Below, piece by piece: positions 1 to 64,000 of a DNA stretch of 64,000 nt. The notes under the pieces are model-generated. The model was not told where the DNA came from, ran no database searches, and was given only the letters and a program-made list of their open reading frames with translations. The DNA is taken from assembly GCA_022771205.1 (NCBI GenBank), contig JALFCF010000003.1, positions 269 through 64,268 of the forward strand. Direction: 5' to 3'. Source of the stretch: Mycoplasmatota bacterium (GTDB lineage Bacteria; Bacillota_I; Bacilli_A; RF39; UBA660). How positions within the stretch are numbered: the stretch's first letter is position 1; every line of letters starts with the position of its first letter. The position numbers and the translations under genes are program-made.

Positions 1-542
1 ATATAGCAGTTAATTCATATCCAGGTGTCGATAAAGATCATTCGGATGTAAAGAACTTATCTGATATGGCTGCTATTTTACAAGAGAATATTAAGACAAT
101 AAATGAATTAAAAGAAAAGATGATAAAAACTGCAAAAGAGTCACCTTACTTCGATATAATTAATTCTTTTTACGGGATAGGAGAAGTATTAACAACCGAA
201 TTATTAGGTGAATTAGGTGATATAACAAGATTTGATAATCATAGACAATTAATTGCTTTCTGTGGTTTAGATCCAACAATAATTCAATCTGGGAAAAGTA
301 TAAACGTGCATGGAACTATTTCTAAACGTGGAAATAAATATGCAAGATGGATATTATTTAATATTAGTCAAATAGTAGTTAAGTTAGGGCATCAATGTCC
401 TGGACACCCCGTATATGATTATTATTTAACAAAAAAAGCAGAAGGTAAACATTATTATGAAAACCTAACTGCTTGCTCTACAAAAATATTAAGAATGTTA
501 TATACAATGTGCAAAAATAATACAACATTCAAAATAAATTAA
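1..542 (+). CDS. IS110-family transposase, C-terminal portion (5' end lies upstream of the window)
   Basis: Reading frame is open from nt 3. Residues ...DITRFDNHRQLIAFCGLDPTIIQSGKS...ISKRGNKYARWILF match the IS110/IS1111 transposase C-terminal (Transposase_20-type) domain. Stop at 540-542. Confidence 0.8.
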   Translation, partial: IAVNSYPGVDKDHSDVKNLSDMAAILQENIKTINELKEKMIKTAKESPYFDIINSFYGIGEVLTTELLGELGDITRFDNHRQLIAFCGLDPTIIQSGKSINVHGTISKRGNKYARWILFNISQIVVKLGHQCPGHPVYDYYLTKKAEGKHYYENLTACSTKILRMLYTMCKNNTTFKIN

Positions 543-738
543 CAAATTAATTTTAACATATATATAATTACATTACACGAAAAAAATTAAAAAAACGCAT
601 ATTTTCGTGTTTTTAGTCGTGGTATAATATTAATATAAATTTAGTGTTGACAAAACTTAGATAGTCAATTTGTATGAGGGACTATTTTAAATAGTTCTTT
701 TTTGTTTGGAGGAATGATAATGATAAGGAGAATTATTA

Positions 739-1452
739 TTGCATAAACTAGATATTAATCAGGTTTATAATGGTGATTCAAATTTAATGATTAAATCAAT
801 AGAAAGTGAATCAGTTGATTTAGTTATTATTGATCCACCATACAAGATAAGAAAGAAAACTGATGAAATAAATAGTTTAGCAAAAGCAGTAAAAAAATAT
901 AATGAAGAATTACAAAGAGATAATTTAATAAATGAATATGATAAATCTATTTTAGAAGAACTTGTAAGAGTGATGAAAAGAATTAATATCTATATATGGT
1001 GTAATGGAGAACAAATACCATCGTATATAGATTTTTTTGTAAATAAGTATAAATGTAAGATGGATATATTAGTTTGGAATAAAACAAATGCTATGCCTTT
1101 ATTTAATAACAAATATATGACAGATAAAGAATATTGTCTTTATTTTAGAAAAGGTGGATATTGTAATCCACAATGTTATGAAGATGCTAAAACTGTATTC
1201 TATTTACCAATAAATTCAAAAGATAAAAAGAAATGGATTCATCCAACAATAAAACCTTTATCAATTATTAGAACTTTAATTAGAAATAGTTCTAAAGAAG
1301 GCGATTTAGTTTTAGATTGTTTTTTAGGTAGTGGAACAACAGCAGTAGCATCTATATTAGAAAAAAGAAACTATATAGGAATTGAATTAAATAAAAAATA
1401 TTATGATATTTCAATTCAAAGAATTAATGAAATTAAGGAGTGTGATAAATAA
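739..1452 (+). CDS. DNA methyltransferase, N6-adenine/N4-cytosine beta-class (motif IV DPPY before motif I)
   Basis: TTG start with AAGGAG 8 nt upstream. VIIDPPY (motif IV) near the N-terminus and LDCFLGSGTTAVAS (motif I, SAM binding) near the C-terminus. No adjacent restriction endonuclease gene. Confidence 0.75.
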   Translation: MHKLDINQVYNGDSNLMIKSIESESVDLVIIDPPYKIRKKTDEINSLAKAVKKYNEELQRDNLINEYDKSILEELVRVMKRINIYIWCNGEQIPSYIDFFVNKYKCKMDILVWNKTNAMPLFNNKYMTDKEYCLYFRKGGYCNPQCYEDAKTVFYLPINSKDKKKWIHPTIKPLSIIRTLIRNSSKEGDLVLDCFLGSGTTAVASILEKRNYIGIELNKKYYDISIQRINEIKECDK

Positions 1453-1928
1453 TGTATATAAGTAATGAAGAATTAGAAAAAATAAAAGAGTATGTAGATA
1501 ATCTTTATTGGGATCAAGATAGAATGAGTAGAGATGGGAGATACTTTTTAAATAAATTAGATAATTATATTAAAAAACTAGAAAAGGAAAAAGAAAATAA
1601 TATTTATGTAATTACTAATAATGCTGTAGTTGATGATGAAATTGATTATTCAATTTATGGAGTTGCAACAGATATCAATGAAGCAAAGAAAATATTTAAT
1701 CAAGCTGTAAAAGATGCAAAAACTGATTCTGATTTTGATAACTTAAATGCTATAGAAGAAAATTCTCCTAATTTTAAAAATAATGATGGTGAATGGATTT
1801 ATAGTGAATCAGATGATAGTTTTGAATTATGGTGTAATGGAGAATATAATTCAAATAATTATTCTATTCAAATTAAGAAATATGAATTAGATAAAGAAAA
1901 GGAATTAAGTGATGAGTATGAATTATAA
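1452..1928 (+). CDS. hypothetical acidic protein (element cargo)
   Basis: Start overlaps the MTase stop (TAATG). 158 aa, D/E-rich, no recognisable motif. Confidence 0.4.
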   Translation: MYISNEELEKIKEYVDNLYWDQDRMSRDGRYFLNKLDNYIKKLEKEKENNIYVITNNAVVDDEIDYSIYGVATDINEAKKIFNQAVKDAKTDSDFDNLNAIEENSPNFKNNDGEWIYSESDDSFELWCNGEYNSNNYSIQIKKYELDKEKELSDEYEL

Positions 1929-1939
1929 TATGGAGGATA

Positions 1940-3970
1940 ATGAGTATTAACATTATTATACTTTTAGTTGTGCTAATAGTTTTTACAATTGGATTTATGT
2001 ATATAGAACCAATGATGGCTAAGCATAAAATAAAAAGTGATAATGAATACGGTAGTGCAAGATTTTCTAGTAAAAGTGAGATAGAAAAATATTTTGTTAA
2101 AGAAAGAATAGGACACATCAGAGAAGCTGGTGTGCCTATTTTATTTAGTAAAGATTTGAAATATATGTGGGTAGATAAAGAAACCCCACACTATGTATAT
2201 TTAGGCTCTACTGGATCTGGTAAATCAGTAACAGCAGTTATTCCATTTTGTTCTTTTATAGCAACAGCAAAAAATAAAAGAAGTGTATTTATAACAGATC
2301 CTAAAGGAGAAATTTATAATACAACTTCATCAATGTTTAAGAAAAATGGATATAATGTTTTAACTATAGATTTTAGACATCCAGAATTATCAAATAAATT
2401 TAATGTATTAGAACCTATTATTAAAGAATATGAAAAGTATATTGAATACGAAAAGAAAACAAAAAAAGAAACAGATAAAAATAAAAAGTTAGAATATAAT
2501 AATTTATCTATGTCAGCACTAGCTGAAACAAATAGATTAATAACATCATTATCAACTATGATTATGGTTGAAAAAGTTCAAGGAAAAGATCCATTTTGGA
2601 ATAATAGTGCTAAAAATTTATTAGAGGGATTAATTGGATTCTTTTTAGAAGAATATAAATCAGGAAATATTAGACGAGATCAAATAACTATGACTAGTAT
2701 TAGAAAGTTCCAAAATAGTTCTATGGAAGAAAAGAATTTAAAGAACTTTAAAAAGTATATTGAACAAAAAGAATATGGTAGTAAATCAAAAGATTCTTTA
2801 ACTTCAATATTAAGTGCATCTGATAATACATTTAAATCAATAACAGCTGTATTTGGTGAGAAAATGGCTTTATTTGATGATATCAATGTAGCAAATGTAA
2901 CGAGTAGTAATAGTTTTGATTTTGATATATTAGGTAAAGAACCAACAGCTTTATATGTAATAGTTCCAGATGAAGATAAAACATATTATACTTTAGTAAC
3001 TATCATCGTAGGTCTTTTATATAGAGAATTAGTAAAACTTGCTAATTCAAGACAAGAGAAAAAATTGAAATATCAAATAGATTGGATATTAGATGAATTT
3101 GCTAACTGTCCACCACTTGCAGATATAGAAGCAATTGTATCAGTAGCAAGAAGCAGGGGTATGAGATTCCACTTCTTTATTCAATCATTTTCTCAATTAG
3201 ATAATGTATATGGTAAAGAAGTATCTCAAATTATTTTAGATAACTGTGGTCTTGTTTATTTAAAAACAAATACACAAGAAACAGCAGAAGCAATTAGTAA
3301 AAGATTAGGAAAGACAACAATTGAATCTAATTCTATTAGTCAATCAATGAGTTTAAGAGATTATAATGGAAATAAATCAACTTCATTAATTGCAAGAGAT
3401 TTAATGACACCAGATGAAGTAAAACAACTTCATTATAAAACTATAATATTTCCTATAATAGGATATCCGATATTAAGAGATACAATTATTTATAAAAAGT
3501 TTTCATCATATAGTAGTGGTGAAGAAGTTAGAACTGTAAATCCTTTAATTGATTTAAGTAATACATATTTTACTGTAGAAGATATTAAAGTAAAAAGAAT
3601 AGATCCTAAATCAAGAAATTCATCAAAAGATTTAGAACCAGTTGAATTAGAAGAATATGATGAAATGCTTGATTATGATAAACAATGTTTAAAAGAAACC
3701 GAAGAAATAATTAATAAGATATTTGGTATTGAAAATATAAAATATGATTATATAAAAACAGACAGTAATAGAGTTTATTGTTCTATTACAGTAAATAAGA
3801 AAATACCACAATCTGATAAATCAAAAGTATTATCACAAATAAATAAAAATAAATTTCATGTAGAAATTCAAAATGATAAAGATACTAAAACAATAATTGA
3901 AATTCATAATAAAGAATTAGATATGAATCATTTATTAGAACTTAGTAGAGGAGAAACGAATAATGTCTAA
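1940..3970 (+). CDS. type IV secretion/conjugative coupling protein (VirD4/TraG family)
   Basis: N-terminal TM helix, YGSARFSS motif, Walker A GSTGSGKS and the TraG/VirD4-type DPKGE motif. GGAGGA RBS. Confidence 0.7.
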   Translation: MSINIIILLVVLIVFTIGFMYIEPMMAKHKIKSDNEYGSARFSSKSEIEKYFVKERIGHIREAGVPILFSKDLKYMWVDKETPHYVYLGSTGSGKSVTAVIPFCSFIATAKNKRSVFITDPKGEIYNTTSSMFKKNGYNVLTIDFRHPELSNKFNVLEPIIKEYEKYIEYEKKTKKETDKNKKLEYNNLSMSALAETNRLITSLSTMIMVEKVQGKDPFWNNSAKNLLEGLIGFFLEEYKSGNIRRDQITMTSIRKFQNSSMEEKNLKNFKKYIEQKEYGSKSKDSLTSILSASDNTFKSITAVFGEKMALFDDINVANVTSSNSFDFDILGKEPTALYVIVPDEDKTYYTLVTIIVGLLYRELVKLANSRQEKKLKYQIDWILDEFANCPPLADIEAIVSVARSRGMRFHFFIQSFSQLDNVYGKEVSQIILDNCGLVYLKTNTQETAEAISKRLGKTTIESNSISQSMSLRDYNGNKSTSLIARDLMTPDEVKQLHYKTIIFPIIGYPILRDTIIYKKFSSYSSGEEVRTVNPLIDLSNTYFTVEDIKVKRIDPKSRNSSKDLEPVELEEYDEMLDYDKQCLKETEEIINKIFGIENIKYDYIKTDSNRVYCSITVNKKIPQSDKSKVLSQINKNKFHVEIQNDKDTKTIIEIHNKELDMNHLLELSRGETNNV

Positions 3971-4035
3971 TAATAAGATGTTATTCATTTTTTCTAATAT
4001 ATCTTCATACAATTCATTGAAAATGGAGGTTCTAA

Positions 4036-4251
4036 ATGTATAATCCAGACAATGATATTGAAATTAGATATAGCACTAAACATTTACCTATAGAGTATAA
4101 ATTGTTAGAGTGGAGATTAATTATCAATAGAGAGTTATATGAAGATAAAGTTATAGATTTAGAAGTATTTAGTGAAATGGAGAAATCTATTTTAGGAAGA
4201 ATGACAAAAATTAGAAATGAATATAAAGATAAACAAATTGTAACAAGTTAG
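4036..4251 (+). CDS. hypothetical small protein
   Basis: 71-aa ORF between the T4CP and recombinase genes. No motif. Confidence 0.3.
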   Translation: MYNPDNDIEIRYSTKHLPIEYKLLEWRLIINRELYEDKVIDLEVFSEMEKSILGRMTKIRNEYKDKQIVTS

Positions 4252-4335
4252 TTTAGATGATTTGACAAGGACAAACAAGAGAGGTAACATGGCATCGTAA
4301 ACTTTGGGAGGAGTTTCAGGAACACAGGAAAGGAA

Positions 4336-6180
4336 GTGGGAATAATGGATATAAAAAAAGCAAGAGAAGATTTAAGAAAAGGAAAAACAATATATGATAT
4401 GCCACTAAAAGTAGTATATTATGCTCGTGTTTCTACAGATAAAGATGATCAATTAAATTCATTAGAGAATCAACAAAATTATTTTGAAGAAATGATTGCA
4501 GAAAATAAGAATTGGAAATTTGTAAGAGGTTATATTGATGAAGGTATAAGTGGAACAGCTGTTAAAAATAGAACTCAATTCTTAAATATGATTGAAGCAG
4601 CTAGTTTAGGAAAAATAGATTTAATATTAACAAAAGAAATATCAAGATTTTCAAGAAATACAGTAGATTCAATTAAATATACAGAATATTTATTAAAACA
4701 AGGAACTATTGTATATTTCTTATCGGATAACTTAAATACTATTCAAGAAGATGCAGAATTTAGATTAACAATAATGTCTAGTTTAGCTCAAGATGAAGTT
4801 AGAAAATTATCAGAAAGAGTTAAATTTGGAATAAATAGAATGATAAAGGAAAGAAAATTAATAGGTGGAAACTTAACAGGGTATTATAAGAAAGACGGAA
4901 TGTATCAAATAAACGAAAAAGAAGCACCTATGATTAGATATTTATTTGAAACTTATGCATCTGGAAAAGTAGGACTTAAAAAGATTGGTGAAGAACTTGC
5001 TGAAATGGGATATTTAAATAGAAAAGGTGAACCTTATTCTCAAACTTCTATGGCTAAGTTCTTAACTAATCCTAGATATAAAGGATTTTATACAGCTAGA
5101 CTTACCGAAGTAGAAGATTATAAAACTCATAAAAAAGTTAATGTAGATAAGTCTAGACAAATAATTGAAAAAGATGAAAGAATACCTGCAATTGTATCAG
5201 AAGAATTATGGGATAAAGCAAATGCTTTACATGAGAAAAGAAAGAAATTGCCATCAAGACATATTTTAAATACTGAAGAAATGTTAGAACATTCTAAGTA
5301 TTCTTGTAAAATTAAATGTACTCATTGTGATCATATATATATCAGAAATGCTGGAAGTAATAGAGCAAATAATCCAACATGGTCTTGTAAAAATTATAAA
5401 GTAAATGGTGTAGATGCTTGTGCATCACCAATATTAAAAGAATCTTATTTAGATAAGATATTTATATCAATATTTGATGATTTTATAAATAATAAAAAAG
5501 ATTATTTAAATCAAGTTATTACTGAATATAAAAATATAGTTGAAAGTATTTCAAATAATAAAAGTTCAAAAGATTTAGAAAAAGAAATAGATTTAATAAA
5601 TAGACAAAAAGATAAATTATTAGATTTAAGTTTAAAAGGATTAATAAGTGATGTTGAATTCAAAAAGAGAAATGATGGATTCAATGAACAAATATTTAAA
5701 TTTGAAGAAGAAATAAAAAGGATAGATAATAAAGAAATAGAAATCAAAAAAATGAATGAAAAAATGAATGAGTTAAGCAAAGCTTTAACAAAGAAAGTAG
5801 ATATTAAGAATGAACTACCACATCTAATTAAATTATTAATTGATAGAATTGAAATAACTAAAGTAAATAATAATAGAAAACATGTAAGAATGGTAGTATA
5901 TTTCAACTTTAATACAGACATAATTGATAGAGAATTAGACTTATATGAAAAGAAAGAAAAACCTACTATAAAAGTAGATGTGAATTCATTACAAAGTGAT
6001 GAAATTTCTTTTAATCAAAAATGTTCCTGTATAGACCAGAATATTCGTTCTGGTCTATACGAGAACATAAATGTTGGTATTGGGAACATCAATGATATCA
6101 AGGAAAATGATGATTCAAAATGTTGCCGTATTCACCAGAACGAATCCAGGATTTGTAAAAATGGGCCAATTATTAGGTAA
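4336..6180 (+). CDS. large serine recombinase/integrase; 3' end of the ORF is read-through into host PBP DNA
   Basis: N-terminal resolvase catalytic domain (VVYYARVSTDKDDQLNSLENQ, ...EISRFSR...), recombinase domain, zinc-ribbon cysteines (CKIKCTHCDH...WSCKNYKVNGVDAC) and a coiled-coil segment. The native C-terminus probably lies near nt 5950-6030. The last ~50 codons come from junction/host sequence. Confidence 0.85.
   Translation: MGIMDIKKAREDLRKGKTIYDMPLKVVYYARVSTDKDDQLNSLENQQNYFEEMIAENKNWKFVRGYIDEGISGTAVKNRTQFLNMIEAASLGKIDLILTKEISRFSRNTVDSIKYTEYLLKQGTIVYFLSDNLNTIQEDAEFRLTIMSSLAQDEVRKLSERVKFGINRMIKERKLIGGNLTGYYKKDGMYQINEKEAPMIRYLFETYASGKVGLKKIGEELAEMGYLNRKGEPYSQTSMAKFLTNPRYKGFYTARLTEVEDYKTHKKVNVDKSRQIIEKDERIPAIVSEELWDKANALHEKRKKLPSRHILNTEEMLEHSKYSCKIKCTHCDHIYIRNAGSNRANNPTWSCKNYKVNGVDACASPILKESYLDKIFISIFDDFINNKKDYLNQVITEYKNIVESISNNKSSKDLEKEIDLINRQKDKLLDLSLKGLISDVEFKKRNDGFNEQIFKFEEEIKRIDNKEIEIKKMNEKMNELSKALTKKVDIKNELPHLIKLLIDRIEITKVNNNRKHVRMVVYFNFNTDIIDRELDLYEKKEKPTIKVDVNSLQSDEISFNQKCSCIDQNIRSGLYENINVGIGNINDIKENDDSKCCRIHQNESRICKNGPIIR
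6029..6060. repeat. perfect 13-6-13 bp palindrome gtatagaccagaa-tattcg-ttctggtctatac (candidate serine-recombinase att core)
   Basis: Read directly from the sequence. Sits at the element/host junction inside the recombinase read-through tail. Confidence 0.6.
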
Positions 6181-7003
6181 ACAAACGCTATTTAATTACA
6201 TTGATAAATTTGGTTTCGGTAATAAAACAGGAATAGATTTAAATGGAGAAGGAAAAGGTATTATTTTTGATCTAAATCAAGTCGGAAATGTAGAACTAGC
6301 TACTACAGCATTTGGTCAAGGAGTAAGTGTTACACCTATTCAACAAGTAGCAGCAGTCTCCGCAGTAGTAAATGGTGGAACATTATATGAGCCATATATC
6401 GTAAAAAGTATTTCAGAAAAGGAAACAGGAAATATTATAGACCAAACAAAAAAACAAAAAATAAGACAAGTAATTAGTAAAAAAACCTCAACAATTATGA
6501 GACATGCATTAGAAAGTGTAGTTGCTAAAGGTGGAGGAAAAAGTGCCTATATTGAAGGGTATAGAATTGGTGGAAAAACAGGAACAGCACAAAAAGTAAA
6601 GAATGGAGTCTATATGGTAGGAAATTATATTATGTCATTTATGGCTGTAGTTCCATCAAATAATCCAAAAGCAGTGTTATATTTAGCCATAGATAATCCT
6701 AAAAATACGGCTTTACTTTCTAGTTATACTACAACTCCGATAGCAAGACGTATTTTATTAGATATTATTGATGCCCTAAATATCCCTAAACAAGATGGAG
6801 AAATGAAAAAAGATTTAGAATGGACAGATATTCCAACACATAAAGTTCCCAATGTTGTTGATAAAACAGTAGAAGAGGCAAAAAAAGCACTAGGCAAATT
6901 TACTATAGAGTATTCAGGTACCGGAAAAAAAGTAGTCGCACAGTCTCCTAAAGCTAATGAACATTTAGAAGAAGGTGGAACTGTTAGGCTTCTATTAAAA
7001 TAA
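6071..7003 (+). pseudogene. 3' portion of a class B penicillin-binding protein gene (FtsI/SpoVD/PBP2B type with PASTA domain), truncated by the mobile element
   Basis: FGFGNKTGIDLNGE, the KTG box (GYRIGGKTGTAQ) and a C-terminal PASTA domain are present. The N-terminal dimerisation domain and the SxxK active-site region are absent. An in-frame stop sits immediately upstream of 6071. Confidence 0.65.
6127..6145. repeat. half-site-like imperfect copy of one palindrome arm (gtattcaccagaacgaat), 16 of 18 identical
   Basis: Matches the reverse complement of the 6029-6060 arm plus spacer (gtatagaccagaacgaat). Lies within the PBP remnant. Confidence 0.4.
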
Positions 7004-7072
7004 TTTTACACAAAGAAAAAAAGTAATTACTAGAAAAACTATAAAATAAGAAAAAATTATGATAAACTTAAA

Positions 7073-8782
7073 ATGGTGAAAGATATGAACGAGACAATCG
7101 GAGAAAAAGGTGGCAGAAGAGATAGAAAAAGAACTATCATTATAACCTCTGAAAATAAAAAGAAATTAAAAGAATATTATAAAAAAAAGAAGAAACTAAA
7201 ATTAGAAAAGTTAGAAAGAGAAGTAAAAAATCTCCAACTAGCTTCTTTTCTTGTGGCAGTTCCAATTTCTATTGCTGGAAATATATATGATGCAATGTTT
7301 CATGTTATAGATGAAACAAAAGAAGAAGAAAAAGAAAAAGGGTTACAAAAAGAATTACGAGATAAAGCCAAAGGATTACAAGTAGAAGAATTGCATCAAA
7401 CAGAAAAATTAGAATTAAGTGAAACATCTACTTACATAGAAGATTACCAAACAAATGATAGAAAATTTACAGACTATGGTTATCCAAAAACAATTGAAGG
7501 TAAGATGATAGTATCTTTAGCAGATAATAAAAAATTAAACAGTGTAAAGACAAATATCGAAATAACACTTCCACCGCAAATAGCCAAAACCCAAGTTTCT
7601 CTAACAGAAAACAATAAACTTGGAAAAAAAGAAGACATTTTGAATCAAACAAATCAAGAATCAAAAATAGAAGTATTGGAAGAAAAGCAAGATACAATAC
7701 CTATGCCGGCAGCAGGGATGTCTTTTATAGAAAATACAGTTTTTCAAAAAGCTCAAGATAAAACACTTGTCGTAAAATATGAAGAAAAGTTTAAGGATAT
7801 AAGAGAAGAATTAAAAGAATTAATATATGAGTACAATGTATTAGCCCAAGAAACTAATGACATATATACATCGAAAGAAGCAGAGAATATTTTACACCAG
7901 TTAAACATGGTTATAAAAAAATTAGAAGAGTTAAAAGGGAAAATTAAAGTAGAAGTTGCTGATTTAGAAAATGAGAATTATTTAATAGAATTAGTAGATG
8001 GGTATATAGAGAGCTTTAAAAATAAAAAGATAGTAGACGAAGTAAAAGATTCAGCTTTGTATATTATGCTTGCTGACAAGGTAGAAGAATTAACTACAAA
8101 AACAGGTAGTCTTAATACCAAATTAGAAGATAAAAAAGAAGAATTAGAATTAGATGAAGAAAAAATAGAAACACTAAAAGATGCTTATTATAATTATGAT
8201 AACTTCAATAACCAATTAATTTCTTTTCAATATGAGCAAGATTTTATGTTAAAAGAATTAGAACAGAGAGTACAGGAATCTACATCTATAACAGAACAAG
8301 TAGAATATAGAATACAATTAATGACAAAGCAAAGTAAAAGACTATTAAAAATGTTAGCACTTCCTATGATGATTCCAGGAGGCAGAAGTGCTAAAGCTAT
8401 GGCTACCGCAACAGCAGCTTATATGTATTTTATGAAAAACCTAATGAACCCTAGATTACAACAGAAAAAATATAGAATTATTTCGGTAACTGATTATAGC
8501 CGAGAAATAGAAAATAATATTTCTAAGGTAAGTGATGCCATCAATTTAATTGGAAAGACTTCTGATAAGTTAGAAGAAATGATTACAAAGTTGGAAAAAG
8601 ATTTCAAAGACTACATAGATGAAATACCTGAATGTAAAGAACTATTATCAAATTTAAATAAGCTATTATCAGAATTAAAACAAAAAGAAGAAGAATTAGT
8701 AAAAACAAAAAGTAAACAAGAAAATTTATTAGAAAAAAATAATCAAAAAGTAAAAACTTTAGAAAGAGTAGAAGAAGTGTAA
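7073..8782 (+). CDS. hypothetical K/E-rich coiled-coil protein with two hydrophobic segments
   Basis: 569 aa. TM-like segments LASFLVAVPISIAG (N-terminal) and LALPMMIPGG...AAYMYFM (C-terminal). Long heptad-like K/E stretches. Sits between the PBP remnant and mraY. Confidence 0.5.
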   Translation: MVKDMNETIGEKGGRRDRKRTIIITSENKKKLKEYYKKKKKLKLEKLEREVKNLQLASFLVAVPISIAGNIYDAMFHVIDETKEEEKEKGLQKELRDKAKGLQVEELHQTEKLELSETSTYIEDYQTNDRKFTDYGYPKTIEGKMIVSLADNKKLNSVKTNIEITLPPQIAKTQVSLTENNKLGKKEDILNQTNQESKIEVLEEKQDTIPMPAAGMSFIENTVFQKAQDKTLVVKYEEKFKDIREELKELIYEYNVLAQETNDIYTSKEAENILHQLNMVIKKLEELKGKIKVEVADLENENYLIELVDGYIESFKNKKIVDEVKDSALYIMLADKVEELTTKTGSLNTKLEDKKEELELDEEKIETLKDAYYNYDNFNNQLISFQYEQDFMLKELEQRVQESTSITEQVEYRIQLMTKQSKRLLKMLALPMMIPGGRSAKAMATATAAYMYFMKNLMNPRLQQKKYRIISVTDYSREIENNISKVSDAINLIGKTSDKLEEMITKLEKDFKDYIDEIPECKELLSNLNKLLSELKQKEEELVKTKSKQENLLEKNNQKVKTLERVEEV

Positions 8783-8853
8783 AATTTTGTCTAAACAGAT
8801 AAAAAATGCATAATAATTTGTGAAGTATGATATAATATCACAAGAGAAATGGA

Positions 8854-9843
8854 GTGAATAAAATGCTATTACTAACCAAAGCAATCTTTGCGATAATGAT
8901 TGGTTTTTTATCTTCAGCAGTATTAGGGTTAATATTAATACCAATACTAAAAAAATTAAAAATGGGTCAAAAAATTAGTGCTTTTGTTGGGGAAGCACAT
9001 AGAAAAAAAGAGGGTACGCCAACCATTGGAGGATTAATCTTTATTATTCCTACTATTGCTGCTACTATCTTCTTAATTTTAACTAACAAAATTCCATATA
9101 CTGCAAATTTAGGAATAGTTTTATTAGTATTTTTAGGATATGCCTGTATTGGTTTTTTGGATGATTTCTTATCGATTAGAAGAGCACAAAATGAAGGCTT
9201 AACTACTTATCAAAAGCTGATTATGCAGGTTTTAATTGCCATTGGATTTTTCTATATATATATGAGAAATGGTGGACAAACATCATGGGTAGTAGGAACA
9301 TTGCATATTGATTTAGAGATGGGATGGCTTTACGGTTTATTTATCCTCTTCGTTTTAGTAGGAGCAAGTAATGCTGTTAATTTGACGGATGGGTTAGATG
9401 GACTAGCAGGCGGTCTTTCAGCTATTGCCTATATTGCTTTTGCATTAATATCACTAACAGTTGGTTTTGAAGATATTGGAATCTTTAGTTTAATTTTAGT
9501 AGGAAGTTTAATGGGATATTTAATTTACAATACTCATCCAGCAAAAGTCATTATGGGAGATACTGGTTCATTGGCATTGGGTGCAACCATGGGTGCAATT
9601 GCAATCCTAACTCATCGAGAGTTAACTTTATTAGTTGTAGCCGGTATATTTGTAATAGAAACATTAAGTGTAATTATTCAAACTTTTTGGGTACAAGTAT
9701 TCCATCGAAAATTATTTTTAATGACACCAATTCACCATCATTTTGAAAAATTAGGTTGGGCTGAAACTGATATTGTAAAATTATTTTGGGTAGGTGGATT
9801 ACTACTAGCTATGGCTGGAATTATATTTGGTGTATGGTTGTAA
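8854..9843 (+). CDS. mraY: phospho-N-acetylmuramoyl-pentapeptide transferase
   Basis: DDFLSIRR, NAVNLTDGLDGLA, MGDTGSLALG and PIHHHFE motifs. GTG at 8854; alternative ATG at 8863 with a GGAGTG RBS. Confidence 0.95.
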   Translation: MNKMLLLTKAIFAIMIGFLSSAVLGLILIPILKKLKMGQKISAFVGEAHRKKEGTPTIGGLIFIIPTIAATIFLILTNKIPYTANLGIVLLVFLGYACIGFLDDFLSIRRAQNEGLTTYQKLIMQVLIAIGFFYIYMRNGGQTSWVVGTLHIDLEMGWLYGLFILFVLVGASNAVNLTDGLDGLAGGLSAIAYIAFALISLTVGFEDIGIFSLILVGSLMGYLIYNTHPAKVIMGDTGSLALGATMGAIAILTHRELTLLVVAGIFVIETLSVIIQTFWVQVFHRKLFLMTPIHHHFEKLGWAETDIVKLFWVGGLLLAMAGIIFGVWL

Positions 9844-9844
9844 A

Positions 9845-9877
9845 AAAGATGTAAATAAATAACACATCTTTTTTTAT
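9845..9877 (+). terminator. rho-independent terminator after mraY
   Basis: agatgt...acatct stem followed by a T7 run. Confidence 0.5.
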
Positions 9878-9926
9878 GCTCTATTTTCATGATATAATAT
9901 ATAAAAATAGGAAGTAGGGTGTATTT

Positions 9927-10814
9927 ATGCAGCTAAAAAACAAAAAGAAAATTTGTCTATCAATTCTATTAATTAGTATAATGATAATAACTTTAATAAT
10001 CCCAACAGTAAAAGCTGATTCTGGATTTGACTCTAGCTATGACTCTGGTAGCAGTTGGGATAGTGGATCATCGTGGGATAGCGGTTCATCATGGGATAAT
10101 GATTATGATTATTATAGCAGTTCCGCTAGTAGTGAAAGTATCTCATCACCTTATGGGGCAGTAATAATATTATTTGTAGTGATAATAGTAGTTTTCCTTT
10201 CATTAGCAGTAGAAAAAAGCAAGAAAAATAATATGGGTAATATTACTTCATTAATACTAAAACCACTTGACAAAGGAAAATCATTATCTATAGAAGAAAT
10301 TAAGAAATTTATTCCTAATTACAATGAAAATGAATTTTTAAAAGAAAGATATCAAGACTATTTAGATATTCAAAATGCTTGGATGAATTTTGAATATGAG
10401 AAATTGAGAACTAAGCTAACTGATGAGTTATATAATCAATATGAAATGCAACTACAGACTTTAAAAATCAAAAATGAACAAAATATAATGGAAGCATTTG
10501 AATATATTGATTCTATTATCACTGACGTAAAAGAAGAAAATAATCAATTAACCATAACTATGGAACTTCAAGTTGCTTTCTATGATTATATAGTCCAAAA
10601 CAAAAAAATAGTAAGAGGAAATAAAACACAAAAAATTTATATGCACTATGAATTAGTATTTGTATGTAATAAAACAACACCAGACATCTGTCCTCATTGT
10701 GGTGCTAAATTAACTAATAAAGCATCCCAAAAATGTGAATATTGTGGAAGTATTATAGCTAAGGTATCTAAAGATTGGGTGTTGAGTAAAAAGGAGGCCA
10801 AGGATCAAAAATGA
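9927..10814 (+). CDS. membrane-anchored protein: signal peptide, SGSSWD repeats, TM helix, Tim44-like domain, C-terminal zinc ribbon + DWVL
   Basis: Signal/TM segments. Three SGSSWD(S) repeats. CPHCGAKL...CEYCGSII...DWVLS tail. Middle domain resembles Tim44-like/NTF2-fold. Confidence 0.5.
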   Translation: MQLKNKKKICLSILLISIMIITLIIPTVKADSGFDSSYDSGSSWDSGSSWDSGSSWDNDYDYYSSSASSESISSPYGAVIILFVVIIVVFLSLAVEKSKKNNMGNITSLILKPLDKGKSLSIEEIKKFIPNYNENEFLKERYQDYLDIQNAWMNFEYEKLRTKLTDELYNQYEMQLQTLKIKNEQNIMEAFEYIDSIITDVKEENNQLTITMELQVAFYDYIVQNKKIVRGNKTQKIYMHYELVFVCNKTTPDICPHCGAKLTNKASQKCEYCGSIIAKVSKDWVLSKKEAKDQK

Positions 10815-11353
10815 CATTAGAAGATTTAATAAAAAAAGACAAAAGTTTTTCTGAAAGTGGTTTTTTAGCAAAAGTAGACAATACTTACATTATGATTTTA
10901 ATGGCAATTATGACAGAAGATTTAAAACGAGTAGACCATAAAGTAGGAGATGAATTATATCAAGAACTAACTACCAAATTACAATCATCCAAAGAAGCAA
11001 ATAAGATTCAAATGTATGATGAATTAAACGTTAAAGATTCATATATTATCGGAATAGAAGAGACAGAAAACTATTATGAAATAAAAGTACAACTAATATC
11101 TAGATATATGGATTATCAAATAGACAAAACAACAAGGCAATATAAATCTGGAAATAATCAAAGTCGAGTAGAAAAAACACATATCTTAACATTCCAAAAG
11201 AAAAAAAATGCTCAAGTAGAAGGAATGAGTAGAACTTGCCCAGGATGTGGTGCTTCCGTAAATGCTAACAGCAGTGGCGTGTGTGAGTATTGTGGTACTG
11301 TTTATAATACAGAGGATTATGATTGGGTATTAATGCAAATAAAGACACAATAA
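10811..11353 (+). CDS. paralogue of the preceding gene: Tim44-like domain + zinc ribbon + DWVL, lacking the N-terminal membrane part
   Basis: CPGCGASV...CEYCGTVY...DWVLMQ tail. ATGA start/stop overlap with the upstream gene. Confidence 0.5.
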   Translation: MTLEDLIKKDKSFSESGFLAKVDNTYIMILMAIMTEDLKRVDHKVGDELYQELTTKLQSSKEANKIQMYDELNVKDSYIIGIEETENYYEIKVQLISRYMDYQIDKTTRQYKSGNNQSRVEKTHILTFQKKKNAQVEGMSRTCPGCGASVNANSSGVCEYCGTVYNTEDYDWVLMQIKTQ

Positions 11354-11380
11354 AAGAACTGTACAAGTTCTTTTTTTTTA
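11354..11380 (+). terminator. rho-independent terminator
   Basis: aagaact-gtaca-agttctt followed by T9. Confidence 0.55.
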
Positions 11381-11410
11381 CAAAAAAAATATAATAAAAT
11401 AGGTGATGCC

Positions 11411-12499
11411 ATGAAAAATAGAATAGATAAAATTTTAATAGCAGCAATTATTATATTATCTATCTTTGGTATTATAATGATATATTCTGCATCTAGTATA
11501 TGGGCAGAATATAAATTTAATGATAGTTTTCACTATTTAAAATACCAATCTGTTTTTTTCTTGATTGGTATAATTATCATGTTTGTAGTATCTAAGATAG
11601 ATTATAAAATATATTATCAAAAAGCAAATAGCATTTTATTAACATGTATAATTTTATTGATTTTAGTATTAATTCCAGGAATTGGTAGTGTTAGAAATGG
11701 AAGTCGCAGTTGGTTTGGTATTGGTTCATTAGGAATTCAACCTAGTGAATTTGCAAAACTAGGTATGATTATATTCACTAGTAAATATTTGACAAATAGC
11801 AACAAATTTTTAAAGAGTTATAAACAAGGAGTTTTTCCTATCCTAGGAGTTTTATTTTTTTTATTTGGTCTCATTATGTTACAACCAGATATGGGCACAG
11901 GAAGTATTTTAGTAGTATCAATAATAACATTATTATTTATTGCAGGAGTAAACATGAAATTTTTTATAGGAATGGGAGTATTAGGGATATTTGGTGTAAT
12001 AATATTAATTGTCATAGCACCTTATAGAATGGATAGAATCACATCATTTATAGATCCATGGAGTGATGCTTTAGGAACCGGCTTTCAAATCATTCAAAGC
12101 TTATATGCTATAGGACCAGGTGGGTTATTAGGAACCGGTTTTTTAAATTCTATTCAAAAGCATTTTTATTTGCCAGAGCCACAGACAGATTTCATTTTTT
12201 CAATAATAGCAGAGGAGTTTGGTGTTGTTGGAGCTTTTATAGTTGTTGGATTATTTTCAATTATACTTTGGAGAGGAATAAAAATAGCTCTAGGTAGTAA
12301 AGATCAATTTGCTAAATATCTATGCATTGGTATGACTTTTCAAATTATATTTCAAGCAATTATGAATTTAATGGTAGTAATAGGAATGATCCCAGTAACG
12401 GGTGTAACACTTCCTTTTTTAAGCTATGGAGGTAGTAGTTTACTTATAACACTTTGCAGTATGGGAATTATACTTAATATATCTAAGTATGAAAAATAA
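11411..12499 (+). CDS. ftsW: SEDS-family peptidoglycan glycosyltransferase (FtsW/SpoVE/RodA)
   Basis: PSEFAKL, DFIFSIIAEEFG and [16 protein letters not shown] motifs. About 10 TM helices. Confidence 0.9.
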   Translation: MKNRIDKILIAAIIILSIFGIIMIYSASSIWAEYKFNDSFHYLKYQSVFFLIGIIIMFVVSKIDYKIYYQKANSILLTCIILLILVLIPGIGSVRNGSRSWFGIGSLGIQPSEFAKLGMIIFTSKYLTNSNKFLKSYKQGVFPILGVLFFLFGLIMLQPDMGTGSILVVSIITLLFIAGVNMKFFIGMGVLGIFGVIILIVIAPYRMDRITSFIDPWSDALGTGFQIIQSLYAIGPGGLLGTGFLNSIQKHFYLPEPQTDFIFSIIAEEFGVVGAFIVVGLFSIILWRGIKIALGSKDQFAKYLCIGMTFQIIFQAIMNLMVVIGMIPVTGVTLPFLSYGGSSLLITLCSMGIILNISKYEK

Positions 12500-12584
12500 A
12501 TATAAATACAAATTTATAGTTTAATGTAACAAAATATTGTTTTTTGTAGTATAATTAAAACATGAAAATGAAGGTGGCTATAAT

Positions 12585-13205
12585 ATGACATTTGAGGAAG
12601 AAATAAATGAATTAGAAAAATTAGAATTTGAGGATGATTTTACGATAAATAAAGGCACTATTCCAATTTTGTTTTCTGCCTGCCATACAATGATACAAAA
12701 CCATGAAAATTGTACAAAGCTAAATGAACCATATACAAAAGCGATTTCATTATTTTGCAATAGAAAATTTAATACTTATTCCATTATAAAAAATAATGAT
12801 ACTGGTGTTGATTCTAATAAAGATAATTACGATAGATATAATGTTGAGATGAGAAGACTAATTAAGACTTATGGAATAAAATTAGTTATTGATTTACATG
12901 GGGCATCTAAAGAAAGAGATTTTGATATAGAATTTGGCACTTTAAATAATTTATCAGCAGACTTTTCTACTATTAAAGAATTGGAAGAATCATTTATAGA
13001 AAATGGATTAACTAAAATAATTCATAATGATCCATTTAAGGGTGGTGCTATTACTCAAGGTATATATGGTATTGATAATGTTGAAGTTATCCAATTAGAA
13101 ATAAACGGAAAATTTAGAGATTATAATAATCTAATATTGTTACAAAATTTAATTAATGCTTTAGCAAGCTTTATAAAGCAATATAATGAATATATAAATA
13201 GATAA
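12585..13205 (+). CDS. predicted zinc-amidohydrolase-like protein (N-formylglutamate amidohydrolase / succinylglutamate desuccinylase-aspartoacylase superfamily), tentative
   Basis: LFSACHTMIQNHE and VIDLHGASKE motifs resemble the metal-binding segments of that superfamily. Weak call. Confidence 0.35.
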   Translation: MTFEEEINELEKLEFEDDFTINKGTIPILFSACHTMIQNHENCTKLNEPYTKAISLFCNRKFNTYSIIKNNDTGVDSNKDNYDRYNVEMRRLIKTYGIKLVIDLHGASKERDFDIEFGTLNNLSADFSTIKELEESFIENGLTKIIHNDPFKGGAITQGIYGIDNVEVIQLEINGKFRDYNNLILLQNLINALASFIKQYNEYINR

Positions 13206-13283
13206 GACATATATTGAGAATTTATAAAGTCTTTATATTATAAATGGAAGTGTAACCTAGTATTTTTATACCACACAAAAAAT

Positions 13284-13391
13284 GTTACTGGTGTTACATT
13301 ACCATTTTTATCTTATGGTGGTTCATCACTTTTAATAAGTATGGTGAGTATGGGAATTTTGTTAAATGTTTCTAGAAATATTAAAAGCTAA
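13284..13391 (+). pseudogene. orphan 3' remnant of a second SEDS (FtsW/RodA-type) gene
   Basis: Translates to [35 protein letters not shown]. This parallels the ftsW C-terminus at 12395-12499 at the protein level but is diverged at the DNA level. No SEDS body lies upstream. Confidence 0.6.
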
Positions 13392-13445
13392 TAAAACATC
13401 TTTATATTAATCAATACAAGTGCTAAAATAAATGTAGGTGATAAT

Positions 13446-13943
13446 ATGAACATAGAACTAGATTCGTTAGTATTAACAAGATATTCAGAAGAAAAACATA
13501 AAAGATTGAAAGAGAATTTTGAATCAGGAGAATCTCATTCAGATTTTATTTATCAAATAGGCTCAAGATTAGAAAATTCAAAAAACAATAATCGAAGTAT
13601 TTATCAAAGTGCTTTTGTTGTAGAAGACTTAGGAGTACCAGTCGGTTATTTATTTATATCTAACAGAATTCGTGATGAAGTATTTTTAGAATATGCTGTT
13701 TTAAAAGAATATAGAGGTATGGGCTATGGTAGTGACATAGTCAGACAGACAACAGATTATTTATTTCAAAATCATAACATTAAAGATATTAGATTAGATA
13801 TAGACCCAAGTAACAAAAATAGTATCAATACAGCAGAAGCTTGTGGCTATACATTAGACGAAGATGAATTTGCATCTCGTAATTACACGGGAAGAATGCA
13901 ATTTGTACAAGACAGTACATATTATGTTTCTAAACGTAGATAA
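13446..13943 (+). CDS. GNAT family N-acetyltransferase
   Basis: Acetyl-CoA binding motif region EYRGMGYGSDIVRQ. Confidence 0.7.
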   Translation: MNIELDSLVLTRYSEEKHKRLKENFESGESHSDFIYQIGSRLENSKNNNRSIYQSAFVVEDLGVPVGYLFISNRIRDEVFLEYAVLKEYRGMGYGSDIVRQTTDYLFQNHNIKDIRLDIDPSNKNSINTAEACGYTLDEDEFASRNYTGRMQFVQDSTYYVSKRR

Positions 13944-13978
13944 AAGTTATAATAGTATAAATAGTAAGTTGGTGTAAT

Positions 13979-14980
13979 ATGAAAGATATATCATTTGTTG
14001 TACCTTGTTATAATTCCGAAGCATACATGGAAAAATGTATTGATTCCTTATTAATAGGAAAAAATCAAGTAGAAATAATTATAGTTGATGATGGATCAAC
14101 AGATAAAACCGGTAAGATAGCTGATAATTATCATAAAAAATATCCTCAATCAGTAAAGGTCATTCATCAAGAAAATGGTGGACATGGTGAAGGAATTAAT
14201 GTGGGATTAAAACACGCTACTGGAAAGTATTTTAAAGTAGTAGATAGTGACGATTGGCTAGACGAAGAAGCTTATAAAAAATTATTACAGGAAATAAAAC
14301 ATATTGATACAGACTTAATTGTTTGTAATTATGTATATACATATACAGATGGAAGAAAAAATCAAGTAATTTCTTTTGCCAATGTATATGATGAAAATAA
14401 AATATTAAGTTGGGATGATATTCATCGTTTTAAACTAACACAATACCCATCTCTTCATTCAATGATGTATAAAAAAAGTGTACTAGACAAAAGTAACATT
14501 GATTTACCAAAACATGTTTTTTATGAAGATAATCTATTTATCTATTTGCCACTAGTAAATACAAAGACAATTTATTACTTAGATTTGGATTTGTATCGCT
14601 ACTATATTGGTAGAGCAGATCAATCAGTTCAAGAAAGTCAAATGGTAAAAAGAAGTTCTCATCAAGTATTAGTATCAGAAAAAGTTTGTACGAAATATGA
14701 TTTGACAAAAATAGAAAATAAAAAATTACGCAGACTGATGAGAAGAGAATGTATCTTCTTAATGACAATTGGTGTTGTATTCTCTAGAATATCCTATACC
14801 AAAGAAGGAGAAAAGCAGTATAAAGAGCTTTGGCAAAAGATAAAAGAAAAAAATCCAAAATTATATCACAGTATAAGATATACAACAATGGCTACTTTTG
14901 TTTCCTTCCCAACTAGACTAGGTAGATTTATATCGTTATTTGGATATAGATTAGCTCACAAGTTAGTAAAATTTAATTAA
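13979..14980 (+). CDS. glycosyltransferase family 2 protein
   Basis: SFVVPCYNSE...VDDGSTD...VDSDD GT-A signature. Confidence 0.8.
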   Translation: MKDISFVVPCYNSEAYMEKCIDSLLIGKNQVEIIIVDDGSTDKTGKIADNYHKKYPQSVKVIHQENGGHGEGINVGLKHATGKYFKVVDSDDWLDEEAYKKLLQEIKHIDTDLIVCNYVYTYTDGRKNQVISFANVYDENKILSWDDIHRFKLTQYPSLHSMMYKKSVLDKSNIDLPKHVFYEDNLFIYLPLVNTKTIYYLDLDLYRYYIGRADQSVQESQMVKRSSHQVLVSEKVCTKYDLTKIENKKLRRLMRRECIFLMTIGVVFSRISYTKEGEKQYKELWQKIKEKNPKLYHSIRYTTMATFVSFPTRLGRFISLFGYRLAHKLVKFN

Positions 14981-15158
14981 AAAGGGCAGAAAATGCCTTT
15001 TTTTCTTTCTAAATCAATAAAAAAACTACTATAAAACATAGAATAAATTCTAATACATGATATAATAGGTATGGTATAAAAAGGAATTTCCATTTTATAC
15101 TAAAAATATACTATAAAATTTACTTTATAAAGTTATAAATAAAAAGAAAGGAGAATAT

Positions 15159-15881
15159 ATGTTAGAACTTAAAGATATATGTTTTGAAAGATCTGGCAAA
15201 AAAATATTGGATCACATTAACCTAAAATTAGACGAACAAAAATTTTATGTTATTACAGGTCCAAATGGTTCAGGAAAATCAACACTTGCTAAAATTATTA
15301 TGGGAATAGAAAAACCTGACTATGGAACAATTTTGTTGGATGGCCAAGATATTACCAATAAAACAATAGATGAGAGAGCAAAATTAGGAATTGGATTTGC
15401 TTTTCAACAACCAGTACAGTTTAAAGGAATTACAGTATATGATTTATTAAAACTTTCAACAAAGAAAGAATTAACTAAAAATGAAGCCTGCAATATTTTA
15501 TCAAAAGTAGGACTTTGTGCAATTGAATATGTAGATCGTGAAGTAAATAAATCATTATCTGGTGGAGAATTAAAACGTATAGAAATTGCAACTGTGATGG
15601 CAAGAAATCCATATCTAGCTATTTTTGACGAGCCAGAAGCAGGAATTGACTTATGGAGTTTTCAAAATTTAACAGAAGTATTTAAAGAAATAAGTAAAGA
15701 ATCTTCAGGGACTACTCTTGTTATCTCTCACCAAGAAAGAATACTAAATATAGCAGATGAAATTATCCTAATGGGAGAAGGAACTATTCAAGAATTTGGT
15801 AGAAAAGAAGAAGTGTTCGACCAAATTTTTAAACCTAAAAAGTGCTGCAAGGAGGTGAAAACCTGTGGAAGCAGAAGATAA
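15159..15881 (+). CDS. sufC: Fe-S cluster assembly ATPase SufC
   Basis: Walker A GPNGSGKST. SufC-type GIGFAFQQPV and LSGGELKRIEIA motifs. Walker B IFDEPEAGID. Confidence 0.85.
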   Translation: MLELKDICFERSGKKILDHINLKLDEQKFYVITGPNGSGKSTLAKIIMGIEKPDYGTILLDGQDITNKTIDERAKLGIGFAFQQPVQFKGITVYDLLKLSTKKELTKNEACNILSKVGLCAIEYVDREVNKSLSGGELKRIEIATVMARNPYLAIFDEPEAGIDLWSFQNLTEVFKEISKESSGTTLVISHQERILNIADEIILMGEGTIQEFGRKEEVFDQIFKPKKCCKEVKTCGSRR

Positions 15882-16782
15882 AGAACTACTACAAGAAATT
15901 GTTGGTGAAAATCCAGAAAATGCAGATAGTTACAATATTAGAAAAAATGGAAAAAAAATAGAACGAAAAGTAAATCCAAATATTAATATCATATCTAAAG
16001 AAGATAATAGTGGAATTGATATATATGTAAAAGAAGACACTTTATTCGGTACAGTAAATATTCCAGTAATTATTACTGAAAGCGGTCTAAAAGACGTAGT
16101 ATATAATGATTTTCATATAGGTAAAAATGCTAATATAATTATAGTAGCTGGTTGTGGAATTACCAATAATGGTCACTGGGATGCCCAACACGATGGAATT
16201 CATAGGTTTTATTTAGAAGAAGGCGCTAAAGTAAAATATATTGAGCGTCATTGTGGACTAGGAGTAGGAGATGGAAAAAAAGTTCTAAATCCAGTAACAG
16301 AGATTCATATGGCAAAAGGCTCATATATGGTAATGGATACTACACAAATAAAAGGTGTAGATGATACGATTCGTACTACAAAAGCAGAGTTAGATAGTGA
16401 CGCTACATTAGTAATCACAGAAAAAATATTAACTAGCAAAAATCAACAAGCTAAAACAGAATTTGTAGTAAATTTAAAAGGAGAAAATTCATCTACACAT
16501 GTAACATCACGATCAGTCGCAACAGACAATTCATATCAAGAATTTATTTCTAATATTACCGGAAATACAAAATGTTATGCCCACGTGGAATGTGATGCTA
16601 TTATAAAAGGAGAAGGACAAGTAAAAGCAGTGCCAGAAATATTTGCTAAAAATGTAGATGCTAATTTAATACATGAAGCAGCAATTGGTAAAATTGCAGG
16701 AGAACAACTAATGAAATTAATGTCCTTAGGACTATCAGAAAAAGAAGCTGAAGAAGTTATTGTAAATGGATTTTTAAAATAA
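15865..16782 (+). CDS. Fe-S cluster assembly scaffold protein, SufB/SufD family (short form)
   Basis: GTG start after AAGGAGGTG. C-terminal SufB/D signature LIHEAAIGKIAGEQLMKLMSLGLSEKEAEEVIVNGF. Confidence 0.8.
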   Translation: MEAEDKELLQEIVGENPENADSYNIRKNGKKIERKVNPNINIISKEDNSGIDIYVKEDTLFGTVNIPVIITESGLKDVVYNDFHIGKNANIIIVAGCGITNNGHWDAQHDGIHRFYLEEGAKVKYIERHCGLGVGDGKKVLNPVTEIHMAKGSYMVMDTTQIKGVDDTIRTTKAELDSDATLVITEKILTSKNQQAKTEFVVNLKGENSSTHVTSRSVATDNSYQEFISNITGNTKCYAHVECDAIIKGEGQVKAVPEIFAKNVDANLIHEAAIGKIAGEQLMKLMSLGLSEKEAEEVIVNGFLK

Positions 16783-16784
16783 AA

Positions 16785-16812
16785 AAAGGAAGAATAATTC
16801 TTCTTTTTTATT
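16785..16812. terminator. bidirectional hairpin/T-run between convergent genes
   Basis: aaaaaaaggaagaataattcttcttttttatttt. Confidence 0.4.
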
Positions 16813-16835
16813 TTAGTGTTATGTTAAATTAATAA

Positions 16836-17420
16836 TTACTTAATCTCAATATCTTTATTTTTAGAAAGTAAAAATTTACTAATATCTATATTATTTGAAA
16901 TGGTAAGTAAATTAGAACAAATTAAAATAGAATAAGACTTTTCATTTTTTAATTTAAGTATCAAATATTCATCAATATGACTATGTTTAGAAATATGATA
17001 TTCAGTTTGTTTCTGAATAGTTTTAATATCTTGATAAGAAAAAACATCAACAACTTTTTTATTTAAAATAATAAAATATTCTTCAGTTAAAAAATAATTA
17101 TCATTATTCCAAAAAAGAATATTTTGACCTACTTCCTTTAATCCATTAGTATTCAAATACTTATTTATACGTATAACTTTTTTATAAACTAAGATTCGAT
17201 TGATAAAAAAGTATATAAAAGGCAATATAATTAAGTAAATAAAAATTGCTTGCAATTTAATTGCTAATAAAATTATTCCTATAATAAAAAATCCATAAAC
17301 GAAAAAATATATAAAAATATCAGTTTTAGCCTCTTCGACATAAGATTCGATTGTTCTCGTTTTTTCATTTTTCATAATAAATACTCCATACACTTTATTT
17401 CTATATGAATAATATATCAT
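16836..17420 (-). CDS. hypothetical membrane protein (two TM helices plus a PH-like C-terminal region)
   Basis: 194-aa ORF on the minus strand with hydrophobic helices. No catalytic motif. Confidence 0.45.
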   Translation of the reverse strand: MIYYSYRNKVYGVFIMKNEKTRTIESYVEEAKTDIFIYFFVYGFFIIGIILLAIKLQAIFIYLIILPFIYFFINRILVYKKVIRINKYLNTNGLKEVGQNILFWNNDNYFLTEEYFIILNKKVVDVFSYQDIKTIQKQTEYHISKHSHIDEYLILKLKNEKSYSILICSNLLTISNNIDISKFLLSKNKDIEIK

Positions 17421-17478
17421 AAATAAAAGTTCATGAATAAAGAAAAATTTGATATACTAACATTAGGAGGATGAGATA

Positions 17479-18876
17479 ATGGAAAAGAAAAATGCATGGA
17501 AAAAGTATAAAGAAGAAGATTTAAAAAAGTTAAATGATTTGTGTGATGATTATAAAAGATTTTTAACAGTTGCTAAAACAGAAAGAGAATCCGCAAATGA
17601 AATTATCAAACGTGCCGAAGAAAAAGGATACCAAGATTTAGAAAAATATATTAGTGAGGGAAGAAGAATACTTCCTGGAGATAAAATCTATGTAAATAAT
17701 AAAGGAAAAGCAGTAGCGTTATTTAATATTGGAAAAGAGCCTATAACAAATGGAATGAATATACTTGGAGCTCATATTGATTCGCCAAGAATCGATTTAA
17801 AAGCTAATCCACTATATGAAAGTGAAGGGTTTGCTTATTTTGATACACATTACTATGGAGGAATCAAAAAGTATCAATGGGTAACGTTACCTCTAGCACT
17901 ACATGGAGTAGTAGTAAAAAAAGATGGTACAAAAATAGATATAAATATTGGTGAAAAGGAAGATGATCCAGTATTTGGTATTACTGACTTACTTCCTCAT
18001 TTAGCTGGAGAACAAATGAAAAAAGAGTCTGCAAAATTAATAGAAGGAGAAAACTTAGATATTATTATTGGAAATAAACCATTATCGAATAATTCAGAAG
18101 AGAAAAATGATGAGAAAGAAGAAATCAAGACTAATATCTTAAACATCCTAAAAGAACAATATGATATAACAGAAGACGATTTTCTATCAGCAGAAATAGA
18201 AGCAGTACCAGCAGGAAAGGCTAGAGATTTTGGCTTAGATAGAAGTATGATTATGGCATATGGTCAAGATGATAGAGTTTGTGCTTACACTTCACTAGAA
18301 GCGTTTTTACAAATAGAAGATACCATGAAAACTTTAAGCTGCATTTTAGTAGATAAAGAAGAAATAGGAAGTGTTGGAGCAACAGGAATGGAATCTCATT
18401 TCTTTGACAATGCTATAGCAGAAATTTGCGCTTTAATGGGTAATGATTCATCATTAGCTGTAAGAAGAGTATTGAATCACTCCAAGATGTTATCAAGTGA
18501 TGTAAATGCTGCTTATGATCCACTATATAAGTCAGTAATGGATAAAAGAAACTCATCACAATTTGGTCATGGACTAGTATTTTGCAAATATACTGGTGCT
18601 CGTGGAAAAAGTGGTAGTAATGATGCTAACGCAGAGTATATTGCTGAACTAAGAAAAATTATGGACGAAGAAAATATAGCTTTTCAAATATCAGAATTAG
18701 GAAAAGTAGATGCTGGTGGTGGTGGAACTATTGCTTATATTTTAGCTAACTATAATGTAGAAGTAATTGATTGTGGAGTAGGCGTATTAAGTATGCATGC
18801 CCCATGGGAAGTAACATCTAAATCAGATATTTATGAAGCATATCGTGGATATATTGCTTTTCTTCAAAATGCATAG
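17479..18876 (+). CDS. M18-family aminopeptidase (aspartyl aminopeptidase-like)
   Basis: GAHIDSPRIDLK (M18 HTDSP-type motif). Dinuclear-metal ligand regions. 465 aa. Confidence 0.75.
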   Translation: MEKKNAWKKYKEEDLKKLNDLCDDYKRFLTVAKTERESANEIIKRAEEKGYQDLEKYISEGRRILPGDKIYVNNKGKAVALFNIGKEPITNGMNILGAHIDSPRIDLKANPLYESEGFAYFDTHYYGGIKKYQWVTLPLALHGVVVKKDGTKIDINIGEKEDDPVFGITDLLPHLAGEQMKKESAKLIEGENLDIIIGNKPLSNNSEEKNDEKEEIKTNILNILKEQYDITEDDFLSAEIEAVPAGKARDFGLDRSMIMAYGQDDRVCAYTSLEAFLQIEDTMKTLSCILVDKEEIGSVGATGMESHFFDNAIAEICALMGNDSSLAVRRVLNHSKMLSSDVNAAYDPLYKSVMDKRNSSQFGHGLVFCKYTGARGKSGSNDANAEYIAELRKIMDEENIAFQISELGKVDAGGGGTIAYILANYNVEVIDCGVGVLSMHAPWEVTSKSDIYEAYRGYIAFLQNA

Positions 18877-18902
18877 TTAATAAGCAGTAGGGGGAAAAGG
18901 AA

Positions 18903-19172
18903 ATGTATAACTGGGAAATAGAAAAATTTTTAAAAGAAAGAAATTATTATATAGGTGGAGACGACTTATTAAAAGTAATCTCTATTTTGGAAAATCCTCA
19001 GTTGACTTATATAAAAAGATGTATGGGTGAATGGGAAGGCGAAAACGAAAAGTGTATTTATTATATGAAAGCAAAGGAAGATTTTAATCCCAATGAGGAA
19101 ATAGAATTTAAATTTTGTGCTATGCCATATGATGAAGCTAAAGCTAAAGGCTTAGTGAAAGTAAAAAAATAG
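18903..19172 (+). CDS. hypothetical protein
   Basis: 89-aa ORF with RBS GGGGGAAAAGGA and a terminator hairpin at 19171-19198. Confidence 0.35.
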   Translation: MYNWEIEKFLKERNYYIGGDDLLKVISILENPQLTYIKRCMGEWEGENEKCIYYMKAKEDFNPNEEIEFKFCAMPYDEAKAKGLVKVKK

Positions 19173-19284
19173 AGATGTTTTTTATCTCTATTTTTTTGAC
19201 TAAAATAAAAAGCTTTAAAAATATAGAAAAAATCTAGTCTATAATAAATAAAACTGCTACAATATAAATAGAGAGGAGTAAGTT

Positions 19285-20181
19285 ATGCTACAAGTTAAAA
19301 ATATTGTAAAATATTATGGTGAAAATAAGGCCGTAGATAATTTATCTTTTGAAGTAAAAGATGGAGAAATATTCGGACTATTAGGTGAGAATGGTGCCGG
19401 AAAAACCACAACTTTTAGAATTATCATGGGCTTATTAGAAGCAACTAAAGGAGAAGTTCTATTAAATGGGGAGCATATTGATTATTCTATTACAGATAAA
19501 ATTGGTTTTGTAACAGAAGAAAGAAGTTTACTGACTAAAATGACTGTAAAAGAACAAATTATTTTTTATGGTATCTTAAAAGGAATGAAAGAAAAAGAAA
19601 TAGAAAAAGAATTAAAAAAATGGTTAAAAGACTTTCAAATTGAAAGCTATGAAAATAGAAAAATTAAGGAGTTATCAAAAGGTAATCAACAAAAAATTCA
19701 GTTTATTTCTGCAGTGATTCATCATCCTAAATTATTAATACTAGATGAACCATTCACTGGACTAGACCCAATCAATGTAGAATTAATGAAAAAAGCAATT
19801 TATAAATTACAAAAAGAAGGTTGTTCTATTATATTTTCATCACATCAAATGGAACATATTGAGAATTTCTGTGAAAAACTAATCATTTTAGTAAAAGGTA
19901 AACCAATAGTTGATGGTTATGTAAAAGATATTAAAAGAGAATATAAAAAGAAAAATGTTCTAATTAGAGGAGAAAATCTTCCATTAAAAGAATTAGAAGA
20001 AATTAAAGGAGTTATTTCTGTTACAAAGCAAAAAGATGAATATGAAGTAAAAGTAGAAGAAGAAACAGTAGCTCCAAAAATATTTGCCAAAATAAAAAAT
20101 TGCAATATTACAAAATATGATGTAACGGAGCCAACGCTAAACGAAATTTTCATTGCGAAAGTAGGTGAAGTACATGAGTAA
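19285..20181 (+). CDS. ABC transporter ATP-binding protein (ABC-2 subtype)
   Basis: Walker A GENGAGKTT, signature LSKGNQQK, Walker B LLILDEPFTGLD. Confidence 0.85.
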   Translation: MLQVKNIVKYYGENKAVDNLSFEVKDGEIFGLLGENGAGKTTTFRIIMGLLEATKGEVLLNGEHIDYSITDKIGFVTEERSLLTKMTVKEQIIFYGILKGMKEKEIEKELKKWLKDFQIESYENRKIKELSKGNQQKIQFISAVIHHPKLLILDEPFTGLDPINVELMKKAIYKLQKEGCSIIFSSHQMEHIENFCEKLIILVKGKPIVDGYVKDIKREYKKKNVLIRGENLPLKELEEIKGVISVTKQKDEYEVKVEEETVAPKIFAKIKNCNITKYDVTEPTLNEIFIAKVGEVHE

Positions 20182-21469
20182 TAAATTTTGGTATCTAACA
20201 AAACAAAGTTTAAAAAAGAAAATAAAGTCAAAATGGTTTATTGGGGTAAACATTATGTTAGCTCTAGTAATTATTGCTTTAATCAATATTAATTCAATTA
20301 TTTCATTTTTTGGCGGAGATTTTAGTGAAAATACTAAAATATTAGTAGTAGATAAAACGCAAATATCTTATCCTATATTTGAACAAAGTATTAAAACAAT
20401 AAAAAAGGAAAATGAAGATGCAAAAATTACTATAAAAGAAAGTAATAAGTCTGAAAAAAAACTAAAAAAAGACTTAAAAGATAATCAAGTAGCAATCTTT
20501 TTTGAAAATGATAAAGATGAGTTTGTAACTGCAAAAGTAATCAGTAAAGAAAAAATAGATAATACAACATATCAATATATTTCTCAAGGATTAAATGCAA
20601 CCAAAACAAGTGTTGCTTTAGTCAAAACAAATACTGATCCAACACTACTTACTAAAATATCATCACCAATTACAACAGAAAGAATAGTATTAAACGATGA
20701 AAAGTCAGTAGATGAAAATATGGAAATGGTTATGGGAAGTGTTTTTCCAACGTTGATTCTTCCATTCTTTATGTTAATTATCTTCCTAGTTCAAATGATT
20801 GGTGGAGAAATTTGTGAAGAAAAGACTACTAAAAGTATGGAAATTATTATTTCCAATGTTAGCCCAAAAACTCACTTATTATCAAAGGTAGTAGCCAGTA
20901 ATGTATTTATTATAATGCAAGGAATATTATTAATTTTATATTCTATAGTTGGAATTCTAATTAGTACAAAAGGAAAATTATCAATTGATCCAAGTATAGA
21001 TAGTTTATTAACAGCAACAGTTGAATCAGGATTTTTGGATAAGATTTTAACACTTCTTCCAGCAATTATAGTTATGTTAATATTATCATTCTTAGCTTAC
21101 TCGCTAATAGCTGGAATATTAGCTTCTATGACAACCAATATGGAAGACTTTCAGCAGATTCAAACACCAATTATGTTAGTACTATTAGCAGGATACTATT
21201 TAGCGATTATGGCTGGTATGTTTGATGGTTCTATATTAATAAGAATATTATCTTATGTACCATTTATTTCTTGTTTAGTCTCACCTTCACTATACATAAT
21301 TGGTCAAATAAACATGATAGATGTTATTATTTCTATTGTTGTATTAATAATTACAATAGCATTAATGACAAAATATGGATTAAGAGTTTATAAAGTGGGA
21401 ATTTTAAACTATTCTAATGAGAAAATTTGGTCTCGCTTTGCTAAAGCTTTAAAAAGTAAAGATATGTAA
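20165..21469 (+). CDS. ABC-2 family transporter permease
   Basis: Translationally coupled to the ATPase gene. N-terminal TM, large extracytoplasmic loop, and about 5 C-terminal TM helices. Confidence 0.65.
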   Translation: MKYMSNKFWYLTKQSLKKKIKSKWFIGVNIMLALVIIALININSIISFFGGDFSENTKILVVDKTQISYPIFEQSIKTIKKENEDAKITIKESNKSEKKLKKDLKDNQVAIFFENDKDEFVTAKVISKEKIDNTTYQYISQGLNATKTSVALVKTNTDPTLLTKISSPITTERIVLNDEKSVDENMEMVMGSVFPTLILPFFMLIIFLVQMIGGEICEEKTTKSMEIIISNVSPKTHLLSKVVASNVFIIMQGILLILYSIVGILISTKGKLSIDPSIDSLLTATVESGFLDKILTLLPAIIVMLILSFLAYSLIAGILASMTTNMEDFQQIQTPIMLVLLAGYYLAIMAGMFDGSILIRILSYVPFISCLVSPSLYIIGQINMIDVIISIVVLIITIALMTKYGLRVYKVGILNYSNEKIWSRFAKALKSKDM

Positions 21470-21497
21470 AAGAGTTTATTAAAACTCTTTTTTTCTT
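21469..21497 (+). terminator. rho-independent terminator
   Basis: agagttt-attaa-aaactct followed by T8. Confidence 0.55.
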
Positions 21498-21573
21498 TAA
21501 AAAATAAAAATGGATAATAAAAAAATCATCCAGCGTGCTATAATATAGAAGTAAAAGAATAGGAGGAATAGTT

Positions 21574-22689
21574 TTGATTGTATTTAAAGATGTTAGCAAA
21601 AGTTATAAAAATGTCACTGTATTAAAGAATATTTCTCTTACCATAGAAGACGGAGATTTAGTATGCTTAATTGGTGAATCTGGTTGTGGTAAGACAACAA
21701 CTTTAAAAATGATTAATAAATTAATATCTCCAACATCAGGAGAAATTACAATTAATAAACAAAATATAAAAAATATTAATGATGTCAAATTAAGAAGAAA
21801 AATGGGATATGTTATACAACAAACTGGTCTTTTTACGCATATGACTATTAGAGAAAACATAGAAATTATTGCCAAAATAGAAAAGATGTCTGAAGAAAAA
21901 AGAAGAAAAAGAGTAACTGAAATGATGAAAATGGTAGGATTAGACGAGAAATTACTAGACAGGTATCCTAATGAACTATCTGGGGGTCAGTTACAACGAA
22001 TTGGAATAGCTAGAGCATTTATGACAGATCCTAAAATAATATTAATGGATGAGCCTTTCAGTGCTCTAGATCCTATGAGTAGAACAGCTCTTCAAGACGA
22101 ACTTTTAAGATTGCAAAGAAAATTTCATAAAACTATTGTGTTTGTAACACACGACATGGATGAAGCAATTAAACTAGCAGATAAGATTGCTATCATGGAT
22201 CAAGGAAAGTTAGTACAGTATGATACACCGGAAAATATATTAAAGCATCCAGCTAACGATTTTGTAGAAAACTTTGTAGGACATAAAAGAATTTGGAATT
22301 CACCAGAATTTATTAAAGTAAAAGATATTATGATTACAAGACCAATTACCTGTAAAGAATATGATACAAAATTTTATTGTATTAACAAAATGCGTATGAC
22401 TAAAGTAGATAGTTTAATGGTAATAGATGAAGAAAGAAAGTTAGTAGGAATCTTATATGCAGAAAGCTTAAGCTTAAAAAATAAAAAATCAAATACGATT
22501 AAAGAATATATTGAAAAAGATTTTGTATCAGTAAAAGAAAATGATTCTATTGTTGACTTAGCAAAATTAATAAAAGATACTAAGTCAGCGACAATACCAG
22601 TAGTAGATAGAGAAAAAAGGTTAACTGGATTAATTACAAGAAGTAGTTTAATTACAGCATTAAGTCAACAGTTTACAGAGGAGGATTAA
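21574..22689 (+). CDS. glycine betaine/carnitine/choline ABC transporter ATP-binding protein with tandem CBS domains (OpuCA/OpuAA-like)
   Basis: Walker A GESGCGKTT, LSGGQLQRIGIARA, Walker B ILMDEPFSALD. C-terminal CBS pair. Confidence 0.85.
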   Translation: MIVFKDVSKSYKNVTVLKNISLTIEDGDLVCLIGESGCGKTTTLKMINKLISPTSGEITINKQNIKNINDVKLRRKMGYVIQQTGLFTHMTIRENIEIIAKIEKMSEEKRRKRVTEMMKMVGLDEKLLDRYPNELSGGQLQRIGIARAFMTDPKIILMDEPFSALDPMSRTALQDELLRLQRKFHKTIVFVTHDMDEAIKLADKIAIMDQGKLVQYDTPENILKHPANDFVENFVGHKRIWNSPEFIKVKDIMITRPITCKEYDTKFYCINKMRMTKVDSLMVIDEERKLVGILYAESLSLKNKKSNTIKEYIEKDFVSVKENDSIVDLAKLIKDTKSATIPVVDREKRLTGLITRSSLITALSQQFTEED

Positions 22690-22691
22690 TA

Positions 22692-24260
22692 ATGGAATTT
22701 TTTAATTATATGTTAGAAAATAAAGATCAAATCATCTCTCTATGCATAGAACATATTGAATTAACAGCAATAGCTTTAATTATTGCAATTATTATTGGGG
22801 TACCTATTGGTATATTAATCAGTTATAAAAAGAAGTTAAATAAACCTATATTAGGAGTAACAAGTGTAACTCAAGCAATACCAAGTATGGCTCTTCTTGG
22901 ATTTATGATACCATTTTTAGGTATTGGTACTGCACCAGCAATTGTGGTAGTAGTTTTATATTCATTACTCCCAATCATAAAAAACACATACACAGGAATT
23001 ACTAATATTTCTCCAGCAACAATAGAAGCCGCAACAGGTATTGGTCTTACAAGAGCGCAAATACTAACTAAAATTCAAATTCCTCAAGCACTCCCAATCA
23101 TTATGGCTGGAGTTAGAATCTCTTCAGTTAGTGCTGTAGGCCTTATGACAATGGCAGCATTTATTGGTGGTGGAGGATTAGGATATCTAATATTTTCTGG
23201 TATTCGTACTGTAAACAACTATCAGATTTTAGCCGGGGCTATACCAGCATGTATTCTAGCTCTTTTAGTAGACTACTTCTTTGGAGCAATAGAAAAATTA
23301 GTAACACCACTTAGTTTACAAAGTGACAAGAACCATCAAGAAAATATAAAAAAATCCCAAAGAAAAAATAAAATTATAGTCATCGGAACAATTATCTTAA
23401 TTGCTTTCTTATTTCTACATGAAATAGACTTTTCAAAAAAATCAGGTGATGTAATCCGTGTAGGCAGTAAAGATTTTACAGAACAAGAAATACTTTGTTA
23501 TATGACATCACACGCAATAGAAAACAATACAGACATTAATGTGGAAGAAGAATGTAACCTAGGAGGAGCTCAGGTTGTATTTTCTGCATTAACAAACAAT
23601 AATATAGATTTATACATTGACTATGCAGGAACTGACTATACAGATATCTTAAAACATAAACCAATATCAGATGTAGACAAAGTATATAAAACTATCAAAG
23701 AAGAAATGAAAGAAAAATACAATGTTGAGGTCTTAAATCAAATGGCCTTTAATAATACTTACGCTTTAGCTGTAACGAAAGAAACAGCTGAGAAATATAA
23801 CCTAAAGACTATTAGTGATTTAACAAGAGTAGCTAATGATTTTATTATTGCTCCAACACTAGAGTTTATCAATAGAGAAGACGGTCTTCCAGGTTTAGAA
23901 AAAGAATATGGTTTAAATTTTAAAGATACGATAGGAATTGATGGAAGTCCAAGATATACAGCTTTACAAAATAATAATGCTCAAGTAATTGATGCTTTCA
24001 CAACAGATGGCTTATTAAAAAAGTTTAATCTAACAGTACTAGAAGACGATAAAAACTTTTTCCCACCATACTATGCAATACCATTAGTAAGAAGTGATAC
24101 TTTAAAAGAGTATCCAGAAATAGAGAAAATTTTAAATGCATTAGGACCATATCTAACAGATGAAGTAATGCAGGATTTAAATTATCAAGTTGACGAATTA
24201 GGAAAAAGCCCTGAAAAAGTTGCTACTGATTTTTTAAACATGATAAATTTAACAGTATAA
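22692..24260 (+). CDS. osmoprotectant ABC transporter, fused permease + substrate-binding domain
   Basis: N-terminal binding-protein-dependent permease domain with 6 TM helices, then a periplasmic OpuAC/OpuCC-type binding domain. Confidence 0.8.
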   Translation: MEFFNYMLENKDQIISLCIEHIELTAIALIIAIIIGVPIGILISYKKKLNKPILGVTSVTQAIPSMALLGFMIPFLGIGTAPAIVVVVLYSLLPIIKNTYTGITNISPATIEAATGIGLTRAQILTKIQIPQALPIIMAGVRISSVSAVGLMTMAAFIGGGGLGYLIFSGIRTVNNYQILAGAIPACILALLVDYFFGAIEKLVTPLSLQSDKNHQENIKKSQRKNKIIVIGTIILIAFLFLHEIDFSKKSGDVIRVGSKDFTEQEILCYMTSHAIENNTDINVEEECNLGGAQVVFSALTNNNIDLYIDYAGTDYTDILKHKPISDVDKVYKTIKEEMKEKYNVEVLNQMAFNNTYALAVTKETAEKYNLKTISDLTRVANDFIIAPTLEFINREDGLPGLEKEYGLNFKDTIGIDGSPRYTALQNNNAQVIDAFTTDGLLKKFNLTVLEDDKNFFPPYYAIPLVRSDTLKEYPEIEKILNALGPYLTDEVMQDLNYQVDELGKSPEKVATDFLNMINLTV

Positions 24261-24311
24261 AAAAGTTGACGAAATAAGAGATAAATATTATCATAGTAAC
24301 AGAGGTGTATT

Positions 24312-24893
24312 ATGTATTACAATTATAGAAAACAAAGAATAAAGAGTGCACTAATCATTTGCTTTATATTAGCATTAGCAATATTTGCTACTCATCATAT
24401 ATATTATAAGTTCCAAAGTCAAAGGAATACGGATTATAGTTCTGAGTCACTAGACATTACATTTCATGAAGAAACAGGTGATCGAGTTACTTTATCCAGA
24501 GTAACTCCTGTAACTGACTCAGTAGGACTAGCTTCTCAATCATACACATTTACAATAAAGAATAATATGACAATTCCTGTCAATTATACAATAAAGTTAG
24601 TTGATGATTTAGAAACGGTATTTGAAGATGGATGTAGTGAATATCAAATGCCTAAAGATATTGTCAGAGTAGCTATTAAAGATAATAAAAAAACAGATAT
24701 TTATAATTTAGTAGAATTAAACGATGGAATATTAGTGCAAACAAAAATCAAAGCTTTAAAAGAAGAAGAATATACAATTAGAGTTTGGACAAGAAAAGAC
24801 ACTACGTTACAAGCTGGTGCTGTGAGACATTATCATGGTAAGATTCAGATTGTAGAAGATGATAGAGAAGTAGCGATATTAAACAGAAATTAG
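24312..24893 (+). CDS. hypothetical membrane-anchored protein
   Basis: N-terminal TM helix and a 160-aa extracytoplasmic domain. No motif. Confidence 0.4.
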   Translation: MYYNYRKQRIKSALIICFILALAIFATHHIYYKFQSQRNTDYSSESLDITFHEETGDRVTLSRVTPVTDSVGLASQSYTFTIKNNMTIPVNYTIKLVDDLETVFEDGCSEYQMPKDIVRVAIKDNKKTDIYNLVELNDGILVQTKIKALKEEEYTIRVWTRKDTTLQAGAVRHYHGKIQIVEDDREVAILNRN

Positions 24894-24903
24894 GTGAAGT
24901 TAC

Positions 24904-25389
24904 ATGAATATTGATTTAACAGCCTTACATAGTCATGTGGTAGATAAAGTAGATATTACTAATATTTATACAATACCAGAGGATTATTTTGGAACTACAG
25001 GAGTAAAAAAGTTAGAAGATATTAAAGTAGATGGTTATGTGTACCTATCACCAAGTGAAGATGACATTGAAGAGGAAGTAGACAGTATTAATTGTAAAAT
25101 AGAAGGAAATATGATAATAGAAGATTCTATTTCCTTAGAGCCAGTACAATACCCATTTTCTATCAATTATGACGATATAATAGAAGAAAATTGCAAAAAA
25201 AATGAAAATACACTTGATATATTTTCATTTTTATGGGAAAATATTGTACTAGAGGTCCCTCTACAATTTACAAAGGTCGAAGACTTTTCTAAATTTCGAG
25301 GAGACGGATGGAAATTAGTGAGTGAAAACGAGCTAACTGAAAATAACAATCCATTTAGTGAATTACTAGATAAGATGAAAGAGGAGTGA
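24904..25389 (+). CDS. YceD/DUF177-family protein (large-subunit ribosomal accumulation protein)
   Basis: 161 aa, acidic. Conserved position immediately upstream of rpmF. Confidence 0.65.
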
Positions 25390-25393
25390 TAAT

Positions 25394-25603
25394 ATGATGA
25401 AATTAGATATTCAAATGTTCGCTGTTCCTTTTCGTAAAGTTTCAAAGACAAGAAAAAGAATGAGAAGAAGTCATAATGCTATGGAAGTTCCAGGTATGGT
25501 AAAATGCCCAAGCTGTGGTGAAATGATCAAAGCTCATAGAGTTTGTCCAAAATGTGGAAACTATAAAGGAAAAACTGTCGTAGCAAAAAAAGAAGCTGAA
25601 TAA
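25394..25603 (+). CDS. rpmF: 50S ribosomal protein L32 with an N-terminal 9-residue extension
   Basis: [20 protein letters not shown] and the CPSCG...CPKCG zinc ribbon. AGGAGTG RBS serves the upstream ATG, not the internal Met8. Confidence 0.85.
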
Positions 25604-25616
25604 GCTTCTTTTTTAT
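25591..25616 (+). terminator. rho-independent terminator overlapping the rpmF stop
   Basis: agaagct-gaata-agcttct followed by T6. Confidence 0.5.
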
Positions 25617-25653
25617 TAGTTAAAAACTTGCTATAATAGAAATGGTGATATAA

Positions 25654-26895
25654 ATGAATAAGATTAAGAGATGGTTATATAAACATAAAGTAATTATTTT
25701 TTTATTTTTAATTTCACTTATTATTAGGATAGGAGTAGTATTATTAATTGATACACCAATTATATCTGATTTCAAAACAATGTATGAAGCTTCTTTAGAA
25801 GTATTAAAAGGAACTTCACATTATAAAGATATGTCATATTTTATTTGTTGGGGTTATCAAATGGGACATGTAGTATATCAGAGTGCCTTATTGTCTATTT
25901 GTAATAGCGTTATGTTTTTGAAAATAGTAAATTCCATAATTACATCTTTAACAGTAGTGATGATCTACTTGATTGGAAAAGAAATATCAAGTAAAAAAGC
26001 AGCGTTTATTATAAGTATTATTTATTCAATATTTCTTTTCCCTTTACTACTAAATACAGTATTAACTAATCAATTAGTTCCAATATTATTAATATTAATA
26101 GCACTTTATTTATGGATAAAAAACAAAAAATATAAATTATCAACCACTATTACAATAGGTGTTTTATTAGGAATGAGTAATATTTTAAGAAGTGAAACCA
26201 TAGTAATAATCATTGCATTTATCTTATATATAATATTTTTAATATTGAAAAAAGAAAATATAAAAAAATTAATAGTAAGTTTACTCTTAATAATTATTAG
26301 CTATGTAGCTATTACGTCATCTGCTTCCTTTCTTCTAAAAGTAACTAATATTAGCCCAAGTGGACTAGAAAATAGAAATTCTACCTGGAAGTTTTTAGAG
26401 GGACTAAACACAGAAACAAGAGGCCAGTATAGTGAAGACGATGCATCAAAATTTGCTTATGACAAGAAAAAAACAAAAAAAGAGCTAGCAAAAAGAATAA
26501 AAAGTGAATGGAAGCAATATCCGTTATTATTTGCGAAAAAAACAAAAATACTATGGTTAAATTCTGATTTATCATGGTCGTTAGGACATATAGAAAATCA
26601 AGAAAAGTTAAAAATGTATGAAGGATTTAATCAAATATTTATCTATCTATTTGTTTTGTTATCATTATTAAGTTGTATTACCTTACTAAAAAAGAGCTAC
26701 AAAAAAGAACAAATATTAATATCACTAATATTATTTGTATATTTTGGAGTATATTTGTTTATAGAAGTAATGCCTAGATATGCATATTCACTACAAGTGT
26801 TTGAAGCGCTTCTTGCCACCGTCACACTTGGATATATCTTAGATAATAAAAAAGAAAATAAAGTAGGTGATTATCATGGAAAAAATAGAAAATAA
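25654..26895 (+). CDS. polytopic membrane protein, possible GT39/ArnT-like glycosyltransferase (tentative)
   Basis: 413 aa with about 10 TM helices. Topology resembles GT-C enzymes. No firm motif. Confidence 0.35.
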   Translation: MNKIKRWLYKHKVIIFLFLISLIIRIGVVLLIDTPIISDFKTMYEASLEVLKGTSHYKDMSYFICWGYQMGHVVYQSALLSICNSVMFLKIVNSIITSLTVVMIYLIGKEISSKKAAFIISIIYSIFLFPLLLNTVLTNQLVPILLILIALYLWIKNKKYKLSTTITIGVLLGMSNILRSETIVIIIAFILYIIFLILKKENIKKLIVSLLLIIISYVAITSSASFLLKVTNISPSGLENRNSTWKFLEGLNTETRGQYSEDDASKFAYDKKKTKKELAKRIKSEWKQYPLLFAKKTKILWLNSDLSWSLGHIENQEKLKMYEGFNQIFIYLFVLLSLLSCITLLKKSYKKEQILISLILFVYFGVYLFIEVMPRYAYSLQVFEALLATVTLGYILDNKKENKVGDYHGKNRK

Positions 26896-29209
26896 TATGT
26901 TGATAATTTGTCCTAATGAACAAAAATCAAAAATATTAGAAAAACTAGAACAAGAAAACAAATTATATAATCTAAAATTTATGACAAAAAAAGAATATTT
27001 AGATAATTACTTTTTTACATATAAAGATAATGCCCTTCTTTATTTAATGAAAAAGTATCATTATAAAGTGGATGTATGTAAAGTATATTTAAATTGTTTG
27101 TATGTAATTGATGAAAATAAAGTTTATCAAAATAAAAAATTACTCTTTTTACAAAATCTAAAAAAAGAATTACAAGAACAAGGTCTACTAGAATATAATT
27201 CTTCATTTAAGGACTATTTAAAAGGAAAAAGGAAAGTAGTTCTAAATTATCCAAAATTGGATTTATATGAAAGAATAGCTTTAGAAACAGAAGAAATTGT
27301 AACTAAAAATCAAAAGGAATTAGTAGTAACAGAATACAAAACAATGGAAGAAGAAGTAAATGGAATAGCACTGAAGATATTAAAATTATTGAATGAAAAA
27401 GTAAGTATTAACAAAATTTATTTAACAAATGTAACAAACGACTATTTATATACGATAGATAGAATATTTTCTTATTATAAAATTCCAATTAATTTAAACA
27501 TAAAATATCCTATATTCGGTACCAAAATAGTAAAGGACTATTTACAGGAAGAAAAATTAGATTTAGAAAACAGTAATAGAATAACAAAAAAGTTAGTATC
27601 TATTTTGAACTCTTTGATAGATTTAAAAGATGAAAGTAAAGAGTATAAAGAATTATTAATTTCTAAAATAAAAAGCGCTAGTGTTTCTAGTGAAGAATAT
27701 AAAAATGCTGTACAAGTGAAAAATCTAGAAAATGAAGAATTCTTAGAAGATGAATACGTGTTTGTATTAGGATTAAATCAGGATAATCTTCCAAAACTAG
27801 AAAAAGATACAGATTTTATTTCTGATAAAGATAAACAAGAAGTAAAACTATATACAACAGACGAAAAAAATAAAATAGCTAAAACTTCACTTATCAATAT
27901 CTTTAATTCCATTAAAAATTTATACTTATCATATAAGCTACAAAGTCCATTTCAAAGTATGTATCCATCTAGCATCATAGAAGAGTATAAAATAAAAGTA
28001 ATAACCCCTGAAGAAGATACCTATAATTTCAGTAATTTATACAACAAATTAAGATTAGGAAGTAAACTGGATACGTATAATAGATATCAAGAAATAACGC
28101 CAATGCTAAAGGAATTATACACACACTACAACATTCCTTATCAATCATATAATAATAGCTTTAAAGGTATTAATAAAGAAACATATCTAGAAAATTTACC
28201 ATATCCATTGAAACTATCTTATACTAGCATCAATACTTATAATGAATGTAAGTTTAAATATTATCTTAACTATGTTTTAAAATTAAATACATTTGAAGAT
28301 ACTTTTGCAGCTTTTGTAGGATCACTTTATCATAAAATATTACAATTATACAAAAAAACAAATTTTGATTTTGAAAAAGAATATCAAAAATACTTAGAAA
28401 GAAGGGAACTTTCTTTAAAAGAAAAAGTATTGCTAGTAAGATTAAAAAAAGAATTATTAGATTTATTGGAACAAGAAAAACAACAAGATTTAATAATAGG
28501 ATATACTGATGAATATTTGGAACAAAAAATAGATATACCATTAAGAAAAGATATTGAAGTTATTTTTACAGGAACAATCGATAAAATAATGTATTATAAA
28601 AAAATAGAAGACACCTATTTTGCTATAGTAGACTATAAATCAGGAACGGTAGATACCAAAATAGAAAAGATGAAATATGGACTATCTATGCAATTACCAG
28701 TATATTTATATTTAATTAATTATTCCAAAGTCTTTGACAATCCAATCTTTACTGGTATTTATTATCAAAATATTTTATTTAATTATCCATCATTTGATAA
28801 AAAATCATTAGAGGAGATAAAAAAGGATCGAATTAAGTTACAAGGCTACTCAACTGACGATGTTAGTATTTTATCGAGATTTGATCCCACATATGAAAAT
28901 AGCGAAGTGATAAAAAGTATGAAAACAACAGAAAAGGGTTTTTATCACTACACCAAAATATTAAACGATAAAGAAGTTTATGATATGATTTCATATACTA
29001 AAAAAGAAATAGAAAAAGCAACTGATGAAATACTAGAAGCAGATTTTAGTATCAATCCTAAGATCTATGATGGAAAAAATATTTCATGTGAATTTTGTGA
29101 ATTCAAAGATATTTGCTACAAGAGTCAAAAAGATACTATATATTTAGATAAAGTAGCTGATTTATCATTTTTAGATAGGAGGGATGATAATGCCAACTTG
29201 GACACCTGA
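26867..29209 (+). CDS. addB: helicase-nuclease complex subunit B (AddB/RexB), compact form
   Basis: C-terminal RecB-type nuclease with Fe-S cysteines (...YNECKFKYY...CEFCEFKDICY). No N-terminal Walker A. Immediately precedes addA. Confidence 0.7.
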   Translation: MIIMEKIENNMLIICPNEQKSKILEKLEQENKLYNLKFMTKKEYLDNYFFTYKDNALLYLMKKYHYKVDVCKVYLNCLYVIDENKVYQNKKLLFLQNLKKELQEQGLLEYNSSFKDYLKGKRKVVLNYPKLDLYERIALETEEIVTKNQKELVVTEYKTMEEEVNGIALKILKLLNEKVSINKIYLTNVTNDYLYTIDRIFSYYKIPINLNIKYPIFGTKIVKDYLQEEKLDLENSNRITKKLVSILNSLIDLKDESKEYKELLISKIKSASVSSEEYKNAVQVKNLENEEFLEDEYVFVLGLNQDNLPKLEKDTDFISDKDKQEVKLYTTDEKNKIAKTSLINIFNSIKNLYLSYKLQSPFQSMYPSSIIEEYKIKVITPEEDTYNFSNLYNKLRLGSKLDTYNRYQEITPMLKELYTHYNIPYQSYNNSFKGINKETYLENLPYPLKLSYTSINTYNECKFKYYLNYVLKLNTFEDTFAAFVGSLYHKILQLYKKTNFDFEKEYQKYLERRELSLKEKVLLVRLKKELLDLLEQEKQQDLIIGYTDEYLEQKIDIPLRKDIEVIFTGTIDKIMYYKKIEDTYFAIVDYKSGTVDTKIEKMKYGLSMQLPVYLYLINYSKVFDNPIFTGIYYQNILFNYPSFDKKSLEEIKKDRIKLQGYSTDDVSILSRFDPTYENSEVIKSMKTTEKGFYHYTKILNDKEVYDMISYTKKEIEKATDEILEADFSINPKIYDGKNISCEFCEFKDICYKSQKDTIYLDKVADLSFLDRRDDNANLDT

Positions 29210-32200
29210 GCAACAGCAGGCAATTAATGAAGAAGGCAAAAATATTATTGTGTCAGCTGGAGCAGGTTCTGGAAAAACGGCTGTATTAACTGAACGAGTA
29301 ATTAGAAAGTTAAAAAGTGGTGTACATATCAATGAATTATTGGTCTTAACATTTACCAATGCTGCCGCTGCTGAAATGAAAGAACGTATCAGAAAAGCCA
29401 TCCGAAAGACTAAAGGACTAGAAGATGAGATGAATAGAATTGATGGAGCTTATATCACAACTTTTGACTCTTTTGCATTATCAATTGTCAAAAAATATCA
29501 TACGGTCATCAATTGTACAAATAAAATACAAATTACAGATGATGTAGTAATAAATATCAAAAAGCAACAATTATTAGAAGAAATTCTTGATGAAAGGTAT
29601 TTATTAAGAGATAAAAAATTTACTAAATTAATTCATGATTTTTGTTATAAAGATGATAAAGAATTAAAAAAAGCCCTTCTTGATATTTATCAAAAAATAG
29701 AATTGAAATATGATAAAGAACATTTTTTAGCAACATATTTAGATAATTATACTAAGTCTTGGGATAAAGTAATAGATGACTATCTTCAAAGTATTAAAAA
29801 TAAGATTAGAGAAGTAAAAGAGTTATTAGCAGAAATGTCTTCTTATTTTGACGGTAAATATATGACAAAAGTTGAAGACTATCTATATGAGTTTTTAAAT
29901 AAAGAAAGTTATGAAGAGAAGAAAAAAGCTTTAGATAATTTCTCTAGATTTCCCACATTGCCTAAAAACTCAGATGAAAGAGGTAAAACACTAAAAAAAC
30001 AATTAACAGAAGTGTTAGATGAAATAAAAGAGGAAATGATTTATGGATCTATTGAAGAAATAAAAAAAGAATTAGATAGTACAGTACCAAATCAAGAAGA
30101 AATAATTGATATATTACAAGATTTAGATAGAAGACTAACTTCTTATAAAGAGGAAGAAGAAATTTATAACTTTACTGACATCTCAAGGCTAGCAATCAAA
30201 ATTGTTGCAGAAAATAAAGAGATACGAGAAGAATTAACAGCTAGTTTTCATGAAATTATGGTTGATGAATATCAAGACACATCTGATACTCAAGAGGTTT
30301 TTATCAATTTAATTGCCAATAATAATGTTTATATGGTGGGTGATATCAAGCAATCTATTTATAGATTTCGTAATGCCAATCCTTATTTGTTTAAACAAAA
30401 ATATGATACCTATCGTGATACAGATCAAGGAACTAAAATTGATTTGGTAAAAAATTTCAGATCTAGACGTGAAGTTTTAGAAGATATAAATCTGTTATTC
30501 AATCAATTCATGGATGATGAGATTGGTGGTGCTGATTATCAAGCTTCTCATCAAATGGTATTTGGTAATATGACTTATGAGGAGAATGGAAAAACAGAAG
30601 ATAATCATCACATGGAATTATTCACATACACATTAGATAAAACAACTCCAATTACAAAAGATGAACAAGAAGCATTCATTATAGGGGATGATATTCAAAA
30701 TAAAGTAAAAAATAATTATCAAGTATTTGATAAAGATACTGGAATTATAAGACCTATAGAATATAAGGATTTTGTTATTTTATTAGACAAAAGTAAAAAC
30801 TTTGAGTTATATAAAAAAATATTTGAATACTTAGGTATACCGTTATCTATTTTAAAAGAAGAATCTCTAAGTAAAGATAATGATATACTAGTCGTAAAAA
30901 ATCTCTTAAATTTAATTGTCAGAATCAAAAGAAAAGATGATTTTAATAGTCTAAAATATAGTTTTGTATCAATTGCTAGGAGTTATCTATTTGAATTATC
31001 TGATGAAGAAATATATGATGCATTGGTAAAAGAAAAAATAAAAGAAACAAAACTATATCAAATATGTAATGAATTGAGTGAAATGTTAGATGATACGACA
31101 CCTAGAGAACTTTTCTTGAAAGTTATGAAAAAAGTAGACTATGAAGAAAAATTGCTAAAAATAGGAAATGTTACTTCATTCCAAGTAAGGTTAGAATATA
31201 TTTATAATTTAATTGGAAATTTAGAAGAGAGTGGGTACACCATTGAAGATATTATTACTCATTTAGATGCAATTTTTGATAGTGGACAAGATTTAAAGTT
31301 TAATGTCAACACAGATAGTAGTAATAGTTGCAAAATTATGACAATCCATAAATCAAAAGGACTAGAATTTCCAATCTGTTATTTTGCAGGATTTGCCTCT
31401 AAATTTAATCTAAGAGATTTAAAAGAAAGAATTCTTTTTGATAATAATTATGGAATAATATTACCAATGGTAACAGATTTTTATAAAGATACTATCTTAA
31501 AAATATTGGTAAAAGAAAAGACAAAGCAAGAAGAAGTATCTGAAAAAATTAGATTATTTTATGTGGCCTTAACTAGAGCAAAAGAAAAAATGATTATGGT
31601 CACAGAGCAAATAGAAGAAGAAACAGAATGCAGTGGTATAGTAAGTAGTAGCATACGCAGTAAATATAATTCTTTCTTAGCCATAATCAAAAGTATATAT
31701 TCATCATTATTACCATATGAGACAAAGGTAAATGTAACACCATCAAAAGATTATTTATTATCTAAAAATGCTATTGATGAGCAACAATTACTATTATCTG
31801 AAGATTCTATAAATGTACATGAGTTAGAAATAGAAAAGGAAATAATCGAACATACTAGGTATTCAAAAGATATTCTTCATTTATCTACAAAGGAAGAAAT
31901 AGAAAAAATGGATTTTGGTACCAAAGTACATCAAGTATTAGAACAATTAAACTTTAAAGAACCTAAACTAGAATATATACCAGAAAATATAAGAAGAAAA
32001 GTAGAAGCATTTATAAATAGTTCTTTAGTAAAAGAAAATATAAATGGTAATTTTTATCCAGAATACGAATTTGTTGATACCAATGAAAATACTCATGGTA
32101 TTATGGATTTAGTAATTGAAAAGGATGAAAAACTCATTATTGTTGATTATAAGTTAAAAAATATTGATGATGAAAACTATGATAAGCAATTAAATGGTTA

Positions 32201-32294
32201 TAGAGCATTTTTAAAGAAAAAAACTAATAAGCAAGTAGAATGTTATTTGTATTCCATAATTGATGAAATGTTTAGAAAGATAAAAGAACAGTAA
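29184..32294 (+). CDS. addA: ATP-dependent helicase/nuclease subunit A (AddA, UvrD/PcrA-like)
   Basis: Walker A AGAGSGKT, UvrD helicase motifs, C-terminal PD-(D/E)xK nuclease MDLVIEKDEKLIIVDYK. Confidence 0.9.
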   Translation: MIMPTWTPEQQQAINEEGKNIIVSAGAGSGKTAVLTERVIRKLKSGVHINELLVLTFTNAAAAEMKERIRKAIRKTKGLEDEMNRIDGAYITTFDSFALSIVKKYHTVINCTNKIQITDDVVINIKKQQLLEEILDERYLLRDKKFTKLIHDFCYKDDKELKKALLDIYQKIELKYDKEHFLATYLDNYTKSWDKVIDDYLQSIKNKIREVKELLAEMSSYFDGKYMTKVEDYLYEFLNKESYEEKKKALDNFSRFPTLPKNSDERGKTLKKQLTEVLDEIKEEMIYGSIEEIKKELDSTVPNQEEIIDILQDLDRRLTSYKEEEEIYNFTDISRLAIKIVAENKEIREELTASFHEIMVDEYQDTSDTQEVFINLIANNNVYMVGDIKQSIYRFRNANPYLFKQKYDTYRDTDQGTKIDLVKNFRSRREVLEDINLLFNQFMDDEIGGADYQASHQMVFGNMTYEENGKTEDNHHMELFTYTLDKTTPITKDEQEAFIIGDDIQNKVKNNYQVFDKDTGIIRPIEYKDFVILLDKSKNFELYKKIFEYLGIPLSILKEESLSKDNDILVVKNLLNLIVRIKRKDDFNSLKYSFVSIARSYLFELSDEEIYDALVKEKIKETKLYQICNELSEMLDDTTPRELFLKVMKKVDYEEKLLKIGNVTSFQVRLEYIYNLIGNLEESGYTIEDIITHLDAIFDSGQDLKFNVNTDSSNSCKIMTIHKSKGLEFPICYFAGFASKFNLRDLKERILFDNNYGIILPMVTDFYKDTILKILVKEKTKQEEVSEKIRLFYVALTRAKEKMIMVTEQIEEETECSGIVSSSIRSKYNSFLAIIKSIYSSLLPYETKVNVTPSKDYLLSKNAIDEQQLLLSEDSINVHELEIEKEIIEHTRYSKDILHLSTKEEIEKMDFGTKVHQVLEQLNFKEPKLEYIPENIRRKVEAFINSSLVKENINGNFYPEYEFVDTNENTHGIMDLVIEKDEKLIIVDYKLKNIDDENYDKQLNGYRAFLKKKTNKQVECYLYSIIDEMFRKIKEQ

Positions 32295-32310
32295 ATTACT
32301 GTTCTTTTTA
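32286..32310 (+). terminator. rho-independent terminator after addA
   Basis: gaacagt-aaatt-actgttc followed by T5. Confidence 0.5.
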
Positions 32311-32408
32311 TATTTTGTAAGAATAATTAATATATTTAACTATTTCATATAACAGATATGTAATAGTATCAGTGTAAAATCATAAAAACAATATAATATA
32401 ATATAAAA

Positions 32409-32882
32409 TTATTGCCTTTTTATAAGCCTTCTGAGAAATAATACAAGTAATGTCTGTATATAGGGGACAATAATACAAATAGCAACTACAACAATTAAAA
32501 ATAAAAATAATAGTGCTTGACCTAATGCAGCGACAAAGTCATCAGGAATAGAAAAAATATCATAGATAAAAATCATGATGTAATAACACCCACAAACCAG
32601 AAAAACAGCAAGAGCAGGCAAGATAATGGCATAATATAGGATTTTTAATACAGATTTATCCAAACGATTTCCGATTTTAATAAAAGTTTTACTAATAATA
32701 GTGCTAGGAAAACTAACTAAAAAAGCAATTAAAGAAAATATAAAAGCTACAATCCACCAAGAAGAATCTTCATTAATAAACATAATTTTAAATAGAATAA
32801 AGGTAATTCCAACAAGAATCCATCTCGAAATCATATAATATTTCTTCATCTCTTTATTTTCCATAATCTTGCTCCTATACAT
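32409..32882 (-). CDS. hypothetical membrane protein
   Basis: 157 aa, four hydrophobic helices. Confidence 0.4.
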   Translation of the reverse strand: MYRSKIMENKEMKKYYMISRWILVGITFILFKIMFINEDSSWWIVAFIFSLIAFLVSFPSTIISKTFIKIGNRLDKSVLKILYYAIILPALAVFLVCGCYYIMIFIYDIFSIPDDFVAALGQALLFLFLIVVVAICIIVPYIQTLLVLFLRRLIKRQ

Positions 32883-33436
32883 TAAAATTCATCTATATCT
32901 TTTATATGTTCTTTATATTTAGTAATCATTTGAGAATACATATCTTCTCCTAATAAATGTATTAAATAGTCTTCTTTAATAGCTTCTTCATAATTTTCTA
33001 AAGTAACAATTGCCTCACTATTTTGTAATTTAGAGTGACTAATATAATAAGTATGTTCTTCATATATTTGAGAAAGCAAATTATTGTTTACAATATCTTC
33101 TTCTAAATACCAAGTAGGGCTTTCAGTATAATATTCAGTAAAAGGTTTAATATAAGCAAGAACAATTCCTAAACGGTTAGGAGTATTCAATTGATATTTT
33201 AGTTCATTTTGATAACGAGAATTGTATTGATCAATATAAAAATCAGAACCATTTATTTTTTCTTTTTTTAAAAGAGTAACAGTACCAAAAATCATAGCTT
33301 CATTATCAGTAAGTTCAGAAAAGGGATCATAGTTAATTCCTTCTAATAACCGAACTCTTTGAGTACTCTTTAAATATTCTGGAGTCGCAACTATCACCCC
33401 GAAATAATAATCATGAATATCAATAGATTGCTTCAT
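32882..33436 (-). CDS. hypothetical protein
   Basis: 184-aa ORF downstream of pyrH on the minus strand. ATGA overlap with the next gene. Confidence 0.4.
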   Translation of the reverse strand: MKQSIDIHDYYFGVIVATPEYLKSTQRVRLLEGINYDPFSELTDNEAMIFGTVTLLKKEKINGSDFYIDQYNSRYQNELKYQLNTPNRLGIVLAYIKPFTEYYTESPTWYLEEDIVNNNLLSQIYEEHTYYISHSKLQNSEAIVTLENYEEAIKEDYLIHLLGEDMYSQMITKYKEHIKDIDEF

Positions 33437-33455
33437 AAAATCACCACTTATTTAA

Positions 33456-34154
33456 CTATGATACAACAGAACCAATTTCTTCGCCAAGTAAAAGCTTACG
33501 TAAATTTCCTGGTTTATGAATATTAAATACTAAAATAGGAATTTCTTCTTCCATACACAAACTAATAGCAGTAGAATCCATAACCCTTAATTTTTTATTT
33601 AATACATCTAAATAAGTAGTATGAGAAATAAACTCAGCATCTTTAAATTGTTTAGGATCCTTATTATAAATACCATCAACGTTAGTAGCCTTTATAAGCG
33701 CATCTGCTTTTATTTCAGCGGCTCTAAGTGCAGCTGCTGTATCAGTAGAAAAGAAAGGACTACCGGTACCACAACCGAAAATAGTAATACGCCCTTTTTC
33801 TAAATGGCGAATAGCTCGATCTTTAATATAAAATTCAGCCACTTGTCTCATCTCAATCCCTGTTTGTACTCTAACGTCTTGCCCAATTTGTTTAAAAGCA
33901 TCTCCTAACGCAAGTGCATTCATGGTAGTAGCAAGCATACCAATATAATCACTAGTAGCCCGGTCCATATACATATTTGCTTTTCCTCTCCAAAAGTTTC
34001 CACCACCAACAACGATAGCAATTTCAACTCCTTCTTCAGCACATTCTTTTATTTCTTTAGCAAAGTTTAACACTTCATCAAAAGCAATGCCGGATTTTTT
34101 ATCTCCAGCAAGCGCCTCTCCACTAAATTTTAATAAAACTCTTTTATATTTCAT
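33456..34154 (-). CDS. pyrH: UMP kinase
   Basis: KRVLLKFSGEAL, VVGGGNFWRG, CGTGSPFFSTDTAAALRA motifs. Confidence 0.92.
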   Translation of the reverse strand: MKYKRVLLKFSGEALAGDKKSGIAFDEVLNFAKEIKECAEEGVEIAIVVGGGNFWRGKANMYMDRATSDYIGMLATTMNALALGDAFKQIGQDVRVQTGIEMRQVAEFYIKDRAIRHLEKGRITIFGCGTGSPFFSTDTAAALRAAEIKADALIKATNVDGIYNKDPKQFKDAEFISHTTYLDVLNKKLRVMDSTAISLCMEEEIPILVFNIHKPGNLRKLLLGEEIGSVVS

Positions 34155-34337
34155 GAAATCCTCCTATCTCTTATATTAAGTGTACCATAAGATTAAAAAA
34201 TATTAAATTTTTTTAAAAATATATAGTAAAGTAAAAGAATTAGACACCATCTTTGTTGTAAAACAAGCATATAGATTGACATTTTAAGGCATTTTTGGTA
34301 TAATAAGCACGCGATAAATCTAAAGGGGGAGTAAAGT

Positions 34338-36344
34338 GTGTCAATATGGCAAACAGATGATTTTAAATCTAACCAAGAATTATATGAACAGATAGATGGT
34401 TTTTTTGAAAACTTACATGGGAGTAAAAACTTAGAGTATCGTCCAGGTCAGCATACCATGGCCTTGGACGTACTAGATGCAATTAGAGAAAAAGAAATTT
34501 TGTTAATAGAAGCTGGTGTTGGAAGTGGTAAATCTTGGGGATATATAGTACCACTTTTATATGCTAATCAAAATAAAGAAAAATTTAAGGGATTTATAAT
34601 ATCTACATCAACAATTGCTTTACAAGAACAATTAATATCAGAAATCGACAGAGTATCAGAAATGTTAGGAATAAATATAGAAGTTGAAGTCGCAAAAGGA
34701 AAAACTAATTATATTTGTGAAGCCAAATTAGATGATTTTTTAAGATTTAATAGAGCAGGGGAAGAATATAAAGAACTAAATAAAAGGGTATCTACTGGAA
34801 AAATAGATAGAAAAGATTTTGATGATGTTCCTCAAAATATTTGGGAAAAAATAAATATTGATAACGTAAATTGTACCTCTTGCTACCTAAAAGATAATTG
34901 CCACTATATCGTCAAGAGAAAACAATGGCCAAAAGCTAGAGCACTTATATGTAATCATGATATGTTAATAGAAGATTTAAAAAGAACAGGTGGTGATAAA
35001 TTATTATTTGTTCCATCACTTTTAGTAGTAGATGAAGCACATGCTTTAGAAGCAAAAATTAGAAATTCATATAAACAAGCTATTTCAAAAAGAAAACTAG
35101 AAGGACTAATTTACACTATTTATGACGCCATAGAGCACCCGATAGAAGGGGATATGGAGATTTTTAACATAATAAATCAAACATTTAGGAAAATTAGTTC
35201 ACGTGCAAAAAAAGAATATAAACAAAATTCAGTCAGAGAAAAAGAAGTATTAGATACAGAAACCAGCGGATTTACACGTACTCCTGCTATTAAAGATCAA
35301 TTAAATGAATTGACTAAGGAGCTAAAACAAATAGAGCAACAGGCCATGAGATATCCTACAAGGAATCCAAAATTAGTTAGCAAGATAAGTGATTTAAAAG
35401 ATATAATAGGAATATTTGAAGACATGAGATTACCAAACAGTAAGAATATTTACTGGGTATCTTTTTTACCACATACAAAAGAACATATAGAAATACAATA
35501 TGTCAAAAAAGACATTACGGAAGATGCAGCACGTCTATTAGGAAATTCTGAATATGGAAAAGTTTTTACATCAGCCACCCTTACCACTAAACAAGACAAT
35601 TATAAATATTTTGCAGAAGGATTAGGAATAGATAAAATATTAGGAATATCTACTACTCCAGAGGACCCACAATTATCTCCGTATAACTATGATGAGAATG
35701 CATTACTATATTACGCACAGGATGTAATGACACCAAAAGCTAAAGATCACGATTTATATTTAGATTCATTAGCAAAAAAAGTAGCCGAAATGATAAGAAT
35801 TACGAACGGTAAGAGTTTAGTTTTATTCACTTCAAAAACTGACATGAAAGAAGTATATCAAAGGTTACAAGAACAAGAATTTCCATTTGACCTACTAATT
35901 CAAGAAGAAGGAAAAAATGCCGAAGTAATAAAAGAAAAATTTAAAAATGACATTAATTCAACTCTTTTAGCATCAGGTGCTTTTTGGGAAGGAATAGATG
36001 TCAAAGGAGAATCACTACAACAAGTAATTATTACGAAATTACCATTTCCAGTAGTTGATCCAATTATTCAAGAAAAGGCATCACAATATACAAATGGATT
36101 TGAAAAAGTTTATATTCCAGAAATGCTTGTAAAATTAAAACAGGGTACGGGTAGATTAATTAGAAGTGCAACTGATCAAGGAATCATAACTATATTGGAT
36201 TCAAGAACACCAGAATATATTGAAACTTTAACAGATAACTTACCATTTTCAAATGTAACTGCAGATTTAGAAAAAGTAAAAGAATTCGCTGATAAAAAAT
36301 TAAATAGTAATAAAAAAGTCTATCAAAAAGTTATAAACCCATAG
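34338..36344 (+). CDS. ATP-dependent DNA helicase, DinG/Rad3 (XPD-like) family
   Basis: Walker A AGVGSGKS, DEAH box VVDEAHALE, four-Cys Fe-S insert (CEAK...CTSCYLKDNCHY...C), C-terminal helicase domain. Confidence 0.75.
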   Translation: MSIWQTDDFKSNQELYEQIDGFFENLHGSKNLEYRPGQHTMALDVLDAIREKEILLIEAGVGSGKSWGYIVPLLYANQNKEKFKGFIISTSTIALQEQLISEIDRVSEMLGINIEVEVAKGKTNYICEAKLDDFLRFNRAGEEYKELNKRVSTGKIDRKDFDDVPQNIWEKINIDNVNCTSCYLKDNCHYIVKRKQWPKARALICNHDMLIEDLKRTGGDKLLFVPSLLVVDEAHALEAKIRNSYKQAISKRKLEGLIYTIYDAIEHPIEGDMEIFNIINQTFRKISSRAKKEYKQNSVREKEVLDTETSGFTRTPAIKDQLNELTKELKQIEQQAMRYPTRNPKLVSKISDLKDIIGIFEDMRLPNSKNIYWVSFLPHTKEHIEIQYVKKDITEDAARLLGNSEYGKVFTSATLTTKQDNYKYFAEGLGIDKILGISTTPEDPQLSPYNYDENALLYYAQDVMTPKAKDHDLYLDSLAKKVAEMIRITNGKSLVLFTSKTDMKEVYQRLQEQEFPFDLLIQEEGKNAEVIKEKFKNDINSTLLASGAFWEGIDVKGESLQQVIITKLPFPVVDPIIQEKASQYTNGFEKVYIPEMLVKLKQGTGRLIRSATDQGIITILDSRTPEYIETLTDNLPFSNVTADLEKVKEFADKKLNSNKKVYQKVINP

Positions 36345-36358
36345 AAAGAGGCGAAAAA

Positions 36359-37339
36359 ATGCAAGAAGAAAGATTAAAGAAAATAATCAAGTTATTAGAT
36401 GAGCAACAAACTGCCATAACTGATTTAACATCAGAAATAGAACAATTAGAACAAGCTCAACAAAACTTACTAACCAAAACACCACCAACACCAGATATTC
36501 AAGAAGCATTATATAATACCGAGCCTATTGTATCTGAATATAATCCTGAAGATGAAATGGAATATTACATAAATAATCTATCAACTATTAATATTGATAC
36601 CCCCGAAATAACAGTAAAAGCGCTACTTCCATCACTACAAAATAAAAATGCTACTAATATTTTACTTCGTCTAAAACTAGAATGTATCAAAAATATGAGA
36701 GAAATAAATGAATTGTTATCAGAGGTTGATGATATATCAGTAGAAGATCTAAAGGGTTTTAAACAGGAATTAAATATAGAGCAAAAAAAATTAGAAATAA
36801 TTAACAAAAGATTGTTACCAGTACCTAAAGAAAAAGCAGAATCAGAAGAGTTACAAGAAAATAAACTTATATTTGTACCAACAACAGGTGGAAATATCAG
36901 GGTATTAGAAGAATTAAAAAGTATTCCATCAGAATATTATGAAAGATTTTATGGCTTATTTTCCTCTATCAAAGATGGGACTTTTAAAAATGTAAAGAGC
37001 TTCAGAAGGTTGAATAACAATGATCCACTTTTTTGTGAAGTAAAAGATACAGCTGTCAGAGTAATGTTTGCTCGTATCGGCCCACAAGAATATGCTGTGA
37101 TAACCTGCTTCATCAAAAAAACGGATAATAACAAAGGCTACAGAAATCAACTAGAACAAAAGATGGGAGACTATAAACAAATTGCACCTATATTAATTGC
37201 TAATCTAGAAAATGAAGAATTTATGGAACAAAACGAGAAGTATGAACAAATGCTATGGGAAACAATAAAAACTGAAAAAGGGGGGAAGAAAACATATGTC
37301 AGACCAGATACAGCTAAGTACAGAAGAAATTTTAAATAA
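36359..37339 (+). CDS. hypothetical protein: N-terminal coiled-coil region fused to a C-terminal RelE/HigB(Gp49)-like fold
   Basis: C-terminal segment ...LFCEVKDTAVRVMFARIGPQEYAVITCFIKKTDNNKGYRNQLEQKMGDY matches the Gp49/HigB-type toxin pattern (ElR..g.Ri.y....vlL.gF.KKt.k). Confidence 0.45.
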   Translation: MQEERLKKIIKLLDEQQTAITDLTSEIEQLEQAQQNLLTKTPPTPDIQEALYNTEPIVSEYNPEDEMEYYINNLSTINIDTPEITVKALLPSLQNKNATNILLRLKLECIKNMREINELLSEVDDISVEDLKGFKQELNIEQKKLEIINKRLLPVPKEKAESEELQENKLIFVPTTGGNIRVLEELKSIPSEYYERFYGLFSSIKDGTFKNVKSFRRLNNNDPLFCEVKDTAVRVMFARIGPQEYAVITCFIKKTDNNKGYRNQLEQKMGDYKQIAPILIANLENEEFMEQNEKYEQMLWETIKTEKGGKKTYVRPDTAKYRRNFK

Positions 37340-39149
37340 ACTTCGTAATAGACAACAAGAATTATTAGAAGAATCAAATGTTAAAAATGAAGAACTAGTA
37401 TGGATAGAAGAGTTTCTAAATCAATCTAATTTATCTGATCCATTAGAATATAACAACATCAATAAGAAAAAATTATTATTAGCATATATGAAAGCCAAAG
37501 CTAATAATTTAGATGTACAAAAAGCAGAAGATTTAATTAAATTAATAATTCCAATATTAGAACAATCTACCCCTGGAAATTCTAAACTTTTTGTAACTCT
37601 TTTATTAACAATGGCTAGTAAAGAATGGTATGAAGAGCTAAAAGATATTATTAAAGATGAAAATGAGATTAGAAGAGGGTATTCTATTAATAAAATGTTT
37701 GAAGAATATATAGAAACTGAAGAGGAAATGGATGCCTTGGATATCATAGTCACTTATCATGGTGGCAGTATATTAAAATATATAGAAGAGATTTCTAAAA
37801 ATTTAAATTCTTGGGAATATGGTATTTCGATAATCATTGCCATGAAAGAAATAGCAGATAGACAAGAAGAATTAGAACAAGAATATAACTCCCGATTTTC
37901 AGCCTTATCATTATCAAAAGAAAAGGAACTAGCAGCAAGACGAAAGATTATTGAAAGAGAATTTTGTATAGAATGTATTGAATCTGAATTGAAAAAAATT
38001 ACATCCTACAAAAAGCGTTTAGAAAGTGAAGAAAAAAGAAAACAAAGACGATTAGAACAAGATATAAAAAAAGTTGCTAACGCTTCTTCTAAACTTGAAA
38101 AATCATCAGATAAAATCATATCTCATTATCTATCATATATATCAGGGATACAAGATACTGAAAGTTGTATATTACTTTTAGAACTAATATATAATTATAA
38201 TCAAAAACATTATCAACAACTAGAAGCACAATGCAATAGATATAAAGCAAACTCTATTTTAAATTATCAAACTCTATGTGATAAACATAATATAGATGGA
38301 AATATAAGTATAGAAGAATTAAGAGACAGGTATGCGTATGAAACATTAGAAGCAGTAATTGACTCTCTAGTCAATTTAGGTATTACAAGTGGAAAAACTC
38401 TCGCAGAAATACTAAAGACATCGAATCCTATGTATCTAAACGAAGTTGGTAAGCTGTTAGAAAAAGGATATATCAATCCAAAAACTCTAGTGAGTACACC
38501 GTCTTTATTGGATCCTAGAAATAAATTGGTAGAAACAGTATATAATAATTTAAGAATATTAGAGGAACAACAAATACCAAGGGAGTACTGTGAAGAAAAA
38601 GAACAACTTCTTTTGGTTTCATCAGAAGCGTTACAAAAAAATATTCCTGTTCTTAAAAGTACTGACTATATAAACAGCTTATACACTACAACTGATTTAA
38701 GTTTTCTAGAATCAGATGAATTAGAAGACGCAATAAATTTATGCTTACAGCTAGGATTAGAAACAGTTCTTGAAGAAGATTTGGATATATTAAATTATTC
38801 AGTATCCCATCTAAAACGACTTGTCATAGCAAGTGATTTGGATTTGCCAATCGAAACTTTACCAGAAGTAAAAAGAATTTTAAAAGATCCATATTTTATC
38901 ATATCAGATGAAAAAATAGATAGATATATTGCATTAAAAGAAGCACAAGAAAACCCAGAAGAAATAAAATTATTACCATTATCAGAAACTAAAAGAACTT
39001 ATCGCCTAGGAAATATTATTTTTCCTAAAAATAAAATAGACTTTCCAAGAGACATGATAGAAAATAATCCACAACTATTATTTTCAAATAGAAAGGTTAC
39101 AAATAGAGAATATCAATATATAAAATCTCAAGGGTCAAATAAAGTATAA
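37296..39149 (+). CDS. hypothetical large alpha-helical protein, translationally overlapped with the upstream gene
   Basis: 617 aa, start overlaps the preceding gene by 44 nt. No catalytic motif recognised. Confidence 0.45.
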   Translation: MSDQIQLSTEEILNKLRNRQQELLEESNVKNEELVWIEEFLNQSNLSDPLEYNNINKKKLLLAYMKAKANNLDVQKAEDLIKLIIPILEQSTPGNSKLFVTLLLTMASKEWYEELKDIIKDENEIRRGYSINKMFEEYIETEEEMDALDIIVTYHGGSILKYIEEISKNLNSWEYGISIIIAMKEIADRQEELEQEYNSRFSALSLSKEKELAARRKIIEREFCIECIESELKKITSYKKRLESEEKRKQRRLEQDIKKVANASSKLEKSSDKIISHYLSYISGIQDTESCILLLELIYNYNQKHYQQLEAQCNRYKANSILNYQTLCDKHNIDGNISIEELRDRYAYETLEAVIDSLVNLGITSGKTLAEILKTSNPMYLNEVGKLLEKGYINPKTLVSTPSLLDPRNKLVETVYNNLRILEEQQIPREYCEEKEQLLLVSSEALQKNIPVLKSTDYINSLYTTTDLSFLESDELEDAINLCLQLGLETVLEEDLDILNYSVSHLKRLVIASDLDLPIETLPEVKRILKDPYFIISDEKIDRYIALKEAQENPEEIKLLPLSETKRTYRLGNIIFPKNKIDFPRDMIENNPQLLFSNRKVTNREYQYIKSQGSNKV

Positions 39150-39158
39150 TGCCTTTGG

Positions 39159-39187
39159 TTGACATAAGATTTGGAATATGATATACT
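39159..39187 (+). promoter_or_regulatory. sigma-70-type promoter for the rplU operon (TTGACA-17-TATACT)
   Basis: TTGACA at 39159-39164, 17-nt spacer, TATACT at 39182-39187. Confidence 0.5.
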
Positions 39188-39288
39188 CTAACTGTTTGAC
39201 GCCTCATGCTCAAACCGCATTGAAAAGGTAAAAACAAGAATACTTGTGCCTTAAGAGCGAGTCTTAAGTTAAAAAAGGAGGTATATGA
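39188..39288 (+). ncRNA. candidate L21 ribosomal-protein leader (autoregulatory 5' UTR)
   Basis: ~100-nt GC-enriched, structured untranslated leader between the promoter and rplU, positioned as Firmicutes L21 leaders are. Confidence 0.3.
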
Positions 39289-39591
39289 ATGAACGCTGTA
39301 ATTAAAGTTGGAGGAAAACAATATTACGTAACAGAAGGTTCTGAAATTTTTGTTGAAAAATTAAATGCTAATGCTGGTGATGTTGTTAAGTTCGACCAAG
39401 TATTAATGCTTGATAGTAAAATAGGAAGTCCTTATCTTACTAATGTTACTGTAGAAGGTAAAGTTATCAAAAACGGTAAACAAAAGAAAATTACTGTCTT
39501 CAAATACAAATCAAAAGATAGATCTAACCGTAAGAAACAAGGACATAGACAACCTTATACAAAAATTCAAATTACTAAAATCAATGGGTAA
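39289..39591 (+). CDS. rplU: 50S ribosomal protein L21
   Basis: MNAVIKVGGKQYYVTEGSEIFVEKL... Confidence 0.92.
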   Translation: MNAVIKVGGKQYYVTEGSEIFVEKLNANAGDVVKFDQVLMLDSKIGSPYLTNVTVEGKVIKNGKQKKITVFKYKSKDRSNRKKQGHRQPYTKIQITKING

Positions 39592-39594
39592 TTT

Positions 39595-39897
39595 ATGATA
39601 CATGTAAAAGTAGAAAAATCTCATGCTAAATATAAAAAAATTGCTGTTTTAGGTCACGCTTTGTATGATGATTATGGAAAAGATATTGTTTGCGCGGCTA
39701 CAAGTAGCATAGTTACTACAACAGTAAATGGAGTATTAGCATTAGATAAAGGGAGTCTAAGTTATATGATTAGTAAAAAAGGTATGACTATTGACATAAA
39801 AAATGAAGATAGTACTACACAAATACTAATTGGAAATATGGTTAGTCTTTTAAAAGAACTGGAGAAAAATTATCCAGAAAATATTGAAGTTAAGTAA
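39595..39897 (+). CDS. prp: ribosomal-processing cysteine protease Prp
   Basis: Conserved position between rplU and rpmA. H/C catalytic pair context ([19 protein letters not shown]). Confidence 0.8.
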
Positions 39898-39908
39898 GGA
39901 GGAGAATT

Positions 39909-40199
39909 ATGAAGTTTTTAAAATTAGATATCCAATTATTTGCTCACCACAAAGGGCAAGGATCAACATCTAATGGTCGTGATTCTGCAGGACGTAGACT
40001 AGGAGCTAAAGCTGCTGATGGCGAATTTGTAACAGCAGGTTCTATTATATATCGTCAACGTGGAACTAAAGTATTCCCAGGAACTAATGTTCGTCGTGGA
40101 AATGATGATAGTTTATTCGCAACTGTTGACGGAATTGTTAAATTTGAACGTTTAGGAAGAGATAAGAAACAAGCTTCAGTTTATCCAGTAGGAGAATAA
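39909..40199 (+). CDS. rpmA: 50S ribosomal protein L27 with N-terminal propeptide
   Basis: [12 protein letters not shown]|[14 protein letters not shown]... Confidence 0.92.
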
Positions 40200-40229
40200 A
40201 AAAAGAACCGTTATGGTTCTTTTTTTTAC
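40199..40229 (+). terminator. rho-independent terminator after rpmA
   Basis: aaagaacc-gttat-ggttcttt followed by T8. Confidence 0.6.
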
Positions 40230-40241
40230 AAGGAGGAAAAA

Positions 40242-40730
40242 ATGAATTCAAGAGATATTTATATGAAAATAGCAGAAAAAATGCAAGAAGATGGAATACA
40301 ATTTACAATATTAAGTAGCCAACAAGAAAAAGAAAAAATAATAGAGTCAATGAATAGAGCTTTAATAGAGTACAGTTATGAGAAGTTATGTGAAGCTGCC
40401 ATGCCAGAACAAATAGTTATGGATCTAGGAGTTATATTAGATACAATAGATTCCTTTTTAGTTCAAAAAGAAAAAGAAGAATTCTTTCAGCATTATGTAC
40501 ACTGCATGCTAAATGTTTATAATAATATTGAAAATAAGGCCTTACTATGGAGCCCAGAAGATACTACTAACCCAGAAGAATTTCCGAAATTTGAAAAAGA
40601 AGGAGAATATTTAGAATTTTTTAAGACAGATATAAATAGCAACAATAAAAAAAACGCTTTATGGTTAAATGACTATTTGTCTACAACATATAGTCATAGT
40701 CATAAAGTAGTAAAAAATAACATTAACTAA
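40242..40730 (+). CDS. hypothetical protein
   Basis: 162-aa ORF with RBS AAGGAGGA. Confidence 0.4.
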   Translation: MNSRDIYMKIAEKMQEDGIQFTILSSQQEKEKIIESMNRALIEYSYEKLCEAAMPEQIVMDLGVILDTIDSFLVQKEKEEFFQHYVHCMLNVYNNIENKALLWSPEDTTNPEEFPKFEKEGEYLEFFKTDINSNNKKNALWLNDYLSTTYSHSHKVVKNNIN

Positions 40731-40773
40731 TTGGTTTATTATCACTTTTATGGTAAAATAATACATAATAGAG

Positions 40774-41067
40774 GTGATTTTTATGGAAGATAACAAAATA
40801 ACATTAACAACACCAGATAATAAGACGATAGAAGTAGAAGTTTTAGATATCTTTAATGTAGTGGGGTATGAAGGGAAAGATTATATCATGTATACCCTTG
40901 GAGAAAAAATAGATGAAGAAAACGAAAAAGTATATATATCTATTTTAAATGATAAGGGTGATAATAATTTTGAGTTAGTTGGTATTACTGATGACAAAGA
41001 ATGGGATATGGTAGAAAAGGCGATTCAAGAAGAGATTACGTATGGAGACGACATGAAAGATGAATAA
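40774..41067 (+). CDS. DUF1292-family protein
   Basis: Small acidic protein. ITL..DNKTIEVEVLDIF...YI.Y...........V.I.......ELV.I.DD.EWDMVEKAI pattern. Confidence 0.5.
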   Translation: MIFMEDNKITLTTPDNKTIEVEVLDIFNVVGYEGKDYIMYTLGEKIDEENEKVYISILNDKGDNNFELVGITDDKEWDMVEKAIQEEITYGDDMKDE

Positions 41068-41992
41068 TTCAGAAAATACTTATAAAATAATGCTAGAAAA
41101 ATCTTTGTATAGAATTACAGATGAAATTAATTTATTAGAAGAACAAAAAGACGGTTTGTTTAGTATAGTAAAACAAACAGAGAAAAAAATTGAACGCCTT
41201 CGCATAGAACAAGCACAACTTCAAAGAGAATTAGCAAAACGAAATGCAGAAGATTTTTCTAGAGAAGAAGGAATAGTTGAAAAAATTGTAGATGAAAGAG
41301 TTTCAAAAGCTAATCAAAAAGAGAACTCTTATGAAACAAAAATACAGAATCTAAACAAACTAAAAGATAATGCCAAATCTAATGCTGGTCGACGTAACAT
41401 TGAGCGAAAAATTGTTCGAGAACAAACAAAGATGTTCAGATATAGAAAGTATGTAAAATTAGTAACTACTGTCCAAAGAGCAACTATTATACCAAAGTAT
41501 ATGTTGGATAAATATAGATTAGGAAAATTTGCTAAAAGACAAGGAAATGTAAATTATTATGAAAATAAGGTTGCTGAAACAGAGCATAAACAAAGTTTAT
41601 TGAATCCTGAAGAGAGTATAGTGGATAAAGTTCAATCTGTATATTATGATAAAAAAGGAAAATATTATGCTAAAAGATTAGATCAAGCTAACAAAAAACT
41701 AGAAAAACTACAGCGAAAAGGCGTACAAAATCGTATTTTAGGAGCAAATGTTGCTGTGATGAATAAAAAAGATACAGATAAGTTACGAAAAAGAATGGAT
41801 CAGCATAAAGCTAAAAAGAATGAACAAAATGATAGTATTATTGTCAATCCTGAAAAGAAACAATTGCCATTAGTAATTTCGCAAAGTCAAATACCAGAGG
41901 ATATTACAGCAGAAAGTCTTGCTGAGATAGCAGTAAATGGTGAATCAAAAACAAGCATGAATCAAAATACAAGATCCACAAAGGTTGCATAA
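41060..41992 (+). CDS. hypothetical basic coiled-coil protein
   Basis: 310 aa, K/R/E-rich. Confidence 0.4.
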   Translation: MNNSENTYKIMLEKSLYRITDEINLLEEQKDGLFSIVKQTEKKIERLRIEQAQLQRELAKRNAEDFSREEGIVEKIVDERVSKANQKENSYETKIQNLNKLKDNAKSNAGRRNIERKIVREQTKMFRYRKYVKLVTTVQRATIIPKYMLDKYRLGKFAKRQGNVNYYENKVAETEHKQSLLNPEESIVDKVQSVYYDKKGKYYAKRLDQANKKLEKLQRKGVQNRILGANVAVMNKKDTDKLRKRMDQHKAKKNEQNDSIIVNPEKKQLPLVISQSQIPEDITAESLAEIAVNGESKTSMNQNTRSTKVA

Positions 41993-42056
41993 AGGAAAGA
42001 ATATCTTTTCTTTTCTTTTTGAAAATGATATAATATAGCGAAAAGGAGGAGAGTAT

Positions 42057-43337
42057 ATGTTTGTAGATGAAGTCGAAATAAGAGTAGAAGCAGGAAACGG
42101 TGGAGATGGGTGTACAGCGTTTCGACGTGAAAAATATGTTCCTATGGGAGGACCATTTGGTGGAAATGGTGGACATGGTTCAGATATCATTTTTAAAGTT
42201 GACGAAGGACTTCATACTCTTCTAGATTTAAGATATCAAAAATTAATTAAAGGAAAAAAAGGCGAAAATGGTAGGGGAAAAAATCAACATGGAAAAGGCG
42301 CTGATCCAATTATTATCAAGGTACCACAAGGAACGGTAGTAACTGATTTAGATACAGGACTAGTATTAGCCGACTTATCAAAAAAAGATGATCAAGAGAT
42401 AATCGCTAAAGGTGGTCGTGGTGGAAGAGGTAACACAGCATTTAAGACTCAAACAAATACAGCTCCAGATTATTCTGAAAATGGGGAAGAAGGAGAACAA
42501 AAAAATTTAAAAGTAGAAGTAAAAATGTTAGCTGATGTAGGATTGGTAGGACTTCCAAGTGTTGGGAAAAGTACTATAATTTCTATGGTTTCAAGATCAA
42601 AACCAAAAATAGCAGCCTATCACTTTACAACTTTAACACCTAATTTAGGAGTAGTAAAAGCAAGTGATGGACGAAGTTTTGTTATGGCCGACCTTCCTGG
42701 ATTAATAGAAGGCGCTAGTCAAGGAGAAGGTTTAGGCGATAAATTTTTAAAACATATTGAAAGGACTAAAGTAATTGCTCATGTCATAGATATGAGTGCA
42801 AGTGAATTAAGAGACCCATATGAAGACTATAATTTGATTAATAAGGAATTAGCAGCTTTTAATGAAAAATTAATAAAAAAACCACAAATTATTATTGCTA
42901 ATAAAATGGATTTACCACATGCAAAAGAAGAATTGGAAAAATTCAAAGAAAAAATCGGAAAGGATATTGAAATTTACGAAATATCCGCAGCAACTAATAC
43001 TGGACTACAAAAGGTAATTGATCGATTAGCTGATTTAGTCGATGAAGTACCAAATAGTCCATTATATGAAGAAAGTCAAATTGAAAGTCATGTACTATAT
43101 AAATTTAAGAAAGAAGAACCTTTCATAATTACAAAAGATGATGATGGAACATGGGCAATTTCCGGAAAAGAAGTTGAAAGAATTTTCAAAATGACCAAAT
43201 TTTCATCAGATGAAGCAGCTTATAAATTCGCTAAAAAATTAACTAAGATGGGAATTGATCAGAAATTAGAAGAACTAGGTGCAGAAGAGGGAGATCAGGT
43301 AAGAATATTAGATTTCTATTTTGATTATAGAAAATAA
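42057..43337 (+). CDS. obg: GTPase Obg
   Basis: Glycine-rich Obg fold (GGNGGHG...GGRGGRGN), G1 GLPSVGKST, G3 DLPGLIEGA, G4 NKMD, C-terminal OCT domain. Confidence 0.95.
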   Translation: MFVDEVEIRVEAGNGGDGCTAFRREKYVPMGGPFGGNGGHGSDIIFKVDEGLHTLLDLRYQKLIKGKKGENGRGKNQHGKGADPIIIKVPQGTVVTDLDTGLVLADLSKKDDQEIIAKGGRGGRGNTAFKTQTNTAPDYSENGEEGEQKNLKVEVKMLADVGLVGLPSVGKSTIISMVSRSKPKIAAYHFTTLTPNLGVVKASDGRSFVMADLPGLIEGASQGEGLGDKFLKHIERTKVIAHVIDMSASELRDPYEDYNLINKELAAFNEKLIKKPQIIIANKMDLPHAKEELEKFKEKIGKDIEIYEISAATNTGLQKVIDRLADLVDEVPNSPLYEESQIESHVLYKFKKEEPFIITKDDDGTWAISGKEVERIFKMTKFSSDEAAYKFAKKLTKMGIDQKLEELGAEEGDQVRILDFYFDYRK

Positions 43338-43365
43338 TCAATAGATAATATATAAGGAGGATTAC

Positions 43366-43977
43366 ATGAAAATAGAACAATTAGAAAAAGAAACACAAAC
43401 GTTAACCAAAAGGATAGTCGGAATTAATAATTGGATTAAAGCTAACCCACAAGTAGCTGATCCTAACGCATATGAAATTCTGGATTGCAATGTTAGTTTA
43501 GCAGAAACATTAGCAGAATACGCAAAAGTTGAAAATTCACAAGTGCTTCAAGAAGTGTCTAGTAAACATCCTGAAATAGAGCCTTGTTATTTAAGTGTAG
43601 TAGAAATGGATGTATTACGAGATACTACTCATCATCCATTCTTTCAAAATAAAGAAGTGAACGATTTGTACTGTGAAGTAAAGAAAAGTCAAATTTTCAT
43701 GAACTATGACATCCCAGAAAATATGGAAACAAAAAGAATAAAAAAAGAATTATTGTGCAAAAGTATGAGTGTACCATTTTATATTTGGCAAGTACATCGT
43801 ACAGAGCCAAAATATGAATATGATAATGCTAGTGAATTTAATAGTATGAAAGCTATGTTAGATATTTATAAACAAGAAGGAAATACACAATTTGTACCAC
43901 AGATAGAAGCATTATTTGGTATTATTGAAAAAAATTATAAATATAGTAGTCAAAAAGTTGAAAGACATGCAAAATAA
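43366..43977 (+). CDS. hypothetical protein
   Basis: 203-aa ORF with RBS AAGGAGGA. Confidence 0.4.
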   Translation: MKIEQLEKETQTLTKRIVGINNWIKANPQVADPNAYEILDCNVSLAETLAEYAKVENSQVLQEVSSKHPEIEPCYLSVVEMDVLRDTTHHPFFQNKEVNDLYCEVKKSQIFMNYDIPENMETKRIKKELLCKSMSVPFYIWQVHRTEPKYEYDNASEFNSMKAMLDIYKQEGNTQFVPQIEALFGIIEKNYKYSSQKVERHAK

Positions 43978-44042
43978 GCATGTTTTTCTTTTTATATCAT
44001 AAAATATACTGTATAATATACTCATTAGTGAAGAGGAACAGT

Positions 44043-44729
44043 ATGATAAAAAAGGAAATAAGCACAATAGCATTACATTACCAAATATTCAAATTTTTAA
44101 ATGAACATAGCAAAGACTATACAGAGGCTGAAAAACAGTTTATTTTAAAAAACTATGCATGGGGTAAAAGAGAAGAACTAGTGACAGATATTTTAAGACA
44201 AATTTATGATGAATTAGGATTATTAGAAAATGATAGAAATATATATGAAGGTTTTATCGATTTATTAGCAAAGAACTTTGATATTAATAGAAATATTGTA
44301 GAAATAGGCGGTGGAAAAATACCCTCTTTAGCTAAAAAATTAGCTTTGCGTCAAAACCACGGAACAGTAACTGTATATGATGATAAACTTATTACTACCA
44401 ATACTAGTATTCCAAACTTGAAATTGATTAAAAGAAGGTTAAGTGAGGAAGAAAGACTACAAAATACAGATATGATTATAGGTTTTATGCCGTGTGAGGG
44501 TACAAAAACTGCTATTCATTTAGCACAAAAAAATAAACTGGATTTTATGATTGCTTTTTGTGAAGGTTCCTGTCATGATGAATCTTTATTTATGTATGAA
44601 GAAGATTGGGAACTAAATATGCTATATGAAGCTAGAAAAGCTATTCAGAGAGCATCCTTAGGAAAACTAGAAAAAACTTATATGAAAGATTATCATAATC
44701 CATATCCAATAATATACAACAAAAGATAA
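44043..44729 (+). CDS. hypothetical protein (possible Rossmann-like fold)
   Basis: ATG at 44043 with a GAGGA RBS is preferred over the longer ORF start at 43980. VEIGGGKIP glycine-rich segment. Confidence 0.4.
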   Translation: MIKKEISTIALHYQIFKFLNEHSKDYTEAEKQFILKNYAWGKREELVTDILRQIYDELGLLENDRNIYEGFIDLLAKNFDINRNIVEIGGGKIPSLAKKLALRQNHGTVTVYDDKLITTNTSIPNLKLIKRRLSEEERLQNTDMIIGFMPCEGTKTAIHLAQKNKLDFMIAFCEGSCHDESLFMYEEDWELNMLYEARKAIQRASLGKLEKTYMKDYHNPYPIIYNKR

Positions 44730-44831
44730 TTTAATCTTTTGTTTTTTTATAATGTAAATGTAGACCAATTAAGGATTGAAGATAAAAACAAATTGCGTTA
44801 TAATTTATTTAAGATAAAGTAAGTAAAAGGA

Positions 44832-45656
44832 TTGAGGATTATGATGAATGTAGATTTTTTAAAAGAAAATGGAATTGATGTTGAAAAAAGCTTAGAGCTA
44901 TTTGGCGATATCGAAACTTATAATGATACTATTGGGGAATTTATATTAGGTGCATCTTCTAAATTACCAAAATTAGAAGAATATAAAAATGCCAAAGATA
45001 TGAATAACTATGCAATTTATGCTCATTCTATAAAAAGCGATGCCAAATACTTTGGTTTCACTAAATTAGCTGAATTAGCAGAAAATCAAGAAATGAAGAG
45101 TAAGGCAGGAGATATATATTATATTTATAATACATACGATGAAATGATAAACGAAGTAAATCGTTTAATTCATGTAATTAAACAATATTTAGGAAAAGAA
45201 GACCCAGCAAACGGTGAAACACCATCAACAACTACACAAACAATCAGTGCTAACCGTGAAGCATATACAGTTCCTACTATTTTAGTGGTAGATGATTCAA
45301 ACATTGTTAGAAACTTTGTAGGCAGAATCTTTAGTGATTTATACACAGTAGGAGCTGCTAAAGATGGAAAAGAAGCTTTAGAAATAATTGAGTCAAATAA
45401 AGATAATAGTAATATTAAAGCTATTTTATTAGATTTAAATATGCCACAAGTAGACGGTTTTGCAGTACTAGATTATATGCAGGAAAATAATTTGTTGCAA
45501 CAAATGCCTGTATCTATCATTTCTGGGGATTCAACAAAAGAAACAATCGATAGAGCGTTTACTTATCCTATCGTTGATATGATAAAAAAACCATTTAATG
45601 ATACAGATATCAAAAGAGTAGTAGAAAGAACTATTTTCTTTAAAGAAATGCAATAA
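44832..45656 (+). CDS. Hpt domain + receiver (REC) domain protein
   Basis: N-terminal Hpt-like helix with AHSIKSDAKYFGF. C-terminal REC domain (ILVVDDS...D...ILLDLNMP...ISGD...K). Confidence 0.55.
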   Translation: MRIMMNVDFLKENGIDVEKSLELFGDIETYNDTIGEFILGASSKLPKLEEYKNAKDMNNYAIYAHSIKSDAKYFGFTKLAELAENQEMKSKAGDIYYIYNTYDEMINEVNRLIHVIKQYLGKEDPANGETPSTTTQTISANREAYTVPTILVVDDSNIVRNFVGRIFSDLYTVGAAKDGKEALEIIESNKDNSNIKAILLDLNMPQVDGFAVLDYMQENNLLQQMPVSIISGDSTKETIDRAFTYPIVDMIKKPFNDTDIKRVVERTIFFKEMQ

Positions 45657-45686
45657 AAAAGGGATTTAAGTTTCCCTTTTTTCTTC
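45654..45686. terminator. bidirectional terminator between convergent genes
   Basis: aaaaaaggga-tttaagtt-tcccttttttc. Confidence 0.5.
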
Positions 45687-45902
45687 CTCTAATCCCTTTT
45701 CAACACGTTTCTTAATAATATCAATTAATTGATTTTTTAATTCCTGATCAGCATTTTCCCAAATAATTTCTAAAAATACCCCAAGTCCAGGAAGAGTAAC
45801 TTCATCCTGAGAAGTGACTGATTCATCAATAGCCCTTCGTAAGATATCATAATCATCACCTTTAAAATTATTAATAATATGTTCACGAATACTTAAGTTC
45901 AT
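45666..45902 (-). CDS. sspI: small acid-soluble spore protein I (SspI) family
   Basis: ...VTLPGLGVFLEIIWENADQELKNQL... aligns with Bacillus SspI (...MLPGLGVLFEVIWQHA...). Confidence 0.55.
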   Translation of the reverse strand: MNLSIREHIINNFKGDDYDILRRAIDESVTSQDEVTLPGLGVFLEIIWENADQELKNQLIDIIKKRVEKGLEEEKRET

Positions 45903-46023
45903 TTAAATCCCTCCTAACTATATTATGGATTAAAATAAAAAAAATATACAAATATCAACAGTAGAAAAGAAAAGGCACCTTTCTTTTCTTTTCATTTTAT
46001 AGTACAATAAACATGGTGATAAA

Positions 46024-46662
46024 ATGAAATTACAGATAGGTGAGAAAGAATATCCAATCGAAATAAGTAGAAAAAAAGGTAATAAAAATACTTATATTAG
46101 AGTAAAAAAAGATATGACAATTCAAGTCACAACAAACTACTTTACAAGTGAAAAAGCAATCACCAAATTAATTGAAGATAATCTCACAAAAATAGAAAAA
46201 ATGTTATCTCACCAAGAAGTAAAAAACGAGAATAATACAGGCTTTTTCTATCTAGGTAAAAAATATGATATTGTATATGTAGAATATTGTGATATAAAAA
46301 TAGGTACCAATAAAGTGTTTTTAAATAAAAATATTGATGTAGATAAATGGTATAAAAAACAGGCTCAAGTGATATTTAAAGATCATTTAGATATAATTTA
46401 TCATCGCTTCTCTAAAAGAATACCATATCCAGATTTAAAGATAAGAAAAATGACAACTAGGTGGGGAGTATGTAACACCAAGACAAAAACAATTACCCTA
46501 AATTTAGAACTTATAAAAAGAGATACAAAATATTTAGATTATGTTATTGTACATGAGTTATCTCATTTGATTCATGCAAATCATTCTTCTAGATTCTGGG
46601 AATTAGTAGAAGAAAATATGCCAGATTATAAAGAATATCGAAAGGAGATGAAAGATTTCTAA
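46024..46662 (+). CDS. YgjP-like metallopeptidase (DUF45/M48-like, HExxH)
   Basis: C-terminal VIVHELSHLIHANHSSRFWELV. Confidence 0.6.
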   Translation: MKLQIGEKEYPIEISRKKGNKNTYIRVKKDMTIQVTTNYFTSEKAITKLIEDNLTKIEKMLSHQEVKNENNTGFFYLGKKYDIVYVEYCDIKIGTNKVFLNKNIDVDKWYKKQAQVIFKDHLDIIYHRFSKRIPYPDLKIRKMTTRWGVCNTKTKTITLNLELIKRDTKYLDYVIVHELSHLIHANHSSRFWELVEENMPDYKEYRKEMKDF

Positions 46663-47396
46663 TGGTAATTACAAGTTTAGATAATGAAAAAGTAAAAAAA
46701 TATAGAAAACTAAAGAAAAGAAAATATAGAGAAGAATATGGAGAATTTATAGTAGAAGGAATGCATCTAGTATTAGAAGCTTTTAAAAGTGGAATTATTG
46801 AAGAACTAATTATGGAAGAAAATGCCGCAGTTCCATTACTTTGCCCATATGTATATGTAACAAGAGAAATAATTGAACAAATTTCTAATTTAGATACTCC
46901 AACAGATGTTATGGCTTTATGTAAAAAACTACCAGATAGAGATATAATTGGGGATAAATTACTAATTTTAGATGAGGTACAAGATCCAGGAAATCTAGGA
47001 ACAATACTTAGAAGTGCTAAGGCATTTGATATAGATACTGTAATATTATCGGAAAATACAGTTGATTTATATAATCCAAAAGTAGTGCGAGCAACACAAG
47101 GAATGTTATTTCATTTAAATGTAATTAGTAGAAAAATAGATACAATTATAGATGTAATAAAAAACAAAGAAATACCCGTATATGGAAGCTCTGTAGATTA
47201 TGGCATAGATGTATGTGAGTTAAATAAAAAAGATCGTGAGAAGTATGCTTTAATCGTAGGAAACGAGGGAAATGGAGTACGTGCCACAACCTTAGAAAAA
47301 TGTGATAAAAGATTATATATTAAAATGAATGAAAGAGTAGAAAGCTTAAACGTTGCAGTAGCAACTAGTATTCTACTATATGAGTTAAATAAATAA
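46662..47396 (+). CDS. TrmH/SpoU-family RNA 2'-O-methyltransferase
   Basis: SpoU motifs DEVQDPGNLGTILRSA, LIVGNEGNGV and SLNVAVATSILLYEL. Confidence 0.8.
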   Translation: MVITSLDNEKVKKYRKLKKRKYREEYGEFIVEGMHLVLEAFKSGIIEELIMEENAAVPLLCPYVYVTREIIEQISNLDTPTDVMALCKKLPDRDIIGDKLLILDEVQDPGNLGTILRSAKAFDIDTVILSENTVDLYNPKVVRATQGMLFHLNVISRKIDTIIDVIKNKEIPVYGSSVDYGIDVCELNKKDREKYALIVGNEGNGVRATTLEKCDKRLYIKMNERVESLNVAVATSILLYELNK

Positions 47397-47875
47397 TGGA
47401 AAAAATATATTTAGGAAAGATAACATCAACTCACGGAATTAAAGGAGAACTAAAGATAAAAAGTAATTTCACATACAAAGAAAAAGCATTTCGCACAGGA
47501 AACCATTTGATAATTGATAACAGACAATATGAGATTAAAACACATAGAGTACATAAAGGCTTAGATATGGTTACATTAGATGATTATCATGATATAAATG
47601 AAGTATTATTTTTGTTAAAAAAGAATGTATATATAGAAAAAGAAGAACTAAATTTAGGAAAAGAAGAAGTATTAGATGAAGATTTACTAAAATATCAAAT
47701 CTTGACAACTTCAGGAAAAAAGGGAATAATAAAAGAAATATTTTATGCAAGTCCCACAAATAAAATCATGCGTGCTGTAATAGAAAAAGAAATATTAGTT
47801 CCCCTTGCTTCGCCATTAGTAAAAATAGACGTAGATAAAAAAGAAATTATAATAGATAAGATATTAGAAATGTAG
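47396..47875 (+). CDS. rimM: 16S rRNA processing protein RimM
   Basis: [19 protein letters not shown]-terminal signature plus C-terminal PRC barrel. Confidence 0.8.
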
Positions 47876-47883
47876 GTGATAAT

Positions 47884-48549
47884 ATGAAAATTGATATTTT
47901 GACACTCTTTCCAGAGATGTTTGAAAATGTCTTTTCTTCATCTATCATAAAACGAGCAATCAATCAAAAAAAAGTGCAAATAAAAATTCATAACTTTAGG
48001 GATTATTCTAAAGATCCACATCATAAAGTAGATGATACTCCATATGGTGGAGGAGCTGGTATGGTATTAACATGTCAGCCAATCTTTGATTGTGTAGAAA
48101 GTTTAAAAACCAAAGATAGCAAAGTAATATTACTAACACCAGACGGAATTCCGTATAAACAAGGAACAGCTTATAATCTATCTAAAGAAAAACATTTAAT
48201 TTTTATATGTGGACATTATGAAGGGTTTGATGAAAGAATACGGTCTCTTTGCGATTTGCAATTAAGTATAGGTGATTATGTACTAACTGGTGGAGAATTA
48301 GCGAGTATGGTAATTACAGATTCCATAGTAAGATTATTACCTGGCGTAATAGAAGAAGAATCTCATAAAAATGACTCTTTTAACAATAACTTATTAGATT
48401 ATCCAACATACACAAAACCAAGAAACTTTCGAGGAATGGAAGTACCAGAAGTATTATTATCTGGAAATCATAAAAGAATAGAAGAGTATAGAAGACTAGA
48501 AAGTATAAAGAAAACTCAAAATCGAAGACCGGATTTATTAGAAAAGTAG
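47884..48549 (+). CDS. trmD: tRNA (guanine37-N1)-methyltransferase
   Basis: [13 protein letters not shown]..., [33 protein letters not shown]. Confidence 0.92.
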
Positions 48550-48557
48550 GTGGTAAG

Positions 48558-48998
48558 ATGTATCAGGTAGCAAATAAAAAATATGAATTCAAAGAAGTAA
48601 CATTTAGCGATAAGATATATGGCTTTCCAATGGCTAGTTCTAAAAAGATTTTTACTATTGGAAAATACAAAGTAAAAAACATTGTAATTATTAATGCTAA
48701 ATTAGCTCATCCCTTAATATCAAAGAAGGTATCAAAGGAATATCAAAAATTAGTTGCTACATTGATGGAATTACTAACTAGTGATGATGATACAGGTGAA
48801 AGTTTTAGAGAAGCCCTAAATAGAATAGAAAAATTTCGTCAAGAAATAAAAAATAAATACCGCCATTTTTTAAAACAAAAGGAACTAGAAGAAATGGCAA
48901 ATCAGCTTAAAGTATTTCAACATGAAGCAAATATTCGTTTTATAGAATTACAAAATGCTTTCTATGAAAATACTTTACAACAAGGCAAAGGTAAATAG
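48558..48998 (+). CDS. hypothetical protein
   Basis: 146-aa ORF at the position where rplS usually follows trmD. Not L19-like. Confidence 0.4.
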   Translation: MYQVANKKYEFKEVTFSDKIYGFPMASSKKIFTIGKYKVKNIVIINAKLAHPLISKKVSKEYQKLVATLMELLTSDDDTGESFREALNRIEKFRQEIKNKYRHFLKQKELEEMANQLKVFQHEANIRFIELQNAFYENTLQQGKGK

Positions 48999-49003
48999 TG
49001 TCA

Positions 49004-49032
49004 AGAACTACAAAAAAAGTAGTTCTTTTTTA
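49004..49032 (+). terminator. rho-independent terminator
   Basis: agaactac-aaaaaaa-gtagttct followed by T5. Confidence 0.55.
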
Positions 49033-49077
49033 TTTAACAAAATGATTTAGGATATAATATAAAAAAAGGAGTAAGAA

Positions 49078-49872
49078 ATGAAAGAGAGACAGAGTAAAAA
49101 GTTAATTATAATAATTATAGTATTATTAATATGTTTATTGGGAAGTATATCATATATTATTTATGACAAAGTCTTTATAAAAGAACAAATAGAAACAAAA
49201 GAAAAACCAAAAGAAAAAAAGAAAAATCAATCCGTAGAAAATAAAGTGCATGCTTTAACCGAAACAGAACAACAACAGATTTTATCACAAATAAAAGATT
49301 ATACTCCATCATTGGCTAGTTATTTCCCAATTGATGAAACTCATCCATTATCCAATCAAGCTGTATTAAACTTTGCATTAGTCAAAATAGGTACATTAAG
49401 GGATAATATTATGGAAAGTGATATAGAAAAAATATTACAAACGTATTTTGGAAAAAAACACCCATATCAACACGAAGATATAAATTGCTTTGCCGGAGAT
49501 GGTGTCTTATATAAGTATAACAGTGCCAAGAGAGAATATATTTTTCAAAATACACATGGACACGGAGGACAAGGAAGTTATGCAGCAGAAATATTTTATA
49601 TAGATGGCACAGCAGATCAAAATAAATACACTGTAAACGTTCATATTGTATATGGAGACTATTGTGGTGGTGTGTGTGGTCCAACACTTAGTTATTACAA
49701 GACGAGAGAAGATAGTATGAACAGTCAAAATCCTATTTTAGGTCCATATGAAGAGCCACATACAATTACCAATGAAGAATATGACACTATTAAAGAAAAT
49801 CTTCCAATAACAACATTTATATTCGAAAAAGATGAAGATAATAATTATGGATTAAAAGCTGTAAAAAACTAA
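49078..49872 (+). CDS. hypothetical membrane-anchored protein
   Basis: N-terminal signal anchor. Cys/Gly-rich segment YGDYCGGVCGP. Confidence 0.4.
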   Translation: MKERQSKKLIIIIIVLLICLLGSISYIIYDKVFIKEQIETKEKPKEKKKNQSVENKVHALTETEQQQILSQIKDYTPSLASYFPIDETHPLSNQAVLNFALVKIGTLRDNIMESDIEKILQTYFGKKHPYQHEDINCFAGDGVLYKYNSAKREYIFQNTHGHGGQGSYAAEIFYIDGTADQNKYTVNVHIVYGDYCGGVCGPTLSYYKTREDSMNSQNPILGPYEEPHTITNEEYDTIKENLPITTFIFEKDEDNNYGLKAVKN

Positions 49873-49954
49873 AAATATTTTCTTGCATTTTATAAAAACA
49901 TAAGTATAACAAATGTACAAAACAACTATTAAAATGTAAGAAAGAAGGAAAAAT

Positions 49955-50386
49955 ATGAGATTAACAGAAATACAAAAAGAATTATTAAAGGAAGAAGAAA
50001 AAGAATTATGTAGAAAATTAGGAATGGGTATGGGAGATAATAATAGTCTTGAGGAAATCAGACAACTTATAAAAACAAGTGAGAAAATAGTACCAACAGA
50101 AAGTGAAAAAGTAGAGTCAGGAAAAGAATTTACAGTATCACTTGATTATGGCGATGATGACAAAGAAATTTTAACTGGCATTTTAGTAGAGGAAAGAACA
50201 ACTCTTATATCTAATAATAATAATTTGATTTCAGTTCAATCGCCACTTGGTCAAGCAATTCTTGGACAACCAATTGGAAAAGAATTTAATTATAATGTTC
50301 AAAAAACATTTCATGTTAGTGGAAGAATCTTAGATGCAAATATTCCAACTATTGAACGTGCTAAAGAAATAGTAAAAACTAAATAA
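49955..50386 (+). CDS. GreA/GreB-family transcription elongation factor-like protein
   Basis: C-terminal FKBP-like domain: ISVQSPLGQAILGQPIGKEF...SGRILDANIP. Confidence 0.55.
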   Translation: MRLTEIQKELLKEEEKELCRKLGMGMGDNNSLEEIRQLIKTSEKIVPTESEKVESGKEFTVSLDYGDDDKEILTGILVEERTTLISNNNNLISVQSPLGQAILGQPIGKEFNYNVQKTFHVSGRILDANIPTIERAKEIVKTK

Positions 50387-50442
50387 GAGAGATAAAAAGC
50401 CAAGAAACTTTGGAATAAATATAATACCTAAAACAAACATTA

Positions 50443-50468
50443 AAAAAGACATTTCTTGTCTTTTTTTT
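50443..50468 (+). terminator. rho-independent terminator
   Basis: aagac-atttctt-gtctt followed by T8. Confidence 0.5.
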
Positions 50469-50497
50469 AATTTTTCGATATAATGTAGGAGTCGTAA

Positions 50498-51631
<1,134 letters not shown>

Positions 51632-51699
51632 AAGTCCTACTTTTTATTTTTTGCAGAAATTTGATTAATGAGTATTAACTTGTTATAATAAAAACATAG

Positions 51700-53148
51700 A
51701 TGGGAGATAGCATGCGAGAAACAAAAAACGACTTAGTAGAACAAATAAAAAAAGAATTAAAAACATGGAATGAAGCAAAATCAAAATATTATAAATGTAC
51801 CAAAAAAGATATGAAAAACTTTTTAGCTAGCATCAAAGCAGGACACTATGACAAAATGTTAAATAATACTTATTACTATTCATTGAATTCATTAATATCT
51901 TGGCATAAATTACGTTTAGAAAGACAATCAAGGTGGCAACCAATGAGCCCAATCACAACAGAAAATTATGAAGTGTTTAAAGAAATTAAAAGAGTTTTAG
52001 GACATATCAATGATTTGATTAATAGTAATACAGTTGGTACTTATCATCAAACTCTTCCTACGAAAGAAGAATTACAAGAGATAATAGCTATTTACCAAAA
52101 TGTAATAATTACAGATTATTCGTATAATGAAACAGAGCAGGTAAAGAAAAGAATTAAAAAAATGAATATCTATGATAATAAAAAGTTCCCACATAACACA
52201 GAAGAATTATCAGCTATTTTCTTTCCACAAATTGTGAAGCTTTCTTCAAGATACGAAGGAAAATGTGTAGCAAAAAATATACAAACTATCAAAGATCCAG
52301 TACAAGAAATAAAAAATAGTATCTTAGAAGGAAATATAAGAGAGATATTTATAAATGATTGTCGAAGCAAAGAAGAGTGCTATATCAGAAGAATGATATT
52401 AAGCCAAATTGATATACCAGCTGCTATATATGAGAACTATTATTTTTTCTTCACATTAGCAATAGATATGGTAAGAAGTGCTTTGGAAGAAGGACTAGTA
52501 TTAGATGATGAATTACAAGATTTACTATGGAAAGATATTTATATAAGTAAGACAACAATATTCCCACTAGTAACAGCAGTTTTAACATCGTTAGAGCAGG
52601 AGCAAAAATCAATAAACATTATGGAAGAACTAAAAAAATCCCAAAAAGATAATAATTTTTCTGGAGACATAGTAACTAGAAAATATCAAAATAAAATTCA
52701 TGTAGATGGTATGATTACTATTTATTCTATGAATCCTGAAAATATTCCTTATTTTCTACAAAGCTTACAAAGTAAATATAACAGATTATATGAAGAAGGA
52801 ACGGATTATGAATTTATAGAAGGATGTATAGAAATTATGGGAGACTTGATGATATCGCAAATTTTTCTAGATGGAAATAAAAGGACAGCTAAATGTCTAT
52901 TTAATAAGATGTTGCTTTCACGAGGAATACTTCCTCCTGTAGTTGATTTAAATGAAGATGAATTGTCTTTATGGGATTCGTTTGTTAAAAGTAGAAATTT
53001 AAACTATATCAAGGCAAAAGAAAAAATACTTGAACAAACAAAAGAAATGGCATTACAATTTAAAGAAGGGTATTATGATAACAAAGTAATAGTATCAGAA
53101 GCAGCAGCTTCAAGACCCGATTTTTGTAATAAATATTATAGACGATAA
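51700..53148 (+). CDS. Fic/Doc-family-like protein with a degenerate core motif (Q in place of catalytic H)
   Basis: C-terminal segment ISQIFLDGNKRTAKCLFNKMLL resembles the Doc motif H-x-F-x-D-G-N-K-R-T-A, but His is replaced by Gln. Confidence 0.4.
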   Translation: MGDSMRETKNDLVEQIKKELKTWNEAKSKYYKCTKKDMKNFLASIKAGHYDKMLNNTYYYSLNSLISWHKLRLERQSRWQPMSPITTENYEVFKEIKRVLGHINDLINSNTVGTYHQTLPTKEELQEIIAIYQNVIITDYSYNETEQVKKRIKKMNIYDNKKFPHNTEELSAIFFPQIVKLSSRYEGKCVAKNIQTIKDPVQEIKNSILEGNIREIFINDCRSKEECYIRRMILSQIDIPAAIYENYYFFFTLAIDMVRSALEEGLVLDDELQDLLWKDIYISKTTIFPLVTAVLTSLEQEQKSINIMEELKKSQKDNNFSGDIVTRKYQNKIHVDGMITIYSMNPENIPYFLQSLQSKYNRLYEEGTDYEFIEGCIEIMGDLMISQIFLDGNKRTAKCLFNKMLLSRGILPPVVDLNEDELSLWDSFVKSRNLNYIKAKEKILEQTKEMALQFKEGYYDNKVIVSEAAASRPDFCNKYYRR

Positions 53149-53158
53149 GGAGAAAAAT

Positions 53159-53419
53159 ATGAGAGAAGTAAAAATACATGGAATTTATAAACATTTCAAG
53201 GGAAACTATTATTTAGTAGAAGAAATAGTAAAAAGCAGCGAAACATTAGAGGATATGGTAGTATATAGAAAACTATATGAAGATGGCACTTGCTGGGTAA
53301 GACCAATAACTGATTTTCTAGCAGAAGTAGATCATAATAAATATCCAAAAGTAAAGCAAAAGTATCGTTTTGAATTACAAGAAATAGAAAGTGTTATGGA
53401 TAAGTTTAACGGTGAATAA
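53159..53419 (+). CDS. DUF1653-family protein
   Basis: GIYKHFKGNYYLVEEIVKSSETLEDMVVYRKLYEDGTCWVRPI pattern. Confidence 0.5.
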   Translation: MREVKIHGIYKHFKGNYYLVEEIVKSSETLEDMVVYRKLYEDGTCWVRPITDFLAEVDHNKYPKVKQKYRFELQEIESVMDKFNGE

Positions 53420-53420
53420 T

Positions 53421-53894
53421 ATGGTTAAATTAGTAAAGTTTAAGGATATTACAAATGAAGAACTAGACAGAATTATTAATAAACATTACACCCACTGGAA
53501 ACAATTTAATCCAGCCTTAGATTTAGAAGAAACTATAAATAAATTTAAAAACCAGTTTACAAAAGAAGAAGGACTTCCAATTGGTTTTGCTTGCTATAAC
53601 AATAACACATTAGTTGGTTTTTGTACTTTACAAAAAAACAATCTAAAAAAATATCTAGAGATTTGTTCTTGGATTTGCAGTGTAATGATTTTTGAAGAAT
53701 ATCGTCATCAAGGATATGGTACAAAAATGTTACAAGAAATAGCTAATAAAGCAAAAGAATTAGGATATAACAAAGTATATTTATGGACAGATCAAGCTCC
53801 AGAATTTTATAAAAAGATAGGTTATACATATCTACAACAAGTAGAAAAAAATGAAGGTGGATATGGAGAATTATTCTATAAAGAGGTAGACTAA
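53421..53894 (+). CDS. GNAT family N-acetyltransferase
   Basis: HQGYGTKMLQEIANKAKELG motif. The ORF could extend to 53391. Confidence 0.6.
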   Translation: MVKLVKFKDITNEELDRIINKHYTHWKQFNPALDLEETINKFKNQFTKEEGLPIGFACYNNNTLVGFCTLQKNNLKKYLEICSWICSVMIFEEYRHQGYGTKMLQEIANKAKELGYNKVYLWTDQAPEFYKKIGYTYLQQVEKNEGGYGELFYKEVD

Positions 53895-54439
53895 TGAATA
53901 GATGTAGTTGGGTAAACTTAAATAATCCTTTATATATAAAGTATCACGATAACGAATGGGGACAACCTGTTTATGAAGATACTAAGTTATTTGAAATGTT
54001 ACTGTTAGAATCATTTCAAGCTGGTCTCTCATGGGAATGCATTTTAAATAAAAGAGAATCATTTAAAGAAGCTTTTGATAATTTTGATTATGAAAAGATT
54101 AGCAAATATGATGACAATAAAGTAAATAAGTTAATAGAAAACAAAAATATCATCAGAAACAAAAGAAAAATTACAGCAACGATAAAAAATGCCAAAATAT
54201 TCATGGAAATTCAGAAGGAATACAAAACTTTTTCTAACTATATATGGCATTTTACAAAAGGTAATGTGATATATGAGTATAATAAGACTACATCATCATT
54301 ATCAGATGAAATATCAAAAGATTTGTATAAACGAGGAATGAGATTTGTAGGAAGTACGATTATCTATTCTTATTTACAAGCAATAGGAATTATTAATTCA
54401 CATGATAACAAATGTTTTTTATATAAAGAAAGTAAGTAG
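53894..54439 (+). CDS. tag: DNA-3-methyladenine glycosylase I
   Basis: RCSWVN...YHDNEWGQPVYEDTKLFEMLLLESFQAGLSWECIL. Confidence 0.88.
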   Translation: MNRCSWVNLNNPLYIKYHDNEWGQPVYEDTKLFEMLLLESFQAGLSWECILNKRESFKEAFDNFDYEKISKYDDNKVNKLIENKNIIRNKRKITATIKNAKIFMEIQKEYKTFSNYIWHFTKGNVIYEYNKTTSSLSDEISKDLYKRGMRFVGSTIIYSYLQAIGIINSHDNKCFLYKESK

Positions 54440-54443
54440 ATAT

Positions 54444-54899
54444 ATGAAGAATGATTTAGATAGGTTTATAGAAGCTCAGAAAAATACTTATAACAGAGCT
54501 TTACAAGAAATAAAAAATGGTAAAAAAGAAAGTCATTGGATTTGGTATATCTTTCCTCAAATAAGAGGTTTAGGTCATAGTGAAAGAGCAAACTATTATG
54601 CAATTGAAGATATAGAAGAAGCAACAAACTACCTAAAAAATCCTATTTTATATGCTAGATTAATAGAAATATCAAAAGCATTACTAGAAGTAGAGGAAAA
54701 AACTGCTATCGAAATATTAGGATATGTAGATGCCATGAAAGTAAAATCATCTATGACCCTTTTTCATCTTGCAAATCCAGAAGAAAAAACATATATAGAA
54801 GTATTAAATAAATATTATCAAGGTGAAAAAGACGAAAAAACAATACAATTATTACAAAAAAATTATCAATATCAACAAAATAGAAAAAATATCATATAA
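54444..54899 (+). CDS. DUF1810-family protein
   Basis: RFIEAQKNTYNRALQEIKNGKKESHWIWYIFPQIRGLGHSERANYYAI. Confidence 0.5.
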   Translation: MKNDLDRFIEAQKNTYNRALQEIKNGKKESHWIWYIFPQIRGLGHSERANYYAIEDIEEATNYLKNPILYARLIEISKALLEVEEKTAIEILGYVDAMKVKSSMTLFHLANPEEKTYIEVLNKYYQGEKDEKTIQLLQKNYQYQQNRKNII

Positions 54900-54923
54900 A
54901 GAATAAAGAAAGTTGGTGACATC

Positions 54924-56546
54924 ATGAAAGGACAAAATATGTATCTTGCTTTTGGTAGTGAGATAATTTATGATGATGCTGAATTTAATATTGAAGAAAA
55001 AGATAAAGTAGGAGTCGTTGGAGTAAATGGAGCAGGGAAAACTACATTATTTAGAATCATTTTAAAAGAAGAACGACTAGATGGTGGTAAAGTAACTATT
55101 AATAATAAAAAAATAGGTTATCTACCTCAAGAAATTAGTTTTCAAGATAAAGAAATGAATGTCCTTGATTATCTTTATAGTGCTAGACCTATAGAAAAGT
55201 TAGAAAAAGAACTAAATAGTATATATGAAAAGTTACCAAATGAAGAAGAAAAATCACAAACAAAATTATTGAGAAGAGCGGAACAGATTCAAAACGAGTT
55301 GGATAGCTTACATCAATATACTGCAGAAGATGAACTTTTATCTTTAATAGAAAATATGAAAATAGAAAGTGAACTACTAGAGATGAAAGTAGGAGAATTA
55401 TCTGGAGGTCAAAAATCAAAGATTGCTTTTGCCAGACTACTTTTTTCTAATTCTGATATTTTACTTTTAGATGAACCAACAAATCATTTGGATATGAAAA
55501 CCAAAGACTTTGTTACTAACTATTTAAAGAATTATCATGGTATGGTATTAGTCATAAGTCATGATATTGATTTTCTAAATGAAGTAATTACTAAAACAAT
55601 GTTTATCAATAAAGTAACTCATAAAATAAAAGTTTACAAAGGAAACTATCATGAATTTAAAAGACTTTATGCTAACGAAATGTTGGAGAAAGAATTAAGA
55701 ATACAAGCACAGGAAAGAGAAATAAAAAAACTAGAAGAAGTAGTAAAAAAAGCAGAACAAGCATCTGCGACAAACCATAAGTTAAAGAAAATGGGCCAGT
55801 CACGAAAAAAACTACTAGAAAAAAAATTAGATGAGTTAGAAACCAGAGAGGAAAAATATAAAACAGTAACTATGAAAGTAGATCCACTAGAAAAAAGTGG
55901 TAAGATTCCTCTAGAAGTAGAAAACCTAACTTTTCATTATCCTAATAAAAAAGACTTATATAGAAAACTATCTTTTCAAATGTCTCGAGGAGAAAAATTT
56001 TTAATCGTAGGAGAAAATGGCGTAGGAAAAACTACACTTTTAAAATTAATTCTAGGTCAATTAAAACCAATTCAAGGAAAAGTAGAATATGGTTATCATG
56101 CAAGTATTGCTTACTATGCTCAAGAATTAGAAATATTAGATGAAGAAAAAACAATTTTAGAAAATATTGACAATCCAAACTATAACGATCAAGAATTAAG
56201 AACATTTTTAGGAAACTTTCTATTCTCTAATGATGACGTTTTCAAAAAAGTAAAAGTGTTATCCCCTGGAGAAAAAGCAAGAGTTGCACTATGTAAGATA
56301 TTAATTAAACGTACAAATATAATTATATTAGATGAACCAACGAACCATTTTGATCCAGAAACACAAGCAGTTATTGGAGAAAACTTTAAAAATTATACAG
56401 GAACTATTATCATGGTAAGTCACAATCCTTCATTTGTAGAACAAATAGGAGTAACAAGAATGCTAGTCTTACCAGAGGGAAAAATTATGGAGTATAGTAA
56501 AGAATTATTGCATTATTACTATTACTTAAATACAGAATTAGTATAA
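54924..56546 (+). CDS. ABC-F family ATPase (tandem ABC domains, no TM domain)
   Basis: Two Walker A/signature/Walker B sets (GVNGAGKTT...LSGGQKSK...LLLDEPTNHLD; GENGVGKTT...LSPGEKAR...IILDEPTNHFD), separated by a roughly 90-aa charged linker. Confidence 0.85.
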   Translation: MKGQNMYLAFGSEIIYDDAEFNIEEKDKVGVVGVNGAGKTTLFRIILKEERLDGGKVTINNKKIGYLPQEISFQDKEMNVLDYLYSARPIEKLEKELNSIYEKLPNEEEKSQTKLLRRAEQIQNELDSLHQYTAEDELLSLIENMKIESELLEMKVGELSGGQKSKIAFARLLFSNSDILLLDEPTNHLDMKTKDFVTNYLKNYHGMVLVISHDIDFLNEVITKTMFINKVTHKIKVYKGNYHEFKRLYANEMLEKELRIQAQEREIKKLEEVVKKAEQASATNHKLKKMGQSRKKLLEKKLDELETREEKYKTVTMKVDPLEKSGKIPLEVENLTFHYPNKKDLYRKLSFQMSRGEKFLIVGENGVGKTTLLKLILGQLKPIQGKVEYGYHASIAYYAQELEILDEEKTILENIDNPNYNDQELRTFLGNFLFSNDDVFKKVKVLSPGEKARVALCKILIKRTNIIILDEPTNHFDPETQAVIGENFKNYTGTIIMVSHNPSFVEQIGVTRMLVLPEGKIMEYSKELLHYYYYLNTELV

Positions 56547-56555
56547 GGAGGGAAT

Positions 56556-56780
56556 ATGGATAAAATAAAAGAACTAATACTTATCATTTTAGGAGGATTA
56601 ATTCTTCTAGCTATTCTTTGGTTTTTCTTCTTTGTAGCTTTACCAATCATTGCTATTATATTATTAATATTATTCATATACTTTTTTATTACAAAGAAAG
56701 TTTCATTTAAGAAGATAACAAAGAAAGTCAAAAAGAAAAAAGATGACATAAAAGACGCAGTAATTATAGAAGAAAAATAA
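56556..56780 (+). CDS. hypothetical small membrane protein
   Basis: 74 aa, two TM helices, K-rich tail. Confidence 0.3.
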   Translation: MDKIKELILIILGGLILLAILWFFFFVALPIIAIILLILFIYFFITKKVSFKKITKKVKKKKDDIKDAVIIEEK

Positions 56781-56857
56781 ATAATATGACTAGATTAAAA
56801 AGCATCTAGTTTTCTTTTTTTTCAAAAAAAGGTATAATAAAAAAGAAGGATGATAAT

Positions 56858-57802
56858 ATGAAAATTGCATTATTAGAAGATTTAGGTGTCTCTGATGAAT
56901 ATTTAGAGAAGCAAAAAGAAAAATTGGCAGAGAAAAATTACCAATTAATTATCTATAAAAAAGCAGATAAAATAGAAGAAAAAATAAACCAAGTAAAAGA
57001 TGCTGATGCCATTATTTTAGCAAATACTCCTCTAGAAGAAGATGTAATAAAACAGGCTAATAACTTAAAATTTATAGATGTAGCTTTTACCGGTGTAGAT
57101 CATATTCCAACAGACATATGTCATAAGAAAAATATTGTGATTAGTAACGCTTCTGGCTATGCAACTCATGCAGTTAGTGAATTGTGCGTTGGTTTTATGA
57201 TAGATTTATTACGTAATATTAAAGAAAATGAACAAAATTGTAGAACAAGAAAGACAAAATCTAAAACCATAGGAAATTTACTACACGGAAAGACAGTAGG
57301 AATTATTGGAGCCGGAAAAATAGGGCGAGAAGTAGCAAGAATTTTAAAAGCCTTTGGTTGTTATGTAATTGCATACAATAGAAGTAAAATAGAAGATGAA
57401 AACATTGATAAACAAACATCATTGGAAGAATTATTAAAAGAGTCAGATATAGTAACAATTCATTGCCCATTAACAAAAGAAACTGAAGGTTTAATAGGAA
57501 AAAAAGAATTTGACCAAATGAAAAAAAGTGCTATATTAATTAATACGGCAAGAGGAAAAATTGTAAATAATGAGGAACTAGCAAAAGCTTTGAATGATAA
57601 AAGTATTGCAGGTGCTGGTATAGACGTTTTTGATAAAGAACCACCAATTGAAATAAATTACCCATTATTCCATAGTCCAAATGTTATTGTAAGTCCGCAT
57701 ATTGGTTATGAAACTGTGGAATCTTTAGAACAAAGAGCGGACATTGTTTTTGATAATTTGTATGCTTGGATTGAGGAAAGTCCTAAAAACCAAATAAAGT
57801 AA
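56858..57802 (+). CDS. D-isomer-specific 2-hydroxyacid dehydrogenase (PGDH-like)
   Basis: NAD-binding GIIGAGKIGREVA. Catalytic R/E/H arrangement (NTARG...DV...SPHIGY). Confidence 0.85.
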   Translation: MKIALLEDLGVSDEYLEKQKEKLAEKNYQLIIYKKADKIEEKINQVKDADAIILANTPLEEDVIKQANNLKFIDVAFTGVDHIPTDICHKKNIVISNASGYATHAVSELCVGFMIDLLRNIKENEQNCRTRKTKSKTIGNLLHGKTVGIIGAGKIGREVARILKAFGCYVIAYNRSKIEDENIDKQTSLEELLKESDIVTIHCPLTKETEGLIGKKEFDQMKKSAILINTARGKIVNNEELAKALNDKSIAGAGIDVFDKEPPIEINYPLFHSPNVIVSPHIGYETVESLEQRADIVFDNLYAWIEESPKNQIK

Positions 57803-57813
57803 GGGAGTATAAA

Positions 57814-58257
57814 GTGAAAAGATATATATCTAAACGAGATGATAAATGTTATACTAATATGTTGAAAATTATAAATACAATTGGAGGAAGAAACTTAGAT
57901 TATAATTGGTTAATAACAGAAATAGAAACAAATACTGGAGACTATTTTTATGATCAATATATTATACTTAGTAATAATGAATTATTAGATAAATTAGAAA
58001 GTAATGAGATACAATGGATTTGGGGAAACTTTTCAGGAATTCCAACAAAATATAGTAAAAAAGAGATTTTAACTTCAAAGCTACCAGGGCTAGATAATAT
58101 TGACAAAAAGATTATTACTATTCAACATCCTTTAGCAGAAATAGAAATTATAGCTTATGATTCTACTTTTGTTCAAATTATTACTAAAGATGAAAATATA
58201 GCTAAGAATTTTAAAAAACTATATCCAAAATCTCAAAGTACTTTAGATGAAAAATAA
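57814..58257 (+). CDS. hypothetical protein
   Basis: 147-aa ORF. Confidence 0.35.
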   Translation: MKRYISKRDDKCYTNMLKIINTIGGRNLDYNWLITEIETNTGDYFYDQYIILSNNELLDKLESNEIQWIWGNFSGIPTKYSKKEILTSKLPGLDNIDKKIITIQHPLAEIEIIAYDSTFVQIITKDENIAKNFKKLYPKSQSTLDEK

Positions 58258-58290
58258 AAATTATCTCTTGTAAAAGCAGTAGGAGGAAGT

Positions 58291-58491
58291 ATGACTAAGA
58301 AGTTAATAACAGCAACAATTTTAATTATAATAGGAGAAGTATTATCACTTACTAGAGTATATTTTGCTGAAGCTATGAGTGGTGTGCCAGGTTTAATAAC
58401 AGGATTAATCTTAGTGGTTTCGATAATTTTAGAAATCATTGGAATTGTATTATTATTTATATGTATTGCTGAGTATGATAAAAAGAAATAG
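58291..58491 (+). CDS. hypothetical small membrane protein
   Basis: 66 aa, two TM helices, RBS GGAGGA. Confidence 0.3.
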   Translation: MTKKLITATILIIIGEVLSLTRVYFAEAMSGVPGLITGLILVVSIILEIIGIVLLFICIAEYDKKK

Positions 58492-58673
58492 GGTAGCTAT
58501 GTACAAAAAATAAATTTTATGATATAATATAGCAAATAGATTTTAAGGAGAGTGGATAACGTGAATGGTATTCTCTAATTTCTTTGTAAAAGAAGAAAAT
58601 AGAGGAGTAAATCCTGTGCTTATAATATTATCTGGAAAAAAATAAGATAAAATAAAAGAAAGCGAAGGAGAAA

Positions 58674-59237
58674 ATGTTAACGAAACAAAGGGTAAATAAA
58701 AGATTACCCGAATATCAAGAAATAAAAGAATTAATGAAACGTTCCTTTCCTGAAAATGAATTATATTCTATGTGCTTTTTAATGCTAGTATCAAAAATTA
58801 AAAAAGTAGATTTTTTAGCATATTATGACAATAATAATTTTATAGGTTATACTTATATAATTCAATCTAAAAAAGTAGCTTATATAATGTATCTCGCTGT
58901 GAATGACAAATTATATTCAAAAGGATATGGTAGTCAGATTTTACAAGATATAATAACTACAAATAAAGACAAGTCTATCGTTTTAGATATTGAACCAATT
59001 GATGAGAAGTGTAACAATCAGGAACAACGTAAGAAAAGATATAAGTTTTATTTAAAAAATGGTTTTAAAGAAACAGGGTATTTCGTAGAAGATATTGAAG
59101 ATGGTAGTGATTATCTTATTTTATCAACTACAGGGAATTTTCCTAAACAAGAATGTGAAAAATTATTAAGAGGACTATCATACGGAACATATAAGCGAAG
59201 ATATCAAAATAAAAAATTAAAGAAAAATAATCAGTAA
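58674..59237 (+). CDS. GNAT family N-acetyltransferase
   Basis: YLAVNDKLYSKGYGSQILQDI. Confidence 0.6.
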   Translation: MLTKQRVNKRLPEYQEIKELMKRSFPENELYSMCFLMLVSKIKKVDFLAYYDNNNFIGYTYIIQSKKVAYIMYLAVNDKLYSKGYGSQILQDIITTNKDKSIVLDIEPIDEKCNNQEQRKKRYKFYLKNGFKETGYFVEDIEDGSDYLILSTTGNFPKQECEKLLRGLSYGTYKRRYQNKKLKKNNQ

Positions 59238-59493
59238 TTTGAATTGTATGCTACTATAATAAAATATTTTTATTGATATACATTTTAAATATAAATGCAT
59301 TAGCATTAAAAAATTATATATAATTGTATGAAATAGAATAAATATTTCATGAAGTTTTTGGAGAAGAATAAAATAAAAAAGTCAGCTATATAAAAGCTGA
59401 CTTTTTACAGAGTGTTGAACTTTGTCAACACTCTGTAAAGTAAACAGTAATGTTTACTTTTTTTATGATAAAATGAATAGGAGAGGTGATAAT

Positions 59494-60816
59494 ATGAAAA
59501 AAGATAATTTTATCGTCGAATGTGAAGAGAGTCTCCCTTATATTAATGATCTAAAGTTAAAACTAAAGCAAGAATCTGATAGAATACTAAATTTTTTTGA
59601 ACTACAAGAATTAAAAAAAGCAAAGATAATAAAAATATGGACAAATAAAGAAGCATATCAACAGTATTTAGAACATTATGTAGATACATATTATGATTGG
59701 ATGTGTGCAGATACTTATGATGGTAATATCAATTTATTATCAATAGAAGAATGTAAAAAAACAGAAGCTCACAAGAATATGACATTAAAAGAAATGTTAG
59801 AAAATATTACTCATGAATTTGTACATGCATGTCAACAAGAAATAAATAAAGATTCCAAAAACGTAGAATGGTTTTGGGAGGCACTAGCAACCAATTTAGC
59901 GAATCCCTTTGACCATGTAGCTAGTATGCAATGTGAAGATGAGGAGTTAATCAATAATTTTAATGCTACTCCTTTCGCATATGAGATATGTTACACAATA
60001 GGTAAATATTTATTAGAAAACTATTCAAAAGAACAAATTTTAGAATATGTAAAACAACCAGAAAAACTCAGAAAAGAAGCTAAAACAATTTTTGCAGCAG
60101 AAAAAATCTGGTTTAATAAACAATATTTACCATTATCTAAAATAATAGAAAATAAAGACTTTGTAATTTATGGACCAAGTGATATTTCAGCAATTTCTAA
60201 AGATATATTGGATTTAATAACAAACAAAAAAGAAAAAATCCTACAACAATTTAAATTAGATTCTTTTAGAAAAATACAAATAAATTTATTTGATAATCAA
60301 GATATCTTTGTAAAATTTATAAAAAGTTTAAGATGGCAAGGCACAACAATACCACAATATTGTAAAGGAACATATGATAATTATATGGTTAATTTCTGTA
60401 TAGCAGATATGGATGTTAAATTAAAGATTAGTACTTTAAGTAGTAAAATTATTCATGAATGTATCCATATTATTTATAACAGTTTATCAGATCAAAGAAT
60501 TATATGGCTAGATGAAGGTTTAGCAATGAATCTATCTGGAGAAATGAATGATTTATTAGATAAAGAAGCTTTGATAAACTTAATTGAAACAAGAATAAAG
60601 CCAATGAAATTCCCAAAAGATTTAAATGATTTAATCCATGGTAGCAAGTTTGTAAATGATGATTATAATGGATACCCATTATCTTATTTATCTGTTAGAT
60701 ACTTATTAGAAACAAAAACAGATGAAGAATTATTACAAATGATAAAATTTAGTGAAAAAGCAAAAGAATTAGGACCAGAGATATTATCTAAGGCGATAAA
60801 TTACTATCAACAATAA
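59494..60816 (+). CDS. hypothetical protein with two tandem HExxH (peptidase-MA-like) modules
   Basis: ITHEFVHACQ...WFWEALATNL and IIHECIHIIY...WLDEGLAMNL. ATG at 59494 with an AGGAGAGGTG RBS. Confidence 0.45.
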   Translation: MKKDNFIVECEESLPYINDLKLKLKQESDRILNFFELQELKKAKIIKIWTNKEAYQQYLEHYVDTYYDWMCADTYDGNINLLSIEECKKTEAHKNMTLKEMLENITHEFVHACQQEINKDSKNVEWFWEALATNLANPFDHVASMQCEDEELINNFNATPFAYEICYTIGKYLLENYSKEQILEYVKQPEKLRKEAKTIFAAEKIWFNKQYLPLSKIIENKDFVIYGPSDISAISKDILDLITNKKEKILQQFKLDSFRKIQINLFDNQDIFVKFIKSLRWQGTTIPQYCKGTYDNYMVNFCIADMDVKLKISTLSSKIIHECIHIIYNSLSDQRIIWLDEGLAMNLSGEMNDLLDKEALINLIETRIKPMKFPKDLNDLIHGSKFVNDDYNGYPLSYLSVRYLLETKTDEELLQMIKFSEKAKELGPEILSKAINYYQQ

Positions 60817-60973
60817 AATAACACTATCAGTAAAATAAGGATTCATAAAAGAAGCTAAAAATGTAGCTTTTTTTATTTTGTAAATTCAGTTATAATAAAA
60901 ATAAAATATAATAAAACAAGTAGAATCAAAAGACTAAGAAGATTTCTATATCATAAGGTAAGAAGGTAAGAAG

Positions 60974-61564
60974 ATGTTAGAAACTATAACAACAAAAATA
61001 CAATATAATGCCGTGGTAATATTATCATATTTCTTTATTTGTTTAGTGATTTTAATATTAGATAAACTAGTACAAGGAAGATTAGTAAATAATCTGTTTT
61101 CAACAGGAAGAAATGATTCTTTATTAAATCCATTAACTTACTTTAAATTAATATCTCACTCATTAGGACATAGCAGTTGGGATCACTTGTACAATAATTT
61201 TTTAAAAATATTATTAATTGGTCCATTAATAGAAGAAAAATATGGTTCTTTGAATCTTTTAATAATGATAATATTAACCTCGTTAATAATAGGAATTATT
61301 AACCGAATATTTAGTAAAAATAGAATTCTTGGTGCTAGTGGAATAGCATATATGCTAATAGTATTATGTTCCTTTGTAAATATAGAATCTGGAAAAATTC
61401 CAATTACTGTAGTATTAATTATTTTATTTTTTGTAGTAGATGAAATTATAAATCTTCTAAAGAGAAAGAAAGATGGTATATCCCATCTAGGACATGTAAC
61501 AGGAGCAATCTGTGGAATATTATTAGGCATACTTAGTATGAATGGAATAAATATAATTAAATAA
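60974..61564 (+). CDS. rhomboid-family intramembrane serine protease
   Basis: GASGIAYML (catalytic Ser) and HLGHVTGAICG (catalytic His) in TM helices. Six TM helices. Confidence 0.6.
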   Translation: MLETITTKIQYNAVVILSYFFICLVILILDKLVQGRLVNNLFSTGRNDSLLNPLTYFKLISHSLGHSSWDHLYNNFLKILLIGPLIEEKYGSLNLLIMIILTSLIIGIINRIFSKNRILGASGIAYMLIVLCSFVNIESGKIPITVVLIILFFVVDEIINLLKRKKDGISHLGHVTGAICGILLGILSMNGINIIK

Positions 61565-61582
61565 AAAGTGACTAGAAAAAAT

Positions 61583-62494
61583 CTAATCACTTTTTTTATT
61601 TAAAGTATTTTCTAACTCATCCAAGAATTTAGAGGCTACTTTAGAAAATAATTGCTGTTTCTTCCACATAATATAAAGGTTTGCTTCAATAGAAGGGGAT
61701 AAAGGTAAGAAACACAAATTATTATTACCATTAATATCAATTAATTTATCGATTGCAATAGCATATCCCATTCCTTCAGAAACCATAAGACCAGCATTAA
61801 AAATCAAACTATAAGTGGCAACTACATGTAAATCCGATAGTTGCTTTCCAAACCATCTCATAAGTAAAGAATCTTCACACAATTGTCGAGATAAAATTAA
61901 TGGTACATTTAATAAATCCTCTTTTGTTACATAACCTTTTTTTGCTAAAGAGGAATCTTTTCTTGCTACAACCCCTCTTGGTAAAAGTAGATAATTATAA
62001 TTAGTTTTGTCCATAGGATCAATGAAAATACCAAAATCGATTAAACCACGTTCTAAGTCTTCTAAGACATTCTGCTTATCACCACTAGAAATATGAAATC
62101 TAATATTTGAGTATGTGTGCTGAACACTCATCATCATTTGAATGATAGTTCGCAATCCTTCAGTTTCTGCACATCCAATTGCAATATCTCCTCCAATAAG
62201 AGTATCAGAATATTTAATGTCAGTGATAGTTTTGTCAGATAAAGAAACAATTTCTTCGGCACGTTTGCGTAGTAAAAGACCATCTTCTGTTAAGGTAATC
62301 TTTTTATTACCGCGAATAAATAGCTGTTTTCCTAATTCTTCTTCTAATTCCTTTAGTTGGCGCGATAAAGTTGGCTGCGTAATGTGTAAAGACATAGCTG
62401 CGTTAGTAATGTTTTTTTCTCTCGCAACAGCTAAAAAATACTTTAAAACTCGAATTTCCATAACATCACCACTTTTATTATAATATATCATCAT
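61583..62494 (-). CDS. LysR-family transcriptional regulator
   Basis: N-terminal HTH: MEIRVLKYFLAVAREKNITNAAMSLHITQPTLSRQLKELEEELG. Confidence 0.85.
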   Translation of the reverse strand: MMIYYNKSGDVMEIRVLKYFLAVAREKNITNAAMSLHITQPTLSRQLKELEEELGKQLFIRGNKKITLTEDGLLLRKRAEEIVSLSDKTITDIKYSDTLIGGDIAIGCAETEGLRTIIQMMMSVQHTYSNIRFHISSGDKQNVLEDLERGLIDFGIFIDPMDKTNYNYLLLPRGVVARKDSSLAKKGYVTKEDLLNVPLILSRQLCEDSLLMRWFGKQLSDLHVVATYSLIFNAGLMVSEGMGYAIAIDKLIDINGNNNLCFLPLSPSIEANLYIMWKKQQLFSKVASKFLDELENTLNKKSD

Positions 62495-62569
62495 GCTTAA
62501 AAAGCATAATAAAACATACGATATAAGTATTTATTATTAATAAATAACTTTATAATTAAGTTAAAAATA

Positions 62570-63193
62570 ATGTTAATTGAAAAGGAAAAAATGAATAATA
62601 AAAAAATAGTGCTATTAGTAATATTATTTATCATTGGATTGACTATAGCAGTCAGTGGAATATTTTTAATTTTGTTAAGTGACACAGGAAATAAAATATC
62701 AATGAATAAATTTGTAAAAACAGTAGAAAATAGTGGCTGTAAAATAAATGATAAACAAGAAAATTTAACAGGAAACATTAAAAACCAAGCCATCAGTATG
62801 GACTATGGTTGTCCGTATTATGTTTCATATATAGAATTTGATAATGATAGTTATCAGAAAGAATACATAGAAACAAATATAAATAAAATAAAATCAAGTA
62901 ACGGAAACTCTACTACAACAGTAAGTATTAATGTAAATGATTATATATATTATACTTCTCTAGGTAAGAATTATGATTTGGTTTTACAAAAAGAAAATAT
63001 GGTTGTATTAGGTATGGCACCAAAGAATAATAAAGACAAGTTAAATGGATTAATAGATGACTTAGATATTAAAGCAAAAGTATCATTAGAATATGCGTGG
63101 GTATCAATATTAGGAGTAATCATATTGATAGTATCAATTATTATGATAGTAATAGATTTAGCAAAGAATCAAAAAAAGAAGACAGCACAATAA
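62570..63193 (+). CDS. hypothetical membrane-anchored protein
   Basis: N-terminal and C-terminal TM helices. Divergent to the LysR gene. Confidence 0.4.
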   Translation: MLIEKEKMNNKKIVLLVILFIIGLTIAVSGIFLILLSDTGNKISMNKFVKTVENSGCKINDKQENLTGNIKNQAISMDYGCPYYVSYIEFDNDSYQKEYIETNINKIKSSNGNSTTTVSINVNDYIYYTSLGKNYDLVLQKENMVVLGMAPKNNKDKLNGLIDDLDIKAKVSLEYAWVSILGVIILIVSIIMIVIDLAKNQKKKTAQ

Positions 63194-63212
63194 AAAGGTC
63201 ATAAGACCTTTT

Positions 63213-63764
63213 TTAGTTTGCAAATTTAATAACCAATATATTATCCACTATCATACTATTAGGATAAGACTTCATCTTCTTGAATTTAGAACTATTTAAT
63301 ATCTGATTATACTGTTCTTCATTTACAAAAGAAATAGAATAACCAACATAATATTTCATAAATCTTTCCCAACCATTTTTTAAATTAGAATATTCTTCCC
63401 AAAATAAAGGGTAGTTGCTGACAAAACCATAAGTAAGAGAGCTAATATCCAAATTATTTTCTTGAATATTTCCAACAATCATTAATTGGTGACAATTAGT
63501 TTCTATCATTTCGTCTTTAATATCATTAGCAACTTCATAGGTCTTACGATAAGTATTATCTAGAGTTTGGTATGTTGCTTGATCTTGAATCAAATATCCT
63601 CGAACGATAAGAATAAGTATAATACATCCTAAAATAGTTAATATTTTATTATCAGATATAAGATACCCAAAGAAAATAATAAATAATAAATAACCACTAC
63701 TCATTAATAACTGTAACGAAGTATCAGGAAGAATAATACTAATAACATTAACACAAAGAGGCAA
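63213..63764 (-). CDS. hypothetical membrane protein
   Basis: 183-aa ORF on the minus strand with several hydrophobic helices. Confidence 0.35.
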   Translation of the reverse strand: MPLCVNVISIILPDTSLQLLMSSGYLLFIIFFGYLISDNKILTILGCIILILIVRGYLIQDQATYQTLDNTYRKTYEVANDIKDEMIETNCHQLMIVGNIQENNLDISSLTYGFVSNYPLFWEEYSNLKNGWERFMKYYVGYSISFVNEEQYNQILNSSKFKKMKSYPNSMIVDNILVIKFAN

Positions 63765-64000
63765 ACAAATAATTAAGAAAGTTAAAAGTAAATTATATTT
63801 CCATGATAGTTTATTCTTTATTGCAGAAAGAATAATACTTATTAAAATAATTCCTAAAAAGAAAATATTATAAATATTAATTGATAAATTACCATTATTA
63901 ACTATCTTATCTGAAAAATAATATTGATAAAAACTTAAATAACAATCTATTATTCTTTTTGGTATATCAAATATAGTAGAAAGACTAAAAGAATTAGCTC

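Follow-up and report, generated by a model that had tools for sequence, protein, structure and literature searches.

The intervening elements in sigK, spsM, spoVFB, spoVR, gerE and yabG are textbook cases of programmed DNA rearrangement in bacteria, and to our knowledge no such case is known outside cultured Bacillus and Clostridium. The skin elements of different hosts have the recombination module alone in common (Galperin et al., bioRxiv 10.1101/2022.02.25.481979). The gin element in gerE of Bacillus cereus ATCC 10987 (GirC/GirX) is a non-prophage element, the attachment sites of which form an imperfect inverted repeat with a predicted AA crossover (PMC5595907). For SP-beta in spsM (SprA/SprB) one large serine recombinase (LSR) serves both mobility and the reconstitution of a developmental gene, and the recombinase may be constitutive with a small recombination directionality factor (RDF) giving the timing (PMC4191935, PMC5499854). 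In Bacillus subtilis, spoVD is controlled by sigma-E and needed for cortex formation (PMC517825). Neither a description of an element family inserted in spoVD nor a report of this gene as a target was found in the literature searched. A first-pass annotation of the locus had stated that spoVD or ftsI is not an established target.

Positions 1-6142 of the window, i.e., the whole stretch of 64,000 nucleotides that was analyzed, form the right arm of an integrative element in spoVD. The insertion point is exact, and the element is best read as derived from an integrative conjugative element (ICE) and inserted by an LSR at a fixed attB within spoVD. All ORFs of the element in the window are intact and are encoded on the + strand. 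The arm starts with the C-terminal part of an IS110-family transposase (3..542; Pfam Transposase_20 at 66-542, 3.7e-22), whose frame is open to base 3 without a stop from base 3 to 66, showing that the gene is cut by the window edge. IS110 elements are defined by a DEDD N-terminal domain, a Transposase_20 C-terminal domain and defined ends; of these, the window contains the Transposase_20 part alone, the N-terminal part being located to the left of base 1. The protein has a 100% identical copy in L096 (L numbers denote loci in other assemblies), and comparison with L091/L093, whose similarity starts at window position 666, places the IS110 inside the element. Next to it follow an N6/N4 DNA methyltransferase with a DPPY motif (739..1452; Pfam N6_N4_Mtase, 5.5e-34), which is a conserved right-arm gene with homologues at the same position in L094, L096, L100, L108, L109, L117, L152, L163, L176 and L177, and a hypothetical protein of 158 aa (1452..1928) with 45% identical homologues in L094, L096 and L100 and no match in Pfam or NCBIfam profile searches. 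In other relatives the slot of the latter is occupied by a DUF7659 gene. The full-length type IV coupling protein (T4CP; VirD4/TraG, CD1115 family; 1940..3970; Pfam T4SS-DNA_transf, 2.6e-68) scores 298 bits against NCBIfam NF045973 (conju_CD1115; cut-off 250); it is also full length in the larger relatives and only fragments of it are left in small elements. A conserved ORF of 71 aa (4036..4251), present at 53 of 61 recombinase loci, lies directly upstream of the LSR gene (ATG at 4345, GTG at 4336, to 6180), which encodes Resolvase, Recombinase and Zn_ribbon_recom domains.

By composite reconstruction, the window copy has a size of about 9.4 kb plus the IS110. A self-transmissible ICE combines relaxase, VirB4, T4CP and integrase in one element. 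T4CP and LSR are present, and neither a relaxase nor VirB4/T4SS was found in the window or in the composite of L171 and L091. The window copy fails these criteria and is therefore a decayed or mobilizable derivative, any transfer of which would need a helper. Its relative L177 encodes VirB4, relaxase, T4CP and LSR, showing that the element family derives from an ICE.

Directly behind the element lies the 3' fragment of spoVD (6143..7003, +), which covers positions 346-633 of the TIGR02214 spoVD_pbp profile. It starts at the N of SxN, includes KTG and a single PASTA domain and ends with the stop (Transpeptidase profile positions 103-298 plus PASTA), shows no stop or frameshift across its 286 codons and is 87% identical to a query built from intact relatives. 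Homology to intact relatives begins exactly at position 6143 in 40 of 40 comparisons, and the break falls within the Asn codon of the catalytic SxN motif, at its AA dinucleotide (S-C-N|P-G-F). The intact homologue L011 reaches 725 bits against TIGR02214 (equivalog cut-off 688), and the window fragment with 315 bits stays below the cut-off because only the stated part of the profile is covered. The intact protein has 634 aa and a single PASTA domain. By homology, and supported by an intact relative that passes the equivalog cut-off, the interrupted gene is spoVD, encoding a sporulation-specific class B PBP; its expression in the mother cell is inferred by analogy with B. subtilis (PMC517825). 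In the window, spoVD is followed by a coiled-coil ORF, mraY, two Tim44-like ORFs and ftsW/spoVE. In relatives whose 5' end is visible, mraZ, rsmH and ftsL were not found upstream of spoVD.

These data allow the gene-level claims of the first-pass annotation to be judged. Its gene list (IS110, DPPY methyltransferase, VirD4/TraG coupling protein, LSR and PBP 3' fragment) held completely, although the IS110 is not supported as a mere fragment. Its alternative of a conjugative or mobilizable element was partly right, as the family is ICE-derived. Of its placement at the head of the dcw cluster only the gene order given above is supported, and the split of a core cell-wall gene held for the split, not for "core."

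The attR site (6117..6170, +) consists of the P arm (6117-6142, ending in GTATTCACCAGAACG), the crossover AA (6143-6144) and the B' arm (starting with TCCAGGATTTGT). The spoVD 5' half and attL are not in the window; the left end is known from other assemblies, i.e., from L171 and L172, which carry both and overlap L091 at 98.7%. The P' arm of the L171 attL (starting with TCTTCTGGTGAATAC) is the inverted repeat of the P arm of the window attR. The window-type attP reconstructed from these two sites, GTATTCACCAGAACG-AA-TCTTCTGGTGAATAC, is like the attP reconstructed from complete elements, GGTAACACCAAGC-AA-TCTTGGTGTTAC, an imperfect palindrome around the central AA, and attL and attR have no more than a short core in common with attB, as expected for LSR elements. 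Joining the left side of attL, AA and the right side of attR restores the in-frame consensus ..Q-N-S-C-N-P-G-F.., as yet in silico only. Measured by the features of skin, SP-beta/spsM, vfbin, vrin, gin and yin, the element likewise interrupts the coding region of a sporulation gene, and its precise excision restores the ORF, the latter in silico only. A further attP-like palindrome without assigned strand lies inside the element (6021..6068). Its 21-nt arms are complementary to 90%, and the left one repeats the attR P arm in direct orientation at 83%. The palindrome folds with z = -3.95 and its minus strand resembles the reconstructed attP; its role is unexplained.

The domains PF00239, PF07508 and PF13408 on window 4336-6180 fulfill the domain criterion for LSRs, the Ser of the YxRVST catalytic motif is present and YARVSTDKDDQ is invariant in the recombinase alignment. 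The nearest PDB entries to the catalytic domain are 3g13, from a conjugative-transposon recombinase, and TnpX (2mhc); identity to the recombinases of L002, L003 and L007 amounts to 67, 52 and 39%, respectively, and the recombinase cluster P0241 unites 975 sequences that are 100% identical. The window ORF meets no stop ahead of the junction and runs 38 nt into spoVD DNA, because attP lies inside the recombinase ORF. The read-through into the PBP gene that was noticed earlier is real, but it proceeds in a frame different from that of the PBP. Integration therefore splits the recombinase gene as well: a core of about 570-610 aa is kept at attR and a DUF5655-like C-terminal part is moved to attL, where it sits directly downstream of the spoVD 5' half. 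When the element is excised in silico, the ORF grows to 871 aa, and the C-terminal stretch gained in this way is homologous to the DUF5655 region of L127.

The 71-aa ORF carries the motif LEYKLLEWRLI(I/L)N(R/K)ELY and belongs to no family found in Pfam or NCBIfam; it might be the RDF of the system, a function that is only inferred. A CATACAAT box (4006..4013, +), a candidate mother-cell-type -10 element, is located 22 nt upstream of its ATG and is preceded by a hairpin/T-run overlapping the T4CP stop codon. Diverged relatives retain a CATAnAnT-like box with the same spacing to the RBS, and a CATA box is found upstream of spoVD in about 75 of 78 relatives compared to about 8% of control genes. 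However, the box also fits a sigma-A TAnAnT reading, and promoter pattern scans were not above shuffles. The evidence for a sporulation-type promoter is weak, and no sigma factor is assigned.

The arrangement is not restricted to the window. A recombinase with 47% identity or more is directly followed by spoVD from residue 348/349 in about 40 further loci from metagenomes, and three different elements are inserted at the identical nucleotide of the gene. Complete elements with both gene halves (L103 with 3.5 kb, L097, L112, L003 and L152 with 11.4 kb) have attachment sites with the common AA core and a palindromic attP. Free forms exist as well: in L127 the left end of an L097-type element is fused to attP, and L176/L177 encode the un-split LSR of 871 aa, residues 1-566 of which are 99% identical to integrated copies, identity stopping exactly at the core. 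Real, i.e., non-reconstructed, attP sites are thereby present in L127, L176 and L177, although L127 and L177 could possibly be tandem or plasmid forms instead of excision circles. Element copies of 96-100% identity were found in differing host backgrounds, and the identity of the window to L091/L092 continues beyond the junction and then falls. In decayed elements the recombinase and the small ORF are the surviving parts, as in L103, which has no intact transfer gene yet keeps both. The cargo of at least one element includes a Tet(M)-like gene.

Intact spoVD alleles occur in at least 80 species representatives, and split and intact alleles coexist at about 97-99.8% nucleotide identity (L002/L003 versus intact L042: 99.8/98.8%; L103/L107 versus intact L024: 98.1/96.7%). 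The dN/dS values of split alleles (0.00-0.13) compare with 0.046-0.075 between intact genes, and the window fragment yields 0.044-0.093 against the nearest intact genes. This shows that split alleles are under purifying selection without relaxation (dN/dS about 0.05); as the ages of the insertions are unknown, use of the gene after insertion is not strictly proven. Truncation at one of several insertion hot spots affects 100 of the 120 closest N-terminal protein clusters, and split alleles amount to about 85% of the closest clusters. Some loci have two or three elements in one spoVD, and in one locus the gene lies in four pieces.

The host belongs to uncultured gut Bacilli, and its capacity to sporulate is inferred solely from the SpoVD equivalog and two matches below cut-off: a SpoVE-like gene (441.7 bits; cut-off 448.8) and an SspI-like ORF on the minus strand (45666-45902; 56.2 bits; cut-off 58.35). 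No sporulation gene was found among 30 other window ORFs scanned. The sspI homologue earlier taken to show sporulation genes is therefore weaker evidence than claimed. The further expectations of the first-pass annotation fared better. Absence of a 5' PBP half beyond the other end of the element had been set as refutation, and this half was found with the same element type in other assemblies (L171/L172). The proposed comparison with relatives lacking the element yielded intact alleles with the boundary at 6143, and the search for an excised form yielded the free attP forms. The skin-like layout, with the recombinase beside the 3' fragment, held as a structure; developmental timing of excision remains an inference.

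We lean toward a skin-like process, in which the element is excised during development and spoVD is rebuilt, though direct evidence is lacking and timing and cell type are inferred. The LSR, with the small upstream ORF as directionality factor, would excise the element, probably in the mother cell at the time SpoVD is required for the cortex to be made, and the forespore chromosome would keep it, by analogy to skin in sigK; this excision may also feed horizontal transfer. The strongest competitor, which we regard as possible but clearly less likely, is a purely selfish ICE/IME that uses spoVD as a conserved, vegetatively dispensable landing site, whose insertion abolishes or lowers sporulation and which is excised for transfer only, without developmental coupling. 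It is supported by the conjugation genes (T4CP in the window, VirB4 and relaxase in L177), the nearly identical copies across host backgrounds, the Tet(M)-like cargo, the many species representatives with intact alleles and promoter evidence that does not settle a sporulation sigma factor. Yet split alleles make up most of the closest clusters and experience purifying selection as strong as intact genes, the decayed L103 keeps precisely recombinase and small ORF, which fits host selection for excision, and genes with two or three elements would be irreversibly dead unless each excises.

Two further explanations can largely be set aside. An inert relic, in which an old insertion destroyed a redundant PBP and element and 3' fragment are decaying, as considered in the first-pass annotation, might be suggested by the missing 5' half in the window, the IS110 within the element and the lack of relaxase and T4SS in the window-type composite. 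It is very improbable and largely refuted by the intact element ORFs, the identical members of P0241, the open 286-codon fragment with its low dN/dS and the matching 5' half with attL on L171/L172. An assembly artifact, i.e., a chimeric join of mobile element and PBP gene, could be invoked since metagenome contigs often end near such elements and since the identity to L091/L092 that passes the junction and then drops could reflect a chimera; however, dozens of independent assemblies, which stem from different projects and contain different elements, have the junction at the identical nucleotide, and this practically rules out an artifact.

Going beyond the favored skin-like process, a bolder reading is possible but more likely wrong than right: spoVD would be a "gene in pieces" across an uncultured order-level group of gut Bacilli, equipped with a self-timing excision switch. 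The transpeptidase domain would contain four hot spots, between one and three of which are occupied in most spoVD alleles; two coincide with the catalytic motifs SxxK and SxN, and the other two belong to the conserved stretch AFG|QG and TPI|Q. ICE-descended elements with attP in their own recombinase gene would split host gene and recombinase gene together, integration would put the DUF5655-like part directly behind the spoVD promoter, and the host developmental promoter or a state-specific recombinase isoform would set direction and timing of recombination. Serine integrases are not known to use a self-timing excision switch of this kind.

The locus adds a new target, an enzyme gene interrupted within catalytic motifs, as well as an origin from conjugative instead of phage-derived elements, which is also new, and a new host group, uncultured gut Bacilli with reduced genomes. 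Several hot spots in one gene, up to four pieces and an attP within the recombinase ORF form an unusual trio. Annotation pipelines will miss spoVD or call it a pseudogene, resulting in under-called sporulation capacity in these taxa. Moreover, the recombinases constitute a panel of diverged LSRs with defined short conserved attachment sites useful for genome engineering, and the resistance gene on at least one element is a practical concern.

Compared to skin in sigK (B. subtilis SpoIVCA; C. difficile CD1231 with the RDF CD1234), both systems interrupt a mother-cell sporulation gene within its coding region and have the LSR gene at the element edge, adjacent to and codirectional with the 3' gene fragment. 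The spoVD elements likewise differ apart from the recombination module, and precise excision restores the ORF, for spoVD in silico. The differences are the target, the ICE instead of prophage origin, the attP inside the recombinase ORF, the several hot spots with up to three tandem elements and that excision at the time of sporulation is not demonstrated for spoVD. With gin the elements share the non-prophage nature, attachment sites with an imperfect inverted repeat and an AA crossover (predicted for gin) and the combination of serine recombinase and small directionality factor, the latter being only a candidate here; however, gin has 28.6 kb and three recombinases and resides in a 225-bp regulator gene, whereas the spoVD element has a single LSR with the small ORF and targets codons of a PBP catalytic motif, and the recombinases are only generically related. 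SP-beta is comparable in that a single LSR would serve mobility as well as gene reconstitution, the latter being inferred for spoVD; it is a functional phage, while the spoVD elements are conjugative or mobilizable and RDF control is unproven. The LSRs of clostridial conjugative transposons (TndX of Tn5397, TnpX of Tn4451, CTn-type) are alike in the catalytic domain, and the elements also share the CD1115-family T4CP and VirB4 with relaxase (L177), but the spoVD elements are strictly single-site for spoVD codons, have a DUF5655-like extension split off by integration and are often decayed to minimal cassettes of recombinase and small ORF. Finally, in the myxophage Mx8 (int) and the mycobacteriophage BPs (integration-dependent immunity) attP lies inside a phage gene and integration alters the C-terminus of its product; these phages use tyrosine integrases, whereas the spoVD element splits the gene of its own LSR.

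The spoVD part of the window begins at position 6143, directly next to the right arm of the element. In a BLASTN search with window 5900-7100 against the comparison loci, mostly intact homologues, the 40 best alignments all begin at this nucleotide. Across the junction (slash) the intact genes read ..AAT TCT TGT/AAC CCA GGA TTT.. (N-S-C-N-P-G-F) and the window reads ..caccagaacg/AAT CCA GGA TTT.., so that the catalytic SxN motif is broken at its Asn codon. The intact homologue of the Candidatus Faecimonas intestinavium MAG (L011; 89% identical to the spoVD query) reaches 725 bits on TIGR02214 'stage V sporulation protein D', exceeding the equivalog cut-off of 688 and, by far, its score on any other PBP model; the window fragment matches profile positions 346-633. 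In B. subtilis, spoVD is sigma-E-controlled, SpoIIID-repressed and needed for cortex synthesis (PMC517825). The relatives are uncultured gut 'Bacilli incertae sedis' MAGs named Ca. Faecimonas, Ca. Onthousia, Ca. Scybalousia, 'Mycoplasma sp. CAG:877' and 'Clostridium sp. CAG:417', and some of them encode a paralogous class B PBP (29% identity) approximately 2 kb 5' of spoVD, like pbpB in Bacillus.

The right arm encodes, all on the plus strand, an IS110-family Transposase_20 domain (66-542; Pfam), inserted in the window copy 5' of an N6/N4 DNA methyltransferase with a DPPY motif (739-1452; Pfam), a hypothetical protein of 158 aa (1452-1928; ORF listing), a VirD4/TraG coupling protein (T4CP; 1940-3970; NF045973 conju_CD1115, 298 bits vs. 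a cut-off of 250), a small ORF of 71 aa (4036-4251; ORF listing), for which no family match was found in Pfam or NCBIfam, and the large serine recombinase (LSR) with Resolvase, Recombinase and Zn_ribbon_recom domains in Pfam (4345-6180 from the ATG, with a GTG at 4336). The class B PBP fragment, also on the plus strand and ending at 7003, covers Transpeptidase profile positions 103-298 and one PASTA domain. The first-pass annotation had listed a transposase, a methyltransferase, a coupling protein, a recombinase and part of a PBP gene, and this list was confirmed by the ORF listing and Pfam/NCBIfam. Its description of the IS110 gene as a fragment was not demonstrated, as the frame is open to base 3 and the gene is truncated by the window edge. 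The recombinase read-through into the PBP gene held in so far as the ORF crosses the junction; it stops only 38 nt further on, in a frame differing from that of the PBP. The proposed sspI homologue held in part: an SspI-like small acid-soluble spore protein ORF lies at 45666-45902 on the minus strand, scoring slightly below the cut-off (56.2 vs. 58.35 bits). When 30 further window ORFs were scanned for sporulation genes, only this ORF and a weak partial match to the Spo0A model, which falls on a response-regulator receiver domain, were found. A search of the whole window revealed no spoVD 5' half, no second class B PBP and no second recombinase, and leftward extension by exact look-up of the T4CP returned a single 3.6-kb contig. 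It is likely that the IS110 element caused the break of the contig or window. The transposase (window 3-542) is identical (100%) to a protein at 1290-1826 of L096, within a different spoVD element whose recombinase is just 67% identical to that of the window, showing that the IS moves among these elements.

Downstream of the PBP fragment follow a coiled-coil ORF of 569 aa without family assignment (7073-8782), mraY, two Tim44-like ORFs (9927-11353), both with C-terminal zinc-ribbon motifs in the window, and an ftsW/spoVE gene, which stays below the cut-off of the spoVE model (441.7 vs. 448.8 bits) and exceeds that of the ftsW model (407.7 vs. 337.5 bits). The coiled-coil ORF always lies between spoVD and mraY in relatives, with lengths of 528 aa (L006), 466 aa (L002) and 416 aa (L007), and the Tim44-like ORFs are found between mraY and ftsW/spoVE also in L006. 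No murE, murF or murD was found at the spoVD-mraY-ftsW/spoVE locus of the window.

Complete elements flanked by both spoVD halves were identified in related loci, with sizes of 3.5 kb (L103), 5.3 kb (L097), 6.3 kb (L003-5), 6.9 kb (L112) and 11.4 kb (L152). Their left junctions (attL) read ..TCTTG(C/T)-AA-TCTTGGTGTTAC.. and their right junctions (attR) ..GGTAACACCAAGC-AA-CC(C/A)GG.., from which a near-perfect palindrome around AA is inferred for attP, the joined element ends. Joining the left part of attL via AA to the right part of attR in silico yields N-S-C-N-P-G-F in frame; the resulting empty site (attB) is ..TCTTGTAATCCAGG.. and the attP is ..CACCAGAACGAATCTTCTGGTG.. Such features are typical of large serine integrases, as in the att sites of gin (PMC5595907). 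A further attP-like palindrome is found at window 6021-6068, 75-120 nt inwards from the element end; its 21-nt arms are 90% complementary, with z = -3.95. The left arm repeats the true P arm in direct orientation (83%), and the minus strand of the palindrome resembles the reconstructed attP.

The left end of the window-type element was reconstructed from other loci. When the first 349 aa of the L013 protein were used as a query, many spoVD 5' halves were found to end in ..NSCN plus a short tail; one of them, NSCN-LLVNTGTHLSL, corresponds to the expected translation of an inverted copy of the P arm of the window. In L171/L172 the spoVD 5' half is followed by attL (..CAAAACTCTTGT-AA-TCTTCTGGTGAATACAGG..), a DUF5655-like ORF and a Y-family polymerase; L171 overlaps L091 (5318-7222 vs. 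1-1906) with 98.7% identity, and L091 matches window 666-6703 at 96%. The composite of L171 and L091 is approximately 9.4 kb long and encodes a DUF5655-like ORF, a UmuC-like polymerase, a YolD-like ORF, two small membrane ORFs, methyltransferase, hypothetical protein, T4CP, small ORF and LSR, with neither a relaxase nor a T4SS. The UmuC-like Y-family polymerase and the YolD-like gene (L091 61-2048; L171 5434-7220) form a pair typical of mobile elements. As for other cargo, the complete 11.4-kb element of L152 encodes a 640-aa Tet(M)/Tet(O)-like ribosomal protection GTPase (4042-5964) besides PadR, glyoxalase and GyrI-like genes.

In silico excision lengthens the recombinase ORF through attP, from 611 aa to 871 aa for the window joined with L171, from 581 aa to 875 aa for L152 and from 569 aa to 682 aa for L110. 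Contigs bearing an attP indeed contain ORFs of 857 aa (L127, 1233-3806) and 871 aa (L176 3882-6497; L177 10001-12616). The 857-aa ORF comprises Resolvase, Recombinase, Zn_ribbon and DUF5655 (28.6 bits vs. a cut-off of 24); the DUF5655-like extension had no match in a PDB sequence search. As attP lies inside the recombinase ORF, integration splits the recombinase gene too, and the detached DUF5655-like C-terminal part ends up next to attL, immediately 3' of the spoVD 5' half (L171 4465-5282). In L171, L173, L152 and L003, attL is followed first by a DUF5655-like ORF. The read-through in the window is thereby explained, as the integrated LSR ORF lacks its own stop codon upstream of the junction. 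Elements of the L003 type have a recombinase that ends approximately 47 nt short of attP, and recombinase and DUF5655 gene would form an operon in the circle only. In integrated L171 a gap of 48 nt separates the truncated spoVD 5' ORF from the DUF5655 ORF downstream, so that the latter could be transcribed from the spoVD promoter, a possibility raised by the gene layout alone.

The split is widespread. The best 120 protein matches to the 3' fragment (69-91% identity) are almost all 277-353 aa long and represent the same truncated form or a truncation slightly further upstream; on their contigs an LSR lies directly 5' on the same strand, with quite different cargo. A census by metagenome scan with a recombinase alignment followed by tblastn identified approximately 40 loci in which a recombinase at least 47% identical to that of the window is directly followed by spoVD from residue 348/349. 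Their PBP fragments are only 51-87% identical to the query, showing that many host species are involved. For 18 of 19 loci with 38-43%-identical recombinases there is no PBP nearby, and these recombinases presumably use other targets; L154 is the exception, although the tblastn census itself gave no PBP match there. Three different elements (window, L002, L003-5) are inserted at the identical nucleotide. Of the 120 closest N-terminal protein clusters, no more than 15 are long, whereas 51 terminate at the SxN position and 49 at one of two further sites. A scan of genome contigs gave intact genes only; its ranking favors full-length matches, and no fraction of split alleles per species can be derived from it.

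Altogether spoVD contains at least four insertion hot spots, S-T-F/K, S-C-N/P, AFG/QG and TPI/Q, each with its own element type. Site 1, in the SxxK active-site motif (S-T-F/K), is occupied in L007 (417-7398), L116, L120, L123 and L145 by two unrelated att types with recombinases 36-41% identical. Downstream of the SxN site (site 2), site 3a follows ..TAFG/QG (proteins P0151, P0161, P0165-P0170), and site 3b follows ..GQGVSVTPI/Q with a conserved element end (approximately at 6334 in L093, 9919 in L128 and 18146 in L123). Loci with two elements are common, and spoVD of L123 is in four pieces. Site-3b and some site-2 elements carry nucleotide-metabolism and base-modification clusters (L128 10343-19071; L003 1776-6251) with cytidine-deaminase-like, GNAT, Nudix, radical SAM, HhH-GPD, UDG, nucleoside deoxyribosyltransferase, kinase and MazG-like genes, several assigned by eye only; a role in defence or anti-defence is conceivable. 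Some layouts are atypical: in L113, L121, L124 and L126 the recombinase module adjoins the 5' half, and in L124, where the locus is long enough, 6-8 kb of cargo separate it from the 3' piece; the element of L129 has the opposite orientation to the 5' half, and L143 has a long-form recombinase at a distance of 7 kb from a 5' fragment. Tandem accretion or rearrangement might account for these.

Several observations indicate mobility. Free forms are represented by L127, L176 and L177. The recombinase of L127 precedes attP, behind which come 940 nt with 95% identity to the left end of L097 in its integrated form; the contig shows no terminal overlap as a sign of circularity. Within residues 1-566, the un-split 871-aa LSR of L176/L177 shares 99-99.8% identity with the truncated spoVD-side recombinases of eight loci, and this identity stops exactly at the AA core. 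Comparison with relatives lacking the element showed that intact L042 is 99.8% and 98.8% identical to split L002 and L003, and intact L024 98.1% and 96.7% to split L103 and L107. L002 and L003-5 share an identical 3' protein next to different elements. The window recombinase is 98-100% identical in L091-L093, yet mraY of L091 is just 65% identical to that of the window, reflecting the same element in different hosts; the recombinase cluster P0241 comprises 975 member sequences. The 94-97.5% nucleotide identity to L091/L092/L093 runs 200-640 nt past the junction into spoVD (window 6143-6783) and then collapses. In L093 this break coincides with a site-3b insertion, and in L091/L092 it points to a mosaic spoVD due to homologous recombination, or to chimeric assembly.

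The split gene shows no sign of relaxed selection in Nei-Gojobori comparisons: dN/dS is 0.00-0.13 for split vs. nearly identical intact alleles and 0.044-0.093 for the window fragment vs. its nearest intact relatives, compared to 0.046-0.075 among intact alleles. Every 3' fragment contained completely in its locus is an ORF without interruption. Of the T4CP only fragments remain in decayed elements, which nevertheless keep the recombinase and the small ORF, the latter a candidate recombination directionality factor (RDF) found in 53 of 61 recombinase loci. As spoVD is strongly constrained yet usually interrupted, it must be rebuilt where it is needed, and the stable integrated copies in assemblies imply that this cannot happen in the growing cell line. 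Excision specific to the mother cell would rebuild spoVD there, an inference from constraint, prevalence and stable integration.

Regarding regulation, diverged elements keep a CATAnAnT box 5' of the small ORF, 8-12 nt before the RBS; the window box, CATACAAT at 4006-4013, is a candidate promoter element of the small ORF, and the short-ORF type has TTCATATT-14-ATAAAATT. A CATA box also lies 22-26 nt before the ATG of nearly all intact spoVD genes of relatives, vs. roughly 8% of control genes. Sigma-E and sigma-K promoters are recognised by a -10 element of the CATA type. It is possible that the box is instead a sigma-A TAnAnT; strict regular expressions for sigma-E and sigma-K gave zero matches, and a sigma-70 pattern scan nothing above shuffles. 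Before almost all intact spoVD genes (L011-L090), a GAAC...GTTC hairpin with a T-run is followed by the CATA box at a fixed distance to the RBS, in the region 20-30 nt upstream of the spoVD start, and this layout recurs before the small ORF in several elements. The T-run was rejected as a -35 element, as it belongs to these upstream terminator-like hairpins. A TTGACA-17-TAACAT match at 4262-4290 might, on weak grounds, be the recombinase's own promoter.

The first-pass annotation had proposed a mobile element splitting the PBP gene, either excised during development, like skin, or a conjugative or mobilisable element. Its observation was confirmed and its interpretation is supported. It had held that lack of a 5' half past the other end would refute the reading; for the window-type element this half is present in L171/L172, i.e., in assemblies other than that of the window. 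Concerning the conjugative alternative, the window copy fails the definition of a self-transmissible ICE, whereas relatives fulfil it: in L177 a complete conjugative element encodes a VirB4-like ATPase, M23 peptidase, relaxase, methyltransferase, DUF7659, T4CP, small ORF and LSR. A known plasmid was rejected, with plasmid DNA giving only short 67-68% matches to the methyltransferase and the start of the recombinase gene, as was a known prophage, with phage integrases being at most 43% identical. We consider a site-specific, excision-competent LSR element in spoVD as very likely, and it is likely that its excision restores a functional spoVD that the host makes use of. Timing of this excision to the mother cell is inferred and might equally well prove right or wrong. 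Taken as a whole, the explanation that combines these points is the best one, favored by a modest margin.

Compared to known systems, the element fulfils the defining features of LSR integrative elements. It also fulfils the structural features of sporulation gene-intervening elements, for which mother-cell excision itself is inferred here. Known targets of the latter are sigK, spsM, spoVFB, spoVR, gerE and yabG. In the full-text literature searched, no natural spoVD-interrupting element is reported, the only spoVD match being laboratory secondary insertions of ICEBs1 (PMC3715440). In SP-beta and skin(Cd) the timing is carried by the RDF and the recombinase has its own promoter (PMC5595907), which the sequence at 4262-4290, if a real promoter, would parallel. 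The skin-like principle is already known, whereas target, origin and host group are new, and the architecture, with attP within the LSR ORF and multiple hot spots in one gene, is unusual compared to known systems.

Follow-up and report, generated by a model that had tools for sequence, protein, structure and literature searches.

A palindrome inside a PBP-inserted mobile element is very probably a second attP of opposite polarity

Genes and repeats at the right end of the element

The window, by which we mean the whole 64,000-nucleotide stretch of Mycoplasmatota DNA that was analysed, begins in mobile DNA. Bases 1 to 6142 appear to belong to an integrative conjugative or mobilizable element, of which they form the right end; the left end of this element lies beyond the window start. 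The attachment sites, recombinase gene, right-end module, and PBP fragment of the window are all on the forward (+) strand. A large serine recombinase ORF of 614 aa (4336..6180) runs through the two attachment sites with which this study is concerned, attP2 (6019..6070) and attR (6118..6169), and its stop codon lies in out-of-frame PBP sequence.

The recombinase has an N-terminal, resolvase-type catalytic domain with the active-site serine (PF00239, E = 6.6e-29, aa 26-172) and a 'Recombinase' DNA-binding domain (PF07508, E = 1.7e-18, aa 194-302), and the motif R-V-S-T-D is invariant in the recombinase alignment. The zinc ribbon PF13408 scored 24.8 bits in the window protein against a cut-off of 25.3, and a zinc-ribbon domain is recorded for most of its relatives, of which there are thousands on record. 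The closest solved structures are the conjugative-transposon recombinase 3g13 and TnpX, and matches in phage records were distant only, at no more than 43% identity. An exact look-up of the window recombinase ORF and of the mraY ORF returned no record, probably because the gene starts are called differently. The relatives fall into a short form, with a recombinase of ~569 aa and a single P arm directly adjoining the PBP sequence, and a long form, with a recombinase of ~600 aa and both att sites present. Homology coverage in the short-form relatives ends near aa 565 (~nt 6030), whereas in the long-form relatives homology to the window continues to ~6142. Thus, the original prediction that homology to recombinases is lost at the palindrome holds for the short form and fails for the long form.

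A conserved right-end module (739..4251) adjoins the recombinase gene in L001 and L004-L013, with varying cargo. It consists of genes for an N6/N4 DNA methylase (739-1452), a 158-aa ORF (1452-1928), a TraG/VirD4-type coupling protein (1940-3970), and a 71-aa ORF (4036-4251) that is a candidate directionality factor; an IS110-family transposase fragment is also present upstream of the recombinase. Thousands of assemblies have the methylase protein of the window. Type IV secretion genes (VirB4-like, PrgI, and TrbL-like) are carried by the element of the sibling L008, and none of these genes was found in the 11.6-kb element copy of L004. No relaxase was identified, the window lacking the left part of the element, and a megablast comparison of the element with PLSDB plasmids gave no match. 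Relatives reside in uncultured gut Bacilli/'Tenericutes' MAGs. Some siblings carry genes with Pfam domains resembling those of a tetracycline ribosomal-protection protein (EF-G-like) and an aminoglycoside nucleotidyltransferase, and the element family may thus be relevant to the spread of resistance.

Downstream of the element lies the 3' fragment of a class B PBP gene (6143..7003), encoding aa 349-634, that is, the rest of the transpeptidase domain and PASTA. This fragment is followed by mraY and then by an FtsW/SpoVE-family gene. The PBP is cut at the Asn of its SxN motif (S347-C348-N349-P-G-F), and the ORF at 6071-7003 matches the transpeptidase profile only from profile position 103 and contains a PASTA domain as well.

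The recombinase ORF contains a perfect 13-6-13 inverted repeat, gtatagaccagaa-tattcg-ttctggtctatac (6029-6060), which a repeat finder extends to a palindrome with 21-nt arms at 90% complementarity (6021-6041 and 6048-6068). Shuffling the window 60 times with its dinucleotides preserved gave 0.07 perfect inverted repeats per shuffle (arms of 13 nt or more, spacer no longer than 10), and none of these repeats had the G+C content of the palindrome. The palindrome that had been predicted at this place is therefore both perfect and rare in shuffled sequence. A related half-site had been predicted downstream, and this too was found: 16 of the 18 positions of the 18-mer gtattcaccagaacgaat (6128-6145) agree with the reverse strand of palindrome arm plus spacer, and its true start is 6128, one base later than the 6127 first given. 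When up to two mismatches were allowed, the 13-mer palindrome arm recurred at a single further place in the 64 kb, at 31973. As originally predicted, the palindrome and the 18-mer are very probably attachment DNA of the recombinase encoded just upstream.

The element-chromosome junction and the reconstructed attP1

We located the edge of the element by comparing the window with interrupted and uninterrupted PBP genes. In tblastn, aa 348-634 of the intact 634-aa PBP of L098 aligned with 6140-7000 at 99.65% identity, and aa 1-347 were absent from the window. Look-up of a 569-aa host protein encoded beside the PBP fragment led to same-species contigs, 99.8% identical downstream, in which the 634-aa PBP is uninterrupted. 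The empty site in these contigs reads CTTCAGAATTCTTGT-AA-TCCAGGATTTGTAAAAATGGGCC, and the window is identical to it from 6143 on. Element right ends that are identical in their 3' 230 bases are joined to eight different PBP alleles (window, L001, L004, L006, L008, L010/L011, L017, and L018), and the divergence among them always starts immediately 3' of ...CACCAGAACGAA. Because the eight alleles, the empty site, and the tblastn alignment all place PBP sequence from this point, the chromosome resumes at 6143; everything to the left of it, the palindrome included, is on this comparison element DNA.

The same-species uninterrupted gene bears out the earlier proposal that a PBP gene is the target, and it has a matching site at the very codon where the window gene is cut. 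Empty and filled PBP alleles coexist within one species. The attB context in the PBP gene is CTTCAGAATTCTTGTAATCCAGGATTTGTAAAAATG, and the true B' half, to the right of 6143, is caggatttgtaaa..., which corresponds to the PBP codons P-G-F-V-K-M-G.

Both ends of the 11.6-kb element copy are present in L004, L005, and L007, where attL reads ...AATTCTTGT-AA-TC-TTCTGGTGAATACAGGAACAC (also given as ...GTTGTTCAAAATTCTTGT-AA-TC-TTCTGGTGAATACAGGAACACATTT). A related arm had been expected at the left junction, and such an arm, TTCTGGTGAATAC, is found there in identical sibling elements. From the element ends in attL and attR we could therefore reconstruct the site formed when the two ends are joined, attP1, as GTATTCACCAGAA-CGAATC-TTCTGGTGAATAC, or in a longer form AAATGTTGCCGTATTCACCAGAA-CG-AA-TC-TTCTGGTGAATACAGGAACAC. 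This site is a 13-6-13 near-palindrome built exactly as the palindrome in the window is, and the symmetry of the P sites reaches 24-25 bp to each side of the centre.

The only sequence common to attB, attP1, attL, and attR is AATC. From this shared AATC and the symmetry of the sites we infer that the central dinucleotide is AA. In the window, attR (6118..6169) consists of a P1 half-site (6118-6142) and a B' half-site that starts at 6145, with the crossover AA at 6143-6144 within the shared AATC (6143-6146). The attL and attR present after integration are hybrid sites, without a target duplication.

The palindrome as a second attachment site

The palindrome forms the core of attP2 (6019..6070), which is made up of P-type half-sites at 6019-6043 and 6046-6070 around the spacer tattcg (6042-6047) and the central dinucleotide TT (6044-6045). 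The arms of attP2 differ from those of attP1 at two positions, where both arms have AG for TC (-12/-11). The spacer tattcg is the reverse complement of cgaata, compared with cgaatc in attP1. On the recombinase strand attP2 thus has TT where attP1 has AA, and the polarities of the two sites are opposite. The segment between the sites (6071..6117) gives a centre-to-centre distance of 99 bp and is translated as the C-terminal tail of the recombinase. These features, together with the natural recombination products described below, make it very probable that the palindrome is a functional alternative attP, a complete P-O-P' site that sits intact and idle in the window.

Products expected of such a site occur in several genomes. 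L009 encodes an identical methylase protein in its right-end module and has a recombinase 3' end identical to that of the window up to the palindrome centre. At that point GACCAGAATA-TT runs into GCAAGAGTTTTGGAC, which is the PBP codons V-Q-N-S-C-N in reverse complement, and the PBP 5' fragment is on the opposite strand. In L014, a 71% identical relative, both attP2 products are present on one contig: the first reads P2-left-TT-rc(PBP 5' part), and the second reads rc(N-P-G-F-V)-TT-P2-right, beyond which come an intact attP1 and the element's left end. A degenerate-pattern metagenome scan uncovered a reciprocal attP2 junction with attP1 intact in a third lineage, a sister to that of the window (L097), and further P2-left/rc(PBP) junctions are present in L015/L016, L020, and L022. 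Taken together, attP2 has recombined with the PBP attB in four lineages, one copy having a right end identical to that of the window. In all of these events the exchange took place at the Asn-codon AA of attB, and the element is reversed with attP1 unused. The window is the mirror case, with attP1 used and attP2 left intact. Consistent with these junctions, the C-termini of homologues such as ...KI-ARVLDYL (P0004 and P0026) are a translated attP2/PBP junction. The C-terminal sequence of the recombinase is not the same in the circular element as in the integrated states.

For the window's own lineage, an exact-pattern scan of metagenomes found no reciprocal attP2 junction, so that the case for attP2 use in that lineage consists of one junction, that of L009. 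By our own tally of long-form loci in species-dereplicated genomes, attP1-mode and attP2-mode insertions number ~10 and 2, respectively, and because attP1-mode insertions are in this majority, attP2 may be a minor or inefficient site. One locus, L026, carries both sites intact in a tandem array.

The two-site layout is also found in diverged lineages. Four long-form lineages were measured whose recombinases are 66-68% identical to that of the window; in these, as in the window itself, the distance between the centres of attP1 and attP2 is 96-99 bp. Both att sites are also carried by L003 (recombinase 70% identical), in which the dyad matches at 20/21 positions with a different arm sequence, both arms having changed together. 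Of the 26 P-type half-sites compiled, 24 have the motif TGTTC at -22 to -18 from the centre, and both arms of the palindrome are among these. B half-sites are without TGTTC at these positions, and, owing to PBP codon variation, they are too variable for their distal-motif spacing to be compared with that of the P-type half-sites. The equivalent sites in the L014, L071, and L025 lineages fold with z of -0.2, -2.2, and -3.2, respectively, relative to shuffles. Dyad symmetry as such is not the conserved property of these sites; the L014 site folds poorly yet has recombined.

We considered four other accounts of the palindrome. The original prediction took the palindrome to be an attP-derived sequence at the junction between element and chromosome and the 18-mer to be an attB-like half-site in the PBP remnant. 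The loss of homology in short-form relatives at about aa 565 (~nt 6030) and the fact that a PBP-frame ORF can open at 6071 would fit this model. However, the empty site and the eight PBP alleles put the junction at 6143, PBP homology does not begin until aa 348 (nt 6140), the stretch 6061-6142 belongs to the element and is identical in copies inserted in other hosts, and both palindrome arms are P-type. The empty-site comparison thus refutes the junction model, which can hardly be correct: the palindrome is an intact attP inside the element, and the 18-mer belongs to the element's P half-site of attR. It is also very improbable that the palindrome is a hairpin of RNA or single-stranded DNA (a terminator, an mRNA stabiliser, or a conjugative-transfer hairpin) and no recombination site. 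In favour of a hairpin, its RNA folds at -30.3 kcal/mol (z = -7.4), and where the arms differ between L003 and the window lineage, the changes compensate each other. Yet it matches no Rfam family, the sites of L014, L071, and L025 fold little or no better than shuffles although that of L014 has recombined, and the natural junctions fall exactly at the palindrome centre. An intrinsic terminator in particular was rejected: a T-tract is missing, no terminator was called at 5800-6400, and the hairpin would lie inside an ORF.

The palindrome could also be an evolutionary leftover, derived for example by inverted duplication of the attP region or by tandem accretion of two elements and occasionally cut, with no selected role. 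Tandem accretion at the PBP locus does occur (L026), attP1-mode insertions dominate, and the short-form relatives are without a second site. Even so, we consider a leftover unlikely, given that the layout, the 96-99 bp spacing, the open frame, and the P-type motifs have been kept at ~66-68% recombinase identity and that attP2 has been used in four lineages. Alternatively, the palindrome might in the integrated state serve the recombinase as a regulatory or accessory binding site, acting through titration, in attL × attR synapsis, or at the 3' end of its own gene. It appears to be a full dimer-binding site that lies within the recombinase gene at a distance of only 99 bp from attR, and the C-terminus of the recombinase differs between the integrated and circular states. 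As a replacement for attP2 this account is improbable, for it leaves the natural attP2 × attB products unexplained; it could also be a role added to that of attP2 rather than a rival to it.

Orientation of insertion and relation to known systems

The junctions, attB, the natural attP2 × attB products, and the conservation of two sites all come from comparison among genomes, and on this basis a second, functional attP suggests the following scheme. The target of the recombinase would be a class B PBP gene, at the AA within the Asn codon of its active-site motif, S-x-N-P-G-F. In the circular element, attP1 (core CG-AA-TC) would be formed from both element ends, and attP2 (core TA-TT-CG) is a second complete attP 99 bp away, at the 3' end of the recombinase gene. 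A serine-recombinase site owes its polarity solely to its non-palindromic central dinucleotide. Because attP1 and attP2 have AA and TT, respectively, on one strand, recombination of attP1 with attB would insert the element in one orientation and recombination of attP2 with attB would insert it in the opposite one. In the window, attP1 was used, giving attR at 6118-6169 and leaving attP2 at 6019-6070. Each site would stay polar, so that excision by attL × attR would be clean; a lone site whose centre is symmetric would not permit this. In this scheme one and the same recombinase presumably acts on both sites, and AA/TT is the likely dinucleotide of the staggered cut.

The arrangement of two attP sites of opposite polarity, one recombinase, and the same universally conserved active-site codon of the PBP may have evolved, in a large family of conjugative elements of gut bacteria, as a device for orientation choice, a tentative reading that we take seriously without calling it probable. 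Many relatives, those of the short form, manage with one attP. Orientation might matter through read-through into mraY and the downstream genes, through antisense control of the recombinase gene, or through direction relative to replication. If orientation choice is real, the element would as a by-product have a recombinase with three C-termini, one each for the circular, the attP1-integrated, and the attP2-integrated state. Serine integrases are valued, both in nature and in genome engineering, for strict integration at one site and in one orientation, and the dual attP offers a natural test of how the central dinucleotide and the AG versus TC variants at -12/-11 set site choice. The attB itself, a block of codons for the catalytic motif S-x-N-P-G-F that is unable to drift, represents a target-selection strategy; an attB of this kind would explain why identical right ends are found in at least eight PBP alleles of different uncultured gut Bacilli.

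In its domain set the recombinase resembles phiC31, Bxb1, the A118/LI integrase, TP901-1, TnpX of Tn4451, and TndX of Tn5397. The system also shares with large serine recombinases an attP of ~50 bp that is an imperfect inverted repeat, a shorter attB, a polar central dinucleotide, conservative exchange without target duplication, and a recombinase gene beside the site at one end of the element. To our knowledge, the large serine recombinase systems described so far have one attP per element. In contrast, the element studied here has two complete attP sites that are opposite in polarity and spaced by 96-99 bp; both of them are used on the same attB, and its recombinase ORF is translated through both sites. 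Full-text literature searches found no natural element in which a serine recombinase has two attP sites, and no account of the PBP SxN motif as an integration target. Thus, the chemistry and site logic are standard; what is undescribed, as far as we searched, is the presence of two attP sites with opposite polarity and the use of a catalytic motif as target.

Splitting of a coding gene at a precise codon is familiar from skin in sigK, SPbeta in spsM, and the Listeria comK prophage, and conservative excision of the present element would restore the gene, as it does in those systems. Unlike in those cases, the interrupted gene lies in an mraY/ftsW neighbourhood and encodes a class B PBP, which is split at its catalytic SxN codon, and the element carries conjugation genes rather than phage genes. 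Another parallel is provided by the attP of CTXphi, in which two inverted XerCD-binding sites ~90 nt apart pair with each other when the DNA is single-stranded, so that together they make up one functional attP on which tyrosine recombinases act. We rejected such pairing of attP1 with attP2 in single-stranded DNA as the main explanation, as each site is used alone as duplex. Like CTXphi, the element has two inverted recombinase sites ~90-100 bp apart on mobile DNA; unlike in CTXphi, each of them appears to be a complete duplex attP for a serine recombinase, used alone as in L014 and in the window.

Recombinase C-terminus and reading frames at the junction

We compared the tail of P0033, a homologous recombinase of 657 aa, with the left-end ORF of the related locus L004 (3826-4754) and found that the P0033 sequence ...KFIENPLN... 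matches ...KFIENPLNSIKQ... in that ORF. Thus, in the presence of an intact attP1, the reading frame of the recombinase crosses this site into the first left-end ORF, and the C-terminus of the recombinase varies with the state of the element. The 871-aa homologs P0087 and P0089 may represent the same sort of fusion.

On the PBP side, an ATG within the 47-bp segment between the two sites opens a frame (window 6071-7003) in phase with the PBP 3' fragment (MLVLGTSMISRKMMIQNVAVFTRT-NPGF...), and gene callers annotate this frame as a transpeptidase/PASTA protein of 298-310 aa. Since the product has neither a membrane anchor nor an SxxK motif, it is probably inactive. Directly upstream of the recombinase gene is a 71-aa ORF (window 4036-4251), which always occupies this position in relatives, where it encodes 71, 72 or 82 aa. 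This ORF gave no Pfam match; its product is a candidate for the recombination directionality factor.

Inverted repeats within and outside the attP sites

Within each attP, both arms are identical at positions -12/-11, but these positions distinguish one site from the other, with AG/AG in attP2 and TC/TC in attP1 (window 6033-6034 and 6055-6056 for attP2 versus window 6132-6133 and the L004 attL for attP1). This pattern could result from homogenisation of the arms or from selection for distinct affinities. Elsewhere in the window are four further perfect inverted repeats, whose arms are 13-15 nt long (59404-59439, 19163-19197, 32282-32308 and 25198-25232); two of these are flanked by A/T runs and look like intrinsic terminators.

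Variable cargo beside a shared right-end module

The cargo adjoining the shared right-end module is highly variable among sibling elements. Upstream of the methylase gene, some siblings with the same module carry genes with resistance-like Pfam domains (L006, L009 and L011), namely an EF-G-like product resembling a tetracycline ribosomal-protection protein and an Adenyl_transf product resembling an aminoglycoside nucleotidyltransferase. The cargo of another locus, L008, includes type IV secretion genes. An IS110-family transposase fragment lies upstream of the methylase gene at the extreme start of the window (66-542), and siblings harbor IS110 or other insertion sequences at differing sites (e.g. 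L010 14913-16106), indicating that the insertion sequences are secondary insertions.

One PBP codon as a repeated target

The family of recombinases that are 64-100% identical inserts at the Asn codon of the S-x-N-P-G-F motif in the PBP gene (window 6143-6160). Members of a clade that is only ~50% identical also insert at this codon (loci L069-L096, e.g. L069, L074, L086 and L087).

A tandem array within a single PBP gene was observed in L026 (1-7440), where a long-form element retains both attP2 and attP1 intact and has its attP1 joined to a second element's left end. The second element has its own 528-aa recombinase, which is 51% identical and abuts the 3' part of the PBP gene. This arrangement looks like accretion through recombination of an attP with attL or attR.

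In another relative, L014, the interrupted PBP gene also carries, at a different point within its 5' portion, a second, unrelated-looking serine-recombinase element (11860-16060) with a 576-aa recombinase and redox genes as cargo.

The second L026 recombinase (junction 7380-7440) belongs to the ~50% identical clade and uses the same Asn codon. Taken together, the presence of two clades at one codon indicates that at least two diverged recombinase clades specialise on the catalytic-motif attB.

Follow-up and report, generated by a model that had tools for sequence, protein, structure and literature searches.

Toxins of the RelE/HigB type are usually viewed as small, mobile and dispensable. In the HigBA arrangement the toxin gene comes first and is coupled to that of its partner, and antitoxins are usually acidic. 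In pneumococcal HigB, mutations of R68, R73 and F90 cut RNase activity and abolish toxicity, and K92A reduces both more weakly (PMC7984235); R77 and K95 of Mtb HigB1 are also required (PMC9098466). In Menshen NsnC, an N-terminal adaptor domain is thought to dock onto a partner (PMC12065111), and fused toxin–antitoxin systems show a cis arrangement (PMC9712102). Here we analysed a window of 64,000 nucleotides (the whole stretch of DNA, contig JALFCF010000003.1, positions 269 to 64,268) from a Mycoplasmatota bacterium and found a gene pair, A and B, in which a HigB-type catalytic domain lies inside a larger protein coupled to a 72-kDa partner of an undescribed family. Vertical inheritance across its bacterial group, together with fusion in one branch, gives the pair the look of a fixed, non-mobile relative of toxin–antitoxin modules. 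Its features, in window positions, are as follows.

34276..34304, + strand: consensus sigma-70 promoter, 12/12 match (TTGACA-17-TATAAT with TG)
34338..36344, + strand: DinG/YoaA-like helicase gene (Helicase_C_2 and YoaA/DinG models), upstream of A
36359..37339, + strand: gene A, 326 aa
36359..36853, + strand: A residues 1-165, acidic helical N-region (AlphaFold helices, pI 4.3-4.8)
36860..37129, + strand: A residues 168-257, HigB/Gp49-type RelE-fold domain (fold, Foldseek, Pfam Gp49, NsnC)
37037..37117, + strand: putative active-site codons, E227 (37037-39), K229 (37043-45), R234 (37058-60), F251 (37109-11) and K253 (37115-17)
37130..37273, + strand: A residues 258-305, C-terminal helical hairpin (AlphaFold helices 258-284 and 286-303)
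37280..37339, + strand: A/B junction, with the Shine-Dalgarno-like GGGGGGAAG, the B start codon and the 44-nt overlap
37296..39149, + strand: gene B, 617 aa
37296..38225, + strand: B residues 1-~310, N-terminal helical half (long basic helix 225-269, IYxHNxxYY motif)
38226..38930, + strand: B residues ~311-545, repeat-like array of short helices, acidic (pI 4.4)
38931..39146, + strand: B residues 546-617, small C-terminal beta/alpha domain with conserved TxRTYxxxGxxxSKNKVxRN
39159..39187, + strand: separate rplU promoter, 11/12 match with TG; module boundary
39203..39274, + strand: L21-leader-like RNA (RF00559), full-length match

The two overlapping reading frames called in the first-pass annotation were confirmed at these coordinates, as was their position between a DinG-like helicase gene and the L21 operon (rplU-prp-rpmA, downstream of B). 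The overlap (37296-37339) covers codons of the disordered tail of A, the purine-rich run GGGGGGAAG occupies 37280-37288 upstream of the B ATG (37296), and the start residue of B matches the start in close homologues. Only 14 nt separate the helicase stop (36344) from the A start (36359), the gap holds no promoter-like site and A has no promoter of its own in the window; the consensus promoter at 34276..34304 probably serves a helicase-A-B transcription unit. The helicase gene, apparently co-transcribed with the pair, is context outside the module, and it adjoins the pair in some relatives only, before A at loci L032 and L036 and after B at L003 and L005. A comparison of eight loci revealed no recurrent operator-like palindrome or inverted repeat upstream of A. 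On the other flank, Rfam at gathering thresholds and a tRNA scan gave no matches in the window, and the L21-leader-like RNA scored 32.1 bits (E 5.4e-5) against a gathering score of 36. A functional tie to the L21 operon as a requirement was rejected, as a separate promoter and leader serve rplU and the pair lies elsewhere at 23 of 58 loci; the link is one of synteny only.

The AlphaFold model of A (mean pLDDT 83.6, pTM 0.71) shows, in order, an acidic helical N-region, a HigB/RelE-fold domain, a helical hairpin and a disordered basic tail. The first-pass annotation had the 326-aa protein end in a RelE/HigB(Gp49) segment; the fold was borne out, but the domain spans residues 168-257 and is followed by the 50-aa hairpin and the tail. 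The motif quoted for that segment, LFCEVKD...FIKKTDNNKGY, occupies residues 224-261. What had been described as about 200 aa of coiled coil ahead of the domain proved to be 165 aa with five main helices (2-39, 63-74, 83-88, 98-122 and 128-152) and a disordered acidic linker. This N-region carries the motifs FEDEVxYY and LPSRxNxxYxxILxRLKLE, and no homology between it and B was found. Homologues of A form at least 137 clusters, all of about 310-350 aa; the toxin domain is the most conserved part of the protein and the N-region the most variable.

Within the domain, which is basic (pI 9.3), the secondary structure elements of the model (β169-172, α181-188, α191-206, β225-230, β233-239 and β244-252) form the β-α-α-β-β-β core of the RelE/ParE (BECR) fold, with pLDDT mostly 80-95 over residues 169-252. 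The top Foldseek match of A in the PDB was S. pneumoniae HigB (6af4/6af3; E 3e-4, prob 1.0, TMt 0.51-0.65), further matches were 7nbu, 5jaa and 3bpq, and the PDB matches include Mtb HigB1, V. cholerae HigB2, RelE, ParE2, BrnT and Cami1. Sequence similarity to the characterised HigB toxins among them is low (15-17%). Pfam Gp49 (PF05973) matched A of the window over profile positions 1-83 of 90 with 17.2 bits (E 0.0054), below the gathering threshold of 23.9 bits, and A is, judged by sequence, a distant relative of Gp49 rather than a called member. Profile searches of PDB sequences with the whole A family and with a HigB-domain sub-alignment returned only coiled-coil noise and no HigB. With Gp49 below threshold and HigB missing from that search, homology of A to HigB is drawn from weak but recurrent matches together with structure. 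Across the family, Gp49 matched 38 of 86 members at E<0.01 (best E 2e-5) and the PADLOC NsnC effector-domain model matched 50 of 86 (residues 225-275 in A of the window); since the structure model also matches solved HigB toxins, the RelE/HigB pattern in A is beyond chance.

HigB fragments for residue-level comparison were fetched with a made-up Gp49-like bait sequence, used solely for retrieval. By hhalign, E227, K229, R234, F251 and K253 of A correspond to E66, R68, R73, F90 and K92 of S. pneumoniae HigB, and the active-site positions also align with R77, F93 and K95 of Mtb HigB1; the catalytic or RNA-positioning residues of both toxins (for Mtb HigB1, R68, R77 and K95) are conserved in A. 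Among distinct homologues, E227, K/R229 and K253 were found in 63 of 63, R234 in 62 and F251 in 60. The RelE fold on which the first-pass reading turned is present in the predicted structure, and the HigB active-site residues are conserved.

Protein B is acidic (net charge about -17) and all-helical, with an AlphaFold pLDDT of 93.4. Neither Pfam, the PDB nor the viral BFVD gave a match to B, and its family profile found only coiled-coil noise among PDB sequences. An exhaustive search of representatives assembled 308 clusters at 50% identity, all of about 600-640 aa; a word-indexed search with the single sequence or a 7-sequence profile had recovered just 13 close relatives, its list of candidates being flooded by low-complexity words. 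B founds a new, unannotated protein family. In its N-terminal half, which always accompanies a HigB domain, N302 of the IYxHNxxYY motif is invariant. The helical array that follows contains a weak internal repeat, and its segment 476-545 (LELGxExxLEEDLxLLNY) is the most conserved part of B. The unit 346-396 resembles a winged HTH, weak CasR/Csa3 wHTH matches occurred in 3-4 of 63 members with PADLOC otherwise empty, and no DNA-binding Pfam domain was found in B. Human mTERF1 chains recurred in Foldseek searches of B without significance (prob up to 0.97, TMt 0.39, E >=0.28). SpoIVFA/B, RecN, EzrA and RNase G, suggested by Bacillus synteny, were rejected, as none of their Pfam models matched. 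As a 617-aa protein with no recognisable DNA-binding antitoxin domain, and with no recurrent operator palindrome at its locus, B departs from type II antitoxins, which are small, labile DNA-binding proteins that autoregulate their operon through operator repeats; this speaks against a HigBA-like reading.

The two genes are strictly paired, as expected of adjacent, pair-conserved type II toxin–antitoxin genes and in line with the co-conservation anticipated in the first-pass annotation: B lies directly downstream of A for 62 of 63 distinct A sequences, and the junctions of these 62 pairs range from -71 to +4 nt, with 51 pairs overlapping if the longest ORFs are taken. The distance matrices of A and B correlate with r = 0.86 (partial r given Obg 0.77), and old tandem paralogous A-B pairs co-cluster and co-diverge. 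Both genes are under purifying selection, with dN/dS of 0.10-0.28 for A and 0.15-0.37 for B.

A fused form of the pair occurs in one lineage. At locus L062, together with L056 and L053, a single 618-aa ORF occupies the syntenic slot between GH31 and an aminoacyl-tRNA synthetase gene (aaRS), where the sister species at L052 has split A and B; L054 is also split, and its contig ends before the aaRS. The fused protein runs from B positions of about 4-310 into A positions 120-315 and preserves the catalytic residues and the hairpin 258-305; in the L062 protein, residues 55-380 line up collinearly with the N-half of B. The match to B reached E 1.7e-5 by hmmsearch among 1338 ORFs and scored about 19, where 300 shuffles scored no higher than -8.5, and hhalign gave P 1.6e-4 over 281 collinear columns; a profile from only the seven most divergent B sequences gave it no score. 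These comparisons lend moderate support to homology between the N-part of the fused protein and B. The notion that B is dispensable and that orphan A genes exist was discarded, since the supposed orphans are this single fused B(N-half)-HigB gene. In the fused branch, dN/dS of the HigB domain is 0.06. Because the fused variant lacks A residues 1-119 and also lacks the C-half of B, we propose that the N-region of A is the docking region for the C-half of B.

The reading we prefer, though only tentatively, is that A-B is a chromosomally fixed, non-canonical HigBA-like module in toxin-first order, a regulated ribosome-dependent mRNase controlled by B. From fold and active site, A would be an mRNA endonuclease that depends on the ribosome, cleaving codons in its A site and thereby shutting down translation, and B, made from the overlapping, translationally coupled gene, would be its stoichiometric controlling subunit. 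The N-half of B may work directly with the HigB domain, and its acidic C-terminal repeat array may either dock on the acidic N-region of A or serve in sensing or regulation. At rest, the nuclease would most likely be held inactive by B, or by the corresponding part in cis where the two are fused, until a trigger such as stress, infection or the loss of B set it free. The natural fusion of the N-half of B to the HigB domain is indirect support for a B that would neutralise the nuclease by direct binding.

The distribution of the pair bears on this reading and on its rivals alike. The first-pass suggestion of a toxin–antitoxin or phage-defence system, taken as a typical mobile pair, did not survive: at least 55 species, all from one group of uncultured gut Bacilli, inherit the pair vertically (MAGs among the close cluster members carry the labels Candidatus Faecimonas, Tenericutes or Mycoplasmatota), the neighbours at about 60 loci are housekeeping genes only, without mobile-element or defence-island context, no A-B relatives were found in 50,697 phage records, 72,556 plasmids or IMG/VR, and NsnA (ParB-DUF262) and NsnB (ABC ATPase-DUF3696) are absent from the window and from all loci. 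Being vertical and syntenic, with no mobile neighbours or relatives, this distribution is atypical for toxin–antitoxin or defence systems and would fit a housekeeping role. Such a role, in which A would be a domesticated HigB-type A-site endonuclease for mRNA surveillance, ribosome rescue or growth-rate control in these reduced-genome bacteria and B would not inhibit it but act as its adaptor or targeting subunit, is a serious though doubtful contender; it includes the repurposed RelE-fold translation factor that the first-pass annotation had offered as its alternative. Besides the conserved synteny and the absence from mobile-element collections, it draws on A distances that track those of Obg (r = 0.65), on many translation-related neighbours (rplU-rpmA-obg adjoin the pair at 33 of 58 loci, and aminoacyl-tRNA synthetases, MiaA and S10-L3 lie near it at others), on retention in host genomes that appear small (one A homologue lies on a 1.39-Mb contig), on strong purifying selection at the active site, the fused lineage included, and on a strong, constitutive-looking operon promoter. 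However, with median distances of 0.69 for A and 0.81 for B against 0.13 for Obg, both proteins evolve five to six times faster than Obg, a pace uncommon among core translation factors; cognate pairs of ancient paralogues and an acidic partner are typical of toxin–antitoxin logic, and the rplU link is not universal, with a separate promoter and leader for rplU. The more specific form, in which a whole lineage of uncultured gut Bacilli with reduced genomes would have turned a toxin-derived HigB-type A-site mRNA endonuclease into a core factor, passed on vertically, for translation surveillance or growth control, and B would be a new acidic helical-repeat adaptor that brings the nuclease to the ribosome or gates it there, we consider unlikely.

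Anti-phage abortive infection would use the same parts differently: B, or the N-region of A with the C-half of B, would sense a phage product and free the HigB-type RNase, following the logic of CapRel or Menshen NsnC. The resemblance of the domain to the Gp49/BECR effector domain of NsnC (PMC12065111), fast-evolving non-catalytic parts, diversified paralogous pairs and a split/fused architecture known from CapRel-type systems are in keeping with this idea, which is nevertheless quite unlikely given that the distribution is vertical and not patchy, that the loci lack mobile context, NsnA, NsnB or other defence genes, that the PADLOC matches of B are weak HTH noise, and that whole-gene dN/dS stays far below 1 and gives no hint of positive selection. 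It is improbable that the RelE fold lacks catalytic activity and only binds ribosome, RNA or protein, which would give the pair a function other than RNA cleavage, for example as a structural or regulatory complex. Mtb HigB2 and HigB3 are non-toxic though related (PMC9098466), ParE toxins have the same fold without RNase activity, and the similarity to characterised HigB toxins is just 15-17%, but all five HigB-equivalent positions are conserved in a family that has diverged to about 30% identity, a pattern difficult to account for unless the site acts in catalysis or at least binds RNA. Hardly credible is a secreted polymorphic toxin of LXG/T7SS-like layout (helical N-domain and C-terminal RNase) with B as immunity protein. 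The layout is superficially alike, in that a helical N-region precedes a C-terminal BECR-type nuclease domain and another gene follows directly downstream, but this is offset by several points: A has no LXG or other secretion-domain match, no secretion genes lie near the pair, synteny is stable, the pattern of a conserved toxin domain and variable N-region is the opposite of that in polymorphic toxins, B is far larger than immunity proteins, and the N-half of B fused in cis to the nuclease would make no sense for an exported toxin.

Housekeeping loci have retained the pair while a large group of uncultured gut bacteria diversified, and the pairing offers the first functional handle on the B family, with its hundreds of members without annotation. 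If A-B is a regulated nuclease, it widens the known toxin–antitoxin-like architectures by a large partner, by split and fused forms in sister species and by accessory docking modules gained and lost together; if it is a housekeeping factor, core translation control would clearly have recruited a toxin RNase.

Among known systems, HigB-HigA type II modules of the Gp49/PF05973 branch (S. pneumoniae, 6AF3/6AF4; Mtb HigB1 of TAC, 7NBU) share the RelE fold and are the best structural matches. They also share the active site E-x-R/K-x4-R...F-x-K with identical spacing, and the toxin-first order with a tightly coupled downstream partner that is acidic. Unlike them, the toxin domain of A is below the Pfam threshold and embedded in 326 aa between an acidic N-region of 165 aa and a C-terminal hairpin, B is a 617-aa all-helical protein without an XRE-HTH, and the pair is vertical and syntenic instead of mobile and lacks operator palindromes. 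EzeT is a fused toxin–antitoxin protein. The fused proteins at L062, L056 and L053, which have the N-half of B and the nuclease in one polypeptide, resemble fused CapRel-SJ46; in contrast to CapRel-SJ46 and EzeT, with their toxSAS or zeta kinase, A has a HigB-type RNase, and the ancestral and dominant form of A-B is split. Like Menshen NsnC (PMC12065111), A places a BECR/Gp49-type nuclease domain behind an N-terminal region, but this region has no inactive PIN domain, and the loci lack NsnA and NsnB and lie in a non-defence context. Cami1, a CRISPR-associated sensor-RelE fusion (PDB 8PHB; Foldseek rank 14), likewise combines a RelE fold with a larger regulatory part, whereas the match of A to it is weak (E 0.42) and A has neither a CARF-type sensor nor CRISPR context. 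B resembles mTERF and pTERF proteins, the latter reported in prokaryotes (PMC11417379), in having short helices in arrays in which an L..L..(G/N)I motif recurs. Unlike mTERFs, with their basic nucleic-acid-binding groove, B is strongly acidic and has no Pfam mTERF match, and its N-half and C-terminal beta domain have no mTERF counterpart. Rae1 (YacP) of B. subtilis is a ribosome-dependent A-site mRNA endonuclease and a non-toxin, with an NYN/PIN-like fold; it offers a functional analogy for the housekeeping reading of A, although its fold is unrelated and it has no B-like partner. MazEF/EndoA (NdoA), upstream of the sigB operon in Bacillales, sets a precedent for a toxin RNase module fixed at a single chromosomal position throughout an order-level group and transcribed together with housekeeping or regulatory genes; compared with A-B, its fold is MazF/CcdB-like and its proteins are small and canonical.

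The six-frame ORF list bears out the two ORFs of the first-pass annotation and their 44-nt overlap; the DinG-like helicase gene and the L21 operon that it had placed on either side of the pair were both found there. We refer to the 326-aa protein as A and to the 617-aa protein as B. The features around the pair are as follows:

32882-33436, - strand: 184-aa ORF without a family (weak DUF3848 match, E 0.014)
34276-34304: perfect-consensus sigma-70 promoter, belonging to the helicase gene
Upstream of A, stop 14 nt before A: DinG/YoaA-like helicase gene
36359-37339, + strand: A gene, 326 aa
37296-39149, + strand: B gene, 617 aa
39159-39187: near-consensus rplU promoter, the own promoter of rplU-prp-rpmA
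39203-39274: L21-leader-like RNA (full-length RF00559 match, 32.1 bits against a gathering score of 36, E 5.4e-5)
40242-41992: rpmA-obg interval with three genes, encoding 162 aa (no family), 97 aa (DUF1292) and 310 aa (lysine-rich, no family)

AAGAGG stands 5' of A and GGGGGGAAG about 10 nt upstream of the B ATG, and the start residue of B is identical in its close homologues. The 14-nt gap and the helicase promoter on one side, and the separate promoter and leader of rplU on the other, suggest that helicase-A-B is probably one transcription unit apart from the L21 operon; the RNA at 39203-39274 probably represents this lineage's divergent form of the L21 leader. G+C is level across the A-B region (about 0.27-0.31), giving no sign of foreign DNA. 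Across the window (1-64000), neither tRNA genes nor Rfam matches at gathering thresholds were found; nearly all genes lie on the + strand and GC skew is positive, as expected of a leading-strand chromosomal segment. Among homologous loci fetched from other genomes, the three rpmA-obg interval genes recur at the same position in L003, L014, L028 and L016, and the 184-aa ORF is kept beside pyrH in L003, L005, L007 and L011.

For 62 of the 63 distinct A sequences, a profile search revealed a B homologue directly 3', confirming conservation of the pair, with junctions spanning -71 to +4 nt when longest ORFs are used. Homologues of A form at least 137 clusters, all of about 310-350 aa. Scanning a single genome for each species yielded 55 A loci, all from uncultured gut bacteria whose MAGs are labelled Bacilli, Tenericutes or Mycoplasmatota, and near-identical cluster members carry the label Candidatus Faecimonas. 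The rplU-prp-rpmA(-obg) genes lie downstream of the pair in 33 of 58 loci, and in the 23 other loci with room the pair is adjoined by other housekeeping genes (LD-carboxypeptidase, SpoIVB peptidase, exonuclease VII, MiaA, several aminoacyl-tRNA synthetases, S10-L3, GH31, sugar transferases and AddAB). No integrase, phage or defence genes were seen adjoining the pair in the loci examined, L060 has an IS91-type transposase about 5 kb 3' of it, and no relatives of the pair were found in phage, plasmid or IMG/VR collections.

Translation genes (LeuRS, ValRS, Tyr/TrpRS, an Asp/Asn/Lys-type synthetase, MiaA and S10-L3) are common beside the non-rplU pairs (L026, L038, L040, L043-L045, L052-L059), which may be chance in small genomes. 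The 939-aa leucyl-tRNA synthetase upstream of the pair in L043 (2755-5571), also present in L045, has an unusual architecture, with a NUDIX domain (PF00293) inserted at residues 376-500, right behind the editing domain. A SpoIVB-type peptidase (Peptidase_S55 plus PDZ) directly 3' of the pair at L023:7306-8301 and L027:8613-9596 points to possible sporulation in some of these uncultured lineages of Bacilli.

Sequence profiles match A only weakly. The Pfam Gp49 model matches A with E 0.0054, under its gathering score, across profile positions 1-83 of 90, and the PADLOC model of NsnC, the effector-bearing protein of the Menshen defence system, matches with E 7e-5 over its C-terminal effector domain only; the two models match 38 and 50 of 86 A-family members, respectively. 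The C-termini of NsnC proteins are BECR/RelE-type nucleases, Gp49 among them (PMC12065111). An AlphaFold model built with 86 homologues (mean pLDDT 83.6, pTM 0.71) shows five main N-terminal helices, then beta-alpha-alpha-beta-beta-beta topology at 169-252, a hairpin of helices at 258-303 and a disordered tail. Foldseek against the PDB ranked Streptococcus pneumoniae HigB (6af4/6af3) first, with E 3e-4, probability 1.0 and TMt 0.51-0.65, followed by Mycobacterium tuberculosis HigB1, Vibrio cholerae HigB2, RelE, ParE2, BrnT and Cami1. The RelE/HigB(Gp49) pattern proposed from sequence is thus recovered as a fold, but it is not terminal, since the hairpin and tail follow it, and the supposed coiled coil before it is replaced by the five helices. 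With a median pI of 9.3 the domain is basic, the N-region is acidic (pI 4.3-4.8), and neither A nor B has membrane segments.

Because a profile of the A domain found no HigB among PDB sequences, HigB fragments were fetched from the PDB with a bait consensus and then aligned to the domain by hhalign. In this alignment E227, K229, R234, F251 and K253 of A correspond, with identical spacing, to E66, R68, R73, F90 and K92 of pneumococcal HigB, and R234, F251 and K253 correspond to R77, F93 and K95 of M. tuberculosis HigB1. In the pneumococcal toxin, mutations of R68, R73 and F90 lower RNase activity and abolish toxicity, while K92A lowers both more weakly (PMC7984235); in HigB1, alanine at R68, R77 or K95 abolishes toxicity (PMC9098466). 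Over 63 distinct A homologues from the fetched loci, E227, K229 (as K or R) and K253 are conserved in all 63, R234 in 62 and F251 in 60, with the remainder of A diverged to about 30% identity.

B gave no match in Pfam, NCBIfam, PHROG or a PDB sequence search, and none meaningful in PADLOC. An exhaustive search gathered its homologues into 308 clusters at 50% identity, the best 150 of which are mostly 570-670 aa, with a few shorter. AlphaFold models B with very high confidence (100 sequences, pLDDT 93.4) as an all-helical protein: one helix of 45 residues spans 225-269, short helices are arrayed over about 288-545, and a small beta/alpha domain closes the chain. Foldseek against PDB and viral models returned nothing significant; human mTERF1 recurs among the hits (TMt 0.39, probability at best 0.97) and B has a weak internal repeat with the motif L..L..(G/N)I, so that B resembles the mTERF proteins without being assigned to them. 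The net charge of B is about -17; conservation peaks at 476-545, where the pI is 4.4, and basic character is confined to residues 206-280. The acidity of the repeat array argues for its binding protein rather than nucleic acid.

L053 and L056, of the most divergent clade, seemed at first to have A without B, which is best explained by a fused gene that probably joins the N-half of B to the HigB part of A. The HigB domains of these two loci are as near to those of B-containing relatives as those are to one another, while N-region similarity to A is wholly gone. In L056 the ORF 5' of the HigB domain is the best non-B match of the B profile among 1338 ORFs (E 1.7e-5), and its 19.7 bits compare with a maximum of -8.5 over 300 shuffles. 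The frame in L053 is still open where the contig ends. In the metagenome relative L062, a single uninterrupted ORF of 618 aa lies between GH31 and an aminoacyl-tRNA synthetase gene, at exactly the slot occupied by A then B in its sister species L052; L054, whose contig stops 629 nt beyond B, also has A then B. Residues 55-380 of the L062 protein are collinear with about 4-310 of B (hhalign P 1.6e-4, 281 columns), and its residues 421-613 align with A positions 120-315 (E 2.5e-39), the catalytic residues being preserved. At L056:5850-5930 the gene is broken into two ORFs by a 1-nt difference in an A-run, from either misassembly or a frameshift at the strain level; the near-identical metagenome contig L062 has it whole. 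The HigB domain of the fused branch has a dN/dS of 0.06. Since a profile from the seven most divergent B sequences fails to score the fused N-part, we regard its homology to B as no more than probable. Granted that homology, the HigB domain would always come with the N-half of B, whether in cis or in trans, and the joint loss of A(1-119) and B(311-617) from the fused form suggests that these two parts may work with each other.

Seven loci (L007, L008, L011, L012, L018, L019 and L021) have two tandem A-B pairs, which a neighbour-joining tree resolves as old paralogues common to several species, with B copies clustering congruently with their A copies. Their chromosomal order varies, type 1 standing first in L007 and L008 and type 2 in L019. 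Distances of A and B correlate with r = 0.86, against 0.65 for A and Obg, and controlling for Obg leaves a partial correlation of 0.77 between A and B. Purifying selection acts on both genes (dN/dS 0.10-0.37), yet their rate of evolution is five to six times that of Obg.

The best-supported reading makes A a HigB-type mRNA endonuclease under the control of B. A would cleave mRNA in a ribosome-dependent manner, and B would bind A and govern its activity; as to the direction of this control, we favour a HigBA-like logic in which B would inhibit A until a putative trigger released it. Inhibition is favoured by the gene order and coupling, which match HigBA, by the acidic partner, by the co-divergence of cognate paralogous pairs and by the fused form, which resembles fused toxin-antitoxin proteins already known. 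A domesticated housekeeping role would also fit the vertical inheritance, the surroundings of nothing but housekeeping genes, often ones for translation, and the absence of the pair from mobile elements; however, the fast evolutionary rate and the existence of paralogous pairs make it rather unlikely. Phage defence would suit the type of effector and the rapid evolution of the accessory parts, yet it agrees with neither genomic context nor distribution, and we hold such a role to be improbable. That the RelE fold is inert is more doubtful still given the conserved active site, and a secreted polymorphic toxin, contradicted by both the fusion in cis and the way conservation is distributed, is scarcely credible.

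Compared with known systems, A shares with the HigB family both features tested, the fold and the active-site residues, while it falls under the Pfam Gp49 threshold. The absence of both NsnA and NsnB from the A-B loci rules out Menshen, of which these are genes. The proposed working of the module is like that of HigBA; however, it departs from canonical type II toxin-antitoxin systems in their small DNA-binding antitoxin, operator autoregulation and mobility. New here are a predicted HigB-type nuclease in a three-part architecture, a 72-kDa partner family founded by B, natural split and fused forms, and chromosomal fixation across a whole lineage.
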